53,846 nucleotides of DNA from Psammoneis japonica (Eukaryota), in contig QPGO01000331.1 in the NCBI GenBank assembly GCA_008632985.1, positions 1 through 53,846 on the forward strand. The letters are read 5' to 3'. The notes beneath the pieces are model-generated. The model worked only from the letters and a program-made list of their open reading frames with translations, was not told the origin of the DNA and did no database searches. Below, one piece after another: positions 1 to 53,846 of the stretch (positions are counted from its first letter, which is position 1; every line of letters starts with the position of its first letter). The position numbers and the translations under genes were made by a program.

Positions 1-885
1 CACGCACTAACGCGTGTCAGTCATGTCGCGTGGGTCGCGCAAAAGTGCGCACCGAAACAACCGTCATGTGTTGCAATTAATTCGAATGCCCGGCACAAAA
101 TGCAGCAAAATGATTGGTGCAGGCAATCGTCATGGCTCCATTTTCTGACAGCAGCGAGGGCGGCAATCCAAAATCTTTCGGCTTCAGACTTCGATCTAGA
201 GAGTTCCACCTAAAAGAGGAGGAACCAATTTACACAGTTTTTTTTTGCATCCTTCGTCAATCGCTTGGCCATTGTCTCTCGCAAGGGCAGAATGGCAAGT
301 CCACAATGCACACTCGTGTCGAACAATGCGGGTCCATAAGCTCTCATTCGTTGTTGTTTTGCCTTGTTACTCGCATTCGAATTGGAAATGGACATGTAAA
401 AAACATCCATCAATGAGGATAATTAATGATAGAAAATCTGTGTAAATTCTCAAACGGTGGATTTTTCTTAGAAAATGGCGATGTGCCGCTTTTGGCCCCC
501 AATCCCCAATTGTGTCATGATGCAACACTCTTTTAGCCCGCTGTTTTCGCAAAGATCTCTGTTGACCTTCTGACCGATGCCAGCAGACAGGGTTTGCATG
601 TGTAACAACGGGAAGCCCTTCTTAGAGTGGTTTTACACAGTTTGCTCTTGCAAGAGGACAGACCGGTCGGAAGAGGACAGACCGGTTTTTTACTTGTACT
701 CCTCGCTCATACTGTACAGCAATGCAACAATCAAAGCAACGCAACAGCGCAAGATCGCGCATCTAACGGCTTTAGAGGGGCGAGACGAAGGCAGCACGAA
801 ACAACAGCGTTACTAGCACTAGATACGAGATAGCGCCGACAAGAGTGGAAGAAATCTTTGTTTCCATGAGAAAGCGACAACTGAG

Positions 886-1344
886 ATGAGTTCTAGCGAC
901 AGCGACCTTGTGCGAATCGAAAACGTAAGGTCTTCACAGCACGTGTCCACTGGCGGTGCACACGCGTGCATGACGAGGTTCTTGTCGGCAGAAGGAGATG
1001 AGCTAGAAAGCAACGATCAGAAATACCTAGCCAAGGAGGAAGTAATGACTCGACTGAGGGCGATATGCCATTCATTGGTCGCAACGAAAGAAACTGAGAC
1101 AACTGCGAGCCTCGAAAGTCTGATAGCGTCTTCAACGAAAAGACAAGGAAAAGAAGACAAGATTCGAGAAGCAGTTAGAGTGGTCCCCTTCATCAATGAA
1201 GGTCCATCCGCACTGGATGACGAGACTGAGGGCAAAAGACATATGAATGAAGCCGCTGTCAGGGAGAACCAAATGTGTGAGAAGAAACGAAAGCGCAAAG
1301 AGGATAAGGAGAGCAAGCGAGCAAAAAAGAATGGGAAGATTTAG
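886..1344 (+). CDS. Hypothetical protein with basic K/R-rich C-terminus (possible NLS)
   Basis: 152-aa ORF with normal TA content and natural composition. No recognisable domain; upstream exons possible. Confidence 0.4.
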   Translation: MSSSDSDLVRIENVRSSQHVSTGGAHACMTRFLSAEGDELESNDQKYLAKEEVMTRLRAICHSLVATKETETTASLESLIASSTKRQGKEDKIREAVRVVPFINEGPSALDDETEGKRHMNEAAVRENQMCEKKRKRKEDKESKRAKKNGKI

Positions 1345-1869
1345 TCTAAAAAGAAGAGCTCCGAACTAACCCACAACATAATCGATCTTGGCACAAATGA
1401 AATTGAAAATGGCTTGATTGATGAAAGAATGCGAACCTACAATGATGTGTGGATCAACATTTATTTGACTGCGACTATTGAATATTAAAGAAAAATATGA
1501 GATGTGAGCTACGGAACTTTTTGGTAATGCTGGGGTCTGCACGAACACTTACTCTAGCTCTAGATAGGGTTAATGTTGATCCTGAGATTGACTTGCAGGG
1601 GGTCGGGCGGGGCTCTAGAGGCCCTACTCTAGGCTACTCGCTCTTATTAGAGTGGTTTGAGGTCGGTGGTCGGTTTGCCAGATACGGTAGCTCTCTTTCA
1701 AACATTCCGGGTTCTCCTTTGGCTTCGCATGTTCACGTCATGATGACTTGGCTGGGATGGACCTACTTGTACTACCACTACTTATGATAGTACTCTACCG
1801 GTAGAGAGCAGAGCCCTACGTACTTCCATACGGTACAGTTAGTTCTGTAGACTAGGCGGCGAGTTGGAG

Positions 1870-4800
1870 ATGAAAGGAGGGATGCGATGCACAATGGACA
1901 CTCAACACGACGTCGCGACGACCGAACACAGTAGACTAACTATTCTGGATTCTTCATGGGACAACGAAGGAAAACTGAACATGACTGGGTCGATAGACAT
2001 GGAAGGTGTCCCCACCAGTAGTGGCTCAATGAACGAGACGGCACCGAACTCGTCCGTGGTGGAAGAAGAAATAGCTGCGGAAGCTTCTCCCATCACGCCG
2101 CCACGAGACCGCACTTCTTCACAGGAATGTGTGTTGGAGGACGCATCTCCGCAGTCGCTTGAATTTGATGGCGGAGAAAAATCTCTTCCGGCATCTGGGT
2201 CTGCAACCCCAGTTCCTGAAGACGACGTTGAAGCAGAGACGGGGGACAGGGACGAAGACGAGCCTGAGACGTGTCCCAGATGGGCAACAGCGTTGCAGAG
2301 CCCGTCGGAAGGCGGACAGTTCTCACCATCGGTGGAATTGAAGAGCCCCGTAAGCCTGCACGGAACCGGTTTGCTACTGGCGGTAGACCGAGCGAAAAGA
2401 CTTTCTAAGTGTGGTCGTCGTTGCTCGACTCTGTTTTATGACGTTGCTGCTCTATATGATACCTTCGCTCAAGCCGTACTCAAGACGAGCCAAGCACTAC
2501 AATCTCCAATGGGAGGAACACCCGTGGCGGGTGTGTCAAATGCCTGTATCAATAGCTTGATGTCGTTTTCCAAACAAATACAAGGACTTGCAATATGCTT
2601 GCGTGGCAGCGTGGCCCGTCCTCTTCATGGCTCGATGACGTCGCTGGGAGACGCCGCACCCAACGTATACAATCGGTACACCTCAACTCGAGCCAAATGC
2701 TTTGATGCAAGGAAGGCGGCTCTTAATGTGCGCACAAAGTACGTCAAAGCTGTTCGTGACGCGGAAAGCGCGATCGAGGACTTCAAGCAAGCGAAGCAAA
2801 GTCAAGACCCAACCAGAACCGTAGAAAGGGTGCAGTCTTCAGACAGTGCTGACATGTCAGTTTCCTCGACGACGGCCGACGCTGCTTTAGAGGAAAGTGA
2901 ATCGAAGGGATGGGAAAAGTCAATCATGAAGTTGGGACAAAAACAAGGTGGTTTTGGTAACGTAACTGATGTCGTATCGCGTCTTCTGAACCAAGTGCAG
3001 ACACTCGAAGGTCAATACATGAACCTCGTGGACGAAGAAAACAAGGCTGTATCTCAAGCTCAGACGATGGAGGTGATGGCACTCGAATCTCTTCAAGAAT
3101 TGGAAGAGGTATGTCTTTCTAACTTCAACTCATGGTCGTGATTTATGATTTTGCTCAATTGGATCTGTCGTTGTCGTGCTACAAAAGGAACGGCTACAGT
3201 GCTTTGTAGAAACAATCAAGCGCACGCTCGAAGCAGAAATGGGTGCGCTGGAGAAAATGATGCTTTCTTCAGATCATAACCAAGAGGGTAATGTGGACGC
3301 CATATCTGTAGAAGAAAAGAAAGGCAACGTTTTTACTTCTTTTCTCAAGACCGCCTCCTCGCAATTCGACGAAGGTATTGGAATCATGGACTCTGAGACC
3401 ATGGGACTTCCCGAAGAGGCGGGTAAGTTGCGAGACGAAGTTAAGTCGCAACTGTCGCGCCACTCATCGAGATGTCAGTCGATCAAATCTCTCATTAGTT
3501 TCTTCGATGAGATAGCCACCGCGTGCGCCTCCCTTGCGGCAGGAATGACCTCGAGACTTGGACAGGAAGGGTATGGACCAAAAAAGTAAGTAAGCTCTAT
3601 ACATTGGATATACAGTTGAAAGACTATATCACTTATATTAAACACGTCAAACAGGAGGAGCAGTGCACCCAACGGACTTTTGTCCGTGGCTATGGCGAAG
3701 AACGAAGGCAACAGTGTTCTTCGTTTCTGGAATAGTTTGAACGACACAATTGTTGAAAGTATCGCTGCCGCCCGAACGCTCTCAGAAACCTTTAAAGCTG
3801 CTCGAATATCTGCGCTAGAGACTTTGACAGCCGCAGACCGTGAAATGAAAGCCGCTTCCGACGCGGACGAGCAAAGGTGGAAGTACCTGTGCGATGCTGC
3901 CCGGAATGAAACTAAAGCGCAGTCTCGGTATAAACAGACGTCGAGTCAATTTGAAAAGGCCAGAAGTCGAGTACGGTCTGTCGATGACGGCAAAGACATT
4001 GCCGAGTCAGCCTCTGCTCCACCCCGAAAGGATTCTGGAATGACACAAGGAATGACGAAGGCTCTTGGGAATGTCATTTCGATTCTTCCAAACGGAGGGG
4101 AGCACGCAATGAAGATGATGACACCAAATGCGAGACGTAAGCTCGCACAGAAAAGTCTCGAAGAAGCAAATGAGAAAGAGGCGAAACACAAGTATAATTT
4201 GGAATCGGCAACGGCAATTAGAATCCAGGCGTTAAAGTCATACACCGATTCAGCAGAAGCGATGATCGACAAATTCAAGGACAGCGACGAACGAGGGTGG
4301 TCTGCGATTCGTGCGTCTCTAGAGGTGTCGGTGTCGAAGTTTGAAGTTTTCGCCAAGAGCGCTACAAATGCCTTGAGGTGCCATCTCGGCTTGTCGGAGA
4401 GACTGCGAATACTGCAATAACAACAGATATGGTCACATGGACAGCTCGGGTACGAAAGCACGTTGCAAAGAAAGCGAAACAGCAAGGCGCGGATTTGAAA
4501 CACGGGTTTAAACTCATGATTCAACTTGAAACATCCCCTGATGTTTACAAATTGTTGGCTTTAGTTCATAGTAATGACGAAGAACTTGAGAAGAAACGCG
4601 TGTCGAACGAGATGGTGGATTCGAGTAGCGAAAAGCTGCCGAACGAATCTCGGAGTGAACCGTTGTCGCCAAGTACACGAGACTTGATGTCGCTGTCAGA
4701 AGCATTGAAGGACCGTGTTGGTGTGGACAAGAGCTGCCAGATTTCATTAAAGCCCCGATTTCTCGCTGGAGGCCCGACTCTCGCCTCTGAGACGAAGAAG

Positions 4801-6168
4801 GTTTCAGCAACAAATAAGGCAGAGACCGACGTGTTTTTGGCTCATTTCTGGAGAGAGAAAGAAGAGGTACCACCGACCGTAATCGAATCATTCACATGTG
4901 CATACTGGACGAAGGAGGGAGACGGCTACATTGCACCGTTGCTTCATGGTCGCATGTTTGTGACATCATCGACAATGTATTTTGTTGGGTGGGGAGAAAA
5001 GAAGATTGTTCTGAACTGGAAAGATGTAGTCGATGTAAAGAAGGAGACAACCTTGGCTGGGACTATCGACAACGCTATCCGAGTAACCTACCGGGAAACA
5101 GGAATACCAGACGAATCGTCGTATTTCTTTGGTAGTTTTGCTTATCGCGACGACGCATTTGAGCTGGTAGATAGACTGTGTACAATCGCCAAATCCTTGA
5201 AAGAGATGGTCCCCAGAACAGATGATGCTAAGGAAAACTTACCTCCTGTGCCGCCTGATGATGCACTGAAAAAGATGGAAGTTGTCCTATCAAAGAAGAT
5301 GAAGAACGTGCTTCCCAGGAAGTTTTACGAAATCGTTTGGTCAGAGGGGGCAAATGCGGACTCTGAAACATTATACAAGGCCTGGTTAGAGAACATGGGC
5401 TCTCGTTGTGTCAAAGTGACCAATTGGGAGTTCTCTGAGGATGGTTCCAATAGTATTGTGAATGCATTCGATGGCGAAGGCTATTCACAGAAAAGAATTG
5501 TCAATTTTGAATTTACAAGGACGACTCACTTGTACATCGGGCCTCCGGTAGCTCAGGTAAAGCAAACACACTATTGCAGGGTGGACGATAATGACAAGGT
5601 TGTACTGGCAATGACCGTTGAAATGATTGGAATCCCGTACGCGGACTGCTTTGCTGTAGAAGCTCGCTGGGTTGGGAGACGAGACGGAGCGAGAGATCTT
5701 CACGTTCAGGTTGGAGTTTTTGTGGATTTCAAGAAATCAACCATGTTTGCGGCAAAGATTCGGAAAGGAACCATAGAGGAATCAACTCCTGTCCACAGGA
5801 ATCTCTTCGAGTTTGTACAAAAGAAGCTTGTATCAACCGGTGAGGGAGAAGAGCCGGAACCGGTGGATCTTGATGTGATTGCCACAGAAAATGAAGCCCC
5901 TGCTCCAAAGAAACCAATCGAACTATTTTGGGAGAGCGTTACGAACAAGATTTCATTGCTCACGAAAAATCCAATGGATGCATTATTTGATGTGTCCCTT
6001 CTCCTCCTCCTTCTCTTTGTAACTTCATTCGCTTATTCTGGATCACGAGAATCGAGAGAAATCGAGCACCTTGGAAAGCGAATTGACGATTTGCACGATG
6101 AGATGAGAGAAATGCAACGTACTTTAGACGCGATCCTGTCGATAATGAAAGAATCGGTAGAGAACTGA
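1870..6168 (+). CDS. GRAM + VASt (StART-like) lipid-transfer protein (LAM/Aster/VAD1-like) with long helical, F-BAR-like N-terminus and C-terminal TM segment
   Basis: GRAM motif ESFTCAYW...LHGRMFVTSSTMYFVG. VASt motif MIGIPYADCFAVEARW...F.KSTMFAAKI. Hydrophobic VSLLLLLLFVTSFAY followed by a coiled coil. GT-AG introns at ~3109-3187 and ~3586-3654. A 1-nt frameshift near 4372 joins ORFs 3680-4420 and 4378-6168. Start codon uncertain (1870 or 1894). Confidence 0.8.
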
Positions 6169-6286
6169 TGGAGGATGCATACCTCTACCATAATTTTAAA
6201 ATTAACAGCTGAAAAGCGATAGAATGTTTGTTACCGCGTCTTAATTTCAAGGTACCACAACAGGGTCATACATAGTGTTTGTCACT

Positions 6287-7534
6287 TCAATCGATCTCAT
6301 CCATGATTCCTTCTTTGTTTGTTTCAGACTCATCGCCGTCAGGTAGCGATGCAGTGATGTGCAAAAACGTTGCCACGTTCTTGGACGCAAATTCACATAC
6401 TTCGCACCCATGCTGCACCGTTATAGTGCCACCGCGATCTTTAAGTCTGTATCGATTCATGTCAATTTCCTCGACGACGATTATCATCTTTCTATCGTTC
6501 CGAAGAAGAGTGATAAGTTCACGGAGCGCGCTTCTGTTGTACGGGCCAAAAATGTGAACACTTGATTTCTTGTCTTGGCGAAGCAGTTTCTTCATTGTCT
6601 GAGACAACGCCACTAGATCAGAAAACAAATAGGCACAGTCACTAGCAACGACGGTGTCATAACTGGCCTCATAGCTACCAACAACGGCCGTCCTCCTTCC
6701 CTTTTCGGCGAAATCGTGCCAATTCAGTTTCCTCACATGCAAACGAGGTCCTACTACCCTCCCGTACGATTGACGAACTCGACCAATATTGTCTCTGCAC
6801 TGATTAATGACTTCTGCCTTGTAGTCTGTCATTGTAAATGACTTCATTTCTGGTGGACGATGAATGTGACTCATGATCCCGCCAAATCCAACCCCGCTCC
6901 CTAGTTCGATTACGTCACCAAAGAGCAATTCTGGATGCATAGAGAAGAACATGGCCATAACAATAGAGCTTTCCCATGTTGTAGAACCTGTACCCGCACT
7001 CCCTAGAACACCGTGATCAATTTCTTTGAGTTCAAACGACAGCATGGGATCACCCAGTCGCGCGAGGTCTTCTTTTTCACACCGGGGATGAATTGGTGTT
7101 ACTGAAGGCACGTTTTTTCTCAAAACAAAGCGTTTTGAGGCTCGCTCCAGGTCGTAATGCTCCTCTACAGCGAAAGGATTCCTTATCGAGTGACGGATCG
7201 AAGAAGACACGTCGAGCTCATAGTATGTTCTCGTCACTCCGTCACGCGATATGCAAAACGTATCGCCTTCGAGAAGCAATGGTGGCGGGGACAAAAAAGA
7301 AACGGCAACATTTTGTTGCTCTACCAAGGGCGTTAGTATTTCGTTCGAGGTGCTTGGACGACATTGGAAAAAATCTTCGCTGTTTCTAACAGGACGGGAT
7401 TGCGGGTATCGCGTCGGTGCTGATGTCACGTGAGCATTGACTGCTTGCTGGCTAAACACCCCCGACAAGGTCTGAAGACTCCGAGATCTTGATGTAGACG
7501 ATGCCATTGCCGCTCTGAACTTTGGTGTGGGCAT
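6287..7534 (-). CDS. Class I SAM-dependent protein-lysine methyltransferase, METTL21/Methyltransf_16 family
   Basis: Motifs GTGSTTWESSIVMA, VIELGSGVGFGG, MTDY, KLNW, YDTVVASDCAY. Start uncertain; the ORF is open to 7690. Confidence 0.85.
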   Translation of the reverse strand: MPTPKFRAAMASSTSRSRSLQTLSGVFSQQAVNAHVTSAPTRYPQSRPVRNSEDFFQCRPSTSNEILTPLVEQQNVAVSFLSPPPLLLEGDTFCISRDGVTRTYYELDVSSSIRHSIRNPFAVEEHYDLERASKRFVLRKNVPSVTPIHPRCEKEDLARLGDPMLSFELKEIDHGVLGSAGTGSTTWESSIVMAMFFSMHPELLFGDVIELGSGVGFGGIMSHIHRPPEMKSFTMTDYKAEVINQCRDNIGRVRQSYGRVVGPRLHVRKLNWHDFAEKGRRTAVVGSYEASYDTVVASDCAYLFSDLVALSQTMKKLLRQDKKSSVHIFGPYNRSALRELITLLRNDRKMIIVVEEIDMNRYRLKDRGGTITVQHGCEVCEFASKNVATFLHITASLPDGDESETNKEGIMDEID

Positions 7535-7724
7535 CAGAACATGCTTTCGGACAGTAACACCTAACACCGAATGAATCCAGATTTGAAAACAAGACCAGCC
7601 CAGGAAGTGAGTCCGTAGGGCCCTACAGTAATCATCATCATCACAGAAGATCCGTGTCAACAACATTGACGTCATCACGAACTCGTGCATACTCTACAGT
7701 CTACAGTCTTCTCTCTAGAGACTA

Positions 7725-10700
7725 CCGCTGGCCTCAAACGTTCCCGGCGTCCGTGACTGAAATTTCACCACGATGAAGTACGTGAGTCGAGTGAGTCGAT
7801 TGGACTCAAACGTTCCCGATTTGGCATAAAAAACGGCATGTTGCACTTTGATGTGTCTCGACATGGCAAACTTCGTTGGGTCGACGTATCTTTCTTGGGG
7901 GATCTTTTTCTATTGTTGTTATAAAGAGGTTGATGCATTGGTTTGGTTTCCGGGGGGGCTTCCGTTGCAACACACGGTGTGAACAGTTGCGTGCCTCGAC
8001 TCGTGACTCGATTGCGTCGCGGTGCGGGCTACATCTGAATGGTCGACAACGTCACAGAGGTAAGTTCTTTCTTTGTTTTCTCATTTTACACCAATTGCAT
8101 GCTCACCAAAGATGTTGTTTGCGCTTTGTTAAAGCTTCGCAGGTGGATTGATCGTCTCGTGCCGTCGATTGTTGCATCTGTGATGTTGGCGTTTTTTTCG
8201 AGGCGTTTGCACCACCACAGCGCATCCGTTTGGGAGCCTTGTGCCTCGTCCCACTCTACATCCTTTGGTGCACCTGTCATGCACATCAACATGGATTTGT
8301 GATGCGCTTGACATCCTTCTTGGGGGCTTGGTCGGCGCACAATCATGGCATGTCGTTTTTCGGCCGTCACAATGTTTGGAAAGTGCATGCCGTGGGAACA
8401 AAATGACGCAATGGAGCCTGGAGGACATTTGTGACAGTGGCATTTGTCAGACAGTCTTGTCACAGTCCACAAAAGGTTCGGAGGCAAAGATCGCACTCTT
8501 CTTGGGAGACTTGCCGTTTGATGGCAGACATGGCGGATTCAAAATCAGGGCAACGCAGAGTTTTCTGGCCAATGACACCGGAGACCACGAATCCCTTCAG
8601 CATCTTCTTCCATTGCGATGACTGAGTCAGGATTGACAGAAGTTTGGTGAGCAAGTTGACGATTGCATCCTTGTCCTTTCCAAGCTGAAGGGGAGTCTTT
8701 TCCAGGGCTCTTGCAGCCTCCAACTTGTTTGCATGAGCATGGGCGTCTAACTCTGTGGTTGTGGCTTGTTTCTTCAGGACAGATTTCGCAGCACTGAAGA
8801 CATCAGCTTGATTGCAAGATGCTTCCGATCCGGTCCTTGCAGGGTTGGTCTTGCTGGAGGTCATCTTCTCTTCATCATCAATTTTTGTCGCTTCTGGGGA
8901 AACCGTGTTTGCATCAATTTGTCCACGGTCACCATCCATGACAAGAATGCTGCGCTCGTCTTCAGTGGGTGCTTGGTCCAAGGCACCCATGCAGCCTCGC
9001 AACTTGTGATGCTGTCTCTGCACACAAGGCAAATGGACAAACTTGCGATGCATCACTGTGTGCTTGAGCTCAGCTTTGTCAACGTCGTCCCTCATGAACA
9101 GGACAAAGCCGACACCAGCATCAACGTTCGCATCACCTCCTGGACACAGCCCGTGCACATCCACTGAATGTGCACCATCCTTGTTGCCATGCGCATCTTT
9201 CGTGTGTCCTTTTGGGAGCTGACGTTTCGTCATCTTCTTGAACGTCAACATGACTGGCACGGCTTCTCCAGAAGCAACCATTGTGACGGCAAGTTTTGCT
9301 CTGAGGCACTCAAATGATGGATCTTTGCCTTTCTCACACTTTGAGTGATTTCCTGCGTCTGCGTTGTCTTTGGCAGCAACAACGCGCCACTCTAAAGGGT
9401 CTCCAGGTTGGGGGCCTTTCATGACAGCAAGCCCAGTGTCGTCCATTCCCATGTTGAGGGATGTGCTCGTCGGATGTGCTTTGTTTCCACGACATGTTTC
9501 AACAAGGTCAAGAAAGGTTTTTGCACCTGCAGTCAGGTTGGAGACCACGTTTTCAAAGGCTTTGTCCTCCCCATCAACAAGCGTTGCATCGGCGCATGGA
9601 ATGACCAAGGTTGTGGTGGCTCGCAAGGAGCGTTCGGCCGTGATGCGATTGTCGGTCTTGCGCTGCATCGTCTTGGTCATTGACAATTCACTGTTCTTCC
9701 CCAGAGCCAACCCGCGATGCCTCTTGGCTTCTCTTGTGGACACAGCCGTGTTTTCCGCCATTGGAACGACACCGCGCTCTGTCATTTTGGTGCATTTGTG
9801 ATCTGCCAAAGCTGTCTTCATTTCATCAAGCCCGAATGACTCACCGTCGTTTTGAACTGACTTCTTGCCAATCACTTGAATCTCATTGTTTGAGGCAACT
9901 GGTGTGTTTCCCCTGGCATGCCACTCTGTGTGCATGGGGTTGCCACTCGAGCAACTTTGAATTGTTTTGTTGCCAGCTCGTTGCACAGTGAAGGGAACCA
10001 GCGAGTGTTCCATTGTGCAAAATCAATGGCTTTGGTGCGATCTTGTTTGGGAATCATCAAAGCCATGTCAGCAAATTCCATCTTGCTGTGCATTTGTGTT
10101 TCCTTGTTTGCAGGCACGCAGAAGTTTGCACGAAGATGATGCGGTGGCTCAAGCAGTTGCGGTCTCTTGTTCACAGCATGTGCCCCTGGTTTTGGTGGCT
10201 GGTTTTCTTTGTCGTTTGCACTTCGGCACACGTCCTCTGGCACGGCGAGGGAATTGGATGGACGTTTCGGACCGGCGGCTCTTGATTCTTGCAATCGGCC
10301 CATGCTCACATTCTCTTGCATTCACTTCTGGCGGGCTTTTTCACTGTTCAAACGATTGTGGACGCACTGAACATTGGGGAGTTGAGCGGCACGAGCTGCT
10401 GTCACGGTTGCTCCTTTTGTCATCGCTTGCGAAATGGAAAGGCTGTTTTCGACAACTTTGAGCTTGCTGACGACTTCTTTCAACTTCTGCTGTGATGCTT
10501 TCTTCCCACTGTTCAATGTGTTCTGGACCTCTTTCAACACATTTTGCTGGTGTTGCATGTCCGAAGCGACAGCAGAACTGTCAAGAAGACCGTCGAATGC
10601 ATTGTCCATTTGGGATTTTTGCATCAACGCAGCGGCATTTTCTTCTGCATCCTTGAGCAATGAAGCAGCAGACAAAGCACACAGATGACTCATGGTTTGT

Positions 10701-10873
10701 CACTGTTCTTTGTGGTGTTCATTGGAGCTGCGACTGCATTTGAAACAACAGCAGCACGGTCATTGCAGCGTTGGCGTTGACCCGTCGCGTCAGAGGGAAT
10801 TCAAATCTTGCGTGCATCATCCTTCGCGTGCGGCGGGAACGTTTGAGGCAACGGGGACGTTTGAGGCCACCGG
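7725..10873 (-). mobile_element. Tc1/mariner-pogo-like DNA transposon, TA-erased relic
   Basis: 22-bp TIRs: CCGCTGGCCTCAAACGTTCCCG (7725-7746) and CGGGGACGTTTGAGGCCACCGG (10852-10873). Subterminal copies at 7801-7818 and 10834-10850. Flanked by TA (7723-7724) and CA (10874-10875). Contains a DDE-like ORF. Confidence 0.85.
8086..10693 (-). pseudogene. Degenerate DDE_1/pogo-like transposase
   Basis: ORF 8460-10013 has LNMGMDDTGL (cf. NMDETG), SILVMDGDRGQ (cf. LLILDGHxSH) and NPARTGSEASCNQADVF (cf. PxxxTxxxQPxDxxxF). Broken into several frames; no Tyr in 517 aa. Confidence 0.7.
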
Positions 10874-11315
10874 CAGTCTTCGGGAATGTTAAAACAGAAA
10901 TGACCCTGACATGCCACTGTCAAAAAACTCTGTTCTGATGTTCCAAAGTGCCAGAAGTGCTTCCCAGCAGAAAAACCTGCCAGAGCTGCGTCCCTCCGGG
11001 TTGGCACTTCCAGAAAATTGGAACAGCCTGTTCCAACATTCCCGGAGTGCCTCATGATGCCATTTGTCTTTTCTGCACATGTTCTGCACAGAGTGCATGC
11101 CAGCGTTTTAAGATCCCATGCGCCACCACAAGACTCCTTCCCGGGACTCGTGAGATTTGTGTCATCAAAGTTTCTGCCGCTCGCACCATTCCTGTCACAA
11201 CAATCAACCCACAATCTGAGTCCGACAAACAGCAACAGTTCATTTCATCGCTGTCTCCTGACAATGTCAACAACACAACATGCCAGGGGGGTGAACTGGA
11301 AGGCACAGTGGATGC

Positions 11316-14180
11316 GTGCACCCCCATCAGCGTGAAACTGATGATGATGCGCCAATCCTTGGGGGCGACTTGTCAGCACCTGGCGACCTCGCCGAAAAGT
11401 GCAATGAAACTGCCCAGTTGGAAATGGGAGACAAATGCCGACAAACCCATTGTCAGAGACTTGCACGTTTGGCCAAGTTTTGGAAGGAGAATGACCCTGA
11501 ATGTCATTCTGTTGGCGTTGGAGAGGTTTCTGCTGAAGACCTTTGCGATCCAACTGAGCACTGCTTCAATCGGCACCGAGAAGACCTTGTGCATGCAGGC
11601 ATGAACGACCAGTTTGCATTGCATTTCTCAGCGTCAAACAAGAAGAAGGCCAGTGGAAAGCTCAAGTTGTGTGAAGACATCCAAAAACACAAAGACGCCA
11701 CAATGTGGGGTGCCAAGACGGCAGACGAGCGCTTGCCTGAGAGCTTCCGTGCAATGTTTGATGAGTTCCTCACCGGGTGCAAGAAGGAACATGCTCAAGC
11801 AAGAAAGAGAGGGAATGCAGATGAAAACTCTGCTGATCCTGTTCCCGTTTCCTTGCACAAGCTCATGCTGGAATGGAGCGTGGAAGCCAACAACGTGTTT
11901 GTGTGGTTCTGGACCATTGCCCAGTGGAATTTCATGGCCAGGTCAACATCCACAGATTCCTCACGGATGAAGAATTTCAAACTGAGCATGGACAGCTTGA
12001 CTGGAAAGCATGCAGAAGCAAAGGCCGACAAGTCTGGAGAGAGGCTTTCAGAGAAAAATGTGTGTGCCAACCCACTGGATTGGACGATGTGCTTTTGGAC
12101 GGGCGCGGGTGTTCATTGTGCTCTTTGTGGCGATGAGTTTGTTGGCAACGATGCTCTCTTTTTGGACAAAGGTGTGAAGGAAGGAATGTGCACCACCAAG
12201 CATTGTGAGCAGATTGCTGGAATTTTGCAGGCCCGCTTGGACAAAATCATGAATCACATGGATCCAAGTCGCGTGAATCCGTGTGGCACTCGAAAGGGCT
12301 CGGGGACCCATGCCTTGAATGGGACCACTTCACCCCCGTCAATTCCAGCTGTTGCACGTCGTGGAGAGTGGACTGTCGGGAGTGTCCTTGATTGCCATTG
12401 ACATTTTGGCAGCATTGGCGACCAACATCTTGGACGCATTCTTGCGGTTTGGATCCAAACGATGCATCATTTGACATGCTTCCACCTCATTGGAAGCTTG
12501 CAGATCCGACATCAAATGAAAAAGTGAAACTTGGCATGATGAAAACATTTGGTGAGAATGTGACAAATGAGCACAAGACTTTTGTTCCCACTCTGCTGCG
12601 GTGCTTTGCATGTGTGGTGCATCGTCCCGACTCGCTGATTGAAGTTGTGGTGAGCGTGCCGGGTCATGACTTTTCGAAGCTGTCAATCCTCCATGAAAGG
12701 AGATTTTTGGGGGAGCTGCAATCTCTTGTGACAACAGAGCCTGCAGAAGGGGCATTGACTGTCCCCACTGGGATGCCACCCCATGTCGGCATGGCAAGAC
12801 AACTGTGCGAGTTGACACGCAAAGCCGATTTGATGCTCGCGAATGTGGATTCGCAGACGGAGACGTTGGTGGCGGCAGTGTTGGATGCAACAGATCAAAA
12901 AGCATGGGATTCTGGACATGTGACAAGTGATCGTCTGAAAGGGATGTTCAAAAGTTTTCAGGAGGAGACAATGCAAATGATGCATTCTGAGTTGGATGGT
13001 TTCAAGACTGTTTTGTGGTCCTTCCCTGCGGGCGGCAGCAACATGTGCACAAACGGCCGCATTGGCGCGGCTTCTGATGATGGTCCAGTGGAAACCACCT
13101 TTTGCTGTGACAACAAAACACACATGGTTCCAAAGCAATTTCGTCTTCCATCGGGAACAACAATCAAGGAAGGCCTGAGATTTTGGCTTTCTGGCCAAAC
13201 CGCATCAGCTGATGGTGCAAAGGTTGGACCTTTTTGAGACCTTGTGCCTTCCTCTCTCCCACCAGAGGCAAGGAAGGTTTGTTCTGTTCAGTGGAGTCCT
13301 GTCTTTCGCTTTGTTGAGAATGCACTGTCAGAGCAAGATGAGTCGCTTGGCGCCGACTCGGATTTTGATGACTTGCACGAAAAGTGTGTCGCGTGCTTGA
13401 AGGAGCATGTGCTTGAAGGAGCATGCCTCGCATTGCTTTGCCAAAGGAGATCCCATGGGGTGGAGCCTTGGAACTTGGAGCAACAGGGTGAGTCATTCAA
13501 TGACACCAAAAAGTGGAGCCGAGTCGGACAAAGGATTTTTGAAAGCTGGTGCGAACCGAAACAAACCTCGGCACGCTGCAACTTGAAAGCATGGTCCTCA
13601 CAATGCGAAACATCCAGGTCGCCAATGCAGACGCCTTGAGAATGAAAGCGTGGCAGAATCAAGAGTGGGAGAAGAGGATGCCTTTGCCAAAGCTTTCAGT
13701 GGTGCAGAGGACAGAATGACAGATCCCATGCGTGAGCGAGACGAAGAAATCAGAGCTGAAGCAGAGCGGGAAATGGCGGCAGAACAAGCTCAGCAACAGA
13801 AAGAGCGTGCCCAAACTGGTGATGGAGTGGGCACTGATGGTGCTCTTCTTTGTGCCCATCAGACGAATGGCGTTGAACGGAATTGTGGCAACGACTCGTT
13901 TTCGGCACGAGTGTCGCATGGCAAAAAAGTTGGTCATGCGATTGACTCCGATTCTGCTGGTGCTGGTGTTGGCATGGGCAAGGCGGGGACCAAACCAACT
14001 CAACCTGGTGTGTGTCCAATTGTTGGATGTACTTGCTTTCGCACCGTTCCTGATCACAAGTGCAAAAACAAGAGCTGCAACAAGTGCGTCCACTGCTTGT
14101 GTGCGCAACGTTGCAGCTTGACGAGTGCAAGCAATGAACTGAGCGTGCATTGTTCAATTGCATGCAAAGGCAGTGATTGG
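11316..14180 (+). pseudogene. Crypton (stramenopile-type) tyrosine-recombinase transposon relic with C-terminal Cys-rich zinc-finger-like region
   Basis: Motifs QWNFMARS, KADKSGE...EKNVCANP, NPCGTRKGSGTHA (cf. HSxRKG), RRGEWTVGSVLDCH*HFGSIGDQHLGRIL, GLDP..ASFDMLPPHW and HMVPKQFRLP...WLSG...GPF, typical of oomycete/diatom Cryptons. Disrupted by TGA stops at 12399 and 13235, a frameshift near 12447 and a 16-bp tandem duplication at 13393-13424. Confidence 0.8.
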
Positions 14181-14464
14181 ACGTTTTGTCATCAGTCAGC
14201 ACAGTGTCATCATTGCATTTTACTTTTGCAAGAGCAACCGAAGAAGTGGTCCAAGAGGTGCAGCGAGCGGCCCACTCTTGCGCAGGTGGTGAAGCCAACG
14301 GTGATGGTGAGGGGAACGACAGTGAAATTGGACACGCCACTCCATCTTATGATCAGCGGCACTGGACAGTTTAGTTAAAAGTGTTCAGCATTGTCAAAAA
14401 TGCTTTGATCGTTCACTCTGTTGTCAATGCGCCTGCCCAACTTGTGCCAGTTCTGAGAGTGTTT

Positions 14465-15175
14465 TTTGGACAAAACAGAAATCCACAATTCTCAACAACA
14501 CACAACGAGACCAACCCAGCAGGATGCATTGTGCAATTGCTCCCAACATTGAAAAAGAAACAGAGAAATCGGTGCAAGCATCATTGAGACATCATGTCGT
14601 AAAGTGGGACACCGGCACGGCGGCACGCATCATTGTGCTGCTGCAGTTTCTTGCGTGTAACTTTGAAACACATGTTCAACGATGTGTGTCGGCAATGCCA
14701 GCAATGAACTTGTTCATTCTGTTGTTGTAATTTTTGGTTTAGACATCTTTAAAAAACATTTGACAATGACATCACAAAAGAATCACAGTCAACGGAAATT
14801 AACGCCAATCGCATCAGACGCTTGTTGCGCGATTTTGCGGCCCGCATGTGGGCCGCAAAAATCTCATCGCAAATTTTTGCGGCCCGCATGTGGGTCGCAA
14901 ATTCTTAAAATGACGCTTGTCTCGGAATGCGCACGCAAAACTTGCATCGCCGACATCCATCGTTGCACACGTGCATTTCTCAGTGGCACGCAACAAACTG
15001 CAGCAGCACAATGGTGCCCACCGCCGGTCTCCCACTTTACGGTGTGATGTCTCAATGATCCTCACACCGATTTCCCCGTTTCTTTCATCAATGTTGGGAG
15101 GGAATGCACAATGCATCTAAATGGGTTGGCCCCATCTTCTGTCATTGAGAATTGTGGATTTCTGTTTTGTTCGAA
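14465..15175. repeat. Long imperfect inverted repeat (arms ~14465-14700 and ~14945-15175)
   Basis: ACAAAACAGAAATCCACAATTCTCAA (~14470) is mirrored at ~15146-15171. TCATTGAGACATCA, GTAAAGTGGGA and CATTGTGCTGCTGCAGTTT are all mirrored in the right arm. Confidence 0.85.
14831..14903. repeat. Two tandem GC-rich palindromes TTTTGCGGCCC-GCATGT-GGGCCGCAAAA
   Basis: Copies at 14831-14863 and 14874-14903, between the arms of the long inverted repeat. A half-site occurs at 16083-16093. Confidence 0.9.
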
Positions 15176-16096
15176 ACCACACAGAATTTTCAAATTTGGA
15201 AAAGCACAAAATGACGGAATGAGCACCAATTTACAAACACTGCACAAACAGTTGTTCTTTTGTGACATGCCAAAACAGACAAAACATGGTTGTGCGGAAT
15301 GTGGTTTCCAATGGCAGTTGCTTGGCTGCTGATCTAGTCTAGTTCCTCAACCGTGATGACAGATTGCCGCGCCAGCTTTTTTGTGGAGTCAACAGAGCGG
15401 CTGTTGCTGACACGCATTCAGCAACAATGAGCTGCGGATCTCGTGCCTCAACTGTGATGCAATGAATTGCAGACATGCCAGCTTTGAAAGGAGCAAACAC
15501 TTTCTTTCAATCTCTGCCAATGCCAACTTGTGTCCTCCTGCAACAGTTCCGTCGCCGCGGCGCCTGACCTCTCCTTTGTCTGCGCCCATCATGTTTTCTT
15601 GATGCTTTCCCAAATTGATCACATGGGCATGGGCAATGACCTTGAATCGTGCTCGAGCTCTCTTGGCCATTGGCAACTCCACAGGAAGACTTGGAGGGGG
15701 GGCATGCACGGGTGCAGATGGTGCTTCGGCAGTGGACTGCGACACCGGATTTCGCGGCATGTCTTGAACAGGCGAAAAAGGCATGTCCGTTCCCGCTGCA
15801 AGCAATGCTGACACATCTGGCACTTCTCTGACGATGTTGTCAGGCGTCCGAGATTGCTGGAGTGAACATCCTTCACTGGTGTGGCCCGCCGCAGGGTCCG
15901 CCATGGTGGAGGGAGAAATCGGCGAAAAAGTGCGCGAAAATGCGCGCACATTTTAGAGGCTACGACAACAACCACTGGGACTTTTTTGACAGATGAAGTG
16001 TCGATTCCTGTGTTTTCGGGCATGGAGAATTCGACTGTGGGGTCAATTCATCGATTGTCTGTGTCATTGAAGATTTGAAAAAATTTGCGGCCCATG

Positions 16097-16414
16097 CTGC
16101 AAATTGCAAAACAATTGCGCGATGCACGTGCCCGAAGGTCGAATGTCGTTGCCCGAAGCAACATTCCTCCTTCGCGCAGATGTCCATTCTACATGGTGTG
16201 TGGTGTTGAAAATCTCGCTGTAGTCGCATGAGTCGTTGAAGTAATTTCATCAATGACCTCTGTTTTGCTGTGCTGCGTGATCTACACAAATCGGACATTC
16301 TCGAATGCTGGTATATTTTCTACGGTCTCTACGTGCGCGAAGCTCGAATTTCGTGCCCGAAGCAACAATCACCCTTCGGGCACGTGTGTCGCGCAATTGT
16401 TCAGCAATTCGCAG
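16097..16414. repeat. ~42-bp inverted repeat, possibly the subterminal structure of an unclassified element
   Basis: 16111-16138 ACAATTGCGCGATGCACGTGCCCGAAGG versus 16373-16400 CCTTCGGGCACGTGTGTCGCGCAATTGT. The direct repeat GCCCGAAGCAACA also occurs at ~16151 and ~16355. Confidence 0.8.
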
Positions 16415-17056
16415 TACGTACATGCCACTTCGTGTTGCTGTAGTCACGTGAGAGGCTTTATATTTTATATCCATTAACGAGTGAATCAATCCCGCAAATA
16501 CAGCTATTTAGGTACGGTAGGCAGACATAGAGAGTAGGAACTACCAGCGCAGCTCGGAGGCTGAGGAGGTTCCTACTAACTGTATGAATACAGTGTGGTA
16601 CCGCACGTCGAGCGCGCTACCGGTATGTAGGCCCTAGGCCCTAATCAAGTTTCGTTTTGTTTAGCTCTCTCTACTCTATGCGCTAGAGCTAGAGTAGAGA
16701 GTAGACTAGCTACTAGCAGTGCCTAGAGTTAGCTACCTGGTACGGTAAGTACGGCAGCGCTGTAGTTTAGTTCCTTACTTGAGCGAGAAAGATAAATAAG
16801 AAGATTTAGGTAAGGTAGTTAGTCGCACTGGCTTTTGGCTCGGCACCAGGTGCTGCTTGCAGCAATGATGCCATTGCGCAATGGTGGCAAACATTTTAGA
16901 CTGGTTCACTCCGGAGATGGCGTCCGGAGTGGAAACGGAGAGTGGAAGTTTCAGAGCCGGCACCAGGATTTTGTGCTTAGTCCAAGGCCTCCCTGAAAAA
17001 CATAAACTAGATTGCTGGCGTCACTGGTTTCATTCATTTACAGCAAAAACGACATA

Positions 17057-20000
17057 TTAATGCGGAATCCCGCCAGGCGGCGGCCACTCCCACACACTCT
17101 TATTCGTTTTAGTGTCAAAGAAATACCAACGTTTCTGACTCTTTGACCACACACAAATCCAGCCCTGAGGCAAGTCCACTTGGGGCTTTTTCTCTTGCAT
17201 CTGCATGTCCGGAAGTGAAGTGAGGGATTCGGTTTTCTTGGGCTTCGGAGGAGGCGGAGGAAAGCTGGGCTTCTGACGCTTGGCTGCGGATTGCTCTAGC
17301 AAAGGCGGTGCTTGTTTCGCTGTCGGGGGTGGCGGCGGTGGCGGTGGTCTTCCTGAAGGAGGAGGTGGCTTTCGATGCTGAGGAGGTGGCGGTGGAACCG
17401 GCCGCGCCGTCACCTTCTTATCGCATGGTCCAGATTGCCTCCTCTGCACTGCACCTTCGTGAGTCTCGGTAGCTGCCCTTTGCCGTTTCGATGCAGGATT
17501 GCGCTCGGGTGTGGACTCCCTCTCGCGTTTCCTTGATGAGCCCTCATCGGAGTGTACATGCGAGCTACGCTTTCTGGCCGGCGGCAGTGCGTCCGCAAAG
17601 ATAGCTTCCCCTTCCCCCTCCGCCGACGAGAACGTGTCATGAGGAGGCGAACCGGGTGATCTACGAGGATCTGCCTCCTCTTTCTCATGCTGTAGTGGTG
17701 GCCTTTGATTTGAGAAGATATCGGGAACAAGTGAATCGCCCCTCTTATCTTTGTAGGGATTACCAAAATTGACCATTAGCCGTGATCGTACTCTAGTTTG
17801 TACTGAATCCGAGAATTCTCCAGTCTTCAAATCGAAAAATGAGAGAGGCATAGCATCATCATCAACAGACCAAATCGGGGAGCCATCCGGCGCCGTCGTC
17901 GCCGCTGAGCCAGATGAATCGTTAGAGCCGTAGCCCACCACCGGAGCCCTGGACCAAAGCAGTCGCTCTCTAAAGTCGCCCATGCGCGTGGTTCTTGTCT
18001 GGTTCAGAGTTGACACACCCACCCCAGCGACAGAAAGCAGAGATTCATCCTTTGCACAGTGATTCGCCTTACAATAATGCGCGTTGCTCCCATCGTTGTT
18101 GACGCCCTCCACATGAAGGCCTCTAGTCGCCAACCCCGATCCCCCGAATATCCATCGCCTTCTAGACTCGTAGTAAGGTATAAGACAAGAGGCTGGAAGG
18201 GCGCCGAGTCTGTAAAACCCATGAAGATGTAGTGAGCAATACATGAAAATATTGCCATTATCTGCAACAGTGAAGAATTCGACTTACACATCGACCGTCG
18301 TGTTCATTTCCCTGCCTTCCACAACACAGGTCGTTGAAGCTACATTGCTCGTAGCATCGCGCGCAGAGCTTTCATTCTTCGGCCTGTTCTTTCCAACCCG
18401 TTGCCGCCCAGCATGCCAGGGTGCAGGCATGTTTCGAATAGCAGCAAGAAAACTACTGGTCGAAGCCCTGGGATCATACCGACCGTAGCCGATCACCACA
18501 TTTGCGGTGCTCTTGAGTTGGCCTCCTCCTACTAGGCGCAACTCTGCCTCCTGTCTTTCGAGCCTCTCGTTCATTTCCTTCGCTGCTTGTTCTCCTCCCC
18601 GAATTTTCTGCAAACATACCTTGGAGAAGCACTGCGACGCAAGAGCTTCAATTCCGTCGGTACTCAACAACGAATGTACACTTGTTGGTAGGATGGAGCG
18701 GAGACAACGCCTCAGTGAGATCTGGTAGTAAGGCGGAACCCGAAAAAGGTAAGCTCTAAACTCAGACCTCCAATGTTCGTCAAGCTGTACAAGTCTCGGG
18801 CCCGTGTTGGTCCCGGTTTGCTTGTGAATAAGCCCGGCGGTCGCCCCACTCCTGTTTGCTGAAGCACTTGAACTCTCTTTCTCACCTGACTTCTTGATGG
18901 CGCGATGTTCTGCTTCCGCGGCTTTCACCAACAGAGGAAGCAAAATATGAGGTTCCGGAGGGAGCAACGTAAGAGTTGATAATCGTGTCGAACCCTGCTT
19001 TGAGGATTCAACATTTTGGAGCGTCGCTGAGTTACGCGGGATGTGCAGGATGCCAATTCCAAGGAAGCTTTCTTCACCTTCTGACAGAGACGACCTACCG
19101 GCTCCTCGAACACAGACTGGAAGATACTCTCGCTGAGCTTTGATTGGCACTCCTCCTTTTCCATCTTGAGCAAGCCACTCACAAATATACGTGTCGCGCA
19201 GGAGTGCCGTTGCTTGGTTTAGATGGCCCGAAGCGATTGGAGAAGGCGATGCATGCCGGTTGGAAACAAGAAGCTGATCTAGTCGATTTATCGCCTTTAT
19301 TACAAGCAAAGGGTCGAACATGCTTGACCCTACCACTTGATAGTGATGTGTATACGCAAGAGACGGCTGCGCCAGACGTGGTGGCAAAGTGTCGAGTTTC
19401 TTGCTCGGGAAAAAAGATTCGGGAATGCAGAAGATTGGTGGGTGGAACGTCTTAGGTTGCGGTCCCAAGGTCGTCTGTACTTGGTTATACGGTACATAAA
19501 GAAGCATTGCTCGGGTGAACTGACGCATGTTCCGCCGAATCAATCGACCGGAAGCAACAGATTGGACCTCCATTAACGAATGAGGCACACATACCCGGCG
19601 CCTGCCTCAAGGGGGCGGTAGTTTGAGACTGTGTCACAGGACGTGGGTCCAGTGGGTCCAGTATCGGGAGAACCGAAGGACGCGGAGGAGCCATAAGCTT
19701 GATCAAGAGCTTCGTCGTTTGAGAAAGCGACGTGGCGGATTTGAGGAGAGTGTGGCACCCCCCTGTGACCTCGCACAGCGCTTTCAGTGATGAATGCAGA
19801 TACTGAGTCGACGATACACCTTCTTTTGCACCAACGCATAAACAGAATATTCTTGGTCCCATCGAAATGGCTCTTTGTAAAACTCTCGAAGATGCGAAGT
19901 CCCAACCTGTAATTGAAGAGAGCCTCCTCCATCAGAGGGTGGCAGTCGCAGACACTCCCCGTCAGTGACCAAGACAAGGCATGCCGGCTGGAGAGCATGA

Positions 20001-20662
20001 ACCGCAGCACCCCCACCTCCGGATGTGCGCATTGCCGGTGATGGCAGCCTTCCCATTCCAAAGTTCTCCGTCGACCGATACTGCAAACGGTATCGTGAAA
20101 GTAAGTGGAGTCCAGCAGAGAGGGCCTTGTTTAATCCAACGGCTCCACCTCCACCTTCCGGAAAAGGCACACGCTGAGGCTGAGCTCCTGCTGTAGCGTT
20201 ACCCGGTGGTTGCCAAACAGCCGCTTGAAGTTGTTTTAGCTCACGGTCAAAGCCCCCCTGGTTACTGGCCTGCATTGTTGCAGAAGCTTGTTCTCCTGGG
20301 TGATCGCTTGTTGACGAGGGATCCATCGAGTCTCCATATCCCACCAATAAACGACCTCCAGCACCACAGGCAGCAGTAACAGGATGCTCGGAATGCTGCC
20401 GACTGGTGGAAAGAAGGAGAAACTGGTCTTGGGAACAGAAACCAAGCCCCAGGTTATGAAGTGAGTTTTGCATTTGCGTCGTCTCCTGCTGCAACAGTAG
20501 GTTATGTTCCATAACCCGTTTATTGAGACCTTTTGCAAGGCTCTCGACTGCCATTTTCGCTAAGTCTAATCGAGACATACCCTTGGAGACTGCCGACGAG
20601 GCCTCTTGGGACACGGGCTTGCTCATGGATGGCGACGTATCGACCACAAACACCACAATCAT
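17057..20662 (-). CDS. INTS6: Integrator complex subunit 6-like (N-terminal VWA) with Pro-rich tail and C-terminal WW domain
   Basis: MIVVFVVDTSPSM...SRLDLAKMAVE, ENFGMGR, LVTDG, KEPFRWDQ, MGDFRERL and NFGNPYK match INTS6 motifs. WW domain LPQGWICVWSKSQKRWYFFDTKTNKSVWEWP. Intron 18210-18287; probable 1-nt indels near 19853 and ~19550. Confidence 0.85.
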
Positions 20663-20999
20663 TTTGATGGCACAACTGCTGGCAAAACGATGAAGTCCAA
20701 ATCCGGTGGGTTTCAGGTTTTAACAGTGACCCCAGCTATTGTAGTCAGGTTTGAACCCTGTCGATCATATCGTCAATTTTCTGCGAACGGTGGTGCCCCG
20801 GGGCGGCCAGTTCATTGCATCAAGCTAGAGAAGTAACAAAGTGCTCAGTCAGTTATGATGTCGAATGTCGCCCATGGCGTGCCGCACTGTACTGCCGGCG
20901 CGGCGCAATCTTGAAGAGTCTGTCCTCGAGAGCTACCGGGCACCGTACCGGCAGCAGCGAGGAGGAGTGTCGTTGAAGGCATTTCAAAGACTCATTACC

Positions 21000-22701
21000 C
21001 TTTCGAAGACGCGGCGGCGGGTGCCACCGGTGTTGTTGAAACACAGGCTGCTTGAGCCTGTGGTTGAAAGGGCTGACCTTCGCTGCGGAAAAATGTTGGC
21101 TCTGCTTTTGGTCATTCTTGTGAAGAGCCAAGAGAAGCCCAGCGCCAATGTGTTTCTTCATTCTGCAGCAGCAGGAGGCAAGCAGCACAGAGAGGGACAA
21201 ACGAGAGTGACAGCTGTGCCAAAGCGTGCAAGTGGTTCGAAACAAGAAGAAAGCCTCACCTCGGGGAGCCCCCCACCAGTTTTCCTGATGCCCTGCCAGC
21301 CAGCCAGCCAGCCAAGGGCAGCCAGGACAAAGAGCACCTCTCTCACACATGAGCGCTGCTGCTGGTGGGCCGACCTCAAGCGGGAGACGTGTGGCGCTGC
21401 CACTGCACGACCACCCCCTCTGTGCTGCCACAGCGGCTGGCACAGTGCGCTGCCTGCCCTTCTGCCACCTGCCGCTGGTCAAAACATGCAGCAATTTTTC
21501 AAGGCCAAAGCCAAGGATCTGCGTTGGAGAACATGAGACAAGGTCACAATGTGGGATTTTGCTGGCCTGCCCAAGTTTCAAGTTCAAGGTCAGTTTGGGC
21601 ACAGAGCTCACAAGGAGAGCTGGTGCTGGCACCAAGCATGCAGCGCACCTGCCACATGGGAGCGCGGCACTCCACCAGCAGCTCTTGACTTTCCCTGCGC
21701 AGCCCTTGTGCAAACACGCGCCACCCAAAGAGCAAGACTGCATTGCCGAGCAAAAGATCACTCCGCCAGGCTCCACAGGTGCCTCCCCACTTCTCAAAAC
21801 TGTCAGAAGCTTTCCAACACATGCTGCGCCAGATTCCCAAACACAGCCAGGCAGTGGTCAAAACATGCGCTCCAGCATGCCGGACAATCTCAAAACATGC
21901 ATGAAGCCCAGGGCACACATTCTTTCTGCGTGCAAGAGCTTTCCCCAGTGTGAACAGTTGCTGTGATGCTGCTGGTCATGGAACAGGGCAGAGTTGCTGC
22001 GCACACTGCTGCCCACCTCCAGCGCAGTGGGCGCCCCAAGTTTTCATCATCTGACTGCCCCAGCGAACCCAACAAGGCCCCAGTCCTGTGACGTGCTGGC
22101 TCCAGCTTCCAAAAGATGCTGCCGCAGATGTGGTGCTTGCCGCTTTCAGAAATCTGCAAGGAATGCCAAGGCCCAAGACTTTCAACCAACCTTGAGATGG
22201 CTGGCAGCAGCAGCACATGTGTGCACACTCTGCTGCAGACAATTTTGACGTGCAGGAAAACCAAACTCATTTTGACTGTGTTCACAGTTTGGGGACAATG
22301 TGCTGGCAACCAAAAGCTTGCCAGCGAGGTGACACCTCTTGCACACAAAACTCACTCAATGCTGCCTTTTTTGTCTTGCTTGGGCAACTTTCATGTGGAG
22401 GCCACCAAGCTTTGGCACTTGCAGGGCCCTGCCACCTGGGCTGTCCTCTTGCACAGCCAAATTGCTGCGCACTGCGCACCATCATCTGACGTGGCATGGC
22501 TGGCTGCCCTTGGTGACAAGCCTTCGCTGCTCGCACCCAGGAAAACGGTGCGGCCATCTGCAGCGAGGTCAACAGCTCAGAAGGCTTGTCAGCCACACGC
22601 CCTTGGACCCATGCCACCCTGTGCGAAAGAGCCACTGGCTGCCATGCGTTGCGCCTTTTGCAATGGCATGGTGTCCTCTGTGACGCAGCAATGATGGGGA
22701 G

Positions 22702-22757
<56 letters not shown>

Positions 22758-23340
22758 NNNNNNNNNNNNNNNNNNNNNNNNNNNNNNNNNNNNNNNNNNN
22801 NNNNNNNNNNNNNNNNNNNNNNNNNNNNNNNNNNNNNNNNNNNNNNNNNNNNNNNNNNNNNNNNNNNNNNNNNNNNNNNNNNNNNNNNNNNNNNNNNNNN
22901 NNNNNNNNNNNNNNNNNNNNNNNNNNNNNNNNNNNNNNNNNNNNNNNNNNNNNNNNNNNNNNNNNNNNNNNNNNNNNNNNNNNGTGTGTGTGTTCTTGCC
23001 CTCTCTGGAGCAGAAAATGGAGCACCCCCTTTCAAGAAGAGACCCACATCAAGTTTTGCTTGGTGGTCTTGGGCACAAACTTTGCATGGTTGGAGTTCCC
23101 ATCAAAGGTCCTGTGAGCATCATTTTTTTGTGAGAGGGCAAGGGCCTTTTTTTGTTGGGAACACTTCAAGGGGACCAAACAAATGGAGCTTTGTAAAACA
23201 ACCTGCACTCTTGCATTCGCCGTGGTTGTTCTCTCAGTGCAAAAAGGAGTCTCAGAGGGGCTGCACCTGGCCTCTGAGGGAGCTGATGAGGGGCTCGCAT
23301 TTTGAGCTTGTTGCCTCACTCACTTGTTGGTTGCACTGCA
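21000..23340. other. TpA-free island with no recognisable coding relic
   Basis: No TA seen in 21000-22757 and one in 22984-23340 (manual scan). Rich in TG/CA; contains a (CCAG)n tract at ~21296-21313. Confidence 0.85.
22708..22992. repeat. (TG)n microsatellite spanning an assembly gap (N 22758-22983)
   Basis: GT repeats on both sides of the N run. Confidence 0.95.
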
Positions 23341-24091
23341 GCATGCCTTAGAGTGTGCCGTTGTGATTGTAAAAGCAGTGCTAGGTTGTGAGCAGCTGAG
23401 CTGCTTCCACATAAACAGAGGCAACACATTTTGTACGACGGAGCACGCAGCATGTGCGCGCGAAGATGGCGGCTTACTCTGCACTTTCTACTCTAGAGCG
23501 GCTAGAGTTGTTGACTTCAATGACAGCTACAGTTGTGCGTCACTCTGCTTTTGAAAGGCATACTGTAAGTCAAGAGATTCCAGCTTCAGCCAAGCATTTC
23601 AAATGGCCCGCTTCGACTACCTTTGCTTCTCGTTAGTAAAAGTTCGAATCAAAACCTTCATCATCATGCATTTGGCTAGAAACTATCGCTAGATACTTGA
23701 GCTGTTGCACAAATGAGTGCCAGTGTGCTTAGCTCCCCATCTTCTGAAACCAAAAGTCATGACAAATCCAACTCGTTGTTTTGATCCTCGTCAATCGCCA
23801 CCTTTTTCCACAGCGGTTCATTCCGTCCATGTAGTCCTCGCTTCATCCATTGAATGCTGAACAATTTGAGAAAATTGCCATCAATCTCAAAGTAATATCA
23901 TCGTCCAATAGACCACACGCGCCACCAATTCCGCTTCTTTCTGCGCGCTTGCTCAGTTGGTAGGTCTACCATGAGATGGATCCTGAATGACCCAAAAAAT
24001 CTTTGAAGAATAATTGTCTTGCTTCGGCTTCAGAAGACCGGCACTCGCATCGACGCTTTTCCGTATCCAAGACATATGTTTCTCTTCTATC

Positions 24092-25606
24092 TCATTTGCT
24101 ATTGCTGACAGCGCTTCGTCTCAATAAGTACTCCTTGAGTTCGACATTGTTTTCTGTCTCGTAGTCAAGAAATTGCCTTACTGCATCTCGAAGCCCAGGG
24201 TGACATATATAGTGCGAGGAATGAATCAATGCAGGATCAAAGCCTCTCGCCCACTTGTAATCTAACATGCATTTTGTCCGTCAAAGCAGAAAGTAAATAT
24301 GTGAAAGGGTAAGTACCCAGACGAATTCAAACGCGAATACTCTTCCTTACCTCCACCACCAGCACCAGGTTCCATACGCTTCAGCCCATTTTTGATACAG
24401 TATTCAATTGCTGACCAATAGCAACACTCAAAATGCAAATTCTTGATCTCTCTCCCCGGAAGACAGCCCCAGTATCGACCGTAGAAAAACTCCATCCTTG
24501 ACAATGTTCAATGTTCCCGCAAAGACATCGTCTGCACGTAGCTTGTCTCCGGCAGATTTGTCCCGCGCACACAGAAAGCACAGGTTATGAATGAAGTCTC
24601 CCTTCACCAGGCACTGAAAGAAGTCGAGAGTCAGGTATTGTCGACCGTAAAACATCCGATTGACTGTAGACACATATATTTCGAACATGCGTTCCACCAA
24701 TCCATCGTGCTTCAGTATATCGCTTCCAGTCACGGCGTCGATTCGTACATTTTCGTCTTGTACAACCTTTTGCCGTTCTCGACGAATGTTGATTCGCCGT
24801 TTACTTTTGAAGCATTTCAAATAGTCCTCAAAGGACTTGTACGGCTTCCCGTCGTTGTTTGGATTGCTATTTGTCCAATGATATTGAAGCGACGTACGTC
24901 GCAAGTAGTCGTCCTTGTTCTTATTGAGTTTCGTCAGTACAGCCTTGAGCTTACCTCCCAAAGAGCCTTTTTCCTCTTTCTCGTTCACTTCCTTAGCTTT
25001 AGGGAGTTCGCCTGAAAGGTGTGTTGCCTCATCGTGAGTCAGGAAGTTGAAATGAACACTGGAAATGTTATTTGATTCAACAAGTCGTCGCAAAAAGGAA
25101 CCAACCATGACAGTGAGATTAGCGATCTCCTCTTTTGAAAATGTCTCTCTGATTTCCGGATGGAACATTATCCGTGCTCCAGTGGCCGGTGTAAAGGGTA
25201 CGCCGACTAGTAGCTTTGGATAGTATTTGATGCCATTCTGATACGCGGCTTCGGCCCACGCATCGTCGAAAATGAATTCTCCGTTGGAATGATTTTTGAC
25301 ATAGAGAGGGATATATCCGCGTACCGCTCCATCGATCTTCAGTGACAAGTGCTGAGGGACCCAACCAGTCTGTGGCGACACGCATTTGGATTCTTCGAGA
25401 CAGCACAAAAACGCGTGTTCCAAGAACGGAGAGGAAGATCCATCAGGTGCAAGACAATTATTCCATTCCTTCGCAGGAATGTCGGAAATTGACGGGTTCA
25501 GTTCAAATTCCACTTTCCGTTTCTTAGTTGGCGGTGCGGTCGCCAACGCATCTGTGTATGATGCAACCAAATACAGCAGCCATCCGCAAACAAGCAGCGG
25601 GCTCAT
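24092..25606 (-). CDS. DUF482/FemAB-like GNAT-fold protein, probably plastid-targeted
   Basis: SPFLEHAFL...GWVPQHL, PLYVKNHSNGEFIFDDAWA, YYPKLLVGVPFTPATG, YGRYWG, LHFECCY, EPGAGG|DYKWARGFDP. Intron 24262-24350; 1-nt indel near 24488. Signal peptide MSPLLVCGWLLYLVASYTDA-L. Confidence 0.85.
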
Positions 25607-26069
25607 GGTGAAGAATGTGGAAATGGTCTGGAAAAGATCGATACTGTAGATAGATACAGTAGATCATCGTTCGGGGGTGAATGACGTGGCAAAATTCCAA
25701 ATGTTAGTTTTACGCTTTCGAGTATGAATATAAACATAAAGTACTGCAATAACAATGTTCGTCCCCGTAACTTTTTATGTATGTGTTTTAGTCGAATCAT
25801 TCGTACGTCAGATGAATGAGGAGAAAAATGGCGCGCCGGATTTTTTCGTCGGCACGTCTTCCGTCTATCTCACACGAAACAATGCACGAAGCACATTCGG
25901 CCAACATCCAACATGCAACATCATCTTTCACAACACAAAACGAATGTACCGAGTTTATTGTGCTTTCTACAACAGCGCATTTCCTGTTCGAATAATCAAG
26001 GTTCCTCCCCGTATCGACACGATTGTCTCTACTTCATTTCTCTCCCGTTCTCTACTCTCCCTCCTCAGC

Positions 26070-26614
26070 ATGTCGTCATCGATGCAAAATCAAGAAACCA
26101 ATGTCCTGAAGGTGAAGCTCCTGTCGGACAACGCCACCATGCCCAAAAAAGGATCGCCGCTGTCTGCCGGTTTCGATCTTTCCAGTGCTCAAGACATTAT
26201 CGTCAAGGCCAACGGTGGAAGGGCTGTCGTCAAGACGGGTCTCTCCGTTGCGTGTCCTCCAGGAACTTATGCTCGCATTGCTCCACGTAGCGGTCTCGCA
26301 GTCAAGAAGGGCATTGACTGTGGAGCCGGAGTCGTTGATGCCGACTACCGCGGCGAGGTCGGGGTCGTCCTCTTCAACTTTGAACTGAAGACTTTGAAGT
26401 CAAAGTAGGTGATCGCATTGCGCAAATGATTCTGGAGGAGGTGTCCATGGTGCCTGCCGTTCAGGTCGACGATCTCGATGACACCCAACGTGGGGCTGGA
26501 GGATTCGGAAGCACCGGAGTGGCTACTGGCGACGAGACGCTCACCAAGAAACCAAGGACTGTGTCGCCCATGGAGGATCCTACTGTCCCCACAGTCAATC
26601 CTTCCGAAGGTTAG
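26070..26614 (+). CDS. DUT: dUTP pyrophosphatase (trimeric dUTPase)
   Basis: [41 protein letters not shown] and [10 protein letters not shown] motifs. 1-nt deletion near 26392. Confidence 0.95.
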
Positions 26615-26682
26615 CGTCGTGTATCAACGGTACGAAAGCAATACTTGTACTTGAGAGTAAAACAGTTTAGTAGTCCAAACAA

Positions 26683-28317
26683 TTATCGTCTAGACATTTC
26701 CGTTGGAAGCGAAACTATACCCTTGCACGCCAAATGAGGCATGGCGTTTCCAAATCCTGTACGCAAAACAAATTCCTTAGCATCACTGCCGCACAGAGTC
26801 CACAGCAGTTCGTTCGTCAGTCGTTTGGTGTGAGATTCCGTCCACGTTTGAAGGCGTATCAATTTCCAACGCAATGTGCCCTTTTCTGCATCCAAGGGAG
26901 ACATGTTTTTGGCACCAATAATGTCACTGGTTGATCGACGTAACTCTTCTCGAGCCTTCTTCTGAAATGCTTCTTCGCGTTCAGGCGGAAAGACGTAGCT
27001 CTTGACCATTTTGAGTGCGTCAGGGTTGGCGATGGATACGTTGTTCAGAACAATGAGGATGGGAGTGAGAGTTGCAGCTGCTTGGGTTCCACTTTTGCGG
27101 TTATCAACCACGTCTGTAACCAATTCTTCAAAAAGAGCAAGGAGTGGATTCATACATTGTTGCTGTACCAAGTACATACTGAAACCAGGTGGCGCGTCCA
27201 TAAGCATCGAGACAAGCGAAATCTTGCACTCCGTAACACGGCTGTTGCCCTGGTCAGATAGTTGGAGAACGCTGATCACGAGTTGATTCGCCATTCTTTC
27301 TTCATCAGAACGCAGTAGGTTTGCCCCAGCACGGAGCGTAAACAAAATTTGGAGACAAATGGACAAAATATCGGCCCTTCGATCTCTGCTGTCGCCAGGA
27401 AACTTTGGGTCCGAATTCAGGCACCAATTCGAGATGCTCACAAGAAGTAACTCTAAATCCAGTTTGCTACTCCTGTTTTCCAACCAGGGAGCATCACATT
27501 CTTCGTATAGCTTCAGATACGCATTGATTTGATGAGATGCGCCCTGCACAGACGTTACCAAGTTGTGTACGTGTCGCACCAGTGTCAAAACAAAGTCTGG
27601 AGGCCTCGCTTGCAGCAAGAGCTCCGCCAACACTTTCAGAAAATTCAAGTCAGTCACCAAGTGTGTTAGTGACATTGCAATGAAAGAATCGCCCATTGGA
27701 TTGTAAGTCGAGTAAAATAGCGCAAGAGACGCAAATCTAGCCGAGTCGTTTTGTCGCGATTCAAGCAGCGCGAGATAAGAGTCGAGCATGCCATGTGAGG
27801 AAAGCCTATGGATGAATGATTTGTCCGGTCGAGATTCGAGCCGAGGCAAAATGACCTGACTGTTGTAACGAAGAAGATTCTTTGATGCACGCAGGAGCTC
27901 CGCTATTGTTCGCAGCTCTTCCGTGTCTTTGATTGAATTAAAATTGGCTCGTACGAATGATGCGGCGTTGCTCGCTGCTTTATCTGCGACGGCGTCAGAA
28001 TCAATGGTTCCAGAGAACACTACCGCACTGTCGTAGTTGAATATCATTCCTTCATGGCAGCAGAGCCTTAACATGGAGAACACAAGAAGATTTCCCAGGA
28101 GTATCGCCGTGAGTTCCAATTTGCCCGGTTCGGGTTCGGAAAGATTTATTGCCTCCGACGCGCTGTTGCAGAAGGAAGCCTCGACGTTGTCGTTCCACAG
28201 TCGGACTGCGGCTAAATTAAACTGTCTTTTATGATCGTTTGGCTTGTTGATGCTCAACGCATGGTGCAGAGACTCAACAAATTCCATTGCATTTGAGTTC
28301 CAAGCAGGTCCAAGCAT
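26683..28317 (-). CDS. RIC8: Ric-8/synembryn-like G-alpha GEF/chaperone (ARM-repeat)
   Basis: C-terminal GTLRWKLIRLQT...KRLTNELLWTLC...EFVLRTGFGNAMPHL matches the Ric-8 signature (TLRNKLVRLMT...AAEFLFVLC...TGYGNAAG.L). Confidence 0.75.
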   Translation of the reverse strand: MLGPAWNSNAMEFVESLHHALSINKPNDHKRQFNLAAVRLWNDNVEASFCNSASEAINLSEPEPGKLELTAILLGNLLVFSMLRLCCHEGMIFNYDSAVVFSGTIDSDAVADKAASNAASFVRANFNSIKDTEELRTIAELLRASKNLLRYNSQVILPRLESRPDKSFIHRLSSHGMLDSYLALLESRQNDSARFASLALFYSTYNPMGDSFIAMSLTHLVTDLNFLKVLAELLLQARPPDFVLTLVRHVHNLVTSVQGASHQINAYLKLYEECDAPWLENRSSKLDLELLLVSISNWCLNSDPKFPGDSRDRRADILSICLQILFTLRAGANLLRSDEERMANQLVISVLQLSDQGNSRVTECKISLVSMLMDAPPGFSMYLVQQQCMNPLLALFEELVTDVVDNRKSGTQAAATLTPILIVLNNVSIANPDALKMVKSYVFPPEREEAFQKKAREELRRSTSDIIGAKNMSPLDAEKGTLRWKLIRLQTWTESHTKRLTNELLWTLCGSDAKEFVLRTGFGNAMPHLACKGIVSLPTEMSRR

Positions 28318-29062
28318 CGCAAATGTTTGTGTGATAATTTTAGTTGGGAGTGGGAGAGTTGAGGGCGGGAGCGCAGCCAGCTATCATGCCCAACCCCGGC
28401 CGTTTTTTAAAATTAAAAAGAATGCATTTCTAACATACTACCGTAGTACCAAGTTCCATTTCCAACCGACTACTTAGACCCTAATACCAAGCTCTCGACA
28501 AGTTGTGGGGTCGTAAGCATAGCAGAGGATCACGTTAGTTAGTTATAGAGTTATCACTCTAGAATTCGTCCCTCGCACTTTCCCGTGTAATAAACGTGCT
28601 CAGCGAAAAGTTCGTTCCATTTCAAATACCCGATACCTTGTTTCAAAAACCCAATACCATGAACATTACACACCTTTTCCATTCTCACAAGACATTGTTG
28701 GTTTAAAGTTCAGGAGACCGACAATACTCGTAAAGTATCTGGGTATTTCTGTCTCCCGACTGACGACACTCGTGCTCGTGATTCGAAGTCACGAGTGAAG
28801 AAATGTGACCGATTTGTATAGATCTTGCCGAGATGGACCATCCATCAAAACAAACCTATTTCATAGCTACGATACACTTCATTAATACAATATTCTGCCT
28901 CTCTACAATCTTCAGTCCCGTTAAAATAGGTCTGTTTGAACATTTCCTGGTCACTCTACAGAGCTCTTGTATGTACACAGCGCCGCTGCCTTTCGCATGG
29001 AAAATTTGAGTTTCTCAGCGGCAAGAGCAACTGTTCATTTCTTTGCCCTTCCAATGAGACAA

Positions 29063-31017
29063 CTAGAAGTCGTTGAGTACCAACAACGACTCATCAAGTT
29101 GAAGCGCAGCATTGTCAAGTCGCTCGAGTCCTCGACAAAACTTGTTGTAATTGACCTTGTCCAGCTCGTGATCATTTTCGTCCGTCGTGCCTGTCCTTGC
29201 TTCTTTTGCCCGTTCGATCCAATCTTTCCCGACCTCCATCTCGTGCTGTCGTCGAAGGCGGATACGAAAAAGCGCCGTAGTCACGTTGTTTGACACGGTA
29301 CGGAGTATCCGTGTGCGGTCGACGGACCAAAGATATATAGCATTAGCTGGATTGTGCTGTTTGGACTGCTGGAGACTCATCAGTTGGATATAATTTGATC
29401 TGTACAATCGATGAAGTACCTGTAAGAAGAATAGCAACGTTCGTTAGTTCAAACAATTTCGTGACGTGGGTAGAGGTCTTACCACTTTAGATGTGGGCTT
29501 CAACGTACCTCTCGAACGTCTTTGGCTGGAACCATTGCAGCTTCCGCAATGGCATCCGACTCTTGTTGACCTGAAACTTGTAGATATGAACAGATTCTCG
29601 CCGCTACTTCTCCTTGGCTGTCCAGAACTATTTGATGCAGAAGTCGCTCCTTTAAGTGGCTCACTAAGGAGTCCACGGCGATTTGAAATCTGCCACCTTG
29701 GGGGTGTCCTTCTGCCACTTCAACTTCAATCAACACCATTGGCCAAGTAAACTTAGATAGTTCCAAAAGTGCGTTGGACAGATTAAAAACAATCGAACTC
29801 ATGTTTCGACTGGTGTCGCCACTACCTGCCTCGAGAGCCTCTCTAACCGGGATGGGAAGATAAGGAATGATATCTCCGGGACAAAACATTCCTTCCGCAT
29901 TTCCTCCGTCGTCTTGAGGTCCTATCTTGCCATGCCGGCAATGCGCAACATATTGGAGCGCCGCAGTCACCATGGATCCGCACCTTGGGACTTTGTGGCC
30001 GTACCGTTCGGACACGAGGCGTCCTAGGCAGAAAGCCCGCAGAGCATGATGGTATCTAGCTACATTTACCCGCCAGATAGCGTCAAGTGGCAACTGCAGG
30101 CGATACGGTGTTCCCTGAAGCATCGATACGATCTTCTGTTGGATGGGATCTTTTTGTTCTTCCACTCGTTTCAAGGTGTTCGTCGTCTTTCGTCGCTTTT
30201 CTGGTGGCAGTGGGATTTCTGGCGTCGTTGTCTCATCAACAAATTCCAGTTCCTCTGTCTCGTCTCCAGACATTATTGACGTAGTCCGCTCGATGAAACC
30301 GCCTGAAGCCATGCGGACAAAGCTTTCAACAACTCCCTTGATTGTATCCTCCTTCTCGGTCTCGGTCATGACCGTATTGGCTTGCTGCATAATAGCATCA
30401 ACTGCGCCAGAAACAGCCTTAAGGGTTTCCATGCGTCCGTTCACAAGTAACTCCTCGACAAGAGCGGCTCCCTTGTCGTCCACGGTTTTCCTCGTGTACT
30501 CGATGTATCGCGCATACCTCGGCAAAAGTCTTGCACGACAAACGTCAAAGCTATAGTGATAGGTCGATGCATTGTATCTCTTCCGCTTGTTACCTACAGT
30601 GTCCTTGACCCTCTCTACTACATGGATCTTCACTAGAGAGTGCTGCAAAAGAACGAGGAGAGAGGCACGGATTGACTCGGTCTCCACGACGTATCCGGCA
30701 CTTTCTGGGCCACGAGCTCGGTGAACGCGAAAGTGAGCATGTCGCTGCTGAGAGTCATGCTTCTTCCTCTTAACCAAACGGCCCACTAAGCGCTCACGCT
30801 CTTCATTCCACTCCCTGCAACATCTACTACGAACGCTTGAAACCAGTTGAGACAGCGATGAAGTTCCTCCTCGACTTTGCAAACAGTCGGCCACCGTTTG
30901 GACTATTGGGCCAAAATGATCTCGAATGCAGTTCGACGCTAGCGAGATAGAGGGGTCGTGTGCAAGCGGAGCCAACGGCGAAGTATGCACGAAACCTCCA
31001 AACGGGTTGCTGGCCAT
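29063..31017 (-). CDS. POLR3C: RNA polymerase III subunit RPC3 (C82/RPC62)
   Basis: CIRDHFGPIVQTVADCLQSRG, IRASLLVLLQHSLV, LPRYARYI, VEELLVNG, WRVN, GEVAARI...IAEAAMVPAKDVRE|VLHRLY and YLWSVD. Intron 29420-29508. Confidence 0.9.
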
Positions 31018-31868
31018 GGTGTCTCCTGCCTTCGTTGTGTCGTCTTTTGCTCGGCGCTGGGCGGGCGCCGCGCGCCTGGCGCCACCCGCCGCAACCCGTA
31101 CCCTGGAAACCCGCGCAATCAACGCGCAACCCACTCCCGGCTTGCCCGCCGTCGCAAAGTAGAAGTACTGTAGAGATAGATGACGCGGACGCTGATAGAG
31201 GCAATGCAAATAATGTATCTCTATCTCTACTAGAGGGCCTAGAGAGTAGAGAGCTACTCTAGCTGAGATAGCCCTAGAGCTGGCAGGTTGGCTTAGCTGG
31301 GATGCGATGCCACCTGTAGCCAGCTACTTCTAATATCACAATGAAGAGTACTCTTCTACCGGAATGGATTCAACAAGTTTAAACTGGAATCGATAATACG
31401 GTAGGAAAGGCATAATCTCTCATTTTAAATATACTGTTAAAATACATTCCACGTGGCAAGGACCTCGGGCCCCTTGCTTCGCGCCCAATAGCGATGCATT
31501 GCTTGCCAACGCTCTACGCCACTGCTACTGTTGGGACTTTCATTGTGAGGCTCTTCAAGGACGATCCTTGCACCAGTAGAAAGGACTAGACCTGGAGAGA
31601 GTTACTTCTACTAATTATCGCTGATCTGTCGAAAGACACTTCAGTCAAAGAGTGACAGAATCTAATTCTCGTTGTCGACACATAACCATGAGTTCACGCA
31701 ATTCGAATACGGAAGTAGGCTAATCTCTCTTGCAGGATCACACAGTGGCAGATCAATTGGTGAATAGCTCACGCCATTTTCCAACACATAAGGTTTACAT
31801 AAAGACGACCAAGAAATTGCAGCTGCATTCACTGTCGTAAGATCAAGACGTGGCTTGCAAGAACCGCA

Positions 31869-32636
31869 TCAATATTGCTCTTCCTCGTCCAATAATCCAG
31901 TGGTTTCGACGTCGGCCATTCGATTCGTCGTCTCCGCCATCTGCATAAGATTTGTGTTCTTAGGGACGTCCTTGGCAATTGCTCGAACGGACAAAGCGTT
32001 GGTCACAGACGTGCCGATGACCAACGGGAGCGGGTTGGCTAATAGCATCGATGCTCCCATACCAATGTAGGAGGGCAAAACGAGTGCACACACTTTTTTG
32101 TCGTTTTCGCGAAGCGACAGCAATCTGATTGGCTCGAAGAGCTCGTGTACTTCTTGCTCTCTGTCAAGGTCGTTTTCTTCCGCATGGCGAATCACGCATT
32201 GAATTAGCTTCTTGCATAGTATCTGAGCAACGTCATTGATCTCCTTCCCTTGCGAGGGCGGAGGCCATTTCTGTGCCGACAGCGCTAACAAGGCGCTAAG
32301 CTGTGCGTAAGAACAGATCACGTGTTCCTCTGCGCCAGTTTTCACGGTTTTCGTGCCGTCTTCCTGCCTTACAAGCAGGTAATCGCTGAAATCCTCCTTT
32401 GATATTGCATCTTTCAGAGCTTCCGCAGGAAACACTTCCGGGGCACTCAACATGGCATACAGCAACGAGTGCTCCACTGGAGTGACAAAGCCTCTGGATG
32501 GATATCGAAAATCTCTGCTGTTTCTTTGAATGTTCTTTAAAGCAACGGCTTCGGAGCCAACAGCGTTGGGGTTCTTCCTGCTCTTTGTTCTATTTCTGCT
32601 CCACATTGTGTCGTTCCCGTTAGCAATCACCGGCAC
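31869..32636 (-). CDS. Hypothetical protein
   Basis: 255-aa ORF with normal composition and a hydrophobic segment YIGMGASMLLANPLPLVIG. True start unclear. Confidence 0.55.
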   Translation of the reverse strand: MPVIANGNDTMWSRNRTKSRKNPNAVGSEAVALKNIQRNSRDFRYPSRGFVTPVEHSLLYAMLSAPEVFPAEALKDAISKEDFSDYLLVRQEDGTKTVKTGAEEHVICSYAQLSALLALSAQKWPPPSQGKEINDVAQILCKKLIQCVIRHAEENDLDREQEVHELFEPIRLLSLRENDKKVCALVLPSYIGMGASMLLANPLPLVIGTSVTNALSVRAIAKDVPKNTNLMQMAETTNRMADVETTGLLDEEEQY

Positions 32637-32884
32637 TTTTTGTCTTGGTGTTTTGAAGCTCGTCTTCTTTCTCCTTTGTCATCGGCGAATAGTTTCATCA
32701 TCGTATGAGGGGAAATGACTTGCTGACGCCCTGGCCGAAGATGAATGCATCATGTTGGATGCTTGCTTGCTGGGTTTGTTGGTTTGTCCGTCTCATTTTT
32801 GTGTACTCCCAGTGGCCGCGTACAGTACGTTCGATCGCTTAGCTTGAGTGCATTCAGCGCTCACGCGCCCCGCCGCCCAAGCCA

Positions 32885-33130
32885 AGTATGGTACCGGTAA
32901 TAAAATACACTGTAGTGTAGCTCCTCTATCTACTAACTCTACTACTTAGTAGCTAGCTACTTAAGAGATTAGGTAATGTAGAGACTCTCTATTCATAGCT
33001 AGCTAGCTAGGCCCTACAGTCCCTTGACGCGCCCGCGGAGGTCCGGCAGAGAAAATGCAGCAATGTCCTAATCGCATTCTCTCTCTCTAGCTAGAGACCT
33101 ATAGTACTTGTAATAGAGAGTCCAAGACAA
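32885..33130. promoter_or_regulatory. TA/CTAG-rich intergenic patch (one of several)
   Basis: TAGTAGCTAGCTACT and TAGCTAGCTAGCTAGGCCCTAC. Similar patches at ~1550-1860, 7690-7724, 16500-16800, 31155-31335, 35955-36065 and 47725-48050. Regulatory role is inferred only. Confidence 0.35.
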
Positions 33131-33249
33131 CAGTAAATTATAAAACCGTAGATCATGTGAAAAATGACCTGAAACACATTAAAATTGTACCTTGGCGCTA
33201 GTGCGAAGAAAGCGTTGCAAATTTCTGCATCGTTGTACAAGGGTGGACG

Positions 33250-35882
33250 TCATTCGTGCCGGTAAAGCAACTTCAAATTGATATCTTCATTGTTCGACAA
33301 CTTATCCGCGTAGACACCAAGAGCCCCCCATGGCTCCTCGTACCCCGTTGTGATGGAATAATGGGGCTGGCGGTTTGATAGTCTTGGGCGTACTTGCGCA
33401 GGAAGTCTAGTTGATGCAAGTGCTGTCTTGGACACGTCTGGCAGGTTTGTTGTAGCAACCATCATATTGCGATCGACGTCCGTAAATCGGAATGCCCCAT
33501 GATCAGCGGTGTCAGCCTAGTTCCAAAATCCAGGAAAGATGTTCAATAATCAAACATACATGTGGTCAATCGAAAATCACACTTCACTTACTGCTAAAAT
33601 AAGAGCATCCCCGTGGTCTGGTGAAAACTTTTGTTTCAATAAAGTCGATTCGTCAAAGGGCGGCAGCCATCCTGGGTTATACCTGGTAAGCATGTAACTG
33701 TGTCCGAGAACGTCGTTTACAGCCATGCCTAACGCACACGGACCACAGAGGAGTAAATCGAACCCTGATCTCGGCTTCCAGACCTCCATGTCATCTTCCG
33801 TGGCTGAATGGCAGATGTCGCGTTCAATGTCGTATATATCCGCACGATTCAGAACGAATGTCAATACCCGCTCAACAACTCGAACCAAAAATATGTGACC
33901 TGGCATCGAACCCATAAACCCGTTCCACAAGCAAAAATTTTCGTCTGCATAGTCCGCGACTACGTCAAGAGGCGCAAAGAATGACATGTCCGGTGTAATG
34001 AATGTATCAAGGTTTGCATCCAGTTTCACGTCAACGTCGGCGTAGACACCTCCATCTCTTAAGAGCACTAGATATCGGAAAAAGTCAGCCTGCATAAATG
34101 AGAAAAATGTACGTGCATCAGCATGTTCGAGGAGGGAATTTTGAGGGAAGAAGCGGTACAAACGAGCATGCATACCTTGTATGCTCCTGGAACCAAAGCA
34201 TCGAAAGCATCAACAAATCGCTTCGGGTAATGCTTCACAATGTAGTCCCGGGCGCTCTGATCGGTGTAGAACCTGTATTCCCATCCAGAAGTCTTCCACG
34301 TGTTCTGCAACCGCGCAAGATCGGGGTATCGGTCGGACGTGATTTCATCCCACCACGTCTGATGGACAATTCTTGGTATTCTTCCATGTCGTCGGATTCC
34401 ATCATCGATAGCTTTTTGTGCCGGCGGTCTTGAAACTGAAACCTCTACTGTCACTTCTTTCCTTTTACTGTTTATAGGTGAAACGCAAAAGAATTCCTTC
34501 ATGTTTCTTGGACAAGGCAGCTTACACGCCGAAAAAGATCCGTAATAAGGAGCTCGAAGACATCGCGTACAAAGCCAACTAGGAATAACGCCGAGGCGTT
34601 TCATGACTTCCTTCGTTGGGGTCTTGAGTTCTTTAACTGGCTCAGGTGTGTTCTTCGCTTCTTCAATAGTCACTGTCATCTTTGACTGCTGCTGTGGCAG
34701 AGCCTGACCGGCATTTGTGGTAGAGTCAGCAAGACTATTTTCAATCGTCACGTAAATGCTGTCCCCTTTATGTAGTAGAGTCGTAGATCCTTGACTTTCT
34801 AATTTGTTTCTGCTGTCCGTGTCAAGAATTGTGGAAAGCAATTCCGCGGGAGAGGTCGTGTTCTGTAGTCCCTTAATATCGTACATCAAAGACTTCACAT
34901 ATGAATGGCGAGGAGAAACCGCAAACAGACAAAAGTCCAGATTGTCCTTGCCCGTTTTGGTTTGGTTTGAAGCTAGTTGCGAAGTGGACTGCGCGAATAC
35001 CACCGCACCTCGAGCCATACATGGTTTGCTCTCTTCAAGCAAGATGTGGCTGAGTTGTTCATCTTCCGTATCAGAGACATGAGTAAGATCTCGGACATGG
35101 TCTGCGACAAAATAGCCTCCAAACTGATACAGGCTGCAAAGAGCCCAGATATAGATTCTATCTGAGTTTGAGGCGGATCTGTAGGCTTCCTCAAGACTTC
35201 TACAGAAGTGCAAAATCGTCCTCCGCATATCTTCCTTATCAAAGAGAATCACATTACCAGATGCCCCTCGGATTGGCTTGATCCACTCTGTAGGCTGGAG
35301 AATCACGTTCGGGATTCTGGAAGGAAGTTTCAGCACAGGCCCCGAGTTGCGCGTGTTGTTGCGCCAGAGTGAGCACGATTCCTCCCACTCGCTAGCTTGG
35401 TATGTTAGATTATGCAGTGAATTTTCTCTTTGAGCAGCTTTTGTGAGTGTCTGTACTAGTGCCCCGTTTGAGAGACTATGAGTCGGCATCTGAATCCCCA
35501 ACGACTGCAATCGTGACTGTCGTTGTAGCAGCGTTTCGTCATAAACGCGAGAACGAACTTTCGAGTCCACATATAATCCAAACCGTCCACCTCGAAAGGA
35601 ATAAGGGGATCCAAATATTGTCCGATGATAAGACCAGTATAAGCCAAGTACGAGAACGCAGAGGCAACAGAAAGCGCGCTGGCGTTGCTTTCGAGAAGAA
35701 CAGAAGCGAGATAACCGAATAAGCAAAAAATGAGACAGACCACTGAATGACTTCCAATGTTGCTTCGATTCCTTCTCCGTTTGAACCGTCAGGTCGAGCT
35801 TTTGGAACGGAAAAGACACACCGCCTCGAAAACGTGGAGACATATCACAGTTGTTGCTTGCAACCGCGCCTCGTTTTTTCAT
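33250..35882 (-). CDS. GT32 DXD glycosyltransferase (OCH1-like mannosyltransferase), paralog A
   Basis: N-terminal TM anchor; RIPRIVHQTWW and GAYK|ADFFRYLVLLRDGGVYADVD. Introns 34090-34175 and 33517-33591. Degenerate second GT32-like module in the N-terminal half. Confidence 0.9.
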
Positions 35883-36106
35883 CTCATCGTCCTGCTGTGC
35901 TTTTTTTGTTTTCCGTTTGTTGTTCCGTCGGCGCGGTCGCGTCGCTCTCGCTCGGCGGTGTAGGGCCTACTGTACGGTATGTGTTCTGTGGTTAGACTCT
36001 AGTGTGACGTGTGACGGTGGAGCATATTACTTTTATACGGATTTAAAGATCGAAATATTTTAACGGTGCGAACTCTATCGTTTCAAAAAATGCTGTTTAC
36101 AGCGCA

Positions 36107-36292
36107 GTGCCAGCACATGATGCAACATCATGCCTTCAGCAACGCTGTCATTTTTCGCCCATTGTGGTGCCATGCGATGGTCTGATTGGCAAGGAGGCTC
36201 AAGCCGCCCTACGTCAGCTAGCGGGAAAGATTTCTAACAAGTGGCAGAAAAGCCCTGTTTGGAAGTGTGTGGCTTCTTGTCAACGCAAGTGA
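36107..36292 (+). mobile_element. 3' fragment of a CRE-like non-LTR retrotransposon (C-terminal restriction-like endonuclease region)
   Basis: CLQQRCHFSPIVVPCDGLIGKEAQAALRQLAGKISNKWQK resembles the CxxxxxHFTPFVxSxDGLLGxEAxxxLxxLAxxLxxKW tail of such elements. Confidence 0.6.
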
Positions 36293-37499
36293 GATTCAGC
36301 ATGAGGACTCAACAAACACAGCACTGATGCAGGCCACACTCTTGTGATGCACAAGCATCCAGGACACCAGCCAAATGTGCTGCAGTCAAGCAGCCTCAAA
36401 TGGTCATGTGTGGCACATCATGCCAGTGCCACAGCAGCAAAGTCAAGTGAGCAATGACACACCACAGAATTGAGCTCGTCCTGTGTTGCACCCAAGAATG
36501 ATGGAACATTTTTGTGGTGCATGACTTTTTTTTAAGTGCGGCTTGTTTGAAAAATGACTGGTGGCAAATCCAGGGAAAAGCTCTAAAAGTTGCACTCACA
36601 TGCATTTCAGCAAAAGTCAACCTGGGCTCTAAACCTCCTCATTGTGTGTCCAAAGTTTTTCTGCCACAGAGGAGGGGCCAACAAATGGTTTTGCTCAAAT
36701 GTTGCCATGATTTTTTGGGTGCAGCACAGGATGTGCTGCAAAGAACAAGAGAGGGGACAACCCCCCATCAAAAGCATGAGTTCAGGCATGCAGCAGATGG
36801 GCTGGTCTCTGCTGAAAAACCCAACAGGGAGGTTGTTGGCAGTGATGAGAGATTCTCAAAAGCAACAACAACAACCAGCCCGGTGGCAGCATTGCATGTC
36901 ATCGTGGTCAACAAACCCTTTTGTTGGATTTCAGTTGACTCCATCTCACAATGAGCATCACACCAAGTCTTCTTCATCTGAGGCAGCAGCAGAGACTTTT
37001 TTGTGAGTTGAATGCCCGCCTGTCTTCACGCCAGGAGTTTTTGACACTTGGATGAGTTCAAGTGTCAATTTCCCCCATCAGAAGCCCAGACACGGGCCTC
37101 CACACAATCCAGTGCAAAGTCCATCCATGTTCTTAGTGTGTGCCACACCACATGCATGGCAACATGCTCTCTCATGAGCAGATTGCTGCTTTGTGCTGGA
37201 GCTTTCGTGCACCTTGACACACAGACTTGCAGATCCTTGGTTGAGCAGCTGTGCCTCTGTTCTCTTTGAGATCTTCATGAACATGGAACATTTTGATGAC
37301 AGCAGGAGCATGCATCACATGTCAAATCAACAAAAAAAGACCAGATCCATGTTTTGAGTGCTGTCGCTCCTTTGCCACCAGCTGGGCTGGCGCCAGCTGA
37401 CCCACACTTCCAGCACACCATTGATTGTGGCAGAAGCTCATGGGGATCAGCCAGAATGGACATCACCTCACAGTGACGCCCCACTGAAATAACCAGCAA

Positions 37500-40400
37500 C
37501 AGAGCAAGTGTCACAAAGCATGGAGTTCTTCATTTTCTTGAGGCTTTGCATGGTTTTGCCACAGCAACGCAGTTCATTGTCCATGAGGTGGAGTGGGACA
37601 TGTGATCTTCCACTGAGTTCAGCAGCACATCTCTGTCTTTGGCAAGGTGCTCCTGTTTTTTGTTGCACGTTGCCGTGAGTTTGGCTTCCACTTGTTTGCA
37701 CTGAGATGATTTCCTGGTGTCTGCATCACATGACCATGCACCTCTTTGTCATGCTCTTCCCACAACTCCCACCAGGATTTCCAAGTGCAGGCTCCAATTT
37801 GCACTGCCCAAATGGGAGGTGAGTGATTCTCCTTGTGACACTTTTCCAGCAGTCCTGTGCTGCAAAGATGCATTTCTTGAAAAGTGCTCCAAAGAGTGGA
37901 AAAATGATGGTTGAAAACTTGATGCCAACCCATGTCAGACTGGGCTCTCCACAAAGGACGCAACATTGGGGCAATGTTGTCATTGCATGTCATCTCTCAC
38001 CTTGAAACCATGCTTCAATGGAGGACAAAATAAGATCACACAATGGGGACATTGTGTTGATGTTGTTGCAGAGCTCAAGGAGGCCTTGTGGGAATTTGCA
38101 ATGCCAGGTTTCATTGTCAGGGCAGCACAAAATGCAACCCTGATCTTCCCTGGGATGTTCGCAAGAAAGGTGATGATGTGGTCTCACTGGATTGCAATGG
38201 TGAGTGATCTTGTTTGCAGGAACAAGAAGCTCATGGATCAATTTGACAGCAGACACATGTTGCTTTGAGAACTGGTGCACCAATGCAGTGTGCATGGACC
38301 AGTCTGTTTTGTCTGTGATTGATTCATCCCATTTGTTCCTTTCCTGAATGTGCACCCAAGCAGAGCAGGAGCTGCGCCAGTGTGTCAAACCGCAGATTTG
38401 AGCCCTGTGGCAATGGCCCTGTCTTGAACACTCAGGTGGGATTGGCAATGGGGGAGGGGGATCACCTTGATTGTGTCAGATTTGCACTGACCTTGATGTC
38501 ATCATGTCAGTGTGTTGGCATGCATGTTGATCTGAGCACCAAGAGGGAGAACTCGACTGGAGAGTGTCTGTCCTGATGTCCTTTCACCCACTCAAGAGCA
38601 GGAGCCTGGGCTGGAGAAAAAGGATTGAGGATTTTTCAATGGCTTGGAAGGTCTGACAAATCTTGTTGATGATGTCCCAATCAGATGACAAGATGTTGGC
38701 ACCATGCTTGCACAGTTTAAAATCTGTCTGGGGGGTGGAGACTTGAGCTGAAGGATCAACAGAAGGACTGCTGTCAGACAATCAGGAGAGAACTTGAACA
38801 AGAGCCCTGTTGTCACACCAGTTGTCAACACCTTTGTAAGATGACATTTTGCAAAATTCAAGCAGACAAAAAACAGAGCGTGTCAGGGACATGAACCCAC
38901 AGGCCTCTGCTTGGCACAAAGAAGGCATTCTGTCAAACACCAGTCTGGCACAATCCACCAATGTTCTCCCATCAAATGCAATGGTCCACCCAAATGTTGC
39001 TTTCTGTAGATGCACAGACCCATTGCTGCCTGTCACAAGGCAATTTGATGCAAAGCAATCCACCAGTTTGAGCGGGGAAAAACATGGAATTCCATGTCAG
39101 AGGACAGGGCAGACTCCCAGGAAGGCAATGCTTGCAGACAGTCTTTAAAGAACTTGGGGAGAGGAGGAGGTGTTTCCACTGTCAATTTTGACCAATGAGG
39201 AAGACATTGGCACTGTCCATTGCAGGTGGAGATGATCTCCACTGGGCAAGATGAGTCAGAAGGATCAGGAACCATTTCAATTTGATGCCGGGATGTTGCC
39301 ACTGTGTCCTGGGCCAGAAACACATCAAAACTGGATGGAGACCATGCATGCAAATGTGATTCCTTTGGAGACCAACAGGCAGAGGCCTGCATGTGCATCT
39401 TGGAAGGAGGCACTGACCAATCTCCCAGAGGGGCTCATGGTCTGGTGGAGTCTGGATGACACAACAATTCACACAGGCATGTCCAGGGACCCCATGCTGG
39501 ATGACAAGGTTTTGTTCATTCAATGTTGTCAACAGTGCTGACACTGCTCAGGCAAGTTGGATCACTGCAGACCTTAAACTTGTCCAGAAAGCATCCATCT
39601 GCCATGGCAATGTCCAACACAGTGAGAACCCTGAGACACAGACAGCAATGGTTGATCCACTAAATCTCTCGGGACAAGAATTCTGAAGACTCCAGAGCAA
39701 CATGTCCACCAAGAACTGGTCGTCATCTCATTGCAGAGGTGGCACCCCATCTTCGTGTCAAATCAACAAAGACATGGACACCCACAAAACAGCCTTCTTG
39801 TGCCTCCATTGGGCATTTGCTGCTGGCAGGAAACCAAGATTGAGCAAGCTCCTCAGCACAAGTCAACTCACACTGGAGCTTTTGGCTGGCCACATTTTCA
39901 GCCATCACCAGCTGCTTCTGTCAATGTCACAATGGTTCTTTGGTGCTGCTCACAAGCAATCTGGCACAGTTGTGAGCAGGCACTCATCTCTCAACTGGTG
40001 TTTCTATCAAGGAAGGCTGGGGGCAAGCCCTTGCTGGCCAAATGCCTTGCTTGAGATCCTGTTCTCAACAGCTGCTGCAGCTGAAAATGGGCTGTTTTTG
40101 AGGAAGGATTTTTCAGGTGAGCAAAAGGTTCAAGAAGCATTGCTTGCTCATGATTTTGCAAGACAGCAGAGCCAAAAGATGGTTGGCTCAAGGTGCAAAT
40201 TTGGTGGTGCTGCAGAAATTGTGGCTTCCATTTTTTTGCAAGGGCTGGACAAGGTTGAGAGTGTGCCTTGAGACACCATTTTCTGGTGTGTGCACATTTG
40301 AATTTTTGCAGGGCGTGCTCTCACAACAAGTTTCGAGCTGTGTTTGGAGACATTGGGCTTGAGCACAAAATGACCAAAAGCAACACAGAGGTGCTGCTGG

Positions 40401-41700
40401 GCTGTGTTGTTCAACATGAGTGACCTGGAAAGTTCTTGGTTGGTTGGCCAGGAGGAGTGGGCTGTTGGTGTTTCTTGACCAAGAAATGATCATGACCAAG
40501 GCAAATGGATTTCTGCATCAAAAAAAAGGAGGAAAACAGAGAGGCACCACTTTGAAGATTTGTTGGAAGTCACGTGAGATCACACCTCTTGCACTCACTG
40601 GTGTGCATGGGGGCATGCCAAGTGTGCTGTCTCACAACTGTTGCCACAATTCTGTCTTGGTGTCTTGGCCGCACCTTCTGCATGTTTTTCTGTTCAAGCT
40701 CTGGCACAAATGTTGCCTTTCTCTGACAGTGTGACAATGGTTCTCACCTGCCCATTTTGACTGCTTCTCTCATTGACATGCCTTCATTTCATCATCACAA
40801 GCAATCTCATGCATTGGAAAGTGACTGACATTGAGCTCTTTTGGCTTGTTTGCTTGTCATTCTTCTCCACTCTTCTTGGTGTTTTCTTCCTTGTGTGCCA
40901 AGTTATTTTGCAAATTCTGCGTACTTCAAAAGTCATTTCAGATGGTCAACTTGGCAAACTTTTGGCTGCGTTCCATCCACACCTCTCAGGTGTCAATGAC
41001 CCCCCTTCTGCCTGTTGTCAATTTAAGTTCCCTGCTTCACATGGCAGACAAAAATCTTCCATCATTGCTGCACTCAGAAATTTTGAATGTGAAAGAACCA
41101 GTTCAGCATGCACTGACCTTTCTTCCATGTGCCAACAACTTTGCACAAGTTTTGGTGCATGTTCTGTGTGTCTCAAAATTAATTTCAAACAATTGACTTG
41201 CCAAACTGTTGACTGCTCTTTGTCCACACCTCTCAGGTGTCAATGACTCCCCCTCTGCATGCTATCAGTTTAAGTTTTCTGCCGCCCCCCATGTGGCAAA
41301 TGAGAATCCTCAATCATTGCTGCTCCAAAAAGTCTGAATTTGAGGCTGGCTCAGCATGTGTTGGTGGTTGCTTCATGCCCCACTCTTTCTCATTTTGAAA
41401 CATTTCCTGACTGTCTGTTTCACCTTGGCAGCCAAATCTGATCCCAAGAAGAGAGCCTTGATTGCAGCATCAAGTTTTGACATCTCATTCATTTTGCTGG
41501 TCCTCTTTTTGCTGCTGCCAGCTGTTTCCAGTGGGTGCCACAGATTTGCAGTGTCAATCTTGGCCAGCTGCCATGCACCTCTGCCACATTGTGTTGGTGT
41601 GCAAGGGGTTTGGGTTGGCTTGTTGTGTTGCCAGAGTTGCAGGGTGGAAGCACAGCAGCACTGCAAGAGCAGATGGCTTTGGTGTTGAGTTCAATTTTTG
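37500..41700 (-). mobile_element. Degenerate diatom LINE (Ambal-like) with RNase H and zinc-knuckle C-terminus
   Basis: RNase H relic LVTGSNGSV..ATFGWTIA...PSLCQAEACG...WCDNRALV (38782-39063). Also SSDWDIINKI, HLSCEHPREDQGCILCCP, QSDMGWHQVF and WINHCCLCLRVLTVLDIAMADG (39591-39668). Many stops; boundaries approximate. Confidence 0.75.
40977..41358. repeat. ~135-bp imperfect direct repeat
   Basis: CCACACCTCTCAGGTGTCAATGAC...TTTAAGTT...ATCATTGCTGC...TCAGCATG at ~40977-41110 and ~41224-41358. Confidence 0.8.
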
Positions 41701-44369
41701 CACCATGAGAAAAAGAACTTCACAACACACACCTTTGCCCACACCCACACACACCATTTCACAGTGACTGCAATGATGAGACTGTCATGATGCACCACTG
41801 ATGGTCAAAGACTTCTGCAGAACTTTGACCCACAAAACCCAAGCCTTCCACTGAAGATGCTGCAAGCAAATGCACATGTTGGTCATTGAGAACAAGTTGG
41901 TGCTGAACTTTCAAAATGTTTCAACAAAGAGGGTGCCACAGCTGCAGCTGCATGTGCTTGTGACAGCTCATTGGAAGTTGATCATGGGCAAAGCATGTTG
42001 CTCATTCTGTGGCTTGCTGCTGTCTCCAAAGTCAACAACCAAGAGATGATTGTCTCAGGAGGCAGCACCCACCCTGACACACAAAATCTGGCAAAAACAG
42101 TTGGAAGTTGGAAGCTGCCCATGCCAGCATGATGGGCAAGGAGCTTCCAGCCTGCTTTCTTCTAACTTCTTGGTGTTGAAGCAAAGACATGAAAGTGCTT
42201 GCCCCTCTCAAAAGATGCACAAGCCAATGTGATCTCTGGTCATGATGTGCGACTCCTCAATGGCAAAGAACTCTCCCACTCCAGAGCCCAAAAGGACTCA
42301 GTGGTTGTTTTGCTTTGTTGATTTTTCAGGAGATGCTTGAGTCTGCCTTGCTGTGAGCATCAAGATTTGTGAAAGTGGCGACAGTGTTGAATGTTTGCAA
42401 CATGGATAACGGGCTTGTTGAGCTGCCAGTGCACTGGACATGCAGCATCAGTGCTCACTTTGGAGGTGTGGGTGCAGCTGCCAGCCTGGAAGGCAAAATC
42501 GAAGAATGACAAGGGTCTCACAGAACTCAAGGAGCTTCTGAGCTGAACTGATGAAAAGATCAAGAGCCTTGTGTCTTGCAAAATTTTTAGACTTTTTGGC
42601 AGAAACACTGCTGCACAGTCAAATGATTGTTTTGTGCTGCTGCCTGCTTGTTGAGCCATGGAAGAAACTTGCTTTAGCTGCTCAGTTGGTTCTTTTGCTC
42701 ACATGCTCTGGCATGTTTCAACAGAGCAAAGCACTTGAAAAGTGCAAACGTGGCAGAAGCTAAGCTGCACATCAAATGAGCAACTGCAATGTGAGCACCT
42801 TGACACTCCAGCTGCAGAGTGCAAAATGTCAGCCACCCAGTTGTGGAGCATGTGAAAAATGTGTCAGATGGCTGTCAACTGTGGTGGACAATGATGCTGG
42901 GCAGAACAAGAGCTGAATGATCCCTCACCTTTTGTACTCTGTTTTTTGTTGAGCACCACATTTGCTGCACACAAGACAGCAAGGCTCTGAGTTTGCAATC
43001 TGCTCAAGAAGCAACACCATGAATCCAGTGTGTGATGCACAGCTGCCAAAATGACAGAATTGCTGAGTGTCAAAATTGAAGGACCTTGTTGGACACTTCT
43101 GCACTTCATCAGGGGGGTGACTTTAAAAACTGGGGCCACTTTTTTAATGCACTGTGCTGCTGGTTTGCCAGGAAAGTGCTGGTTTGCCAGGAAAGGAAAC
43201 CATGCAACAAAAAAAATCACATCTTTGCCATGACCCATGGGAAACAAGAAGCAAGAAGATTGAAAGTTGTTGCTGGGTTGCTGTGTTGGCTGGCTGAAAG
43301 ACATTGGCAGCACCATTGCACTGAACATGGTGCTGAGAAAAACAGGCACTGAGGGGGGACAATCAATCTGACCTCTTGATGGGACAAAACCAGAAGTGGC
43401 CCCACATCTCCAGGCATTCCAGGCACAAACCTCTTCAAGTGAGACACAGTGGCAACCACCCATTCTGCCAGCTTTCCAAGATGATGTCTGCCCAACTCCC
43501 ACAGAGGAAGAGACAGAATGGAGCAAATGTGAGCAGGACATTTGACAAAAGAAAAAAATGTCATGGAGCCAGCAAACCAGGGAGAAAGGCAACATTAGAA
43601 GCAACAAGCAAGAGCAGGGTTGATGGCAAGACCATGACAGCAGCTGTGTCTGTTCTGGGTGGCGCCATGACTGCAACAATGAATCTGCCACCACTCTCCA
43701 CTCAAGCTGTGCTCTGGAAGTGACTGTGCACATGATGGAGCACCAGCACACAACCATGTGCTGCTGCTCAGTGAGCAGACACTTGCCTGAGACAAAGGTT
43801 GGGTTTGTGACTAAAACAGAGTGAGTGCATTGTCATCTGTTCAGTGTTGGAGCATCCAGAACAAGCAGGAAATGCAAGAGACCCAGAAGCAGATCCATTG
43901 AAGAGAAGATGCTTTGGATCCTGATGTGGTGGATCAGACGACACTTTGGAAATGAATGTGCACTTGTTGCCAATCTCACCAACTTTCTTTTGTCTCACCG
44001 ACTGGAGTGAATCATCCAGTTTGCACAAATTGTGTGTTGTGGTGTCAGCAGGCAGCACCTCTTGCATGATCACAAGATTGAAGTTCATTGAAAGCTTCCA
44101 GGCAAACCACAGCCATCACAGCAACCAGCACAAGTGTGACAGGCAGCACAGGAAACCTTGGAGAGGACTCTCTTTTGATGACATGGACCCTTGTTGGTTC
44201 AACATTCACTCCAAAGAGTCAAGAGCACTGTGTTCAGTGCATGTGGTGCCAACCTCCATTTTGTCATCTGAGTCAGGAAAACTGCACTGTGAGTGGCAGA
44301 GGAGGAGGTGGAGGAAAGGAGGAGGAGGAGGCCAAGGACACAGCCAAGGCAGGGATGGCAGAGGAAAGA

Positions 44370-46600
44370 AGTCTTGCTGCAACAAAAACAAAAAGACTGG
44401 TGACCCCAACAAGAGTTTCAAACTGGAAATGAAGTTTCATCCATCATTGATGAACAGCAACTCATGCAATTTGATGGTCAAAGACATCAAGGAAAAGATC
44501 ATCAACCATGAGCAGAAGGAATGTGATCAAGATGTGCATCTGGCAAGGTCCCTGGAAGACATGGCATGCATGACGTTCACTGGTGACAGTCCAACGCTGG
44601 TGATGGCAATGCCAGCAGTGCGCCAGCAGAGACAGGCAAAGATTGCCTGACCAAGGCAAACAAGAGGGCCAGAGAAGAAAGGCAACTGGAATGTGAGCAC
44701 AAGATCAAGTTACAAGACTGTGGTGAGAAAGCAAAGAAGCTCAAAGACAACAGAAGCACTGCACTTGTGGTGATCCCAAAGGATCACTGTTCCAAGCTGA
44801 TGGAGCAGAGAGTGCAAGCTGACCCCAGTCATCAGAGGATCAGAGATGACCCAATGAAGCTGCTGAAGCTGATCCAGTCACTTGTGTTCAACTCCATGAG
44901 AGGTTGAGACCCCTCTTCCACACACTTGCCAACAAGTTCCCAAAGCACACACTGGAAGTGAAACAGCTGGAGGATGAGTCACTGAATGTCTTCCTGTCAA
45001 GATTTAAGAATCAACGGGGTGCCACAACAAGTGATGGTCTTGACAGCAAAATGTTGGACAGATTTTTTTGTCAAGAATGCCAAGGAGTGCAAGGACTGTG
45101 CTGCCACAGCAGATGAGCAAATGCTGAAGGATGCTGCTTTCAAGACATTGACAACACACCTGTTTGTGGATTGTTGCCACAAGAGCCTCAAAAAGAGCCT
45201 TGTGAGAGACTGCAGCCCAGGCAAGGATTCACATCCAAATGCCCTCAAGAAGGCAATGGATGTGTTGCTGAACTGTCCAAAGGATGCATGATGATCTGCG
45301 CAAGGGGTGAAGCAAGAAGAACAACAATGAATGCCCAAAAAACAAGAAAGAAGACAAGGGCACAATTGCATGCTGCCCAACAGCCTGCAAGACCAGAGTG
45401 ATGCACACAGAGTGGCAAAACAGCATGCCATTGTTGTGGTGAGCCAAACCACAAGTCTCCAGACTGCAGGTGCAAGGATGAGATTCCACAGAAGGGCTGG
45501 TGTGAGAACACCTGTGAGAGATTGGTTGCCAGGGACAGAGTCGTGCACAGAGAGACAATGACAATTCATCAGTGAGCAGTGATGAGGACACCAGCGTTGA
45601 CACCCACAGGTCAAGTTGATCTGCAAGCTCCAACAGAAGAAACATCACATTGCATGGGTTCCAGTTGGATGAACAGGCGCTGAAGAAGGGCCAGACATGA
45701 GTTTGAGCCAAGCTGATGTCAGCATTGAGTCAGATGAGATCATCCTTGACAACAGCTTTGCTCTCTTGGTGTGGCAGCAAGTCAGAAACTGGTGCACAAT
45801 GTGCAACCAGCAAGGATCAAGATTGTCCTTTCTGCCAACACAGGAGTGGATGCTTTGGACAAAGTCCACCCTGTGCCAGGATGGGGTGAGGTGAAGCTCA
45901 GATCACAGAATGCAGCAGCTGACATCCTGAGTCTCAAGGATGTGAAGAGCAAGTGCTGCATTGCACATGACAAGAGAGTGGCAGACAAGCTCCATCTGCT
46001 GGATGAGAAGACTGGCAAACAGGTCACAGTGTTCAAAGTTAATGACATCCAGCTGCACACCTTTGCACCAAGCCAGCAATTCTTTGACAACACAAAAGAG
46101 CTTCAAGAAGGTGAGTCAAATGTGAGCATGCTGTCAAAGGACAAGAAGGTTGCAAAGAAGACAAGCAAAAAGCACAAGAGTGTGTCAGGAGCTCTTGTTC
46201 TGACTGTGAAACAGAGTGTGAAAGGCCACACTAAACAAGAGGCAGCAAATGCTTCTGAGGAAGCATTGAGACTGTGCCATGAGGCTGGAATGCCCAGTGC
46301 GAAAAATTTCAAGCTGTTTTTATGTTCAAACCAGAGGTGAAGAACCTGCCCATTCTCCCTGAAGATGTGGACAGAAAGGCAGCCATGTGGGGTCCACTGA
46401 CAGACACACTGAAAGGCAAGACCAAGCATGCACACCATTCCCATGAGAGGAGTGACATCATTGCCATTCCACCTGAGATCCGCAAGAAGCAGAGAGAAGG
46501 TGTGACCCTCTGCGTTGACTTTGTCGAAGTGTGCAGTGCCAACACACTGCACGCAATTGACGAGAAAATTGACTTGCTTGTCAGTTCAACATCCAGTGTG
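44370..46600 (+). mobile_element. Truncated Ty1/copia (CoDi-type) gag-protease-partial integrase relic
   Basis: Gag: EMKFHP...IKEKIINHEQK, RIRDDPMKLLKLIQ, KQLEDESLNVFLSRFK. Knuckle CHCCGEPNHKSPDC (~45426-45467). Protease IILDNS and VPGWGEV. Pre-integrase/integrase LCHEAGMPS, WGPLTDTLKGKT, VTLCVDF. No LTR identified. Confidence 0.8.
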
Positions 46601-48170
46601 GTTGCAGAAACATGGCCACCCAAAGCTTCTGCAAGGAGGTGCTGTTTTCCACACAAAACATGCCGAAAAATGCCGGTCCTCACATGGCAGCTGGTTTTGT
46701 CATCCTGTTGATGTGCCCTGCACCATCTGCCCAATGTTGTTGAACTTGATGTGAAAGCACAATGTTGTGGCATTGAAATGGCAAGAGTTGCTTTTTTGAC
46801 CATTGCAATTGTCACCCATGACTGAGCACAAAATCTTCAATTTTTTGGTCACTGCCAACACACATCATTGCACACTGTCACATGCTCCACCTCATGTCAC
46901 CTTGGAAGTCATGATGCAGAAATGTGCATTGTGCCTCATTTTCTTGCAGAGTTGCCATTTTTCTTGCAAAAGCACAGTGTGGCCAAGATTTGAGTTGAGT
47001 GCAGTTTGGGATCTCATTTTTTCATGTTTTTGGGGGACACTGAGACACAGCTGGAAGTCAAGATTGTGCCACAATGATCTTTGAACTGCCAGTTTGTGAA
47101 CTCACTTGATGGAGTTTGTGCATTGTGGAGGTTCAGCAGTGCTGTGGAACAGAATTGTGCAGAGCTGTGTGCTGGCACATGTCTCTCTGAAGTGGGCTGG
47201 GGCAGGCATCCTTTTTTTTTCGCAGGTGTGTGTGAGGCACAAGCCACTGGCTCCACGCCCCATTGTCAGAGTCTCAGAGCTGCCAGAGGCAAGCCATCAA
47301 GCACCATCCATTCCACAGGATTCCCCCCCCCCAAGTTTTGTGCTCACAGTTCTCTTTTTGTTGCCGGTGTCCAGCTTCTCATTTTGTCTGTGCATCACGA
47401 AGTGTGTGCTTTGCCACATTTTGGGGCCAGGAGGGTGGTCACAGGCGAATCACACATTTTTCTGCGTTGATGCAATTCATGGATTTTCCTGCTCATGTCT
47501 TTGGAAAGCAGAGTAAAAGTTAATTACCAGCATTGACATGTACACAATAGATGCCCAATCATTGTTGTTCCCTTCGCAGACCTTTTGATGAGCCTCAGTG
47601 GGCGGCGCGGACGCCCGGATGGACCGATTGTTCGCAGCCGTCCGTCTTCCAGCCGCGAGAGCCTCCTCTGCTGCACAGACGAACACTGCGAAGCGCATGA
47701 TTGCGTCGCCGAGGGCGGAGGCTCACGGTTAGCTCTAGCTAGTTGGAGAGTGCGCTGCCCAAGGCTACTACTAGAGAAGTAGCGAGTAGCGAGAGGCCTA
47801 GCTAGAGAGTAAACGAGTAGCCGTGACGTGCAGGGAGGGAAAGTGAAATAATGAAGAGTATCAGCCAAGAAACGGCGAACCATGGGATCGGCAAGACCGA
47901 TCGTCGCTGCTCAAACTGTCCCAATAACTTTGCTTTGTGTGTGTTTTTTTAAACCACAATGTGAAAGTGAGGTTGTACAGCATCGTAATAAATCTATTTC
48001 ACTCCTAGTAGCTCGAGAGCTGCAAGTACTGGTTTGAATGTACTAGAGAAGCTCATTTTCAACCGCGCGTCCGTGGGTACCAAAGAAGCCAAAACCGTGT
48101 AAACTTGGAAAACAACGATTCTGGCATCCAAAACCGGTAAACCCTGAAGAAGAGCAATTCTTTATACCCC

Positions 48171-50788
48171 CTATACTACTACCATTTTGAATCTGATAGT
48201 TTCGCTTGTTGCCATTTTGTCAGTGTACACGCCAGTTGCCCCCCACGGCTCCTCGCGCTTTGTTGTAAGGGAGTAATGCGAATTTCCCTGGGATTGTTGT
48301 AAACGAGAGTGGTCAGCTGGTTCCAGCGATGCTTTTGAGACTCCTGGAAGATCTGTTGACGCCACCATGATGTTCCGTTCGACATCTGTAAATCGGAAAG
48401 CCCCATGATCTGCCTTGTCTGCCTTCATAAACAGGAAAGGTGAGGAAACTCATTGGCTGCGCGAAGGGGAAAAGGAGTGCTTCATAATCGCACGTACCAA
48501 CAAAATAAGGACGTCTCCATCGGTAGCAAAAGACTGGTCCTTTGAATGTTTTACTTCCACATTAGGCAGCCATCCTGGACGATACTTGGCTAGAAGATTG
48601 CCATGGCCAAGCACGTCATTGACAGCCATTCCAAGAGCACAAGGACCGGAAAGTAGTAATTCTGGCGTGGCCCTCGATTTCCAGATCTCTGTATCATTGA
48701 AACGAGCTGTGAGGCAGATGTCCAATTCAACATCAAAGACATCGGCGCGATTCAGAATGAATGATACTAGTCGTTCAATGAGGCGAGCTAGAAACAAATG
48801 ACCGGGTTCTGTACCAATCAAGCCATTCCATAGGCAGAATTTCTCGTTGGCGTAGTCTGTCACTACGTCAAGTGGTACAAAAAAAGACATCTCTGGTGTA
48901 ATGAATGCATCAAGATTAGTATCCAGCTTCACGTCAACGTCAGCATAAACACCTCCATCTCTTAGGAGCACCAGGTAGCGGAAAAGGTCAGCCTAACGGT
49001 CAACACAAAATTCCACCGAGAGTCAGATTTCGTGCAGGGATTAGTAAGATGGACCCCAATTGCAGTCCTTACCTTGTAGGCTCCCGGAATTAACGCATCG
49101 AAAGCATTCACAAATCGAAGCGGATAGTGTTCCACAATGTATTCGCGGGCACTCTCATCGGTGTAGAACCTATAATCCCAGCCGTGTATTTTCCATGAAT
49201 TCTGAAGACGCACGAGGTCTGGATATCGGTCAAACGTTAGCTCTTCCCAAAAAGTTTGATGGATAATTCTTGGAATCCTTCCGCCTTCCTTGACTCTTTC
49301 ATCAAGGGTTTTCGATGGCGGTACCTCTGAAATTTCAATCTCAACCGTCACTTCTTTTCGTTTAAGTCTGTTTGAAACGTCGCAGAAGAATTCTTTCAAT
49401 TGGTTGGGACAAACCAATGAACATGCTGAAAAGGACCCGAAATAACGTGCACGAAGACATCGCATGCATAGCCAGCTAGGAACGATACCACGTCGTTTCA
49501 TTGTGTCCTGCATGGATACCTTCCGTTCCCTGACTGGCCGATTTGTGTCTCTTCTTTCCCTTATAGTGACTGTTTTCGTCGTTTCTTTCGATAGCGATCC
49601 TTCAAGATTGAGATGAGTGTCGATAAGACGGGCTTCCAGCGACGCGTATATCATGTTGTTCTCATGACACAGCAAAGTAGTAGCTCCTCGACTTTTCAAA
49701 TCATTCCAGTCGTCCTCACTCATAAGCGCGGACTGCAAGTCTGTATGGGAGAAAAGACCATTGCTGTTTTCGAGTTTTTTCATGATGCATTTGAGGTACG
49801 GGTTTCGCGGAGAAACGGCCAGAAGCAAGAGTTCCGGCAGTCCATGGTTGTTTGCAACGTCCTTAGGGTTCGAACTATCGATATGCAGAAACACCATGAG
49901 CCCTCGTGAAGCGCAAGACGTCTCCACCCTTGTCAAGTTTTCGGCTTCAATTCCTTTCAAGATTGAAGAAACATGACGAACGCGTTGGCCACCAAAGTAG
50001 CCTCCGTACTGAAATAAGGCACAAAAGGCCCAAACGTAAAGCCGGTTTTCGACCGAAGCCATTCTGTATGTTTCGGACAATCCGCTGCAGTTCTGTGAAA
50101 CCATCTTTATCATCTCGTCCTCCTCGAAACTAATAGCAGTAATTCCTCTCATAGGCTTTATCCACTGAAGGGGCTGAAGAATCACTTTTGGGATTGCGTC
50201 TTGCGGTGGGAATAAAAAATGTTGCTCATGACTGACAAGGTTCTCGTCTCTCGAGCGAAAACAGGATTCTTCCCAACTATCGGCCTGATGCGTAAGATTC
50301 TGCAACATGTTGGCCTTTTGCTTATACCTGATGAGCATCTCAACCAACGCTGCCTGTGGAAGCACAGGTGCTTTTCCTCTAGCCGGCTCCGAAACCGGTG
50401 GGAGCTTAATCCCCATTGATTGCAATTTCATTTCCCGCTGCCGCAACGTCGAATGATAGACAAAGCGTCGGATTATTGAATCCGTTAGCCTTCCCAACAA
50501 TCCGCCGCGGATGGAATATGCTGGACCGAATAAAACCTTTCGCAATGGCAAAAGCATCGCAAAAACAACAACACAAGATAGTGCGGCTCGATTTCTTTGC
50601 TTTCTCAAGGCCAGACACCGCGAAAGCAGAATTGGGGGTGTAAGAGGTCGCTCTATGAAAGATTTAAATTTTTTTCTTCTCGAATCATCATCACTTCTTG
50701 CCATGATTGCCCCTTCTTCAACATCTTTGTGATCATGATTCTCCGTATGGTTGGCAATGGCCACGACTCCTCTTCTTCTGATTGACAT
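48171..50788 (-). CDS. GT32 DXD glycosyltransferase (OCH1-like), paralog B
   Basis: RIPRIIHQTFW and GAYK|ADLFRYLVLLRDGGVYADVD. Introns 48993-49072 and 48423-48497, in the same positions as in paralog A. Confidence 0.9.
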
Positions 50789-51427
50789 GCTCAGTCCTTC
50801 TGATATTTGTTGAACCGAGATTGAAGAAAAGAAGAACGCCACGTCGCTAATTTTGCAAAACAGTGTACTGCTTATTCTGGAACATTCATCATGGCTTACT
50901 ATTGAGCCATAGAATCATCATCGTCGTTTGTTTTCCTTGACTGATGATGGATGAGCGGTGGCTTCAATGGATATCGATCATTGAATATATATTATCCATT
51001 ATGATTATACAGGTTTATCTAAATCTATATCAGTTTATATTGATATTCATGTGAGTAAATATTAAAAAAATAAAACAGAAAAGATGTTAAAGTACAGTAA
51101 TTTGCTATGAATCGCAGTACTTAGAATAACACGAAATATTGGTAGTGAATACCGGTATAACGGTGTATAGTATTATTTTCAGTGTATGAATACATCCTCC
51201 GCCTCCTCCCTCCTTGGTAGTACCGGTAAATTCCTCCTCTCACGCTCTCATGCACATGGCGGCGGGAGACCTTTCGTTGCGCCGCTGCTGTCTTCGCAAA
51301 TTGCATCGTATTACCTAACCCTACCATACCATACCCTGTACATGGAAGTATTCTCGCCCCTCTCGTCTTAATTTAAGACTTCTGCAACAATTAATTTGAG
51401 AGAAACGTTGAACTGATGAGCCATAAT

Positions 51428-53077
51428 ATGAATATTCCAGTTGTTCAGGGTGTTGCAGTCCCAAGCGAGTCGGGGTACAGTCATCAACCTGTAACTTCGT
51501 CGGCAGATCAGACAAAGACTAGCAACACGTACGGATCAGGTGACAATGTCAATGCTTTCTCAGAACCGCTCACGGGTGGAGGTGATTACAATGATACAAG
51601 GGTGAGCCGCAGCCCAAGCAATTTCAGGATGTTGCTTTTGCTATCGCCTTTGTCGCACATTTGGTAGTCATGCTTGTGGTGCTGGTCATGTTTACCGCTA
51701 AGAGCGACAATGGCGAAGCAGATGGAAACAGAAATACGTACGGCGGCGTGGCGTGGTGTGTGTCGGTATGTGGGCTCTTTGCCTTGGCTTTATCTACAGT
51801 GACGCTGGGTTTCATGATGAAGTTCGCGCATCAACTGGTGCAAGTGGCGTTGATCTTCAGTGTCATATTCTCCTTGGTTTTGGGAATAGTGGGTGCGATG
51901 ATGGGTCAAGCAATGATGGCCATCGCGGGATTTGTCTCCTTTGCTATTGGAATTTGTTATGCCTATTTCGTGTGGAGACGCATTCCGGTGAGACACGTCG
52001 GTGTGACCGATCCTTCTTGCTGGCTTTACAAATTGTTCCGCACGCTTACATCTCTTTGTGCTTATTCGTTGGCAGTTTGCGGCTACCAATCTTAACACCG
52101 CGTTGACTGCTGTCCGTGCAAACATGGGTCTTGCGATAATTGCATATTCATCTCTGGCCCTCGCTTTTGTATGGTCGCTTGGGTGGTCGATCGCAGCGAC
52201 CAGTGCGTTTGCTTCTGTGGGGGAAGGAGTCATTTTTCTGTTTCTCTTGTCCTACTACTGGACACACCAAGTACTTCAAAACTCGGTCCATGTCACGGTC
52301 GCTGTAAGTCGAAATTCAGCATTGGCAAATCTCTCTGTTGTGTTTTGCTTCTCACCTTTCTATTCCTTTCTCGCCGATGATGCTACCAAAAAGGGCGTGG
52401 TTGGCACGTGGTGGTTCGTTCCCGACGAGGCCTCCAGCTTTTGCTCGAAAGCCATTACCGACTCTTTCTGTCGCGCTACCACATATTCGTTTGGTTCCAT
52501 TTGCTTTGGAAGTCTGCTGGTCGCTCTTATCCAGGCCCTTCGCCATTTGCAACATTTGCTCCGAGAAAACGACGATTTCAACTTTGTTGTGTGCATCATT
52601 GATTGCATTCTTGCGTGCATTCAAGGCATTATTGAATACATCAACAAGTGGGCATATGTTTATGTAGGACTCTATGGCTATAGCTACCTCGAGGCAGGAC
52701 GCAATGTCGTTACGCTATTTCAAAACAAAGGATGGACAACGATCATTACGGATAACCTTGTGAGAATGTCTTGTTCATGGTGAGCATTGGTATCGGACTC
52801 GTCACTGGGCTAGTGGGATGCGATGGGAAGTATCGACGGAGATTTGTTTGCTGGCGTTGGATACGAGGACGGGGGAGTTGTAGGCTTTGTTGTTGGTCTC
52901 TTTGTTGGGTTCTTGTTTGCTACGATTCTCATGAGTGTCGTTGGTAGTGCTACAAACACTGTTATCGTTTGCTTTGCCGAATCACCCGCAGAATTTCAAG
53001 CGAATCACCCCCAACTTAGCGAAGAAATGAGAGCAGCTTGGAGACAAGCGTGGCCCTCCGAGTGCGCGAATCTCTAA
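51428..53077 (+). CDS. Choline transporter-like protein (CTL/SLC44/PNS1 family)
   Basis: FQDVAFAIAF, WRRIP|FAATNL, SYYWTHQVLQNSVHVTVA|GVVGTWWF, RATTYSFGSICFGSLLVA, EYINKWAYVYVGLYGYSYLEAG and TVIVCFAE. Two introns; 1-nt indels near 51598, 52762 and ~52820. Confidence 0.9.
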
Positions 53078-53846
53078 GTGATCCAGAGATGCAAACATAA
53101 CTTAGTGTCTTGATTATTCATGTAGTTACAGCTGGTTGGTACTTCCAACCCGCGGCGCTCAGTTCTGTCATGTATGCTAGTTGTAGCTGGGCTAGCTTTG
53201 TGGTTGTGCGTTTTTATTACAGCTTGGGGGTGCACAGTAGGTCCCAGGGCTTACCTTGAAAGTGCAATGATGTGTGCGCAGCGCACGTGTTGAGTGATCG
53301 CATTTCTCTGGAGGCGGCTTCAAGCTGCATGACCACAATTCTGAAGCTTGATACTACGGGAAAGGAAGCATGAAGGAGCTTACTTTACAAATTTAACATA
53401 TCCAGCTCATTATGCTAGAGAATCTCTTGAAAGGTACTATTTGTCGGGAAGTAAATCCTGAAGATGCTTATGCCGCTTCGATTTCAGTCCCTGAATTCAT
53501 TTGGCCATGCCTGCCGCCAAGTTTCTCTCATACGCGACGAGCAGTTTCCGATGATTCGCGTCCAGTTCAGCAGGGGCTTCTGCATACAAAACGATAACCT
53601 ATTTGGGGGGAGAAAGAAATACGTCAGAGAAACACCTAACATTGACGAGACAAGCATTTTGAATGGCCCTCGACATACGGTATTGACTCCACTGCTAACA
53701 ACACTCATAGAGTCGAACACAAAACAGCTCCAACCACAAAGCCAACCCTGTAAAGCCGACCACCAAAAAGAAATGTTTAGAGCTGTTTCGCGACGAGGGA
53801 AAGTGAAACATTGAAATGCACAATCAACTCACGCAAAGGCGCAGCC

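Follow-up and report, generated by a model that had tools for sequence, protein, structure and literature searches.

A TA/CA mismatch around a degenerate transposon at the edge of a TpA-free block in the diatom Psammoneis japonica

How does a transposon whose family would be expected to duplicate a TA on insertion come to be flanked by TA at one end and by CA at the other? The question is raised by an element in the diatom Psammoneis japonica (contig QPGO01000331.1, assembly GCA_008632985.1), which we analysed within a window of 53,846 nt, the window being this whole stretch of DNA. A sequence-only reading had placed the element at 7723–10875, between AGAC-TA-[CCG... on the gene side and ...CGG]-CA-GTCT on the island side, and had proposed that the right dinucleotide was TA at insertion and became CA afterwards in the chromosome, which would argue against editing of an RNA or cDNA intermediate. 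The layout was borne out (AGAC-TA-[CCGCTGG... at 7719–7731 and ...CCACCGG]-CA-GTCT at 10867–10879), with the refinement that the element proper occupies 7725–10873 (3149 bp), the wider coordinates taking in both dinucleotides. The features on which the following argument rests are collected in Table 1.

Table 1. Features of the element, its neighbourhood and the TpA-depleted blocks, in positions of the window.
Feature	Positions	Strand	Remarks
Host lysine methyltransferase gene	6287..7690	-	Pfam Methyltransf_16, E 1.2e-14
Left flank AGAC	7719..7722	.	Complementary to right flank GTCT
Left TA, putative target-site duplicate	7723..7724	.	Intact; context CTAC
Left terminal inverted repeat, 22 nt	7725..7746	+	20/22 match to right repeat
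Left part of element retaining TA	7725..8257	.	11 TAs, including the erasable contexts GTAC, GTAT and CTAC
Inner copy of terminal motif, left end, GGACTCAAACGTTCCCG	7802..7818	+	Motif search
TpA-free block 1	8258..14029	.	4 TA left; begins within the element, extends past its right end
Relic transposase, core ORF, 517 aa	8460..10013	-	0 Tyr; Asn at third catalytic Asp column; Tc1/mariner-like predicted fold
Further ORF fragments of this gene, upstream of the core	9872..10693	-	10693–10322, in-frame TGA, 10321–9872, frame change into core ORF; no Pfam
Inner copy of terminal motif, right end	10834..10850	-	Motif search
Right terminal inverted repeat, 22 nt	10852..10873	-	Inverted repeat with left repeat
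Right CA, putative target-site duplicate after T-to-C	10874..10875	.	Probable earlier state TA, in context GTAG
Right flank GTCT	10876..10879	.	Complementary to AGAC
TpA-free block 2	20997..23193	.	No TA in 2198 bp; includes N run 22758–22983
TpA-poor block 3	36236..47513	.	Also CpG-poor: CpG o/e 0.02–0.34 over 36001–47000

The terminal inverted repeats (TIRs) read CCGCTGGCCTCAAACGTTCCCG on the left and CGGGGACGTTTGAGGCCACCGG on the right and share the core CCGSTGGCCTCAAACGTYCCCG. Their core terminal motif, GGCCTCAAACGTYCCCG, occurs four times at ≤3 mismatches, twice at each end (0.26 expected), a number reached in 0 of 100 shuffles. TIRs are what is looked for in the IS630-Tc1-mariner group. 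A repeat search, however, returned the ends as one 28-nt inverted repeat (89%; 7719–7746 / 10852–10879) that runs through both dinucleotides into AGAC and GTCT, so that TA and CA can be read either as target-site duplicates (TSDs) or as the outermost TIR bases. If the TIR were indeed longer (AGACTRCCG...), the true TSD would lie elsewhere or have decayed, and CA would still have come from TA, but inside the element. The single 28-nt repeat favours this, as does the chance of only 1 in 256 that four flank bases are complementary. On the other side stand the lack of any direct repeat outside AGAC/GTCT (left ...CTCTAG, right TCGGGA...) and the two changes needed to pair TA at 7716–7717 with CG at 10881–10882; moreover, palindromic target sites around TA are usual for the Tc1/mariner superfamily. 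We regard a longer TIR as unlikely.

Further copies and empty sites were sought in the window and in contigs from sequencing runs (run contigs), all of them derived from a single sample that may also have supplied the assembly. The empty-site motif AGACYRGTCT has no match elsewhere within the window (0.22 expected). Among the run-contig joints listed (15 of 20) none connects 7722 to 10876, and among the loose ends listed (12 of 113) none lies at the termini. The window holds no second copy that blastn could detect, the element returning itself alone, and tblastn with the proteins of 151 relatives recovered the same ORF and one weak 71-aa match (12922–13128). Other TIR elements within the blocks amount to weak 18–24-nt pairs and one foldback (14464–15176) with unclear ends. 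Matches to the 16-nt TIR core in at least 116 metagenome and 23 viral stretches were rejected as chance, the pattern being too short: blastn and tblastn of these 139 loci gave only two 31-nt hits.

The relic transposase places the element more closely. For the protein family of its core ORF, 129 relatives were found, and in their alignment the D at each of query positions 191/192, 360 and 401 is never or almost never replaced; the first two catalytic residues are 168 apart, and 40 residues separate the last two acidic columns. Because position 401 is Asn in the present copy, this copy is inactive; 42 of the 97 strongly conserved family columns are altered in it. Neither the ORF nor the upstream ORFs matched Pfam, and the latter hence gave no HTH hit. 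Pfam DDE_1 (PF03184) and DDE_3 had no match in any of 32 aligned members at E ≤ 10, nor in any of 20 at E ≤ 0.01. A word-based protein search yielded nothing for the ORF and one hit without Pfam for the family alignment, the family profile gave no meaningful hit among PDB sequences, the ORF had no hit in PHROGs, and its comparison with viral contigs produced three pattern matches and no relative. The predicted structure of the ORF (pLDDT 81, pTM 0.75) was more telling: all five Foldseek hits against the PDB at E ≤ 0.001 are Mos1, and the top 11 VIA-align rows are without exception catalytic domains of Mos1, Metnase/SETMAR or Sleeping Beauty (Z 11.2–12.2; in the domain-only rows, rmsd 3.2–3.5 Å over 192–200 of about 200 residues), followed by retroviral integrases at Z ≤ 8.7. 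The N-terminal helices of the model fit full-length Mos1 at an rmsd of 8–9 Å only. ESM Atlas features indicated DDE_1 clusters alone (score 0.90, 159–162 shared features); with these excluded, nothing reached 0.8.

We conclude that the element is a degenerate TIR transposon with, as modelled, a Tc1/mariner-type catalytic fold, and this predicted fold makes a TA TSD a fair expectation. Short TIRs, a single transposase gene and TA at the intact end are shared with pogo and Tc1-mariner elements, and the closeness of the predicted fold to Mos1, SETMAR and Sleeping Beauty with the IS630-Tc1-mariner group. By the figures of PMC7386202, the element also falls within the pogo length range (1.2–5.2 kb), and the D,D,D triad of the family, with its last spacing, within DD29-56D; full-length relatives, in contrast, reach ~1200 aa and carry a conserved C-terminal extension, against the 300–977 aa given there. 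Also unlike pogo is the absence of Pfam DDE_1/DDE_3 and HTH hits in the window element, and the distance between the first two catalytic residues differs from both pogo and Tc1-mariner.

The two ends of this transposon lie in different surroundings. The window contains three blocks almost without TpA, and 19 of its 52 N-free 1-kb windows pass the TpA-depletion thresholds of a preprint on Bigelowiella natans (10.64898/2026.01.13.699255), forming three groups (8001–12001 with 14001–15001; 21001; 36001–46001). TpA o/e is 0.00–0.17 in the blocks, with TG+CA at 1.5–1.9, compared with a TA o/e of 0.4–0.9 in recognisable host-gene regions, and none of 80 ORFs within the blocks has a Pfam family; mobile DNA, including the transposon in block 1, is thus affected and host genes are spared. 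In block 1, base composition would predict 350 TAs and the genic o/e of 0.61 about 214, so that about 98% of TpA has been lost; at the genic rate, its TA-less gap of 2921 bp has a probability of about 1e-55. The survivors (8748, 9393, 10890 and 11109) all stand in YTAA context. Past the right limit of the block, the zone 14030–16200 is partly depleted. The left edge is sharp, with TA retained at 8257 and converted at 8271, and the element straddles it: the right end falls within the block, the first 530 bp and the left TA fall outside it, and TA persists there in contexts that have been erased inside the blocks. This position would explain why one of the two flanking TAs survives. The edge also falls within a high-copy segment, and it may reflect a patchwork of copies, or gene conversion, instead of the limit of a domain.

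Comparison with other copies in the run contigs indicates that TpA was lost by mutation. Differences were listed at 40 of 406 places; at 12 of the 29 listed within 8258–10875, other copies read TA and the window reads CA (10) or TG (2), and at none of the 29 is the direction reversed. The core ORF, with no Tyr in its 517 aa (2.7% in relatives), has His at the two best-conserved Tyr columns (Tyr in 25/27 and 22/31 relatives) and Cys at three weaker ones (33–42% Tyr). Both lines of evidence are those of T-to-C or A-to-G changes at TpA. They are not the sole process, as CpG decay is also present in this copy, other copies reading CG at 11 listed places. Over all differences, C>T and G>A account for 177 places and T>C and A>G for 160, from which most run-contig copies of 8506–10875 are probably TpA-poor themselves, and part of the loss may have been inherited from a mutated ancestor copy. 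An apparent strand bias of the listed conversions (10 CA vs 2 TG, p = 0.04) was rejected as unproven: the Tyr columns divide 3 vs 2, and CA and TG are roughly equally frequent in the raw counts.

The same data bear on whether the TpA-free state could be an artefact of assembly or base calling at modified bases, the true sequence being TA. At several listed places, for example 10678 and 10680, all run contigs differ from the window, whose own letter occurs in none of them, and of the words sampled from the window a fraction of only 0.48 is present in the best run. Yet a 230-nt contig of near single-copy depth (41.7) is identical to the TA-less stretch 9857–10086, the conserved Tyr columns are clean His or Cys codons in an otherwise alignable ORF, and there are three separate blocks with sharp edges. 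We consider an artefact extremely improbable. That an old element simply acquired a background substitution, with no special process involved, is also very hard to credit. It would suit TIRs that differ at 2/22 positions and a gene with an in-frame stop, a frame change and many altered conserved columns, but the site lies within a block depleted of nearly all TpA and shows a change of exactly that type, and one specific T-to-C at about 9% divergence is far less likely than under a block-wide process.

The flanks provide the next piece of evidence. The 'gene side' of the sequence-only reading is a Methyltransf_16 gene with its ATG at 7690, 33 bp from the left TA (TA o/e about 0.5 in the gene region), and the 'island side' is repeated, nearly TA-free DNA. 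Run-contig depth is 55–67 in the left flank, as for single-copy DNA, 147–322 in the right flank and 113–451 in the element interior, with a very high-copy segment at 7702–8505 (1766–2766). The right flank opens with four ~24-nt units in alternating orientation (10872–11051). Beyond them, the neighbouring ORF at 11295–12398, which may carry a tyrosine-recombinase-like motif, matched neither Pfam nor the PDB. None of the sequencing runs listed as containing the window is an RNA run.

A single-copy left flank next to a repeated right flank about as deep as the element interior also fits a rearranged element whose flanks were never partners (through recombination of two copies, deletion, or co-duplication with the right flank), in which case CA would be native. 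The ~24-nt units are ambiguous on this: GGCAC opens the other three and, if a gap of 2 nt is allowed, can be matched to the junction GG-CA, but the ungapped similarity ends at CTYCGGGAATG and says nothing about CA. The flanks are, however, complementary at 4/4 bases, as one palindromic target would give, and we judge unpaired flanks to be rather unlikely.

The reading we favour, with somewhat better than even confidence, is a transposon insertion with TA duplication followed by block-wise erasure of TpA that turned the right TA into CA. A Tc1/mariner/pogo-type cut-and-paste transposon, already internally shortened to its present length, would have entered the TA of a palindromic AGAC-TA-GTCT just upstream of the methyltransferase gene, on the border of repeat-rich DNA, and duplicated it; the empty site before insertion would have read ...TCTCTAGAGAC-TA-GTCTTCGGGAATG.... 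Later, a DNA-level process would have struck from about 8258 to about 14030, converting TpA to CpA or TpG (an A-to-G change on either strand) and removing nearly all TpA of the block, the right-hand TA included, and the leftmost 530 bp and the left TA, beyond the block, would have kept theirs. The scarcity of targets speaks for insertion before erasure: 4 TA in 5.8 kb of block would leave a TA-seeking element almost nowhere to insert.

The earlier claim that the right TSD was once TA is therefore probably right, supported by the predicted fold, the position in the block, the TA of other copies and the precedent in B. natans, for what is a single site, TA to the left of the element and CA to its right. 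Taken alone, agreement at one of two letters has a 44% chance between unrelated dinucleotides. The accompanying case against editing of RNA or cDNA holds up but carries little weight, as there is one site and cut-and-paste transposons have no RNA intermediate. A stronger argument comes from the TpA-free block, which runs from within the element to at least 3 kb beyond its right end.

Among known hypermutation systems, repeat-induced point mutation (RIP) of ascomycetes offers a formal likeness, in that dinucleotide-specific transitions saturate mobile or repeated DNA block by block, with sharp edges and killed transposase genes. Its chemistry is opposite: RIP converts CpA to TpA and enriches TpA, whereas here TpA is erased, CpA and TpG are enriched, and no TpA excess from C-to-T at CpA is seen. 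Deaminase-type clusters of transitions in mobile elements also recall ADAR hyper-editing and APOBEC, whose substrates are RNA or, during reverse transcription, cDNA. In our window, by contrast, a single block is shared by a DNA element of the cut-and-paste type, the flank of this element and neighbouring sequence, and the edge of that block lies inside the element.

The closest parallel is the preprint of Mettrop et al. (bioRxiv 10.64898/2026.01.13.699255), which describes, in mutation-accumulation lines of the chlorarachniophyte B. natans, de novo DNA mutations at TpA only, to TpG or CpA. It further describes genomic clusters of TpA-depleted windows, hypermutation of foreign DNA, integrated viral sequence included, and an enrichment of DDE endonuclease and reverse transcriptase domains in TpA-poor coding sequences; adenine deamination is proposed as the route, and its Discussion notes a preference of ADAR for U ahead of the edited A. 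Target, products, action on DNA and the sparing of host genes all agree with our window, and by this analogy the process may be the same and may be enzymatic. The differences are several. The present window is from a diatom (Stramenopila), and here the process is seen from end-state sequence alone, whereas de novo mutations were measured in B. natans. Our blocks are near-saturated transposon-rich repeats, compared with recognisable viral inserts there and an o/e of 0.45 for the NCLDV insert of B. natans. One of them is also CpG-depleted, edges are sharp to within 14 bp, and YTAR sites resist conversion to some degree.

So far, a DNA hypermutation that is specific to TpA and strikes foreign DNA has been described only in a single 2026 preprint, on a chlorarachniophyte (10.64898/2026.01.13.699255), and a full-text literature search found no report of it for diatoms. 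In this diatom window we seem to see where such a process ends: sharp-edged blocks of kilobases that have lost practically all TpA, and transposase genes that are dead. Because the transposon straddles a block edge, it serves as a natural internal control, one end and its TA being untouched, the other end and its dinucleotide converted. We tentatively propose, at slightly less than even confidence, that diatoms own a RIP-like defence of opposite chemistry, a targeted A-to-G mutator of DNA (TpA to TpG/CpA) that saturates transposon-rich blocks, halts within a few bases at edges by genes, spares YTAR and removes all Tyr codons and TAA/TAG stops, and that is common to at least two SAR lineages, Rhizaria and Stramenopila. 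If this is true, TA/CA or TA/TG duplicates of TA-inserting transposons that span the edge of a block would show when insertions occurred relative to waves of mutation. If other copies agree, TSD mismatches would offer a simple genome-wide assay of the in-place chromosomal action of the process, its spread and its timing against insertions, and would widen the search for the enzyme to diatoms, which are well-studied and genetically tractable algae.

The termini of the transposon are exactly as the sequence-only reading had them, with AGAC-TA before the TIR on the left and CA-GTCT after it on the right. The two 22-nt TIRs are identical at 20/22 positions, and their core motif occurs four times, twice per end, against an expectation of 0.26 (four or more occurrences in 0/100 shuffles). 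In a repeat search the inverted repeat extends to 28 nt (89%) including the flanks, so AGAC/GTCT and both dinucleotides belong to the symmetry. Being symmetric across both ends, AGAC/GTCT could reflect a longer TIR instead of a target-site duplication (TSD); in the sequence around the termini, no direct repeat besides TA/CA adjoins any plausible element end.

Coordinates of the element, its open reading frame (ORF) pieces and the TpA-poor blocks
Feature	Position	Strand	Remark
Left flank AGAC	7719-7722		
Left dinucleotide TA	7723-7724		
Left TIR	7725-7746		CCGCTGGCCTCAAACGTTCCCG
Right TIR	10852-10873		ending ...GGCCACCGG
Right dinucleotide CA	10874-10875		
Right flank GTCT	10876-10879		
ORF piece 1	10693-10322	minus	then in-frame TGA
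ORF piece 2	10321-9872	minus	then frame change
ORF piece 3	10013-8460	minus	517 aa
Block 1	about 8258-14029		partly depleted zone to about 16200; dinucleotide counts
Block 2	20997-23193		dinucleotide counts
Block 3	36236-47513		dinucleotide counts

The right dinucleotide, together with the right TIR and the right flank, lies deep within block 1, the first of three stretches that are free of or poor in TpA. This block holds 4 TAs, compared with 350 expected by base composition and 214 by the genic ratio of 0.61 (survival 1.9%). The longest gap without TA measures 2921 bp, which at the genic rate has a probability of about 1e-55. The observed/expected ratio (o/e) of TG+CA is 1.5–1.9 in the blocks versus about 1.1 in genic DNA, and of the 52 1-kb windows free of N, 19 reach the cut-offs applied to Bigelowiella natans. 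Block 2 has zero TA in 2198 bp, including a 226-N run (22758-22983), so that part of this block is unassembled or withheld. Block 3 (11 kb) is poor in both TpA (o/e 0.02–0.22) and CpG (o/e 0.02–0.34), with TG+CA at 1.7–1.95; its edges are sharp, TAs being dense until 36235 and again from 47514, and no Pfam family was found in its ORFs of at least 100 aa. The zone at 14030-16200 is partly depleted (o/e 0.1–0.2) and may be a younger insertion or have passed through fewer rounds of mutation; it contains a 713-bp foldback (14464-15176; ~240-bp arms, 80% identity) with a GC-rich double hairpin at 14831-14904. Because TAA and TAG are impossible without TpA, many frames on both strands of the blocks are open, and at the element's ORF all six are unusually so. 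Altogether 25 ORFs of at least 80 aa overlap 7000-11600, and ORF-based gene calls at 7000-16400 are unreliable. In TA-normal DNA, direct repeats at 33662-34604 and 48565-49501 (70% identity over ~950 bp) overlap two long ORFs on the minus strand (34068-35882 and 48962-50842). These are probably paralogous genes that belong to no Pfam family.

The left edge of block 1 falls inside the element and is sharp to 14 bp: a TA survives at 8257, and 8271 is already converted. Outside it lie the left 530 bp of the element, the left TA and the neighbouring methyltransferase gene. The 11 TAs retained in 7725-8257 stand in contexts that are almost never retained inside the blocks, as does the left TA (CTAC). 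A sharp edge located in a high-copy segment, as here, could stem from a process bounded by homology, from gene conversion by short copies that escaped mutation, or from a chromatin boundary at the promoter. In contigs built from sequencing runs, all from one sample that is maybe the source of the assembly, depth is 1766–2766 over 7702-8505, 113–451 over the rest of the element and 55–67 in the left flank, so the element family is repeated. The left ~780 bp (7702-8505) stand at 30–50 times single-copy depth, far above the coding region. In the smaller run, coverage drops to zero over 8506-10113 and is high on either side, which fits abundant deletion derivatives or an abundant non-autonomous derivative family; a weak joint from 8269 to 10132, anchored on one side by just 21 nt, is a hint of deletion derivatives ending at the edge of block 1.

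The loss of TpA in block 1 is due to mutation, and neither to origin nor to selection. Comparison with other genomic copies gave 406 differences to the window; of the 40 listed, 29 lie within 8258-10875. At 12 of these 29 the other copies have TA where the window has CA (10) or TG (2), and at 11 they have CG where the window has TG or CA; two are reverse CG cases and four are other changes, with TA in the window at none. Summed over the differences, C>T plus G>A changes account for 177 places versus 160 for T>C plus A>G, which suggests that most longer copies are TpA-poor too and that part of the loss may be older than the window's copy. The 517-residue ORF contains no tyrosine, compared with 2.7% in its relatives, the two best-conserved Tyr columns (25/27 and 22/31 relatives) are His, and three weaker ones are Cys, the expected products of TAY to CAY or TGY. 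At some places the window's letter occurs in no run contig, but a 230-nt contig at single-copy depth reproduces a TA-free stretch exactly. Of the 38 TAs that survive in the blocks (18.8 kb in total), most are TTAA (13), CTAA (9) or TTAG (4), and YTAR makes up 26/38 versus 251/1281 in genic DNA (Fisher p = 2e-10). The surviving fraction is 0.17 in YTAR and 0.019 in the remaining contexts, which suggests that an A is edited only if a purine stands two positions upstream of it or a pyrimidine directly follows it. The original context of the right dinucleotide would have been GTAG, an erasable kind. As for the chemistry, the sequence fits either adenine deamination or a thymine-based route.

The element's ORFs had no matches in Pfam, PHROGs or a word-based search. 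An exhaustive HMMER search yielded 129 relatives at 21–39% identity (42 with E <= 1e-10), among them a named hypothetical protein of the diatom Seminavis robusta. No transposase Pfam family was found in 20 scanned relatives or 32 aligned members. In the family alignment, acidic columns are invariant or near-invariant at query positions 191/192, 360 and 401, and an AlphaFold2 model built on it is good (pLDDT 81.0, pTM 0.75). Foldseek gave five PDB matches with E <= 0.001, every one of them Mos1 mariner transposase; Sleeping Beauty and Metnase came next. The best 11 VIA-align rows are all Tc1/mariner catalytic domains (Z 11.2–12.2; domain-only rows, rmsd 3.2–3.5 A over 192–200 of about 200 residues), with retroviral integrases next (Z <= 8.7), and ESM Atlas features lead only to DDE_1 (pogo-type) clusters. 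Between the last two acidic columns lie 40 residues, within pogo's DD29-56D range as given in PMC7386202, which also describes TA duplication as classical for pogo elements and their presence in stramenopiles. Predicted fold, and not Pfam membership, thus bears out the premise that the element is of Tc1/mariner/pogo type and expected to duplicate TA. The family, with at least 129 members of up to about 1300 aa, is covered by no Pfam model and combines a mariner-like catalytic fold with a conserved extension at the C terminus, which the window's copy lacks. Judged by its sequence, this copy is dead: 42/97 strongly conserved columns are altered, Asn stands in the third catalytic Asp column, and the C-terminal 400–500 aa of full-length relatives are missing.

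In the most economical history, the element would have inserted at AGAC-TA-GTCT with duplication of TA, the block process would later have swept from 8258 to about 14 kb, and the right TA would then have become CA, one of two possible products. Insertion would precede the block process because block 1 now offers hardly any TA targets and continues across the element's right end; both points support the earlier proposal that the change occurred in chromosomal DNA after integration. Alternatively, the left and right flanks could never have been one site, having been joined by co-duplication or recombination: the left flank has single-copy depth and the right one is repeated at about the depth of the element interior, and GGCA can be aligned as native to the first ~24-nt unit of the right flank, given a 2-nt gap. 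Four such units in alternating orientation (10872-11051; consensus about GGCACTCCGGGAATGTTGGAACAG) resemble a small foldback or a MITE, and 10918-11300 is repeated 3–6 fold in run contigs. The three-step history, based on one site, we consider probable by a modest margin over even chances, and with it that the right CA had been TA. Against editing of an RNA or cDNA intermediate the TSD carries little weight, since cut-and-paste transposition involves no RNA intermediate. Stronger is that a single block takes in part of a DNA transposon together with its flank and other sequences, that its edge falls within the element, and that the same signature arises de novo in the DNA of B. natans, as reported in a 2026 preprint (10.64898/2026.01.13.699255).

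According to that preprint, whose data are de novo mutations scored in mutation-accumulation lines, mutations in two integrated viral regions were almost only A-to-G or T-to-C, hit TpA in every case and arose at about 1000-fold the background rate; DDE endonuclease and reverse transcriptase domains were enriched in TpA-poor coding sequences, and an ADAT2-like deaminase was proposed as the enzyme (10.64898/2026.01.13.699255). This is the nearest known process. The window comes from a diatom, another lineage: the named relatives of one of its conserved host genes are diatom proteins (Attheya, Cylindrotheca, Nitzschia), at 65% identity for the best of them. A full-text literature search found no report of TpA-free blocks in diatoms. 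A kind of process described so far only in this one preprint on another lineage (10.64898/2026.01.13.699255) would have a counterpart here, and the interest lies less in a single dinucleotide than in diatom blocks nearly saturated with TpA-erasing hypermutation.

Follow-up and report, generated by a model that had tools for sequence, protein, structure and literature searches.

A TpA-to-TpG/CpA mutational signature in mobile-element DNA of the diatom Psammoneis japonica, with a precedent in Bigelowiella natans

Fungal RIP proceeds by C-to-T change, mostly at CpA, so that TpA is created and GC is lowered; it requires duplication and a premeiotic stage, and its tracts are strand-coordinated. The decay of 5mC to T converts CpG to TpG or CpA and leaves TpA untouched. 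The natural target of ADAT/TadA, A34, comes after U33 in tRNA. ADARs favour a 5' U, as stated in the accessible part of a 2026 preprint (bioRxiv 10.64898/2026.01.13.699255), and amphioxus ADAT2, the one DNA adenine deaminase of eukaryotes to have been tested, prefers 5'-GAA-3' and ssDNA hairpins, according to the available portion of its description (PMC10354150).

The closest described system is reported by Mettrop et al. in the same preprint (10.64898/2026.01.13.699255) for Bigelowiella natans, a chlorarachniophyte (rhizarian), in which NCLDV and virophage DNA integrated into the genome undergoes hypermutation at TpA. According to the available text, 230 of the 231 mutations found in two integrated viral regions of mutation-accumulation lines are A-to-G or T-to-C, and every such change falls on TpA; the genome contains 124 clusters that are poor in TpA and rich in CpA+TpG. 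The local rate is about 1000-fold the background, in some lines only, and DNA that is already integrated mutates during culture. The signature is limited to foreign or mobile DNA, the clusters carrying DDE domains, RT domains or genes that could not be annotated.

The window analyzed here (53,846 nucleotides of contig QPGO01000331.1 from the diatom Psammoneis japonica, a stramenopile) carries the same A-to-G/T-to-C signature at TpA, with TpG or CpA produced on either strand. An earlier note on this DNA had proposed a new genome-defence system; given that the signature already appears in the B. natans preprint, as far as its accessible text goes, the diatom is a second lineage with the TpA-to-TpG/CpA signature, not a new kind of process. 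The signature occupies three blocks without assigned strand, the limits of which were set from the spacing between successive TAs: B1 (8258-16190, about 7.9 kb), a composite of TA-free mobile-element DNA with 23 TA against 492 expected (o/e 0.047); B2 (20997-23193, about 2.0 kb, with an N gap at 22758-22983), unclassified, with 0 TA against 97 expected (o/e 0.000); and B3 (36236-47513, about 11.3 kb), also unclassified, with 34 TA against 767 expected (o/e 0.044). The TG+CA o/e is 1.59, 1.78 and 1.84, respectively, compared to 1.09-1.14 in four stretches of host DNA. The host stretches have a TA o/e of 0.54-0.67, in agreement with the earlier statement that the flanking genes contain TA throughout, and 0.0417 TA per base, a rate at which a 2921-bp gap without TA has a log10 P of about -54. 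A typical example is the group of flanking host genes at 16500..20900 on the minus strand (TA o/e 0.67, CpG 0.87), which are represented by single-copy contigs in the sequencing runs X1 and X2. The borders are sharp, with TA back 0-50 bp from each edge, and on both sides of B3 CpG and TA reappear together.

Exact counts reproduce the manual scan of the earlier note, with 2 TA against 152 expected at 8281-10880 and 0 against 176 at 11111-14029; the other regions marked there have 23 against 491 over the entire span 8260-16180, 1 against 92 at 21000-23300, and 34 against 761 at 36300-47500. The three long ORFs singled out there are indeed free of Tyr and terminated by TGA; however, given that TAA, TAG and TAY codons cannot exist in the absence of TA, these properties, like the length of the ORFs, are corollaries of zero TA and add no evidence. 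The loss of TA is accompanied by a loss of CpG, a point not emphasized in the earlier note (o/e 0.71 in B1 and 0.37 in B2; almost absent from B3, with 63 against 643 expected). The 469, 83 and 733 missing TA together with the 146, 84 and 580 missing CG amount to 615, 167 and 1312 in B1, B2 and B3, respectively, about matching the TG+CA excess of 588, 176 and 1179.

The only one of the element labels assigned in the earlier note that holds is the Crypton. B1 contains a dead, near-full-length Crypton-type (CryptonS-like) tyrosine-recombinase gene (11295..13583, plus strand), split into four frame pieces (11295-12398, 12392-13234, 13238-13636 and 13401-13583). HMMER identifies 1,083 relatives of this gene, 87 of them at E<=1e-30, and the window gene matches positions 6-763 of the 825-position HMM built from the relatives. 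A Foldseek search against PDB started with the AF2 model (pLDDT 75.8) of an intact relative, P0003, yields only tyrosine recombinases among the top hits: Cre, 5u91_E (E 1.7e-4, probability 1.00, TM 0.42-0.57), as well as XerA and the integrases of Tn1549 and lambda. Thus, the Crypton gene is predicted to encode a tyrosine recombinase fold, as judged from a relative with 48% identity to the window copy. The alignment of the relatives includes seven invariant residues, R220, R337, K338, G339, R360, W363 and Y372. The window copy retains RKGSGTH and RRGEW and has His at the Tyr position, the residues of the R-H-R-Y tetrad being assigned by eye and not by superposition. The respective codon is CAT (12396..12398, plus strand), in column 368, which is Tyr in 25 of 25 relatives (fraction 1.00); this Tyr, the last and invariant residue in the R..HxxR..Y layout, is taken to be the catalytic nucleophile.

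According to the accessible part of the description by Kojima and Jurka (2011, PMC3212892), elements of the CryptonS group lack RT and GCR1_C domains and share a conserved C-terminal region, some members carry a C48 peptidase, and the elements have 5-6-bp terminal direct repeats, often TATGG. The window gene appears to resemble CryptonS of oomycetes and Phaeodactylum tricornutum, as characterized there, in that the sole product would be a tyrosine recombinase that lacks GCR1_C and has the conserved C-terminal part; its host is likewise a stramenopile. In the seven intact relatives, no Pfam RT or GCR1_C domain was detected, and one, P0027, carries Peptidase_C48 (E 7.8e-6), the C48 (Ulp1) domain known from CryptonS. 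Unlike the CryptonS of that source, to which it is likened by description and not by comparison with Repbase sequences, the window gene is no longer functional, having His in place of the presumed catalytic Tyr and several frameshifts.

The Crypton permits TA depletion to be followed at the level of individual codons. The 13 columns with at least 50% Tyr among the 25 relatives are occupied in the window by eight His (CAY), three Cys (TGY), one Arg, one Asp and no Tyr, other conserved residues (G, D, K, P, N, W, F and E) being retained at 80-100%; two further conserved-Tyr columns in the next frame hold His and Cys. The 25 relatives, examined in the same way as controls, individually retain 8-13 of 13-15 conserved Tyr, and none has more than three His or Cys. 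The earlier note had asked whether relatives are equally TA-free and Tyr-free. They are not: Tyr is present in 148 of the 150 relatives listed of the 1,083 (median 3.8%), and the intact metagenomic relative L001 has a TA o/e of 0.71. Compared to L001 (52% overall identity), the window copy has 10 His, 6 Cys, 1 Lys and 1 Arg in place of 18 Tyr, and the 56 TA sites of L001 correspond to 17 CA, 16 TG, 4 CG, 0 TA and 19 other dinucleotides, in contrast to dinucleotides other than TA, which are kept at 19-61% of the L001 sites. Three lines of evidence, i.e., His or Cys in conserved Tyr columns, the outcome at the TA sites of L001 and the TG/CA/TA differences between copies described below, support TA-to-TG/CA transitions that affect both strands of mobile-element DNA after its integration, as the earlier note had suggested, and argue against an ancestral composition. 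The change is mutational, and it destroyed a Crypton recombinase that had once been functional, the presumed catalytic Tyr included.

The 17 CA and 16 TG outcomes are strand-symmetric and unclustered (22 runs, with 17.5 +/- 2.8 expected); either strand is changed with equal probability and each site changes independently. The CG products are rare because the change stops once the site is no longer TpA. TA survival is 0.017, 0.104 and 0.47 with TAA on none, one and both strands, respectively, and the corresponding -ln values of 4.10, 2.26 and 0.75 behave additively, so that an A located 3' of the target A slows the change about 5-fold, under the assumption that the blocks started with host-like TA contexts. 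TA loss saturates before CpG decay, being complete in B1 and B2 where the CpG loss is only 29-63%.

The remaining contents of the blocks are less distinct. A Pfam scan of 154 frames (one straddling an edge, the others being all 160 frames of at least 70 aa in the blocks apart from the seven at the N gap) produced no match above the cut-off, so that the labels pogo-like, LINE and copia, given in the earlier note, are unsupported, and a search of B3 for RT, integrase and transposase signals detected none. An open frame in B1 (8463..10022, minus strand) has 520 aa, a length not reached in 99.5% of 200 order-1 Markov simulations with the B1 composition (mean of the longest frame, 236 aa), and is probably a relic of a real gene. 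This frame has no relatives in Pfam, a word-index search, the atlas, viral contigs or PDB sequences, and its single-sequence fold is uninformative (pLDDT 32.9); it remains unclassified, and the searches gave nothing that marks either this frame or B3 as a mobile element. B1 also contains an inverted repeat without assigned strand (14464..15176; arms 14464-14701 and 14941-15176, 80% identity), the arms of which differ by four adjacent TG<->CA double sites. At least two unrelated elements make up the B1 mosaic, and each of them is saturated.

Sequencing run X1 contains a fraction of 0.47 of the 949 31-mers sampled from 7600-16600. In this run, B1 is represented by many short contigs, 90-100% alike, with a summed depth of 130-1000 compared to about 54 for host contigs; relative to the host, the summed contig depth, which is not a copy number, is 2.4-19 times for B1 and about 1-1.7 times for B2. 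The description of the process as repeat-targeted in the earlier note accordingly agrees with the multi-copy state of B1 but not with B2, which is at about single-copy depth in X1, and repeat number may not be the trigger. Of the 520 differences from the run, 40 were listed; the X1/X2 differences listed within B1 number 35, and at 11 of these a CA or TG of the window stands opposite TA, whereas three adjacent pairs are TG<->CA. Judging from these sites and from the inverted repeat, related copies, as well as the two arms of one locus, decayed independently.

Like RIP, to which the authors of the B. natans preprint likewise draw a comparison in its available text, the process in the diatom is an irreversible, dinucleotide-specific transition hypermutation that affects DNA of repeated or mobile nature, ends sharply and inactivates genes of transposons; unlike in RIP, TpA is destroyed, GC increases and the changes are independent from site to site. 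The direction is thus the opposite, with TpA removed and CpA+TpG enriched 1.6-1.8-fold, and we agree with the earlier note in rejecting RIP. The same is true of 5mC deamination, which similarly yields TpG/CpA from a YpR step in silenced elements but covers only the missing CG and not the missing TA; 5mC decay operates beside the TA process and accounts for the CpG loss in B3 and B2. The pol-eta WA mutagenesis put forward in the earlier note fits poorly: AA+TT is undepleted in the blocks (o/e 1.17-1.33; host, 1.12-1.15), and A>G at ApA, as measured against L001, is 0.23, near the values for CpA (0.21) and GpA (0.18). ADAR, TadA/ADAT2-ADAT3 and, according to the accessible part of PMC10354150, amphioxus ADAT2 have the A-to-G outcome in common with the blocks. 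ADAR editing of an RNA intermediate is rejected given that the target is a tyrosine-recombinase DNA transposon without RT, and both DNA strands are equally affected. In contrast to the GAA and ssDNA hairpin preferences of amphioxus ADAT2, as given in that source, the substrate here would be TpA in duplex DNA.

Relative to B. natans, as far as the preprint is accessible, the limits of the signature may be similar: host flanks are spared, borders are sharp and B1 holds the Crypton and multi-copy DNA, with B2, B3 and the 520-aa frame unclassified. The hosts belong to different lineages, and the targets are a Crypton and unclassified repeats in the diatom but integrated viruses in B. natans. The depletion is saturated in the window (o/e 0.00-0.05) compared to 0.45 for a B. 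natans viral region and a cluster threshold of at most 0.43. The available text mentions neither diatoms nor CpG; CpG decay accompanying TA loss is a feature of the diatom blocks, as are the gene-level outcome (Tyr replaced by His or Cys, presumed catalytic Tyr lost) and the protection by a 3' A. Conversely, the process was seen happening only in B. natans and is known in the diatom, where the earlier note had called it active, from its traces in the sequence.

The overall explanation that best fits these observations, and is probably correct, is that integrated, dead mobile-element DNA of the diatom nuclear genome had nearly every TpA converted to TpG or CpA by context-specific transitions. 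That this decay took place by mutation in situ and was limited to mobile DNA is very likely. The possibility that the element families are naturally TA-free, e.g., through avoidance of TA/TTAA-targeting transposons or of a nuclease, draws on the two Tyr-free proteins, P0086 and P0096, among the 150 listed relatives. Because these have His or Cys at the conserved Tyr columns as well, they have decayed as well; Tyr in the other listed relatives, the composition of L001, TA in other X1 copies (among the differences listed) and the frameshifts and missing presumed catalytic Tyr of the window copy, which is no functional recoded gene, leave this explanation a negligible probability, and for the Crypton it is refuted. 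Hardly more credible is an artefact, in which G or C would be called wrongly where TpA carries a modified base, or the consensus of repeats would be in error, even though the signature is confined to repeats, the weakest part of assemblies. The base-calling check called for in the earlier note showed that X1 holds the TA-free sequence, with contigs that have no differences from B2 over 21264-21525 and 22188-22505; X1 is possibly the sample behind the window assembly, so that this support is not fully independent. Apart from that run, TG and CA are interleaved within one molecule, where strand-specific misreading would give all-TG or all-CA reads, and the Tyr-free relatives with the same substitutions come from environmental assemblies of other origin.

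Two further explanations accept the mutations. Transposition intermediates or entry copies could be mutated outside the chromosome, as APOBEC does with retroviral cDNA, and integrate in a TA-poor state; the sharp borders, with no leakage into host DNA visible, and the TG/CA choices that differ between copies agree with this, and edges coinciding with element ends would fit editing before or during integration. This scenario is nevertheless improbable: the inverted-repeat arms of one locus differ by TG<->CA doubles, unrelated elements in the B1 mosaic are all saturated, the unclustered and strand-independent loss of all TA from a region with 176 expected would take many rounds, and in B. natans, according to the accessible text, it is the integrated DNA that mutates. 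Less improbable, albeit still unlikely, is a by-product of a modification or lesion in silent chromatin that mispairs or is misrepaired, so that TpA decays passively wherever the mark is located, as CpG does at 5mC; candidates are adenine or thymine modifications at TpA, e.g., oxidized thymine pairing with G. The identical borders of TA and CpG loss in B3 would be expected of a mark that covers a chromatin domain, the loss of CpG from methylated DNA is a known model of the same logic, the unclustered pattern suits slow accumulation better than bursts, and T-to-C on one strand is indistinguishable from A-to-G on the other. However, TA has been lost entirely in blocks that still keep part of their CpG, so that its loss is much faster than 5mC decay, and to our knowledge no TpA-specific modification is known in diatoms. 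Furthermore, the B. natans process, with its elevated rate in a subset of lines in the available data, looks regulated.

Under the preferred explanation, decay of TpA in place, the process would act on chromosomal double-stranded DNA marked as silent or foreign; silent, methylated heterochromatin fits the block-wide CpG decay. Involvement of a dedicated enzyme is slightly favoured. Enzymatic adenine deamination in the 5'-T-A context (A to I, read as G) would be the tentative chemistry, somewhat short of an even chance. With Tyr codons, the stops TAA and TAG, the signals TATA and AATAAA and the target sites TA/TTAA all destroyed, invaders would be irreversibly inactivated. A more speculative extension is that diatoms and chlorarachniophytes share an old, dedicated defence enzyme system that recognizes chromatin as silenced or foreign and changes A into G at 5'-TA-3' in chromosomal dsDNA, with TAB preferred over TAA (B is not A), a single strand being edited at each step until TpA is exhausted. 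If so, this system would be a functional mirror image of RIP across the SAR supergroup, and its catalytic component would be a naturally occurring A:T-to-G:C editor of duplex DNA. The signature in the diatom and in B. natans points to a widespread DNA-editing process.

A script count over the window exactly matches the TA counts of the earlier note: 2 TA dinucleotides are seen against 152 expected at 8281-10880, 0 against 176 at 11111-14029, 23 against 491 at 8260-16180, 1 against 92 at 21000-23300 and 34 against 761 at 36300-47500. Limits set from the spacing of successive TAs delineate three depleted blocks, B1 (8258-16190), with observed/expected (o/e) ratios of 0.047 for TA, 0.71 for CpG and 1.59 for TG+CA, B2 (20997-23193, with an N gap at 22758-22983), with ratios of 0.000, 0.37 and 1.78, and B3 (36236-47513), with ratios of 0.044, 0.098 and 1.84; the corresponding ranges for four stretches of host DNA are 0.54-0.67, 0.87-1.06 and 1.09-1.14. 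Host DNA has 0.0417 TA per base, and at this density the log10 P of a 2921-bp stretch lacking TA is about -54. In the blocks, losses of TA and CG balance the gains of TG+CA: missing TA plus missing CG amounts to 615, 167 and 1312 in B1, B2 and B3, and the TG+CA excess to 588, 176 and 1179, respectively. The block edges are abrupt, with TA back within 0-50 bp of every edge, and at both ends of B3 CpG comes back where TA does.

Within B1, the segment 14030-15340 retains 17 of the 23 residual TAs of the block and may represent a younger or less exposed insertion; over 14030-16190, which includes an inverted repeat, the TA o/e is 0.13 and the CpG o/e 0.85. In host DNA, the TA o/e rises to 1.1-1.4 in short spikes at 1501-2000, 16501-17000, 31001-31500 and 51001-51500, from 0.5-0.7 in their surroundings; the spikes are probably intergenic or promoter DNA, and one lies about 300 bp past the right edge of B1.

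An exhaustive HMMER search started with the B1 frame at 11295-12398 (+) identifies 1,083 relatives, 87 of them at E<=1e-30, with 55% identity for the best relative and lengths of 670-990 aa for the full-length ones. Searched with an HMM built from the relatives, the window gives matches in four frame pieces that follow one another along 11295-13583 and cover profile positions 6-763 of 825, so that this region is a gene of near-full length carrying a few frameshifts. Seven intact relatives yield no Pfam match other than a C48 peptidase domain in one of them (P0027), so that Pfam does not cover this family; a search of PDB sequences with the profile of the relatives finds nothing significant. 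The fold search is informative: the structure model of the intact relative P0003 (pLDDT 75.8) retrieves, in a PDB fold search, top matches that are all tyrosine recombinases (Cre, XerA, Tn1549 and lambda integrases), with the probability of 1.00. The Crypton label given to this gene in the earlier note thus holds, as judged from its sequence relatives and from the fold predicted for P0003. The family fits the available description of CryptonS, a group known from oomycetes and one diatom, which is without GCR1_C, has a conserved C-terminal region and includes a C48 peptidase in some members (Kojima and Jurka 2011, PMC3212892).

Comparison of this gene with its relatives bears directly on the origin of the depletion. 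Tyrosine is present in 148 of the 150 listed relatives, at a median of 3.8%; in the window frame, Tyr makes up 0%, Cys 4.6% and His 4.9%. Thirteen alignment columns have Tyr in 50% or more of 25 relatives; none of them is Tyr in the window, which carries His at 8 (CAY), Cys at 3 (TGY), Arg at 1 (CGT) and Asp at 1. Retention is 80-100% for columns of conserved G, D, K, P, N, W, F and E, and 2 of 13 for those of conserved Ile. The last of the Tyr columns, Tyr in 25 of 25 relatives and also invariant (Y372) in a 26-sequence alignment, is occupied by CAT at 12396-12398, and two further conserved Tyr columns in the next frame of the gene (17 relatives) read His and Cys. When each of the 25 relatives is treated in turn as a control, 8-13 of 13-15 conserved Tyr are kept, with His or Cys at 3 columns at most. 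Codon-by-codon alignment with the window is possible for L001, a metagenomic relative that is intact (4133 bp, one 1159-aa ORF, GC 42%, TA o/e 0.71), and 190 of 366 amino acids are identical. Its 18 Tyr are aligned with 10 His, 6 Cys, 1 Lys and 1 Arg, and its 56 TA with 17 CA, 16 TG, 4 CG, 19 other dinucleotides and no TA, to be compared with 19-61% of sites kept for its non-TA dinucleotides. These alignments indicate that the TA depletion is mutational. The same decay has struck other Crypton lineages in public data: two lineages found in environmental assemblies, one represented by P0086 and the other by P0096 and P0158, share 30-43% identity with the window frame, lack Tyr and carry His or Cys at conserved Tyr columns. 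A second metagenomic relative (L002, a 2777-bp contig, 49% identity) has a TA o/e of 0.62, a CpG o/e of 0.63 and a TG+CA o/e of 1.30, that is, CpG decay without TA loss.

The near-equal numbers of CA and TG at the TA sites of L001 show strand symmetry within a single gene. The two outcomes form 22 runs along the gene versus 17.5 +/- 2.8 expected, so there are no strand-coordinated tracts, and sites change independently. Further change to CG is confined to the 4 sites, as would be expected under a strict need for TpA, when one change removes the context on the other strand. The AA+TT o/e in the blocks is 1.17-1.33, so the process is not of the WA type, and an error-prone polymerase such as pol-eta with its WA hotspot, one of the candidates of the earlier note, is a poor fit. 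Among the 57 residual TAs, 48 have TAA on at least one strand, and compared with host DNA the context TTAA is enriched 7.2-fold and CTAA/TTAG 3.25-fold. If host-like TA contexts are presumed in the blocks at the start, TA survival is 0.017 with TAA on neither strand, 0.104 with TAA on one strand and 0.47 with TAA on both (-ln survival of 4.10, 2.26 and 0.75, respectively). The one-strand value is near the additive expectation of 2.43, and the series is consistent with each strand being a separate, independent target on which a 3' A makes the change about 5 times slower. TA loss is faster than CpG decay: it is complete in B1 and B2 at CpG o/e values that are still 0.71 and 0.37.

Three sequencing runs were compared with the window. 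A single run family contains the window, and no RNA run is listed as containing it. X1 contains 0.47 of 949 sampled words and may be the assembly's own sample; little or none of the window is present in X2 and X3. Over 7000-22700, host genes are represented in the run contigs (X1-X3) by long contigs with a depth of about 54 and few differences. Among the 906 contigs in this region, 260 are at least 99%, 285 are 95-99% and 361 are 90-95% alike to the window; those on B1 are short, and their summed depth of 130-1000, which is not a copy number, implies that several related copies exist. In B2, the depth is 52-94, with zero-difference contigs at 21264-21525 and 22188-22505. Differences between the runs and the window over 7000-22700 comprise 461 transitions versus 53 transversions. 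Forty of 520 differences are listed, and 35 of these fall inside B1: in 11, TA in the run stands opposite CA (9) or TG (2) in the window; three adjacent TG<->CA pairs account for 6; CG in the run replaces TG or CA of the window in 10, with the reverse in 3; and the rest are 3 other transitions and 2 transversions. Between the two arms of the inverted repeat (14464-14701 and 14941-15176), 42 of 233 aligned sites are different, with 4 adjacent TG<->CA doubles versus an estimated 0.6 or so by chance. From these doubles and the TA-reading copies, it follows that the copies shared TAs and later decayed independently.

A 316-nt X2 contig with a depth of 514, about 92% alike to the window at 8219-8477, reads TA at 9 positions that are CA or TG in the window (8271-8340 and 8431); a relative of the left B1 end that has decayed less is therefore abundant in X2. 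The summed X1 depth at the B1 edges reaches 4025 (15908-16431) and about 920-1050 (7524-8571), versus about 54 for host DNA. Units of 50-53 nt at 16097-16178 are repeated at 16331-16414 in direct and inverted orientation with 84-85% identity, spanning the border of TA-free and TA-containing DNA; a small high-copy element may be present here.

The absence of Tyr from the open frames and their TGA ends, both pointed out in the earlier note, are verified, yet these are corollaries of TA absence: without TA, there are neither TAA/TAG stops nor TAY codons, and long open frames are expected on both strands. In 200 order-1 Markov simulations of the B1 composition, the longest frame averages 236 aa. 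The 520-aa frame of B1 exceeds the longest frames of 99.5% of these simulations and is therefore probably the relic of a real gene; it has no relatives in a word-index search, the atlas, viral contigs or PDB sequences (best PDB E 1.5), and its single-sequence AF2 model is unusable (pLDDT 32.9). A 16-nt inverted pair at 8428/10911 in B1 may be due to chance. The longest B3 frame, 322 aa, is about 2 SD over the null mean of 222 +/- 44, and a search for its relatives found none. A Pfam scan covered 154 frames, namely 153 of the 160 block frames of at least 70 aa (seven touching the N gap were left out) and one edge-straddling frame, with thresholds of E<=0.01 for 13 frames and E<=0.1 for 141. None of the 154 reaches the Pfam cut-off, the best match being WT1 (E 0.0058, 16.3 bits versus a cut-off of 27), and among the four transposon labels of the earlier note, Crypton is retained but pogo-like, LINE and copia have no support. 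An RT-like Y/H/C/F-x-D-D motif is absent from every B3 frame. B3 has no LTR-like or other long internal repeat except for a direct duplication of about 195 bp (40899-41092 and 41146-41343, 73% identity) in its most T-rich stretch, and has one, trivial, tandem repeat.

The host genes in the window are long single exons. The RPC3/RPC82 gene has best matches overall at 49% identity, and its named relatives, at 33-40% identity, all come from diatoms (Seminavis robusta, Cyclotella cryptica, Stephanocyclus, Cyclotella atomus and Conticribra), which identifies the host as a diatom and not B. natans, the alga discussed below. A 3922-nt X2 contig skips 78 nt at 18210-18287, bounded by CT..AC on the (+) strand, that is, GT..AG on the (-) strand. 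The skipped segment resembles an intron spliced out between the WW-domain frame and the INTS6-like frame, and the two would then form one gene; X2, the kind of which is only guessed as DNA, may include cDNA-like sequence. Among the diatom host genes, there is a FemAB-like/GNAT acetyltransferase gene (24431-25663 (-), Pfam E 4.9e-71) for which the nearest atlas clusters are all bacterial and which, on this similarity, may be an old bacterial acquisition.

To our knowledge, hypermutation by transitions that defends against mobile DNA was known only as C->T change (RIP in fungi and APOBEC in animals), and there is a single report of a TpA-specific A:T->G:C process, from one rhizarian alga in a preprint of 2026 and without an enzyme. 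According to the available text of this preprint (Mettrop et al., bioRxiv 10.64898/2026.01.13.699255), two integrated viral regions in mutation-accumulation lines of B. natans change at a rate of about 6e-7 per site per generation. Of 231 changes there, 230 are A->G or T->C, and each of the 230 lies on TpA, with hypermutation confined to some lines. The genome contains 124 TpA-poor, CpA+TpG-rich clusters and 324 TpA-poor CDS enriched for DDE and RT domains, and the authors propose a defence comparable to RIP, with an ADAT2-like protein as a candidate; the same text makes no mention of diatoms or CpG. The preprint therefore precedes the claim of the earlier note to a new system. A literature search returned no report of the TpA->TpG/CpA signature in diatoms. 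The available text of a P. tricornutum mutation-accumulation study gives no such signature, with sites of >2.5 times mean coverage excluded; already saturated repeats would present no targets to mutation accumulation. Thus, the earlier interpretation is partly supported: there is good support for its core, hypermutation of mobile DNA from A:T to G:C specifically at TpA, but not for its priority, the active and repeat-dependent character given to the mutator, three transposon labels or pol-eta.

In the mobile DNA of the window, each TpA undergoes one conversion, on either strand and independently, down to near zero; the conversion is subject to the 3'-neighbour effect, stops at block edges and goes on after copies separate. 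It would take place in situ, on duplex chromosomal DNA, and might be aimed by a silent-chromatin or foreign-DNA mark, with methylation fitting because CpG decay is co-extensive with TA loss. The putative chemistry is deamination of A in 5'-TA. A 5' pyrimidine is likewise the rule for ADAR and is present in the ADAT/TadA substrate (U33-A34); together with the A->G outcome and the B. natans data, so far as these are available, this supports a deaminase as the candidate. ADAT2 specifically is disfavoured because, in the accessible account of the amphioxus enzyme, it prefers GAA and single-stranded DNA hairpins (PMC10354150). Given that the two strands are equivalent, the change could also proceed as T->C via oxidised or otherwise modified thymine at TpA. 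A rough calculation from the B. natans rate of 6e-7 per site, with TpA making up 3.3% of dinucleotides, would give about 2e-5 per TpA per generation, at which rate a survival of 0.017 would be reached after roughly 2e5 generations, a short time in evolutionary terms.

The window adds a second eukaryotic lineage to the recently described process, here at saturation. A saturated signature in a diatom means that the process is no peculiarity of one species, and it may be widespread in marine protists. The process explains the many unannotated diatom repeats that lack Pfam matches and carry orphan ORFs or false long ORFs caused by TAA/TAG loss, and suggests a simple genome-wide detector, Rho TpA versus Rho CpA+TpG. 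Strand independence, the strict need for TpA and 3'-A protection are new testable rules. The enzyme and its targeting become searchable in diatoms, which have transformable, CRISPR-ready models as well as methylome and histone maps, and, should duplex DNA prove to be its substrate, the enzyme would be of interest to base editing.

Follow-up and report, generated by a model that had tools for sequence, protein, structure and literature searches.

Hypermutation of foreign DNA specifically at TpA was first reported in 2026, and we know of nothing on how it is aimed. In fungi, repeat-induced point mutation (RIP) degrades repeats through transition hypermutation of a germline or clonal kind; it is guided by homology between duplicates and proceeds by C>T changes, mostly at CpA, which create TpA. 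Methylated transposons, for their part, lose CpG through deamination of 5mC. Fungal RIP leaks into neighbouring single-copy DNA (PMC3105345). The closest described system is found in Bigelowiella natans, whose integrated viral DNA is hypermutated at TpA (Mettrop et al., 2026, bioRxiv 10.64898/2026.01.13.699255). That preprint reports de novo A>G/T>C mutation at TpA only in integrated viral regions, 124 clusters of TpA-poor 1-kb windows, an enrichment of DDE-superfamily endonuclease domains among TpA-poor coding sequences and a hypermutated viral region that is single-copy (10.64898/2026.01.13.699255). The published mutation-accumulation data comprise 231 TpA mutations in two regions. The preprint's resolution is that of 1-kb windows, and its main text contains none of the terms 'CpG', 'boundar' and 'edge', and so leaves aside fine-scale edges, how these relate to the ends of elements, and the joint decay of CpG (10.64898/2026.01.13.699255). 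Our literature search found no paper on cytosine methylation in Bigelowiella, and no report of TpA A-to-G genome defence beyond 10.64898/2026.01.13.699255.

We analysed a stretch of 53,846 nucleotides from Psammoneis japonica (contig QPGO01000331.1; hereafter the window), which contains three islands in which TpA, and partly CpG, has been turned into TG/CA. In most of 8.5-14, 21-23 and 36.5-47.5 kb, the TA o/e ratio is 0.00-0.10 and (TG+CA)/2 o/e is 1.5-2.1; in 14-15.5 kb, TA o/e is 0.14-0.20. Outside the islands the two ratios are approximately 0.3-1.4 (mostly 0.4-0.8) and 0.9-1.4 (mostly 1.0-1.3), respectively. YR steps occur at 205-280 per kb in and out of the islands, with TA and CG down and TG/CA up; because this total density is constant, the changes within the islands are transitions. 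In the core of island 1 (8261-16190), TpA is almost erased and CpG stands at approximately 55-75% of background. Island 2 (21001-23344) has sharp edges on both sides and an N gap at 22758-22983, and island 3 (36238-47510) has nearly lost both TpA (31/2516) and CpG (60/2545). Pfam matches were found for 0/23 and 0/116 of the island ORFs, Rfam and tRNA scans of the window returned no match, and terminal repeats were not found for islands 2 and 3. The three blocks are best explained as degenerate mobile or foreign DNA struck by TpA-to-TpG/CpA transition hypermutation, which is accompanied by a slower decay of CpG to TpG/CpA.

This signature, TpA lost and TpG/CpA gained in blocks of foreign or mobile DNA, is identical to that of B. 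natans. Both the o/e values and the A>G/T>C changes seen against relatives are those of TpA-to-TpG/CpA hypermutation. The window resembles RIP in that the limits of mutation need not match repeat ends. It differs from RIP in that A>G changes destroy TpA, whereas the C>T changes of RIP create it, and in that RIP overruns the repeat, whereas the mutated zone in the window falls short of the element end; homology guidance also sets RIP apart from the single-copy hypermutated viral region of the B. natans preprint. As in methylated transposons, TpG/CpA replaces CpG inside the blocks of the window, here judged from sequence alone.

The left end of island 1 lies in a TIR-bounded DNA transposon of 3,161 bp (7719-10879) with its transposase gene on the minus strand. 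The element is delimited by 28-nt inverted arms (7719-7746 and 10852-10879; 89% complementary, 25/28 positions matching) and by a 17-mer terminal motif at 7730 and 7802 on the plus strand and at 10834 and 10852 on the minus strand (four matches against 0.07 expected). The TA at 7723 in the left TIR is intact, and the matching place in the right TIR is TG. A further TA, at 7716-7717, is separated from the left arm by one base; beyond the right arm the sequence is TCG and belongs to mutated DNA. The core of the transposase is a 520-amino-acid ORF (8463-10022, minus strand) with 129 relatives (best E = 5.8e-32), and a family profile built without this ORF matches it at E = 2.3e-93. A probable N-terminal part lies in a different frame (10325-10699, minus strand; family profile positions 7-101, E = 8.6e-5). 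The ORF contains no tyrosine (0/520 amino acids, against 2.7% across the family): at the two columns where Tyr is best conserved (23/25 and 20/27) the window's transposase has His, and at a third (12/27 Tyr) it has Cys. The gene is mutated and presumably dead. A word-indexed protein search gave no match for the 520-amino-acid ORF, and a protein atlas gave no usable match.

The predicted structure of the transposase (pLDDT 80.6, pTM 0.73) indicates that its catalytic domain has a Mos1/SETMAR-type fold, RNase-H-like DDE/D. All 7 of the 7 Foldseek matches at E <= 0.001 were Mos1. VIA-align placed 3f2k_A (Z 12.5, rmsd 3.1, 191 aligned), 4mdb (Z 12.3) and 5cr4_A (Z 10.9) highest, and retroviral integrases reached a Z of at most 9.1, below SETMAR, Mos1 and Sleeping Beauty (12.5-10.9); identity to the solved chains is 8-11%. 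In an alignment of 28 sequences, the candidate acidic triad consists of D194 and D363, which are invariant, and D404, which is present in at least 90%. The element had been called pogo-like in the preliminary description, a label that stands at the level of the Tc1/mariner fold only: a Pfam pogo domain was not found, and the element's ORFs had no Pfam match to DDE_1 (PF03184) or to a CENP-B/Tc5-type HTH at E <= 1. With Tc1/mariner elements (Mos1, SETMAR/Metnase, Sleeping Beauty) it has in common the catalytic-domain fold and short TIRs with paired subterminal motifs. Unlike these named members, its transposase is without a Pfam match, as are all 12 of the 12 top relatives scanned (E <= 0.01), and a TA target duplication is not evident at the 3,161-bp element. 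Self-comparison of the window found no second copy (five unrelated pairs), and 120 metagenome-contig loci carrying the 17-base terminal motif proved to be chance matches, the best similarity to the element being 31 bases.

The mutated zone does not begin at the end of this transposon. The preliminary description had counted 11 TA sites in 7725-8280 and 2 in the following 2.6 kb, and a recount gave exactly these numbers (7779, 7827, 7887, 7911, 7920, 7922, 8030, 8061, 8087, 8130 and 8257; in 8281-10880, 8748 and 9393). Expressed as TA/(TA+TG+CA), the outermost 7719-7925 is at the background level (7/34 = 0.21; background 55/262 = 0.21), and the ratio is 0.08 (5/63) in 7926-8260 and 0.004 (2/525) in 8261-10879. 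The left terminal stretch (7719-8260) is non-coding and has been spared both TpA and CpG decay (TA 12/97, CG 41/126, against backgrounds of 0.21 and 0.30). Comparison of its TA count with that of the remaining element (12/97 against 2/525; Fisher P = 8e-9) rules out that the 11 terminal TAs arose by chance. The sparing has no coding explanation either: the transposase family profile has no match in 7718-8460, and the frames there look non-protein. A 150-amino-acid frame spanning the switch (8086-8538) gave no match in the word-indexed protein search. Nor is a younger element nested at the left end, as the 17-mer search found no further terminal motif at the TA switch or near 8260-8500. The best free single step in TA falls at 8130|8140 (2-lnL support 8087-8278), with alternative estimates of 8082 (logistic midpoint) and 8257|8259 (two-step boundary). 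Together with a CG step at 8251 and the comparison of copies, this defines a zone at 8130-8300 where both decays begin, 410-580 bp within the element and not at the TIR at 7719.

A gradual fade of the mutation zone, which the preliminary description had proposed for this edge and four others, is weakly supported. At the left edge, adding an intermediate zone brought no improvement (dlnL 2.32, bootstrap P = 0.58), and a logistic fit favoured w = 80 bp, with w = 1 bp merely 0.38 lnL worse; simulations of a true step showed as little step preference in 6.5% of 200 runs. Both edges of island 1 exceed a step in breadth, though only mildly (P about 0.065 each). For the return of TA at 16190-16500 this mild breadth stood (P = 0.065), the change itself being a step at approximately 16187-16283, and for 36100-36240 the TA count (3/32) is borderline (Fisher P = 0.06), with the edge at 36235-36238. 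The two other supposed gradients dissolved on inspection: in 20850-21000, TA stays at background density (5/25) until it drops sharply at 20996|21022, and in 23340-23640 it is at background (15/65) once past a sharp step at 23344|23349. The sharpest edge of all is the right edge of island 3 (47509|47514), which had not been listed. With 4 of the 6 edges sharp to the limit of site density, a taper of a few hundred bp near genes is not supported as a rule, and edge breadth shows no link to the kind of gene end, promoter or 3' end, on that side of the island. The edges are narrow: those of island 1 span a few hundred bp at the most, and the others are too sharp to resolve.

The right edge of island 1 also falls inside a repeat. 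This is a MITE-like repeat of 318 bp (16097-16414) with 50-nt inverted arms that are 84% complementary, and the TA step within it lies at 16278|16283 (support 16177-16312). Sites 16145, 16195 and 16200 are TG in the window and TA in other copies of the repeat. The window keeps a TA at 16190, between mutated sites, and the distal part of the repeat retains its TAs; the repeat is mutated in its island-side part only. The proposal that the mutation domain does not match element boundaries thus holds where ends are visible, with the switch inside the transposon at the left and inside the 318-bp repeat at the right; since element ends are not definable for islands 2 and 3, it rests on two edges of one island. 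The other copies are contigs from three runs of one sample in one study; stretches without contig cover in X2 and X3 are uninformative, and copy differences were read among 40 of 1,239 difference rows. Within those 40 rows, 7 have TA in the other copies and TG or CA in the window, and the differences fixed against all other copies comprise 7 of TA type and 20 of CG type. Contigs of other copies cross the left switch (records 2, 9 and 10 cover 8131-8477); the window has CG at 8248, where the others have CA, and TG at 8303 and 8404, where the others have CG.

These comparisons bear on whether the pattern was inherited, the element having been mutated, and its boundary fixed, at an earlier locus before an active transposase brought it here in trans, with its proximity to a gene accidental. 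The paired 17-mers at both ends and the 25 of 28 matching TIR positions make mobilization in trans conceivable, and the ratio of 7 TA-type to 20 CG-type fixed differences among the 40 of 1,239 rows hints that many TA losses are common to the copies. However, the DNA past the right TIR is equally TA-free for another 5 kb, which means that the mutated zone runs unbroken through the right end of the element, and the losses in the right-edge repeat are locus-specific. We regard inheritance of the pattern as improbable.

A stronger competitor, although in our judgement still rather unlikely, is a mosaic of ages, in which the body was mutated first and gene conversion or gap repair from one of the younger copies then replaced the left 540 bp, which has been exposed to decay for a shorter time. 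Related contigs reach a summed depth, which is not a copy number, of approximately 2,700-2,900 in 7768-8501, against 55 in the unique flanks and 200-500 in the rest (approximately 50x the unique flanks, against 4-9x in the rest of the island), making renewal from younger copies possible. Internal-deletion forms among the contigs (joints 8269>10132 and 8476>10194) are what gap repair of cut-and-paste elements would give, and the left stretch is without CpG and TpA decay alike, as youth predicts. Furthermore, an interior part of island 1 around a foldback repeat (14001-15400; arms 14464-14675 and 14969-15176) has intermediate TA (17/313, against 6/1274; P = 2e-8) at 1.2-2 kb from either edge. 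This heterogeneity at 14.0-15.4 kb shows that differently decayed pieces can adjoin; element- or age-specific differences exist, and a pure domain model is incomplete. On the other side, the contig-rich zone continues to approximately 8500 and TA ends at 8257; the switch thus does not coincide with a repeat junction, nor does it have a terminal-repeat motif near it. The right edge would demand a second independent event, and mutated and kept TAs are interleaved there in one small repeat.

Decay of CpG changes at nearly the same places as that of TpA. CG switches at 8251, 21033, 23430, 36233 and 47571 pair with TA switches at 8130|8140, 21010, 23345, 36238 and 47511, and the gap between the two is at most 85 bp at 4 of the 6 edges and about 120 bp at the left edge of island 1. 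Loss of CpG is graded between islands, and is slower than, and not proportional to, loss of TpA. This joint but unequal decay suggests that 5mC marks the same DNA. The matching switches would fit a methylated or silenced regional domain, and would equally fit pieces of different age.

The end of the transposase frame at 8463 raises the question of whether RNA, or transcription, of the transposase unit guides the mutator, which would then stop close to the 3' end of that unit. The family profile has no match in 7718-8460, and the switch, 200-330 bp on from the frame's end, may be the end of a 3' UTR; RNA guidance is also raised as a possibility in the Discussion of the B. natans preprint (10.64898/2026.01.13.699255). 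Against this, 180 bp upstream of the transposase gene and the right TIR are also mutated, and the right-edge switch falls within a small non-coding repeat. Guidance by a transcript seems to us very doubtful.

The alternative that we favour, as quite possible though short of probable, is a regional process in which the mutator acts within a silenced domain that ends at the upstream region of the neighbouring gene and not at the transposon end. That gene (6287-7690, minus strand) had been described as a methyltransferase; it encodes a member of the Methyltransf_16 protein-lysine methyltransferase family (PF10294, E = 1.2e-14, 54.9 bits, cutoff 21), not a DNA methyltransferase. The first ATG of the ORF lies 29 bp from the element end, so the protected upstream zone (approximately 350-570 bp) is made up of transposon DNA. 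The true start of this gene may be a later ATG, near 7540 or 7510. The untouched distance from predicted first ATG to island is 440-570 bp for the gene starting at 7690, 334-360 bp for that at 20662 and approximately 353 bp for that at 35882 (n = 3).

On the regional reading, a silenced domain, probably 5mC-marked heterochromatin, would start from the body of the foreign DNA, and the mutator, perhaps an adenine deaminase as proposed in the preprint, which names an ADAT2-type candidate (10.64898/2026.01.13.699255), would work within it. The domain would stop on meeting the upstream region of the neighbouring gene, sparing the terminal 350-570 bp or so of the transposon. Protection could come from active promoter chromatin, or alternatively from selection against lineages in which the mutator entered the promoter. 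The sequence itself shows the transitions, where the switches lie, that two of them fall inside repeats, and that CpG switches within 85 bp of TA at 4 of the 6 edges. The enzyme, the part played by the promoter and a domain made of chromatin or 5mC are our inferences, and we consider the chromatin-domain reading plausible but unproven. More generally, and more tentatively, the TpA mutator may be recruited by epigenetic state and not by sequence identity or element ends. TpA loss and CpG decay would then share one silencing domain with narrow, promoter-set edges (tens to a few hundred bp), and a transposon could escape in the part that forms, or falls within, the upstream region of a gene.

The window alone provides two informative edges and is a lead, not a result. 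Targeting can be tested at the edges at approximately 8130-8300, 16145-16283, 20996-21022, 23344-23349, 36235-36238 and 47509-47514, and the joint CpG decay seen here is absent from the main text of the preprint (10.64898/2026.01.13.699255). If the mutated zone follows a chromatin domain, targeting would be epigenetic and resemble heterochromatin spreading, in contrast to RIP, which is guided by homology. If this is true, the targeting rule of a recently discovered eukaryotic DNA-editing defence would be readable from sequence alone.

The window is gene-dense eukaryotic DNA, with long open reading frames carrying GRAM/VASt, Methyltransf_16, WW, FemAB-like, Ric8 and RPC82 domains, and TpA is nearly absent from three islands within it: island 1 at ~8.3-16.2 kb (8261-16190), island 2 at ~21.0-23.3 kb (21001-23344) and island 3 at ~36.2-47.5 kb (36238-47510). 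The observed/expected ratio of TA was 0.00-0.10 in most 500-bp windows of the islands and mostly 0.4-0.8 elsewhere, with values of 0.14-0.20 in 14-15.5 kb, and TpG+CpA rose to 1.5-2.1 in the islands. CpG was also depleted, unevenly: CG/(CG+TG+CA), which is 0.27-0.30 outside the islands, fell to 0.17-0.19 in the greater part of island 1, to 0.13 in island 2 and to 0.024 in island 3. Because the four pyrimidine-purine steps together number 205-280 per kb throughout, inside and outside the islands, TA and CG must have been turned into TG/CA by transitions. Across the three islands, CpG decay goes along with TpA loss but not in proportion. In island 3 ~92% of the CpG is gone, yet TA (31/2516) is slightly above that of the island 1 core, where TA is 4/1140 and CpG loss is only ~40%.

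DNA free of TA cannot hold TAA or TAG, so all three islands contain long open frames in several frames on both strands (39 of at least 100 aa in 7719-16200). Apart from a transposase, none of these frames found support, and gene callers would therefore over-predict here. Island 2 contains a 226-base N gap adjoining a (GT)25 run (22708-22983), so the sequence does not give its true length. Island 3 is flanked by a pair of paralogous minus-strand genes (33272-35316 and 48187-50195; 63% nucleotide identity over ~2 kb), both unmutated.

The left end of island 1 lies in a 3,161-bp transposon (7719-10879) bounded by 28-nt inverted repeats (7719-7746 and 10852-10879) that are complementary at 25 of 28 positions. 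A 17-base motif occurs twice at each end (four matches in the window, where chance predicts 0.07). Its 520-aa transposase frame (8463-10022, minus strand) has 129 relatives in a representative library, the best at E = 5.8e-32 and 28% identity, and is matched at E = 2.3e-93 by a family profile built from 27 relatives with the window's own sequence excluded. The same profile detected an N-terminal piece at 10325-10699 (minus strand; E = 8.6e-5) and nothing in 7718-8460, so the left 740 bp are non-coding for transposase. In the family alignment every sequence has D194 and D363, and nearly every one has D404, 41 residues after D363; the catalytic domain carries an insertion of ~100 residues. The predicted structure (pLDDT 80.6, pTM 0.73) gave seven Foldseek matches at E ≤ 0.001, all to Mos1. 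Against catalytic domains it scored Z = 12.5 for SETMAR, 12.3 for Mos1 and 10.9 for Sleeping Beauty (rmsd 3.1-6.4 over 191-208 residues), and at most 9.1 for retroviral integrases. The preliminary description had called the element pogo-like; this holds at the superfamily level, through the Mos1/SETMAR/Sleeping Beauty fold, and no further, as Pfam models matched neither the frame nor any of its 12 top relatives. The family comprises at least 129 cluster representatives and lacks a Pfam model of its own.

The transposase gene appears, from its sequence, to be dead. Its 520-aa frame encodes no tyrosine, a residue that makes up 2.7% of the family's sequences: histidine stands at the two columns where tyrosine is most conserved (Tyr in 23/25 and 20/27 relatives) and cysteine at a third (12/27), the products expected of TAY>CAY/TGY.

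The left end of this transposon was spared. The TA counts given in the preliminary description are exact, with 11 in 7725-8280 and 2 in the following 2.6 kb. As a fraction of TA+TG+CA sites, TA is at the background level (55/262) in 7719-7925 (7/34), and is 5/63 in 7926-8260 and 2/525 in 8261-10879; retention in the spared stretch differs from that in the remainder at P = 8e-9. CpG is likewise kept (41/126 versus 121/644 in the remainder), and a TA retained in the left inverted repeat corresponds to TG in the right one. The mutated zone thus ends inside the transposon, as a significant matter of counts.

We then asked whether the edges are steps or slopes. At the focal edge a free single change-point fell at 8130|8140 (support 8087-8278), and an added intermediate zone fitted no better (ΔlnL 2.32, bootstrap P = 0.58). 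The other steps lay at 16278|16283 (island 1 right; support 16177-16312), 20996|21022 and 23344|23349 (island 2), and 36235|36238 (support 36076-36270) and 47509|47514 (island 3). Logistic fits preferred a finite width at the focal edge alone (w = 80 bp, equivalent to ~350 bp between 10% and 90%, better than a step by 0.38 lnL) and w = 1 bp at the remaining five. Because a freely placed midpoint favours steps, we calibrated edge width by simulation. The observed pooled lnL(w=1) − lnL(w=80) was 8.88; simulated differences averaged 15.7 for a true w of 1 (reaching 8.88 in 97% of runs), 8.1 for 40 and 4.3 for 80 (reaching it in 13%). The shortfall traced to both island 1 edges, at each of which a true step gave an equally low step preference in 6.5% of 200 simulations; islands 2 and 3 each had step-like edges on both sides. 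A gradual fade of TA, as originally proposed, is only weakly supported: there is mild broadening in the focal stretch and at 16190-16500, the case of 36100-36240 is borderline (3/32, P = 0.06), and the supposed returns at 20850-21000 and 23340-23640 are plain background TA density beside a sharp step. Edge breadth was unrelated to which end of the neighbouring gene, promoter or 3', borders the island. Intergenic tracts beside the islands (16441-16820, 47700-47860 and 35960-36076) are TA-rich, in CTAG/TAGAG-like words (TA at 49 of 77 TA+TG+CA sites in 16441-16820), which sharpens edge contrast and produces spurious two-step signals there.

CpG decay switched at 8251, 21033, 23430, 36233 and 47571, at four of the six edges no more than 85 bp away from where TpA switches; the sixth is ill-defined. 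At the focal edge the CpG switch and the best TA step are ~120 bp apart, and the two-step TA boundary is at 8257|8259. This match rules out chance or single-site selection as the cause. It is expected from one silencing domain and equally from pieces of different age; that the pattern was inherited from an earlier locus seems improbable.

Other copies were examined by aligning contigs from three sequencing runs of one sample (X1, X2 and X3) to 6300-17300 at ≥80% likeness. In X1, summed contig depth, which by the aligner's own caution is not copy number and which we read only as many related contigs at both edge zones, was 55 in unique flanks, ~2,700-2,900 in 7768-8501, 200-500 over most of island 1, 700-1,150 in 14.4-15.8 kb and ~3,400-3,600 in 15842-16575. 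Joints at 8269>10132 and 8476>10194 link the transposon's left part straight to its right part, in internally deleted, presumably non-autonomous relatives. Long single-copy contigs of X1 and X2 end at 7598-7607, ~110 bp short of the terminal repeat, perhaps at a variant or a short repeat. Joints at 8052>8134 and 8052>8141, skipping 81 or 88 bases, occurred in X2 and were absent from X1. They overlie a plus-strand GTAAGT...CAG stretch (8060-8142) and could conceivably reflect splicing of a transcript from the left end of the repeat; the run type of X2 is a guess, and no run is recorded as RNA. Transcript-guided targeting of the mutation ranks last among the explanations considered and is doubtful.

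X1 copies differed from the window at 983 transition places versus 218 transversions. Among the 40 listed of 1,239 difference rows, 20 are CG in other copies and TG/CA in the window, 7 are TA in other copies and TG/CA in the window, 3 are CG and 1 is TA in the window only, and 9 are of neither type. These listed rows include 8248 (CG in the window, CA in most other copies) and 8303 and 8404 (TG in the window, CG in other copies). Since contigs of other copies span 8131-8477, the left switch lies inside homologous repeat DNA and not at a junction. At the right edge of island 1, a partly mutated zone lies inside one small repeat, a 318-bp MITE-like element (16097-16414) with 50-nt arms: listed rows at 16145, 16195 and 16200 are TG in the window and TA in other copies, and the window retains TA at 16190 and from 16221 on.

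Our best single reading, held tentatively and from sequence, is that a regional domain, and not the transposon's own sequence, may set the mutated zone. The left switch carries neither a junction nor a terminal motif, mutated and kept sites interleave at the right edge of island 1, and the mutated zone runs unbroken over the right inverted repeat into 5 kb more of TA-free DNA. Wherever a gene start faces an island, as at three edges, the first ATG is preceded by 334-570 bp of unmutated sequence; at the focal edge this buffer is transposon DNA. Against a pure domain, TA is intermediate in the interior of island 1 around a foldback repeat (14.0-15.4 kb; 17/313 versus 6/1274, P = 2e-8), and within the transposon related contigs are most numerous at the spared left end. 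The latter makes renewal of the left end by conversion or gap repair a rival of some weight, which we rank as less likely than the regional domain and ahead of an inherited pattern.

The phenomenon itself has been published. For Bigelowiella natans, a preprint from 2026 (10.64898/2026.01.13.699255) describes TpA loss with TpG+CpA gain, the signature carried by all three islands here. According to that preprint, two regions of integrated viral DNA acquire de novo A>G/T>C changes exclusively at TpA, with a rate of ~6e-7 per site and generation; TpA-poor 1-kb windows form 124 clusters, and an ADAT2-like deaminase is put forward as a candidate for the enzyme. 'CpG', 'boundar' and 'edge' do not occur in its main text, supplements aside. 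The fine-scale edges, their position relative to transposon ends and the joint decay of CpG in the window go beyond that main text.

Follow-up and report, generated by a model that had tools for sequence, protein, structure and literature searches.

A tyrosine-free, Crypton-like recombinase pseudogene in diatom-type DNA, and its probable origin by hypermutation of TA dinucleotides

How can a gene of the tyrosine-recombinase type come to contain not a single Tyr codon? This question is raised by a gene in a 53,846-nt stretch of DNA (hereafter the window), which a preliminary description had read as a Crypton recombinase with every Tyr converted to His or Cys. The four strings quoted there were all found in the forward frame: EKNVCANP (Cys encoded by TGT at 12063), NPCGTRKG (TGT at 12282), VLDCH* (His encoded by CAT at 12396, followed by TGA) and GDQHLGRIL (CAT at 12426). 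We aligned the window gene to 14 relatives (40-52% identity, out of 2459 candidate proteins), and these have Tyr at the columns of all four strings; Cys and His are thus not native to the homologues at these positions.

Seventeen columns were conserved for Tyr, defined as Tyr in at least 60% of the relatives, and the window gene has 0 Tyr, 10 His, 5 Cys, 1 Arg (CGT) and 1 Phe there. The proposed conversion to His or Cys therefore holds at 15 of the 17 columns and fails at two, in agreement with the expectation of nearly all Cys or His and an occasional Arg. In a leave-one-out control, a single relative lost just 0-4 of its 6-16 conserved Tyr columns. No Tyr codon is left in the window gene, and TA was counted 0 times over 383 codons of it, vs 10-22 TA per 100 codons in 13 intact relatives. 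Since TAT and TAC are the sole Tyr codons, every Tyr turns into Cys or His when TA is lost to TG or CA. The codon shifts that had been predicted were also observed: ATA, TTA, CTA and GTA are all absent, Ile has dropped from 5.1% to 2.35%, and the gain of Cys plus His is about equal to the drop of Tyr.

The gene is colinear over about 990 residues with a Seminavis robusta protein of 1007 aa (P0155; tblastn). It was thought to have a largely intact frame, which did not hold: with three in-frame TGA codons and two frameshifts (Table 1), it is a pseudogene. The suggestion that the element is fairly young gains indirect support from the mismatch rate at non-Tyr positions (0.24, vs 0.10-0.36 in the relatives), with the five disruptions to be set beside it. 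The window copy cannot itself be active, given that the putative nucleophile Tyr is replaced by His. Self-comparison revealed no second copy of the element within the 53,846 nt. An inverted repeat lies downstream of the gene, and its arms differ at 40 positions, 25 of them transitions, including three adjacent CA<->TG doublets.

Table 1. Features of the window (positions in the whole stretch).
Feature	Position	Strand	Remarks
Block A, TA-poor	8257..15954		7.7 kb; holds the recombinase pseudogene
Longest TA-free run	11109..14030		2921 bp between two surviving TAs; about 120 TA expected
Crypton-like tyrosine-recombinase pseudogene	11298..14168	+	tblastn; colinear with residues 4-993 of P0155
Recombinase part	11301..12553	+	matches residues 4-422 of relative P0003
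CAT (His) at putative nucleophile Tyr	12396..12398	+	'LDVYW' column, P0003 Tyr370
In-frame TGA	12399..12401	+	Trp in relatives; G>A change, not a TA change
Frameshift	12443..12449	+	next frame carries on the homology
Second in-frame TGA	13235..13237	+	
Second frameshift	13411..13413	+	tblastn
Third in-frame TGA	13584..13586	+	
Cys/His-rich C-terminal motif	14013..14168	+	common to P0155
Inverted repeat	14464..15176		arms 14464-14701 and 14941-15176, 80% identity
Block B, TA-free	20996..23194		N gap 22758-22983
Block C	36235..47514		without most TA (3.1/kb) and CG (5.6/kb); TG+CA 229/kb

The label Crypton-like is based on fold, host range and gene plan. A structure model of the relative P0003 has the two-domain fold of tyrosine recombinases (helical core-binding plus catalytic domain) and matches Cre over model residues 35-407, with pLDDT below 50 at residues 352-361 and 371-378; a first model, from 14 sequences, was too poor for use (mean pLDDT 54.6). 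The family alignment shows a conserved Arg ('WNxMAR'), 'YGxRKG', 'RGEW' and 'LDVYW' in the relatives. By hhalign, at a probability of only 1% (E 0.054), the family Trp falls on Cre Trp315, and the family Tyr (P0003 Tyr370) is located nine residues past that Trp, the same spacing as for Cre Tyr324; we infer that this column holds the nucleophile. The family appears to depart from the usual arrangement in having Tyr at the putative box-II position ('NPYGxRKG'), which is usually His.

With an E cut-off of 1, the recombinase ORFs of the window gave no relevant Pfam match, including Phage_integrase (PF00589) and DUF3504, and the intact relatives P0155, P0002, P0010 and P0004 gave none at all, GCR1_C included. 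A search of the family profile against PDB sequences returned no recombinase and a single chance cystatin-like row (E 0.18), and hhalign of the family alignment with lambda Int gave nothing meaningful. Because eukaryotic Cryptons have been described as very divergent in sequence (Kojima and Jurka, 2011, PMC3212892), the missing Pfam match lowers the recombinase claim little. The closest likeness is to CryptonS, known from oomycetes and Phaeodactylum, and is a likeness to the published description rather than to curated CryptonS sequences: a stramenopile host, several copies, and a single long protein that combines a tyrosine-recombinase part with a conserved C-terminal region and has no GCR1_C (PMC3212892). 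CryptonS elements end in 5-6-bp terminal direct repeats, commonly with TATGG termini (PMC3212892); in the window, element ends, such repeats and TATGG could not be located. The ORFs from the flanks of block A had nothing in common with the flanks of the metagenome relatives described below, which leaves the element ends undefined.

The loss of TA extends well beyond the gene. It affects three blocks of the window, separated by host genes that carry Pfam domains (GRAM/VASt, dUTPase, Ric8, RPC82 and others) and whose named relatives are from diatoms. The observed/expected ratio of TA is 0-0.1 in the three blocks vs 0.4-0.9 in the host genes between them, and its density falls from 41.1/kb in host DNA to 0.6-3.1/kb. 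In block A, TA is at 2.9/kb and TG+CA has risen to 200/kb, compared with 140/kb in host DNA. The block edges are sharp to about 100 bp, with flanking TA positions at 8130/8257 and 15954/15961 for block A; those of block C lie at 36098-36235 and 47514. The TA count expected for the longest TA-free run was computed from the host density of the same window, and chance is excluded as the cause of this absence; the earlier view that TA loss had reached saturation is borne out by zero TA over 2921 bp.

The sum of TA, CG, TG and CA per kb was nearly constant, at 239.2 in host DNA, 241.4 in the core of block A, 255.3 in block B and 237.7 in block C, which indicates that TA, and in block C also CG, has turned into TG/CA. 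CpG loss is partial in block A and near-total in block C. Blocks A and B have lost nearly all TA and still contain 32-44 CG/kb; thus, the TA process and CpG decay are separable. The same distinction applies to decay of 5-methylcytosine at CpG, which similarly converts a palindromic YpR step into TG/CA in silenced elements, but cannot remove TA.

As TAA and TAG are lost together with all other TA-containing codons, long spurious ORFs arise in all six frames. Among 175 ORFs (64+111) of blocks A-C outside the recombinase gene, none matched Pfam at E 0.01, and a cut-off of E 0.05 added chance-level rows only. A 520-aa ORF at 8463-10022 (minus strand) had no homologue among 8000 candidates scored and is probably an artefact, kept free of stops by the loss of TA; an ORF of block C (42867-43832, minus strand) had 0 matches in 1.84 billion representatives. 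The flanks of block A (7801-8402 and 15928-16500) showed the highest summed contig depth (2000-4000) and a normal TA content. Should these flanks be high-copy repeats, TA loss is not set off by repetition alone.

The direction of change in the window gene, inferred from relatives of 40-52% identity, was examined over 316 conserved columns. Of the 97 mismatches, 32 were single TA>TG/CA steps; the remainder comprised 6 CG>TG/CA, 14 other transitions, 24 transversions and 21 multi-step changes. A preceding T was found for 14 of 19 A>G changes and a following A for 18 of 20 T>C changes, and these single-step changes (14 vs 18) confirm that both strands were hit, as had been proposed. The 32 sites, when ordered along the gene, formed no strand tracts (20 runs vs 16.75 expected), and no transcription- or replication-linked pattern of TG/CA skew was seen (within +/-0.14 per kb). 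One conserved Tyr codon has become CGT, and at 12282, where TGT stands in the window, a C is found in other copies; both base pairs of one TA step can therefore change.

The target could be refined from partly mutated copies. Grouped by the base that follows the A (+1), mutated sites made up 16 of 49 for C, 17 of 62 for T, 7 of 88 for A and 1 of 50 for G, a preference drawn from 41 mutated sites in four related copies; no clear preference was seen at -3, -2, +2 or +3. TAs that survive in the window blocks are mostly YTAR (37/61, vs 261/1344 in host DNA; odds ratio 6.4, P 8e-12). From the two data sets together, the target can be narrowed to 5'-TAY-3', with YTAR left among the survivors.

Other copies of the element were found in public data. 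Run X1 provided 1116 short contigs on 7500-16500 with 85-100% likeness. Their differences from the window were mostly transitions (190-227 per kind vs 10-30 per transversion), and 19 of 25 listed transitions in block A fell in TG/CA steps of the window, for which the baseline is 40%; run X1 may be the source sample of the window assembly and is hence weak as independent support. Among public runs, the stretch was present in a single study; no RNA run with it was listed, and X2 and X3 contained next to none of it.

A metagenome scan recovered 79 loci of the family, 11 of which keep all conserved Tyr; it relied on two peptide patterns, one of them with Tyr, so that mutated copies are under-sampled. 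Some loci resemble the window gene, with 0/14 (L055), 0/10 (L068), 2/10 (L051) and 3/9 (L048) conserved Tyr kept. In DNA alignments of near-identical copies, 9/32, 16/35, 8/23, 13/42 and 36/39 TA sites had been lost, nearly all to TG or CA, and the same ancestral TA had become TG in some copies and CA in others. Whereas 28-92% of TA sites had changed, the figure for other positions in these copies was only 2.4-10.8%. Copies 94-98% identical to each other thus form a graded series of TA loss, from which it is clear that the pace of change is much higher at TA than elsewhere. In L055 and L068, which come from different contig records, TA drops abruptly from 14-25 to 0-3 per 250 bp, and the two have an identical TA state at all 33 TA sites that they share.

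It is most likely that the window holds a dead copy of a Crypton-like transposon that was hypermutated at TA by a process acting on the whole element, and overall the analysis supports the interpretation in the preliminary description. We consider this reading highly probable in view of the observed polarity of the changes, their specificity for the dinucleotide and for the +1 base, their occurrence on both strands, their restriction to blocks and the graded series in relatives. A multi-copy element in a diatom-type genome would have been targeted as inserted DNA, and not through its protein. The A of 5'-TA-3' would be changed to G on either strand, best when a pyrimidine follows (5'-TAY-3'), giving TG when the given strand is struck and CA when the opposite one is. 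Such a process would be limited, with sharp edges, to DNA of mobile or foreign origin; it would run to saturation and would be many times faster than ordinary decay.

The only report to date of A:T-to-G:C hypermutation at TA is a 2026 preprint that deals with giant-virus and virophage DNA integrated in Bigelowiella natans, a chlorarachniophyte (Mettrop et al., bioRxiv 10.64898/2026.01.13.699255); our literature search for TA hypermutation in diatoms found no report. In mutation-accumulation lines of that alga, two viral inserts gained 231 new mutations, of which 230 were A>G or T>C, the GC-biased mutations were all on TpA, and an ADAT2-like candidate was named (10.64898/2026.01.13.699255). The case described in the preprint and the window share A>G/T>C changes at TpA giving TpG/CpA, regional boundaries and a restriction to foreign or mobile DNA, the neighbouring host genes being spared in the window; in B. 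natans, TA-depleted and CA+TG-enriched clusters also contain transposon-type domains. On the other hand, the window host is diatom-like (stramenopile), the target is a DNA transposon family instead of viral inserts, and TA loss is saturated (o/e 0-0.02), whereas the NCLDV insert of B. natans is given a Rho of 0.45. Relative to the text of the preprint, which makes no mention of diatoms or tyrosine (10.64898/2026.01.13.699255), the +1 pyrimidine preference, the YTAR survivors, the graded environmental series and a block that has also lost CpG are new. Repeat-induced point mutation (RIP) of ascomycete fungi is similar as described, being a transition hypermutation of repeated or mobile DNA with a dinucleotide signature that kills transposase genes. 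However, RIP changes C to T mainly at CpA, makes TpA and lowers GC, the reverse of the direction in the window, where TpA is lost and CpA/TpG gained; fungal RIP does not fit as the process.

A TadA/ADAT2-like enzyme that is guided to silenced DNA may be responsible, deaminating adenine to inosine, which is then read as G; this has been proposed for B. natans. Bacterial TadA edits mRNA at UACG, with Tyr-to-Cys recoding (PMC11472039). The published account of TadA/ADAT2 agrees with the window in a U/T just before the adenine that is edited, a C at +1 and the typical Tyr-to-Cys change, and differs in the use of RNA stem-loops and the requirement for G at +2 (PMC11472039); the window process, in contrast, changed DNA, accepts T at +1 as readily as C and has no +2 preference. 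TAY fits TadA-like enzymes by analogy only.

Another chemistry with the same targeting and outcome appears unlikely. It could be oxidation of thymine at TA to 5-hydroxymethyl- or 5-formyluracil, able to pair with G, or deamination of a symmetric TA mark such as N6-methyladenine, which would parallel 5mC decay at CG. TA is palindromic, so that T>C cannot be told from A>G on the opposite strand; in block C, TA and CG, the two palindromic YpR steps, have both given way to TG/CA, and the two base pairs of a single step can change, all of which suits such a lesion or mark. Against this, the strong 3' effect (Y >> R) is simplest for an enzyme reading the A-bearing strand, and eukaryotic 6mA, as known from published work, lies at ApT of active genes without dinucleotide depletion.

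Less probable still is a spontaneous, context-dependent bias at TA that becomes visible in silenced, poorly repaired or late-replicating DNA and needs no dedicated system. All three blocks are non-genic or dead DNA, and the site-by-site changes without strand tracts and the near balance of TG and CA would be expected from it. It does not readily explain block edges this sharp, or a complete loss of TA over kilobases when other sites in partly mutated relatives changed by only 2.4-2.7%, and no spontaneous lesion specific for TAY>TGY is known to us. The rate in B. natans was about 1000-fold over background and in some lines only, which the authors of the preprint took as regulated.

Methylated motifs cause systematic consensus errors in some long-read assemblies, and a base modification at TA in repeats could have been miscalled as G or C; the possible origin of the window from the sample of run X1 leaves room for such a sequencing or assembly artefact. 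We regard it as very improbable, since 244 of the 1116 short, k-mer-built contigs of run X1 match at 99% or more (one of 230 bases without a difference), the signature recurs in metagenome contigs of other projects, where L055 and L068 agree site by site, and the gene carries further damage unconnected with TA, in the form of G>A stops and frameshifts.

Phages under restriction pressure are well known to avoid certain words, and an element from a TA-poor donor or selected to be free of TA, e.g. against a TA-cutting nuclease, would need no mutation process; this has hardly any plausibility given the destruction of conserved residues including the putative nucleophile, the stops and frameshifts, the resolution of one ancestral TA to TG or CA in different copies, the graded series and the TA content of the intact relatives. 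An equally remote route is ADAR-like editing of a transcript, followed by reverse transcription and reinsertion: ADAR favours a 3' G, here the least mutated context, the strands are about equally affected, non-coding flanks and neighbouring elements are just as TA-free, and the element encodes a tyrosine recombinase, with no reverse-transcriptase domain found by Pfam in the ORFs searched. ADAR-type hyper-editing does not fit the use of both strands and the rarity of +1 G, even though ADAR, like the process in the window, has a 5' preference, in its case for U ahead of the adenine (Mettrop et al., bioRxiv 10.64898/2026.01.13.699255).

With TA-directed hypermutation of the whole element as the preferred reading, the same signature, complete and on a diatom-type DNA transposon, would extend the process to a second algal lineage, and one that is ecologically dominant. 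The graded environmental relatives add further material. Three handles for tracing the enzyme are provided: genomes that can be compared for presence or absence of the signature, a refined target (TAY struck, YTAR spared) suited to tests on oligonucleotides, and natural intermediates from which the order of events can be read. There are also consequences for annotation. Gene finders will call long false ORFs in TA-free blocks, which lack TAA and TAG stops, and homology tools will miss dead elements, as illustrated by the 0 of 175 block ORFs outside the recombinase gene that matched Pfam at the cut-offs used. The hypermutation would serve as genome defence. We tentatively suggest, at somewhat less than even chances, that diatoms, and together with Bigelowiella perhaps much of SAR, possess a dedicated DNA adenine-deaminase defence, a kind of 'inverse RIP', in which a TadA/ADAT2-derived enzyme would convert A to I at 5'-TAY-3' in mobile or viral DNA that has been silenced, acting on either strand until no TA is left, beside CpG methylation. 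A natural DNA adenine deaminase, if true, would be of interest to the base-editing field, and as a natural editor of DNA adenine with a role in defence it would be the first.

Searches of the recombinase gene against Pfam and the PDB sequences returned no match, and a word-based search (2459 candidates) found 14 relatives at 40-52% identity. The gene is colinear with P0155, from the diatom Seminavis robusta (1007 aa, annotated as "unknown protein"). The preliminary description had held the reading frame to be largely intact; instead, three in-frame TGA codons and two frameshifts break the gene (see table). Its four quoted peptide strings were all located with the claimed codons (TGT at 12063 and 12282, CAT at 12396 and 12426). 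A structure model of another relative, P0003 (38 sequences, mean pLDDT 76.6), had structural matches exclusively among tyrosine recombinases and their derivatives, the best Foldseek matches being XerA and Cre (probability 0.99-1.00). Aligned to Cre by hhalign, though weakly (probability 1%), the family Trp falls on Cre Trp315 and the "LDVYW" Tyr lies 9 residues past it, like Cre Tyr324; this conserved column is codon 12396 in the window, now His. In its stramenopile-type host, single ~1000-aa protein, conserved C-terminal region and multi-copy state, the element fits the CryptonS group of Kojima and Jurka (2011; PMC3212892), of which it is a candidate member. Judging from the alignment of relatives (A3), the box-II position ("NPYGxRKG" column, window 12282) appears to be a conserved Tyr in this family, unlike the His of most tyrosine recombinases.

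Features of the window discussed here
Feature	Position	Strand	Remark
TA-poor block A	8257-15954		nearly without TA
TA-poor block B	20996-23194		nearly without TA
TA-poor block C	36235-47514		nearly without TA
Recombinase pseudogene	11298-14168	+	three frame segments, colinear with P0155 residues 4-993
In-frame TGA codons	12399, 13235, 13584	+	break the gene
Frameshifts	near 12443-12449 and 13411-13413	+	break the gene
Inverted repeat	14464-14701 / 14941-15176		80% identity, inside block A

Seventeen columns in which at least 60% of the relatives have Tyr were taken as conserved, and the window kept none of them (10 His, 5 Cys, 1 Arg and 1 Phe). The conversion of every Tyr to His or Cys thus holds for 15 of the 17, apart from the Arg and the Phe, and agrees with the prediction of nearly all Cys or His with an occasional Arg. 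These residues are not native to the homologues, which carry Tyr and, in a leave-one-out control, lose just 0-4 of their 6-16 conserved Tyr columns. The predicted shift of Ile codons was also found: all 13 conserved Ile columns were lost to Val, Thr, Leu or Met, and other conserved residues were mainly retained (21 of 24 Gly columns and 30 of 39 Leu columns). From relatives to window, Tyr falls from 5.0% to 0 and Ile from 5.1 to 2.35%, while Cys rises from 1.7 to 4.4% and His from 2.6 to 5.2%. In the 13 intact relatives every 100 codons contain 10-22 TA (9.0 inside codons and 5.4 spanning codon junctions), compared with none in 383 codons of the window.

Across 316 conserved columns there were 97 mismatches, of which 32 are a single TA>TG or TA>CA step, 6 are CG>TG/CA, 14 are other transitions, 24 are transversions and 21 require more than one step. 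Since T precedes 14 of 19 A>G changes and A follows 18 of 20 T>C changes, both strands were hit, as had been proposed, and about equally. The 32 TA changes ordered along the gene form 20 runs (16.75 expected), so strand tracts are absent. The conserved Tyr codon at 11748-11750 is now CGT (Arg), and at position 12282, where the window has TGT, other copies in the public sequencing run X1 have C. Apparently a single TA step can change at both of its base pairs (TA>CG), which would generate a new CpG.

The loss of TA belongs to the DNA block as a whole and is not specific to the gene. The longest TA-free run reaches 2921 bp; TA loss is saturated, as the preliminary description had it. Between the blocks, host DNA contains 41.1 TA/kb and ordinary eukaryotic genes (GRAM/VASt, lysine methyltransferase, dUTPase, Ric8, RPC82 and choline transporter). 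In the blocks TA drops to 0.6-3.1 per kb and TG+CA goes up (140 to 198-229), and the sum of TA, CG, TG and CA per kb is conserved (host 239.2, block A core 241.4, block B 255.3, block C 237.7), as expected if only transitions occurred at the two palindromic pyrimidine-purine steps. Block C (TA 3.1/kb, TG+CA 229/kb) is also CG-poor (5.6 vs 58/kb) and could be an element of greater age or heavier methylation. No ORF in its 11 kb had a Pfam match at the cut-offs used, its longest ORF had no relative among 1.84 billion representatives, and ORF searches gave no identity for the contents of blocks B and C.

Between the arms of the inverted repeat there are three adjacent CA<->TG differences in doublet form, the expected mark of a single ancestral TA that took different routes in two copies. 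The surrounding sub-zone (14030-15340) still has 17 TAs; it may represent a nested insertion that came later or was targeted less. Because TAA and TAG are absent from the blocks, stops are limited to TGA and long ORFs arise in all six frames, up to 520 aa (e.g., 8463-10022 on the minus strand), with 76 ORFs of at least 40 aa overlapping 10500-15000; such ORFs would mislead gene finders.

The window is not from Bigelowiella, given the diatom matches of two host ORFs: a FemAB-like ORF (best matches at 65% identity; named matches in Attheya, Cylindrotheca, Nitzschia and Fragilaria at 48-60%) and the Ric8 ORF, whose nearest Atlas clusters are mostly Bacillariophyta. Two same-strand stretches, 33662-34604 and 48565-49501 (70% identical), lie in host paralogues that carry a glycosyltransferase DXD-motif domain (Gly_transf_sug).

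In four partly mutated copies, with every site oriented on the mutated adenine, the mutated share varied with the base after the A (C 16/49, T 17/62, A 7/88, G 1/50), and positions -3, -2, +2 and +3 had no clear effect. Independently, 61 TAs surviving in the window's blocks were compared with 1344 host TAs: YTAR, with a purine after the adenine on both strands, makes up 37 of the former and 261 of the latter (odds ratio 6.4, P 8e-12). Density in blocks relative to host was 0.22 for YTAR, 0.047 for sites exposed on a single strand and 0.012 for RTAY. The target is 5'-TAY-3'.

Run X1 contains 0.47 of the words sampled and may be the sample behind the window itself, which limits its weight as support. 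Over 7500-16500, 1116 short contigs from the run match at 85% or better, 244 of them at 99% or better, so the exact TA-free text is present in contigs built from k-mers. The differences are mainly the four transitions (190-227 places each vs 10-30 per transversion), and 19 of the 25 transitions listed inside block A coincide with TG or CA steps of the window (baseline 40%). Matches and differences together indicate a diverged multi-copy family. Summed contig depth is 115-410 through most of block A, rising to about 1100 in 14423-15927; it is highest (2000-4000) in the flanks 7801-8402 and 15928-16500, where TA content is normal. If these flanks are high-copy repeats, some repeats escape TA hypermutation.

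A scan of metagenome contigs gave 79 loci of the family (TA o/e 0.31-0.92), none as TA-poor as the window; mutated copies are under-sampled, since one of the two peptide patterns used contains Tyr. The Tyr test orders these loci into a graded series: 11 kept all covered conserved Tyr, L003, L002 and L004 lost 2-3 of 14, L043 7/14, L048 6/9, L051 8/10, L068 10/10 and L055 14/14, mainly to Cys or His. Several loci are 91-98% identical in DNA, and in DNA alignments TA sites were lost at 9/32 (L048), 16/35 (L051), 8/23 (L064), 13/42 (L043) and 36/39 (L055), nearly all to TG or CA, with 2.4-10.8% of other positions changed. This gradation implies that the process is not peculiar to the window's genome. 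L055 and L068 both pass abruptly, some hundreds of bases ahead of the ORF, from a flank of normal TA content (14-25 TA per 250 bp) into a TA-free element (0-3), and their TA-state pattern is identical at common sites. The two contigs, from different records (L055 1-2950 and L068 1-2734), carry one and the same fully TA-depleted copy.

Among known systems, fungal RIP acts in the opposite direction, and eukaryotic 6mA is known at ApT in active genes. According to PMC11472039, bacterial TadA acts on UACG and changes Tyr to Cys; the TAY preference of the window's process is similar, except that it requires no G at +2. The spectrum is exactly that of Bigelowiella natans, for which a 2026 preprint (Mettrop et al., bioRxiv 10.64898/2026.01.13.699255) gives A>G or T>C for 230 of the 231 new mutations found in two integrated viral regions, GC-biased mutations all at TpA, a rate about 1000-fold above background, 124 TA-depleted clusters in the genome and an ADAT2-like deaminase as a proposal. 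Its text makes no mention of diatoms, and literature searches returned no report of TpA hypermutation in diatoms. The original observation is confirmed and its interpretation essentially right. Hypermutation of this kind was described very recently, and the finding supplies a new, saturated case for which the lineage is new and the target a transposon. What it contributes further is a sharper target motif together with natural intermediates.

Follow-up and report, generated by a model that had tools for sequence, protein, structure and literature searches.

The question raised by this locus is how one stretch of diatom DNA can hold blocks almost devoid of TpA, of which one keeps most of its CpG and another has lost that too. 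The window, meaning the whole stretch of DNA that was analysed, comprises 53,846 nt of Psammoneis japonica contig QPGO01000331.1 (GCA_008632985.1; positions 1 to 53,846, forward strand), and the named homologs of one gene flanking the blocks are from diatoms. Dinucleotide counts delimited three TpA-poor islands, unrelated to one another in sequence, at 8257-16190 (A together with A2), 20996-23349 (B) and 36235-47514 (C); the rest of the window (32278 nt) was used as background, with a TA o/e of 0.62 and a CG o/e of 1.01. TpA o/e is 0.02-0.05 in A, B and C, and CpG o/e is 0.66 in A, 0.37 in B and 0.10 in C. Island C (36235-47514, 11280 nt) contains 35 TA against about 469 expected at the window background frequency (o/e 0.05) and 63 CG against about 658 (o/e 0.10), with TG and CA both at 1.84. 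Island A (8257-14376, 6120 nt) contains 9 TA against about 255 (o/e 0.02) but keeps about two-thirds of its CpG, with 259 CG against about 357, and its CG content differs from that of C at p = 1e-65 (chi2 = 293). The original prediction of two strata, one without TpA and CpG and one without TpA only, is borne out by these counts, and its by-eye estimate for 43021-44640, about half a dozen CG, corresponds to exactly 6. The counts also brought out two stretches that it had not described. Island B (20996-23349, GC 55%) has 2 TA (o/e 0.02) with CpG at an intermediate level and is interrupted by an N run at 22758-22983, the window being scaffolded, while A2 (14377-16190) is partly converted (TA o/e 0.12, CG 0.88, TG 1.61, CA 1.57) and carries a long inverted repeat (14464-14701 / 14941-15176).

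TpA loss is saturated in these islands, and CpG loss has progressed only part of the way. The longest TA-free runs measure 2921 nt (A), 2198 nt (B) and 1193 nt (C). At 1-kb resolution, TA o/e never exceeds 0.09 between 36501 and 47500, where TG and CA lie at 1.59-2.20, and never exceeds 0.10 between 8001 and 14000, where the TG/CA mean is about 1.5-1.7; CpG o/e per kb inside Island C runs from 0.02 to 0.21. TG and CA stand at 1.5-1.8 across A, B and C, and the summed frequency of TA, CG, TG and CA is 0.2433 in A, 0.2469 in B, 0.2377 in C and 0.2394 in the background (overall range 0.238-0.258). Since this sum stays constant at about 0.24, both losses are best read as transitions into TG/CA, the convergence of routes that had been predicted. 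For Island C, which has neither homologs nor Pfam matches, this constant YpR pool is the one guide to the ancestral CpG and TA content. Both strands are affected, as there are 1279 TG and 1304 CA in Island C. The boundaries of the two losses coincide: at the left edge of C, TA and CG depletion begin together at about 36235, and at the right edge TA is back at 47514 and CG is sparse up to 47465.

The direction of both changes can be read from a broken, Crypton-like gene of tyrosine-recombinase type in Island A (11298-13706, + strand), delimited by homolog search and tblastn frame pieces. It belongs to a large, patchy family with 1083 homologs (best identity 55%), whose proteins have about 800-1000 aa and share a conserved C-terminal block, ...RKG...RGEW...Y. 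A Tyr that is invariant in 17/17 homologs is His in the window. In all, 12 of the 12 conserved-Tyr columns have become His (8) or Cys (4), including 9/9 in the N-terminal part alone, and further NTA>NCA/NTG changes are found as four I>T, two L>S, one V>A and one I>M. The homologs have a normal Tyr content (median 3.8% among the 150 matches listed of 1083), and the 29 metagenomic relatives of the gene have a TpA o/e of 0.24-0.76, none of them being TA-free over the gene. This comparison supports the view that Island A lost its TpA secondarily, by targeted conversion to TG/CA, and that low TpA does not characterise the family. CpG-type changes are found at 4/14 conserved-Arg columns (R>C twice, R>Q and R>stop), and the in-frame TGA at 13235, for which an origin from CGA had been proposed, occupies a column where 22/24 homolog sequences have Arg.

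Affiliation of this gene with Cryptons is suggested by its nearest Atlas clusters (leads 0.89-0.93), in which Phage_integrase is carried by 18% of members, NDC10_II by 77% and GCR1_C by 56-71%, domains that are associated with Cryptons; one of the GCR1_C-carrying clusters is from Bacillariophyta. Neither the window ORFs nor 10 homologs matched Phage_integrase in Pfam, and a PDB profile search found nothing, so that Crypton membership is a lead only. The view that ORFs in this region are largely intact held in part. Two Island A ORFs, of 520 and 368 aa, stand out from dinucleotide shuffles, the longer one exceeding every ORF in 200 shuffles (largest 434 aa), but the recombinase-like gene has two frameshifts (near 12443 and 13411) and three in-frame stops, namely the TGA at 13235, a TGA at 12399 where homologs have Trp, and one in the last frame piece. 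The putative 520-aa ORF (8463-10022, - strand) has no recognised function, with no homolog in a word-indexed search, no Pfam match and none in viral contigs; it lacks Tyr because TA is absent from Island A. The terminal inverted repeats described earlier for this region are represented by one 28-nt inverted pair (7719-7746 / 10852-10879, 89% complementary), which bounds a unit at 7719-10879 with GGCCTCAAACGTTCCCG-like motifs repeated at both ends, and a TA in its left arm is TG in its right arm. The left 540 nt of the unit (7719-8257) still contain 12 TA. The TA-free domain thus starts about 540 nt inside the inverted-repeat unit, and the target is not simply the element.

Islands B and C offer less to identify. 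Pfam scans gave no match among the 16 ORFs of Island B, no credible match among 77 ORFs and one read-through of Island C, no viral or TE domain among the 161 window ORFs scanned and no reverse transcriptase in any island, and homolog searches found no homologs of Island C. Only Island A has an identifiable mobile-element gene, and no viral gene was recognised in the islands. The longest ORF of Island C has 322 aa against 218 +/- 40 in dinucleotide shuffles, close to chance, in agreement with its description as a region of shattered ORFs. In Logan contigs of run X1, the depth of Island C is about 55-60, equal to that of the flanks, and much of the island is single-copy; multi-copy parts reach a depth of 794 at 41477-42010 and 200-370 at 43.6-46.8 kb. 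Contigs from X1 reads recovered 81% of sampled Island C 31-mers, although X1, the only run with the sequence, is from one sample that may be the source of the assembly, and its contigs are therefore not independent of the assembly. Differences between the window and X1 are unpolarised and carry no information on a mutation rate. Other copies of the Island C repeats have 90-95% identity in a comparison that took in 173/343 contigs, which suggests that they may belong to an old family. A CX2CX4HX4C zinc-knuckle motif in a multi-copy part (45426-45467, + strand) is a weak hint of a possible retroelement gag remnant; the frame around it is not significantly open, since its 616 codons include 13 TGA where about 2.9% per codon is to be expected whichever frame is read, and searches with it found no homologs.

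The two losses differ in rate. Under first-order kinetics, removal of 97% of the background TA level with 66% of CpG left in Island A gives a k_TA/k_CG of at least 8, and the data support a fast, targeted TpA erasure and a slower CpG decay, in line with the original prediction and with the loss of 12/12 conserved Tyr against 4/14 conserved Arg. Similar TA-erased stretches, with a CpG o/e of 0.54, occur in metagenome loci L020 (about 1260-3221) and L026 (1-985). Locus L011 combines TA at 0.20 with CG at 0.40, and loci L027 and L028 have stretches of CG at 0.21-0.23 while TA is normal, so the order in which TA goes first is not universal across organisms.

A TpA-directed process has been described in one alga, the chlorarachniophyte Bigelowiella natans, a precedent that the prediction had not drawn upon. 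Mettrop et al. report TpA-only A/T>G/C hypermutation of integrated NCLDV and virophage DNA at about 1000 times the baseline rate, a rate that fits the proposal of an enzymatic TpA erasure (Mettrop et al., bioRxiv 10.64898/2026.01.13.699255). In mutation-accumulation lines, 230/231 mutations in two viral inserts were A>G or T>C, all at TpA, and they arose in single-copy integrated DNA during clonal growth. From the figures of that study (211 mutations, 3132 generations, 6169 TpA) we calculated about 1.1e-5 per TpA per generation, at which 97% erasure would take about 3e5 generations; this rate would be more than 100 times that of CpG decay, even if methylated CpG is assumed to mutate 100 times above baseline. 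The diatom islands resemble this system in that A/T>G/C changes convert TpA to TpG/CpA, seen here as conserved Tyr becoming His or Cys, and in that the changes are regional with clear limits, leave the baseline genome unaffected and, in the diatom probably, fall on foreign or mobile DNA. The differences are several. The host here is a diatom (Stramenopiles) and not a member of the Rhizaria, erasure is saturated (TA o/e 0.02-0.05, against 0.45 in the active NCLDV region), CpG decay is superimposed, and what can be identified of the target is a putative transposon relic of recombinase type together with multi-copy repeats, without a recognisable virus, whereas the proven targets in B. natans are integrated viruses. 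A literature search found no report of TpA hypermutation in diatoms; the one alga in which it had been described is unrelated to them.

Repeat-induced point mutation (RIP) of Neurospora and other fungi is likewise a defence-like, region-limited, dinucleotide-specific transition hypermutation of repeats and foreign DNA that can saturate. RIP converts CpA to TpA, raising TpA and AT content and making TAA/TAG stops. It runs the opposite way from the islands, where TpA is destroyed, CpA/TpG are enriched, GC is slightly up (Island A 0.507, background 0.480) and the changes cannot yield stop codons, and fungal RIP was rejected as an explanation. The CpG component is like methylated-CpG decay in silenced transposons, with CpG>TpG/CpA found only in repeat islands, boundaries in Island C that match the TA-free domain, and Arg replaced by Cys, Gln or a stop in Island A; the near-total loss in Island C is extreme for a passive decay.

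We consider it probable that the islands are silent mobile-element DNA of the diatom nuclear genome, hit by two separate transition processes. The first is a region-targeted hypermutation of TpA to TpG or CpA, equivalent to A>G on either strand, which has saturated A, B and C and ends abruptly at the island margins, the adjoining genes being a few hundred bases away. It has the same signature as the TpA-only hypermutation of integrated viral DNA in B. natans. The agent is most likely a DNA-acting enzyme, for which an adenine deaminase of the ADAT2/TadA type would be the foremost candidate. The second and much slower process, CpG>TpG/CpA, most likely reflects 5-methylcytosine deamination in repeats that are presumably methylated, and it has taken away about 34% (A), 63% (B) and 90% (C) of CpG.

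We give even odds to the idea that islands with less CpG have been exposed for longer, and reading the gradient of these three to four islands as an age or clock is plausible. As the islands are unrelated, factors besides time may have set their CpG levels apart, and CpG decay tracks the methylation of each island, so the CpG difference is not established as an age difference. It is accordingly a serious, though lesser, possibility that TpA was erased as proposed and that the CpG gradient reflects methylation level or starting CpG, with neither time strata nor a clock. CpG o/e spans 0.00 to 1.28 among the relatives that the Island A gene has in other organisms, the spread within Island C points the same way, and in Phaeodactylum methylation is associated with some of the (young) TEs, and DNMT5a loss depletes methylation and de-represses young TEs (PMC9998398). 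Exposure time is favoured by the single path of the TA/CG points (A2 0.12/0.88, A 0.02/0.66, B 0.02/0.37, C 0.05/0.10), by the ORFs beyond chance and the 55% identity to relatives in Island A against the lack of recognisable content in Island C, by the repeat copies of C, whose identity suggests an old family, and by the residual TA density, which at 3.1 per kb in C is about twice the 1.5 per kb of A (p = 0.04), as expected if TA slowly regenerates.

Other readings concern the erasure itself. Because TpA is palindromic, T>C and A>G are indistinguishable from the end state, and the near-equal TG and CA counts in C and the split of Tyr>His (8) and Tyr>Cys (4) would also suit oxidation of thymine by a TET/JBP-type enzyme to 5hmU or 5fU at TpA, with 5fU:G mispairing leading to T>C. 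In dinoflagellates, TpA is a preferred site of 5hmU, and 5-formyluracil promotes T>C mutations. We regard this route as unlikely; the B. natans authors favour an ADAT2-like adenine deaminase, a candidate that they name and did not test (10.64898/2026.01.13.699255). The 5' U preference of ADARs, stated in the same source, and the possible gag remnant in Island C could fit ADAR-like A-to-I editing of element dsRNA at UpA, followed by reverse transcription and re-insertion, but this is very improbable. Both strands have been erased completely, non-coding DNA included, and the boundaries in the genome are sharp. The TG and CA counts show no strand-asymmetric A>G, the identified gene is recombinase-like and not of a retroelement, the Pfam scans revealed no reverse transcriptase in the islands, and the B. 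natans mutations arise in integrated single-copy DNA. The lack of relatives for Island C would allow that the islands never had TpA (or CpG), through intrinsic or selected composition such as avoidance of a TA-cutting nuclease. This is more improbable still, since the Island A ancestor had TA, as the 12/12 lost Tyr and the TpA o/e of its relatives indicate, the genes are broken, making selection on them unlikely, and the YpR pool equals the host background. Least probable of all is an assembly or base-calling artefact, for which the dependence on a single run from the same sample and the scaffolding of the window could be cited; X1 contigs recover most sampled Island C 31-mers at flank depth, comparable islands are present in another project's contigs, and the process was measured directly in B. 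natans (10.64898/2026.01.13.699255).

Under the preferred reading of an enzymatic, TpA-directed hypermutation, the few residual TAs define a context rule. Those with a 5' T or a 3' A make up 39/46 in the islands against 511/1341 in the background; random transitions from TG/CA as the source of these TAs would predict 45% (binomial p = 4e-8). TTAA alone accounts for 13/46, against 7% expected, and TTAA and CTAA/TTAG sites are spared relative to other contexts, a rule not mentioned for B. natans in the part of the preprint available (10.64898/2026.01.13.699255). This sparing and a mutation type unable to create stop codons are the details new here. As TA>TG/CA cannot make a stop, inactivation proceeds by missense changes, and intact ORFs are a biased mark of age. 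TpA erasure leaves no Tyr codon, not even the one for the C-terminal Tyr that is invariant in relatives of the recombinase-like gene, and no signal that contains TA, TATA and AATAAA among them.

We tentatively suggest that a TpA-directed DNA hypermutation defence may be common to diatoms and chlorarachniophytes, and maybe old in the SAR supergroup. In diatoms it would be complete within roughly 1e5-1e6 generations of silencing, would follow a tetranucleotide rule sparing TTAA and CTAA/TTAG, and would disable invaders without stop codons. If this is true, invaders would lose all their Tyr codons, including those for the recombinases' catalytic Tyr, in the YXDD motif of reverse transcriptases and in HUH transposases, together with every TA-containing promoter or polyadenylation signal, and TpA erasure combined with the slower methylated-CpG decay would provide a two-hand clock for dating insertions.

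A sliding dinucleotide profile and a list of the gaps between TA dinucleotides were used to locate stretches depleted of TpA. Three sharply delimited islands were found in the window: A (8257-14376), which is extended less completely to 16190 by a segment called A2 (14377-16190), B (20996-23349) and C (36235-47514). Island A (6120 nt) contains 9 TA (observed/expected, o/e, 0.02) and 259 CG (0.66), with TG at 1.54 and CA at 1.65, and A2 (1814 nt) contains 14 TA (0.12) and 93 CG (0.88), with TG at 1.61 and CA at 1.57. Island B (2128 nt) has 2 TA (0.02), 60 CG (0.37), TG of 1.82 and CA of 1.70, its length and content being as assembled across an internal 226-N scaffold gap (22758-22983). In island C (11280 nt) there are 35 TA (0.05) and 63 CG (0.10), with TG and CA both at 1.84. 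The remaining 32278 nt hold 1341 TA (0.62) and 1880 CG (1.01), with TG at 1.13 and CA at 1.11; at this background frequency ∼255, ∼88 and ∼469 TA would be expected in A, B and C. The CG content of A and C differs with a chi2 of 293, and together with the dinucleotide counts this makes the two-level pattern real and far beyond chance. The original prediction of islands depleted at two levels, one lacking TpA and CpG and the other keeping CpG, is thus confirmed, and its estimate of about six CG in 43021-44640 proved exact. At the left edge of island C (∼36235) the TA-free and CpG-poor domains start at most ∼15 nt apart, and at the right edge they end 50-300 nt apart, with CG sparse to 47465 and TA resuming at 47514. 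Self-blastn of the window revealed neither similarity between the islands nor an LTR pair.

The summed share of TA, CG, TG and CA among all dinucleotides is 0.2394 in the background, 0.2433 in A, 0.2576 in A2, 0.2469 in B and 0.2377 in C, and it lies at 0.22-0.27 in 29 related metagenome loci. Transitions of the types TA>TG/CA and CG>TG/CA should leave this YpR pool constant while shifting TA and CG into TG and CA, as is observed, and the result bears out the expectation that both routes converge on TG/CA. A different native composition or transversions were rejected as explanations because neither would yield a constant pool. The excess of TG over CA on the sense strand was also dropped as a signal, since background genes carry the same bias.

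The direction of change was read from a gene in island A. For its ORF at 11295-12398 on the plus strand, 1083 homologs were obtained with a cut-off of E ≤ 1e-3 (top identity 55%), and long homologs match 11298-13706 in three frame pieces; two frameshifts (near 12443 and 13411) as well as in-frame TGA stops disrupt the window copy. Tyrosine has a median content of 3.8% in the 150 homologs listed and is absent from the window copy. In an alignment of this copy with 25 long homologs, 162 of the 232 conserved columns are identical in the window copy, and all 12 conserved-Tyr columns are changed, to His in eight (TAY>CAY) and to Cys in four (TAY>TGY); the N-terminal part alone accounts for 9/9 such columns. 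Further changes (I>T four times, L>S twice, V>A and I>M) are those expected from NTA>NCA/NTG. Eight of the 14 conserved-Arg columns are kept and four show CpG-type transitions (R>C twice, R>Q and R>stop). The column of the TGA at 13235, put forward originally as a probable CGA to TGA change, is occupied by Arg in 22/24 homologs, in support of that reading, and the column of the TGA at 12399 by Trp in 13/25. A metagenome search with a query alignment of five sequences gave 29 loci of the gene family, which have TpA o/e of 0.24-0.76 over the gene, none being TA-free there. The Tyr and Arg column changes and the TA-bearing relatives, all read from sequence comparison, show that the absence of TA in island A is derived and complete, and that CpG decay has begun and is partial. 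A composition intrinsic to the family, which the original prediction had named as one reading that would refute it (for the CpG difference), is thereby excluded for TpA. Two of the 150 listed homologs, P0207 (257 aa) and P0217 (143 aa), are devoid of tyrosine and rich in Cys/His, and are probably further TA-erased copies.

No credible Pfam match was obtained for 25 + 77 + 84 island ORFs and one read-through. The island A gene family likewise gave no Pfam domain in the window ORFs or the homologs scanned, except in P0148, a long homolog (1093 aa) whose C-terminal part matches the Ulp1 protease domain (PF02902, E = 7.8e-6), and a profile of the family found nothing in the PDB. In a language-model Atlas, a full-length homolog adjoins clusters with Phage_integrase, NDC10_II and GCR1_C, one cluster being from Bacillariophyta; Crypton tyrosine-recombinase transposons are associated with these domains. 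At the end of the family's conserved C-terminal block, 17/17 homologs share an invariant Tyr, which is His in the window copy. A Crypton-like identity of the gene is therefore best treated as a lead. On the minus strand of island A, a 520-aa ORF exceeds every ORF in 200 shuffles, and had no homolog in a word-indexed search or in viral contigs. The description of the 8.3-14 kb ORFs as largely intact fails for the frameshifted, stop-bearing Crypton-like gene. A 28-nt inverted pair lies at 7719/10852, in the region of island A. A2 carries a long imperfect inverted repeat (14464-15176, arms of ∼240 nt, 80% identity), within which a 27-nt palindromic unit occurs twice (14833-14859 and 14875-14901). 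Island C has no ORF beyond chance when compared with shuffles, as its description as shattered had implied, and none of its 77 ORFs matched Pfam. For its gag-like stretch no homolog was found and the frame is not significantly open; stop density was consequently dropped as a measure of age. Contigs of X1, a sequencing run from the window's own sample, cover island C at the depth of the flanks (∼55-60), with two segments at 794 and 200-370, and many contigs (among 173 of 343 that were placed) match at 90-95% identity. The raised depth and these diverged contigs show that island C contains dispersed repeats.

It is unlikely that the islands are an assembly or sequencing artefact. X1 was the one DNA run listed as containing the sequence, and no RNA run was listed. 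It contains 81% of sampled 31-mers of 36001-46000, and its contigs match single-copy parts of island C at ≥ 99% at flank depth, the shared sample making this evidence not fully independent. TA-erased islands in metagenome contigs and an experiment on the alga Bigelowiella natans also argue against an artefact. Among the 40 differences listed (of 40 + 93) between the window and X1, 30 lie in the island, and 14 of 21 transitions interconvert TA or CG with TG/CA. These were rejected as a record of ongoing conversion, because ∼46% is expected by composition and the changes are unpolarised.

A precedent comes from mutation-accumulation lines of B. natans (Mettrop et al., bioRxiv 10.64898/2026.01.13.699255), in which 231/302 nuclear point mutations fell within two integrated viral regions; 230 of these 231 were A>G or T>C changes, each of them on TpA. 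The rate in the viral regions was ∼6e-7 per site per generation, compared with 3.5e-10 elsewhere, and only some lines show the hypermutation. In the same preprint, TpA-poor coding sequences are enriched in RT and DDE domains, and an ADAT2-like DNA adenine deaminase is proposed as the agent. The islands fall within the cluster criteria of the preprint and carry its mutational signature. The proven targets in B. natans are integrated viruses; in the window putative transposon relics are affected, to saturation (TA o/e ∼0.02). Literature searches on TpA, CpA and TpG in diatoms, and on TpA depletion in algae or in connection with RIP, found no report for a diatom. The window thus adds a diatom, with the process at saturation, to the single earlier description (2026), which concerns an unrelated alga.

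TpA erasure is regional, acts on both strands and is TpA-specific, and it is saturated while CpG and protein similarity are largely kept. With first-order decay in island A, k_TA/k_CG is at least 8 (ln(0.62/0.02) = 3.4-3.5 versus ln(1.01/0.66) = 0.42), in line with the proposal that TpA erasure outpaces CpG decay. From the B. natans data (211 mutations, 3132 generations and 6169 TpA), a rate of ∼1.1e-5 per TpA per generation was computed; by this arithmetic on another organism's data, 97% of TpA would be erased in ∼3e5 generations, outpacing any plausible CpG decay by orders of magnitude. An enzyme acting on silenced DNA would account for the erasure, with adenine deamination favoured over thymine oxidation. 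The loss of CpG would be due to 5mC deamination in methylated repeats; methylation of diatom transposable elements (TEs) is documented in Phaeodactylum (PMC9998398). The core of the original interpretation, fast targeted TpA erasure alongside slower CpG decay, both towards TG/CA, holds.

The residual TAs are not random in context. A 5' T or 3' A is present in 39/46 of them, compared with 511/1341 in the background and 45% expected if they were regenerated randomly from TG/CA (p = 4e-8). They are concentrated in TTAA (13/46) and CTAA/TTAG (15/46); relative to background, the density is 0.37 for TTAA, 0.34 for CTAA and 0 for ATAT, ATAC/GTAT, CTAG and ATAG. The hypermutation is therefore sensitive to bases beyond the dinucleotide, and these data suggest that it has a tetranucleotide preference. 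The TA>TG/CA change can never create a stop codon, TGA being reachable only from TAA, and it can turn TAA/TAG into CAA/CAG/TGG. Long Tyr-free ORFs thus persist, and 'intact ORFs' overstate youth; the elements would be inactivated through missense substitutions and the disappearance of signals that contain TA. Both the context rule and the no-stop property are, as far as we have seen, new.

The four segments can be placed on one path, in which TA drops first (0.12, then 0.02) and CG falls from 0.88 to 0.66, 0.37 and 0.10. That lower CpG means longer exposure has, in our judgement, about an even chance of being correct. It is favoured by the ORFs and homology retained in island A and missing from island C, and by the membership of island C in repeat families whose copies are 5-10% diverged. 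The residual TA density of C, ∼2-fold that of A (p = 0.04), also fits a time series. In contigs of another project, two metagenome loci that carry relatives of the island A gene have sharply delimited TA-erased stretches of their own (L020, ∼1260-3221, and L026, 1-985) with TA o/e of 0.08 and 0.02, CG of 0.54 and TG/CA of 1.6-1.7; the combination of lost TA with about half of the CpG therefore recurs, and at least one more organism among those sampled undergoes the process. Use of the pair as a clock is weakened by the small number of segments (four, mutually unrelated), by low CpG at normal TA in two loci from other organisms (L027 and L028), and by the fast saturation of TpA, which reduces it to a yes/no mark. 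The rival reading, in which the gradient reflects different methylation or different starting content, seems less likely than longer exposure.

Ordinary eukaryotic genes flank the islands, with 75-80-nt introns as read from spliced contigs in a second run, X2; the named homologs of one of these genes are from diatoms (Attheya, Cylindrotheca and Nitzschia), at ≤ 65% identity. In the minus-strand gene adjoining island C, an X2 contig skips 75 nt (48421/48497) and 80 nt (48991/49072), so that X2 appears transcriptome-like and the skipped stretches short introns; no X2 contig covers island C, which is not taken as evidence on expression. Island C has paralogous neighbours to its left and right (33438-34604 and 48344-49501; 955 nt at 70% and 104 nt at 76% identity), one having a Gly_transf_sug domain, and thus sits between tandem duplicates. 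The TA-free domain of island A begins at 8257, ∼540 nt inside an inverted-repeat-bounded unit and ∼560 nt from a Methyltransf_16 ORF (6287-7693, minus strand). The left end of the unit (7719-8257), which abuts the start of this gene, keeps 12 TA, and the remainder of the unit is TA-free. Selection may protect the promoter of the neighbouring gene, or the process may track chromatin state and not element borders.

TpA-only hypermutation of foreign DNA has so far one earlier report, a 2026 preprint on one rhizarian alga. The diatom footprint extends the process to another major lineage, which dominates ecologically and is open to genetic manipulation, and shows its end state, with putative transposon relics and not viruses alone affected. 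It explains the long Tyr-free, annotation-less ORFs in such islands. Gene finders would be misled by TA-free islands, in which only one of the three stop codons is possible, and homology-based repeat annotation would miss the TEs within them. Once calibrated genome-wide, the contrast between TA and CpG would provide a testable ordering of insertions in time.

What the first reader, a model, noticed from the sequence alone, without database searches (positions are those of the whole stretch)
36500..46330. Surviving TpA sites are mostly TAA/TTA/TTAA, suggesting a sequence-context preference
Seen: of roughly 32 TA I found in this ~10 kb, about 27 lie in TAA or its complement TTA, many as TTAA (e.g. 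~36533, 38718, 39146, 41023, 43124, 45005). The four survivors in 8.3-11.1 kb are CTAA, CTAA, TTAA and TTAA. Inference: an A followed by another A is a poor substrate (preferred motif about TAB), and TTAA is protected on both strands. This is a usable fingerprint for identifying the enzyme.
Basis: partly seen in the sequence, partly recalled or inferred. Interest (0 to 1): 0.7.

Follow-up and report, generated by a model that had tools for sequence, protein, structure and literature searches.

The report
TAY-preferring A-to-G mutator of diatom transposons
In this diatom-like alga an unidentified process rewrites almost every TA step inside transposons to TG or CA, and it works about four times more slowly when the A is followed by another A, which explains why the few surviving TA steps read TTAA or TAA and gives a sequence signature against which candidate enzymes can be tested.

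Summary
Confirmed and refined. 29 of 34 TA in 36500-46330 are TAA/TTA, 11 TTAA; three composition or new-TA nulls predict 38-52% (p 2e-8 to 5e-5). A young copia family elsewhere in the genome, with copies 0-97% converted, gave rates directly. The change is TA>TG/CA only (870 of 4001; AA, CA, GA 0.5-0.7%; 7 transversions) and happens in DNA after insertion (LTR pairs, haplotypes). Across 277 sites, the base 3' of the A sets the rate: C 1, T 1.05, G 0.41, A 0.24; an A at +2 gives 0.43. The motif is therefore TAY > TAG > TAA, not flat TAB, and TTAA is slowed, not immune. The model held on 73 new sites and in most copies of a second family; two copies disagreed. The signature fits TadA-derived DNA editors (TAT/YAY) and not pol eta, ADAR, fungal Tad2/3 or BjADAT2. 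No enzyme is identified; thymine-side chemistry and DNA-shape effects remain open. TpA-only hypermutation is in print once (Bigelowiella preprint, no flanking context in the text I read). This scan noted TTAA survivors before on other pieces of this genome.

The parts
36236..47513 (.). TA-depleted and CG-depleted island of decayed transposon DNA that contains the finding
   Evidence: two-state HMM: 34 TA and 63 CG in 11278 bases, against about 42 TA and 58 CG per kb in gene regions; CA and TG o/e 1.6-2.1
37325..39760 (-). repeated element, probably the RNase H-bearing end of a non-LTR retrotransposon
   Evidence: 10-18 other loci per 250-base bin, 67-74% identity; a frame of relative L140 scores 0.94 by features with RNase H clusters; WVKGHQD seen in translation (motif label recalled); no Pfam hit
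44400..46600 (+). decayed Ty1/copia-like gag-protease-integrase remnant
   Evidence: 20-25 other loci per bin, 69-83% identity, all 20 fetched loci TA-depleted; CX2CX4HX4C at 45426-45467 (family label recalled); no Pfam hit
36532..36535 (.). surviving TTAA (TTTAAG); other haplotype has TGAA, so possibly new
38717..38720 (.). surviving TTAA (TTTAAA); relatives mostly GA/AA here, so probably arose in this copy
39145..39148 (.). surviving TTAA (TTTAAA)
39574..39577 (.). surviving TTAA (CTTAAA)
41023..41026 (.). surviving TTAA (TTTAAG)
41179..41182 (.). surviving TTAA (ATTAAT)
41270..41273 (.). surviving TTAA (TTTAAG)
43123..43126 (.). surviving TTAA (TTTAAA)
43144..43147 (.). surviving TTAA (TTTAAT)
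45004..45007 (.). surviving TTAA (TTTAAG); TA in 7 of 15 aligned relatives, so an old survivor
46039..46042 (.). surviving TTAA (GTTAAT)
8131..16189 (.). second TA-depleted island; CG largely kept (45 per kb), so TA loss does not depend on CG loss; survivors in 8131-14000 are TCTACA, TCTAAC, TCTAAA, GTTAAA, TTTAAG
   Evidence: repeated elsewhere at 64-93%
20997..23348 (.). third TA-depleted island, 1 TA (TGTAAA)

Best explanation
A host process mutates A:T to G:C at TpA in transposon DNA after insertion, on either strand, one site at a time (shown). Each TA offers two target adenines, one per strand; a hit gives TG or CA and destroys the target. The rate of each adenine depends on its flanks: a pyrimidine 3' of the A is best, G gives about 0.4 and A about 0.24; a second A at +2 halves it again; A at -1 or -2 speeds it and T at -2 slows it (shown). 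A TA survives only if both strands are slow, so old islands keep mainly YTAR, led by TTAA in TTTAAA-like settings, plus a trickle of new TA from ordinary mutation (shown in part). The most likely chemistry is adenine deamination to inosine by a TadA/ADAT-superfamily enzyme recruited to silenced repeats (inferred). The enzyme and its targeting are not identified.
For: Specificity: TA>TG 870 of 4001; AA>AG 41 of 5805, CA>CG 40 of 6531, GA>GG 35 of 6731; TA>TC 4, TA>TT 3; CG>TG 106 of 5188 (10 copies). DNA level: 124 of 196 mismatched bases between 5' and 3' LTRs (18 of 19 pairs aligned) are TA-type; CA/TG double differences between haplotypes 8 in 9721 bases against 2 in 30050 in genes. Rates: 277 sites, 5287 site-by-copy states; +1 A 0.24, G 0.41, T 1.05; +2 A 0.43, G 0.70; -1 A 1.63; -2 A 1.87, T 0.63; site bootstrap of the model with CG terms (119 rounds) +1A 0.12-0.27, +1G 0.22-0.52. 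Out of sample: 73 new sites, log-likelihood -456.8 against -501.8; family B copy L122 A:T 2:22, G:T 4:23. Rates from family A predict 11.6 TTAA of 34 at 7% survival; 11 seen. 25 of 34 survivors fall in the slowest quarter of gene TA. TadA-derived ABE8e shows TAT and ABE7.10 YAY (PMC11983105, passages).
Against: No special deaminase found: PF00383, PF14437 and PF02137 searches gave housekeeping-type genes only. No preference for TACG, the tRNA motif of bacterial TadA (recalled); it is 0.53-0.61. Two family B copies (L128, L130; 79 conversions) fit the direction rule worse than chance (-56.5 against -54.8). GTAA is over-predicted (6.6 against 2). A versus G is not resolved by direction alone (5:12 sites, p 0.14). 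ABE7.10 is reported to accept C at -1 (YAY); here CA is about 35-fold below TA. Strand bias is weak and favours the antisense strand (0.82, 0.68-0.96), and neighbouring hits are not strand-coordinated, which is not what a processive single-strand deaminase would leave. A sequence comparison cannot tell A>G from T>C on the partner strand.
Confidence: 0.6

Rival explanations
1. The enzyme reads only TA; the flanking effect comes from DNA mechanics (purine stacking 3' of the A, stiff A/T tracts) or a bound protein. The preference is then real but weak as an enzyme fingerprint. This is compatible with deamination.
For: The rank A < G < pyrimidine at both +1 and +2, and the mirror effect of T at -2, follow purine stacking and tract geometry (structural reading recalled). 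The +2/-2 effects act largely on the site as a whole. An adjacent CpG also slows the site (CGTA 0.30, 0.14-0.53).
Against: The +1 effect is strand-specific: it decides which adenine is hit (C over G at 41 of 46 sites), as a pocket contact would.
Confidence: 0.35
2. The lesion is on thymine (an oxidised or otherwise modified T that pairs with G) or on a methylated adenine that is later deaminated; the motif then reads RTA > CTA > TTA on the T strand.
For: A>G and T>C at the palindromic TA are the same event in sequence data; pure transitions fit any mispairing base.
Against: No match to Tet_JBP (control rang nowhere, so inconclusive), phage-type Dam or N6_N4_Mtase (controls rang). MT-A70 was not searched.
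Confidence: 0.2
3. Error-prone repair synthesis by polymerase eta (WA hotspots) after mismatches at methylated CpG.
For: TA is a WA hotspot on both strands (PMC7884765, passages); the islands show CpG decay.
Against: AA>AG is 0.7%, like CA and GA; transversions at TA are 7 against 870 transitions; TA conversion reaches 22% while CG decay is 2%; an adjacent CpG slows the site.
Confidence: 0.04
4. No preference: survivors reflect base composition or newly arisen TA in T/A runs.
For: 3 of 13 focal TA with aligned relatives look newly arisen; 9 of 34 are not TA in the other haplotype; the Markov null already expects 52% TAA/TTA.
Against: All nulls rejected; rates measured on known ancestral TA differ more than tenfold between TAAA and TACC.
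Confidence: 0.02
5. Selection on transposon reading frames, or RNA editing before reverse transcription, shapes which TA change.
For: A few non-TAA sites survive strongly, such as CTTCTACATT in 8 of 8 copies.
Against: Synonymous term 1.11 (0.98-1.29) and +1 rates unchanged; both strands are hit about equally; the two LTRs of one copy differ at TA; copies are mostly independent (median direction agreement 0.60 over 94 pairs).
Confidence: 0.02

Closest known systems
TpA-only hypermutation of integrated NCLDV and virophage DNA in Bigelowiella natans (bioRxiv 10.64898/2026.01.13.699255; parts 1-3 of 5 read, and a term search; figures and supplements not seen)
   Same: A:T>G:C transitions only at TpA, on both strands, confined to foreign or mobile DNA, patchy in activity; TpA-poor, CpA/TpG-rich clusters; an ADAT2-like deaminase proposed without test.
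   Different: Different supergroup; here retrotransposons are taken to near-complete erasure; a flanking rule (TAY > TAG > TAA, +2 and -2 effects) is measured here and is not given in the text I read ('context' and 'trinucleotide' occur 0 times; Fig. 2B and Table S2 may hold it).
Engineered TadA DNA editors ABE8e and ABE7.10 (PMC11983105, passages)
   Same: A>G in DNA; T strongly preferred at -1 and pyrimidine at +1 (TAT for guide-independent ABE8e edits, n = 58; YAY for ABE7.10).
   Different: Laboratory-evolved, act on single strands opened by Cas9, tolerate other 5' bases; here natural, TA-strict by about 30-40-fold, repeat-targeted, near strand-symmetric.
Fungal Tad2-Tad3-Ame1 A-to-I mRNA editing and animal ADAR (PMC11156358, passages)
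   Same: Adenine deamination; the fungal enzyme strongly prefers U at -1.
   Different: RNA substrates; fungal editing favours A or G at +1 and ADAR slightly favours G at +1, opposite to the rule here.
Amphioxus BjADAT2/3 DNA deaminase (PMC10354150, passages)
   Same: Natural ADAT2 that deaminates A in DNA.
   Different: Prefers GAA for A and TCG for C; here GA and AA are not raised and TCG (4.8%) is no faster than ACG (4.8%).
Fungal repeat-induced point mutation, RIP (recalled; seen only in search listings)
   Same: Dense, dinucleotide-specific transition mutation confined to repeats, leaving context-biased survivors.
   Different: RIP turns C:G into T:A, makes TpA and uses a cytosine methyltransferase homologue; this process removes TpA.

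Membership tests
Bigelowiella-type TpA hypermutation | A:T>G:C transitions restricted to TpA | tested here: met
   870 of 4001 at TA against 0.5-0.7% at AA, CA, GA; 7 transversions
Bigelowiella-type TpA hypermutation | acts on genomic DNA, both strands | tested here: met
   LTR pairs, haplotypes, TG 1308 and CA 1073
Bigelowiella-type TpA hypermutation | confined to foreign or mobile DNA, genes spared | tested here: met
   islands match repeats; Pfam-matched genes lie in TA-normal segments
Bigelowiella-type TpA hypermutation | about 1000-fold raised rate per generation | not testable with these tools
   needs mutation-accumulation lines
Bigelowiella-type TpA hypermutation | same flanking preference and homologous enzyme | not testable with these tools
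TadA/ADAT-type DNA adenine deaminase | T at -1 and pyrimidine at +1 | tested here: met
   against PMC11983105
TadA/ADAT-type DNA adenine deaminase | candidate gene with HxE-PCxxC in the genome | tested here: inconclusive
   an ADAT2-like gene (G000:C26, L159) and a TadA-like gene with an N-terminal extension (C38, L156) are present but look like ordinary tRNA editors; no extra paralogue
TadA/ADAT-type DNA adenine deaminase | deoxyinosine intermediate | not testable with these tools
   needs chemistry or dI sequencing
Polymerase eta signature | WA motif: AA raised as well as TA | tested here: not met
   AA>AG 41 of 5805, like CA and GA; WA from PMC7884765
Fungal Tad2/3-Ame1 or ADAR editing | purine favoured at +1; RNA substrate | tested here: not met
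   +1 A 0.24 and G 0.41; DNA-level change
RIP | C:G>T:A transitions that create TpA | tested here: not met
   opposite polarity

The most novel reading that the evidence does not exclude
Diatoms and chlorarachniophytes share an undescribed genome-defence pathway in which a natural adenine deaminase works on double-stranded chromosomal DNA, is nucleated in the 5' part of a newly inserted transposon, spreads along it, and reads an extended TAYY motif; it would be the adenine counterpart of RIP and APOBEC and a natural A-to-G double-strand DNA editor.
Probability: 0.35. Interest if true: 0.92.

Novelty: new variant of a known kind. Interest (0 to 1): 0.72.

Why it matters
Targeted A:T>G:C mutation of genomic DNA has one precedent in the papers I could search, a preprint with an untested enzyme guess. 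A measured multi-position signature makes the enzyme question testable: a candidate expressed in E. coli or yeast must give TA-only transitions ranked TAY > TAG > TAA, and the Bigelowiella mutation list can be checked for the same order to separate homology from convergence. It already excludes pol eta, ADAR-like and fungal Tad2/3-like preferences. A natural DNA adenine editor would also matter for base editing. Practically, the rates allow transposon copies in such genomes to be dated and warn that TA-poor open frames in the islands need not be genes.

Tried and rejected
Strand coordination of neighbouring hits: none at any of four distance classes (p 0.12-0.73). TACG as a preferred motif: rejected. 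TCG preference in cytosine decay: none. Selection by codon position: no effect. Pfam scans of focal frames and of relatives' frames: no transposon family hit, so element labels rest on motifs, copy number and one atlas lead. tblastn of other copia frames against the focal copia remnant: no hit. Tet_JBP search: no match and no control. Dam and N6_N4_Mtase: no match. The second A_deamin gene (C79) has relatives named from many diatoms, so it is not special to this genome. Homologue search with the Ric8-like gene gave no organism names. No RNA holder listed. Four papers opened for TadA context gave nothing usable (PMC10960570, PMC9399415, PMC11369719, PMC13403082; passages). Searches for prior reports: searches found only the Bigelowiella preprint; subscription journals are mostly not held. 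Rows dropped from the rate fit: 6 of 29 non-reference family A loci (one near-identical to the reference, the second reference, one sharing its pattern with another copy, three under 85% identity) and the overlap of two pieces of one copy; of 20 upstream stretches, 17 entered the fit (two served as references, one was unusable).

Full report
Observation. The window is one whole contig (G000:C328) of a 91.4 Mb genome. Named relatives of one of its genes come from diatoms, so I call it diatom-like. Gene regions hold about 42 TA per kb; three islands (8131-16189, 20997-23348, 36236-47513) hold 24, 1 and 34 TA, with CA and TG raised. In 36500-46330 there are 34 TA; 29 are TAA or TTA and 11 are TTAA. 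Expected TAA/TTA shares are 38.1% from 1330 gene TA, 46.5% if TA arose anew from TG/CA, and 52% from a first-order Markov null (p 2e-8, 3e-6, 5e-5). In 84 depleted 1-kb bins from stretches of seven other contigs, 127 of 213 TA are YTAR against 81 of 486 in 13 TA-normal bins; ATAT, ATAC and GTAC number 1, 2 and 2. Those stretches were fetched because they hold relatives of the focal element, so they are not fully independent.

What the region is. It is decayed mobile DNA: a repeat at about 37325-39760 with an RNase H lead and a copia-like remnant at 44400-46600. Neither gave a Pfam hit; the labels rest on motifs that I recall. All 20 fetched loci of the copia part are TA-depleted, so the focal element cannot give rates. 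C54 carries the other haplotype at 97-98% identity.

Direct rates. An earlier scan note (e1-7621922) suggested looking for young copies. An RVT_2 search found a TA-rich copia family (Pfam RVT_2, gag_pre-integrs). Thirty loci were returned, with 0 to 97% of reference TA changed to TG or CA. In 10 partly converted copies, TA>TG is 870 of 4001, against AA>AG 41 of 5805, CA>CG 40 of 6531 and GA>GG 35 of 6731; transversions at TA number 7; CG decay is 106 of 5188. The change happens in DNA after insertion: 124 of 196 mismatched bases between the two LTRs of a copy are TA-type (18 of 19 pairs aligned), and the haplotypes differ by CA against TG at 8 of 9721 focal positions but 2 of 30050 gene positions.

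Context. Each TA has two target adenines, so the outcome (TG, CA or unchanged) tells which strand was hit. I fitted strand-oriented rates with a free exposure per copy segment, using 23 of 29 non-reference loci and 204 sites, then added 73 upstream sites from 17 of 20 stretches. With C set to 1: base 3' of the A: A 0.24, G 0.41, T 1.05; next base: A 0.43, G 0.70, T 0.93; base 5' of the T: A 1.63, G 0.86, T 0.78; next: A 1.87, G 1.35, T 0.63; TAAA is 0.08 of TACC. Site bootstrap of the model with CG terms: +1A 0.12-0.27, +1G 0.22-0.52, +1T 0.80-1.32 (119 rounds). Counting sites rather than events, the majority goes to C over A at 28 of 35 sites, T over A at 21 of 26, C over G at 41 of 46, T over G at 18 of 31 (p 0.08) and G over A at 12 of 18 (p 0.14). 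In segments at least 60% converted, survival is TTAA 39 of 88, CTAA 48 of 152, CTAG 12 of 62, GTAA 55 of 318, CTAC 45 of 377, ATAA 15 of 162, GTAC 12 of 203, ATAC 20 of 385, ATAG 14 of 290, ATAT 1 of 195. Synonymy has no effect (1.11, 0.98-1.29) and the strand term is weak (0.82, 0.68-0.96). Copies are mostly independent (median agreement 0.60 over 94 pairs, highest 0.78).

Out-of-sample checks. Rates from the first 204 sites predicted direction at the 73 new sites (log-likelihood -456.8 against -501.8, 724 conversions). In a second family, L122 and five older copies agree (-113.3 against -125.5; -237.6 against -258.5), but L128 and L130 do not (-56.5 against -54.8), although their survival pattern does (TTAA 4 of 4, ATAT 0 of 9). 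Applied to family A's starting composition at 7% survival (one of three values tried), the model gives 11.6 TTAA, 7.7 CTAA, 3.6 ATAA and 6.6 GTAA of 34; observed 11, 11, 5 and 2. Twenty-five of the 34 survivors fall in the slowest quarter of gene TA. Survivors in fast contexts are more often absent from the other haplotype (5 of 8 against 4 of 26, p 0.017, threshold chosen after seeing the data).

TTAA is slowed, not immune (0 of 10 in old family B copies; 6 of 6 converted against two TA-rich relatives). Of 13 focal TA with aligned relatives, 5 are TA in two or more relatives and 3 look newly arisen. The motif is TAY > TAG > TAA, not TAB.

Mechanism. Shown: TA-only transitions, DNA level, both strands, no strand coordination, flank-dependent rate. 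Inferred: adenine deamination. The signature matches the TAT and YAY preferences reported for ABE8e and ABE7.10 (PMC11983105, passages). It does not match pol eta's WA (PMC7884765, passages), the +1 purine of fungal Tad2/3 editing or ADAR (PMC11156358, passages) or the GAA of BjADAT2 (PMC10354150, passages). The genome holds an ADAT2-like gene, a TadA-like gene with an N-terminal extension, dCMP-, guanine- and RibD-like deaminases (labels by motif, recalled) and two A_deamin genes, one with relatives across diatoms; none stands out. Thymine-side chemistry cannot be excluded from sequence, and part of the flank effect may be DNA shape.

Prior knowledge. The Bigelowiella preprint (parts 1-3 of 5 read) reports TpA-only A:T>G:C hypermutation of integrated viral DNA; its text gives no flanking context, but Fig. 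2B and Table S2, which I could not see, may. Searches found no diatom report. This scan noted the same process and TTAA survivors on other pieces of this genome; those notes are leads only.

Verdict. It is a new variant of a once-reported kind of process. Confidence in a flank-dependent rate is about 0.95; in the whole reading with a TadA/ADAT-type deaminase about 0.6. Interest 0.72.

Noticed in passing
family A copia copies, L091-L120 and L167-L186: Conversion is graded along the element: in partly converted copies it peaks in the 5' internal region (0.67-0.98) and falls towards the 3' end (0.01-0.72); in LTR pairs the 3' LTR keeps TA at 87 differences and the 5' LTR at 17. It looks like nucleation and spreading.
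   Followed up: partly
family A TA sites next to CG: A CpG touching the TA slows conversion (CGTA 0.30, 0.14-0.53; TACG 0.53, 0.30-0.99), perhaps through methylation.
   Followed up: partly
G000:C79:344558-345390 (L164, L165): Second A_deamin (ADAT1/ADAR-like) gene besides the C40 one; 317 relatives found, the named ones among the best 120 from diatoms; function not known to me.
   Followed up: partly
window:8131-16189 against 36236-47513: Equal TA loss but CG kept in one island (45 per kb) and lost in the other (5.6 per kb): TA erasure runs ahead of CG decay.
   Followed up: partly
window:14464-15176 and 16097-16414: Nested inverted repeats, MITE-like; the 14.0-15.4 kb stretch keeps more TA than the rest of its island.
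   Followed up: no
window:33409-34604 and 48315-49501: Duplicated glycosyltransferase-like genes, 70-76% identical, flanking the focal island.
   Followed up: no
window:24428-25663 (-): 411-aa frame with a strong FemAB_like (PF04339) match, a family described for peptidoglycan synthesis, in an algal contig.
   Followed up: no
window:36160, against G000:C54: The other haplotype has about 2.6 kb more DNA here and does not align over 7.7-16.5 kb: transposon presence differs between haplotypes.
   Followed up: no
L158:310-1785 (-): 491-aa frame joining a zinc-deaminase domain to what looks like a 2-oxoglutarate/Fe oxygenase domain (second label recalled).
   Followed up: no
L091 site at 2206 and others: Some non-TAA sites survive strongly (CTTCTACATT in 8 of 8 copies; CGTCTACGCC in 7 of 10), beyond what the four-position model explains.
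   Followed up: no
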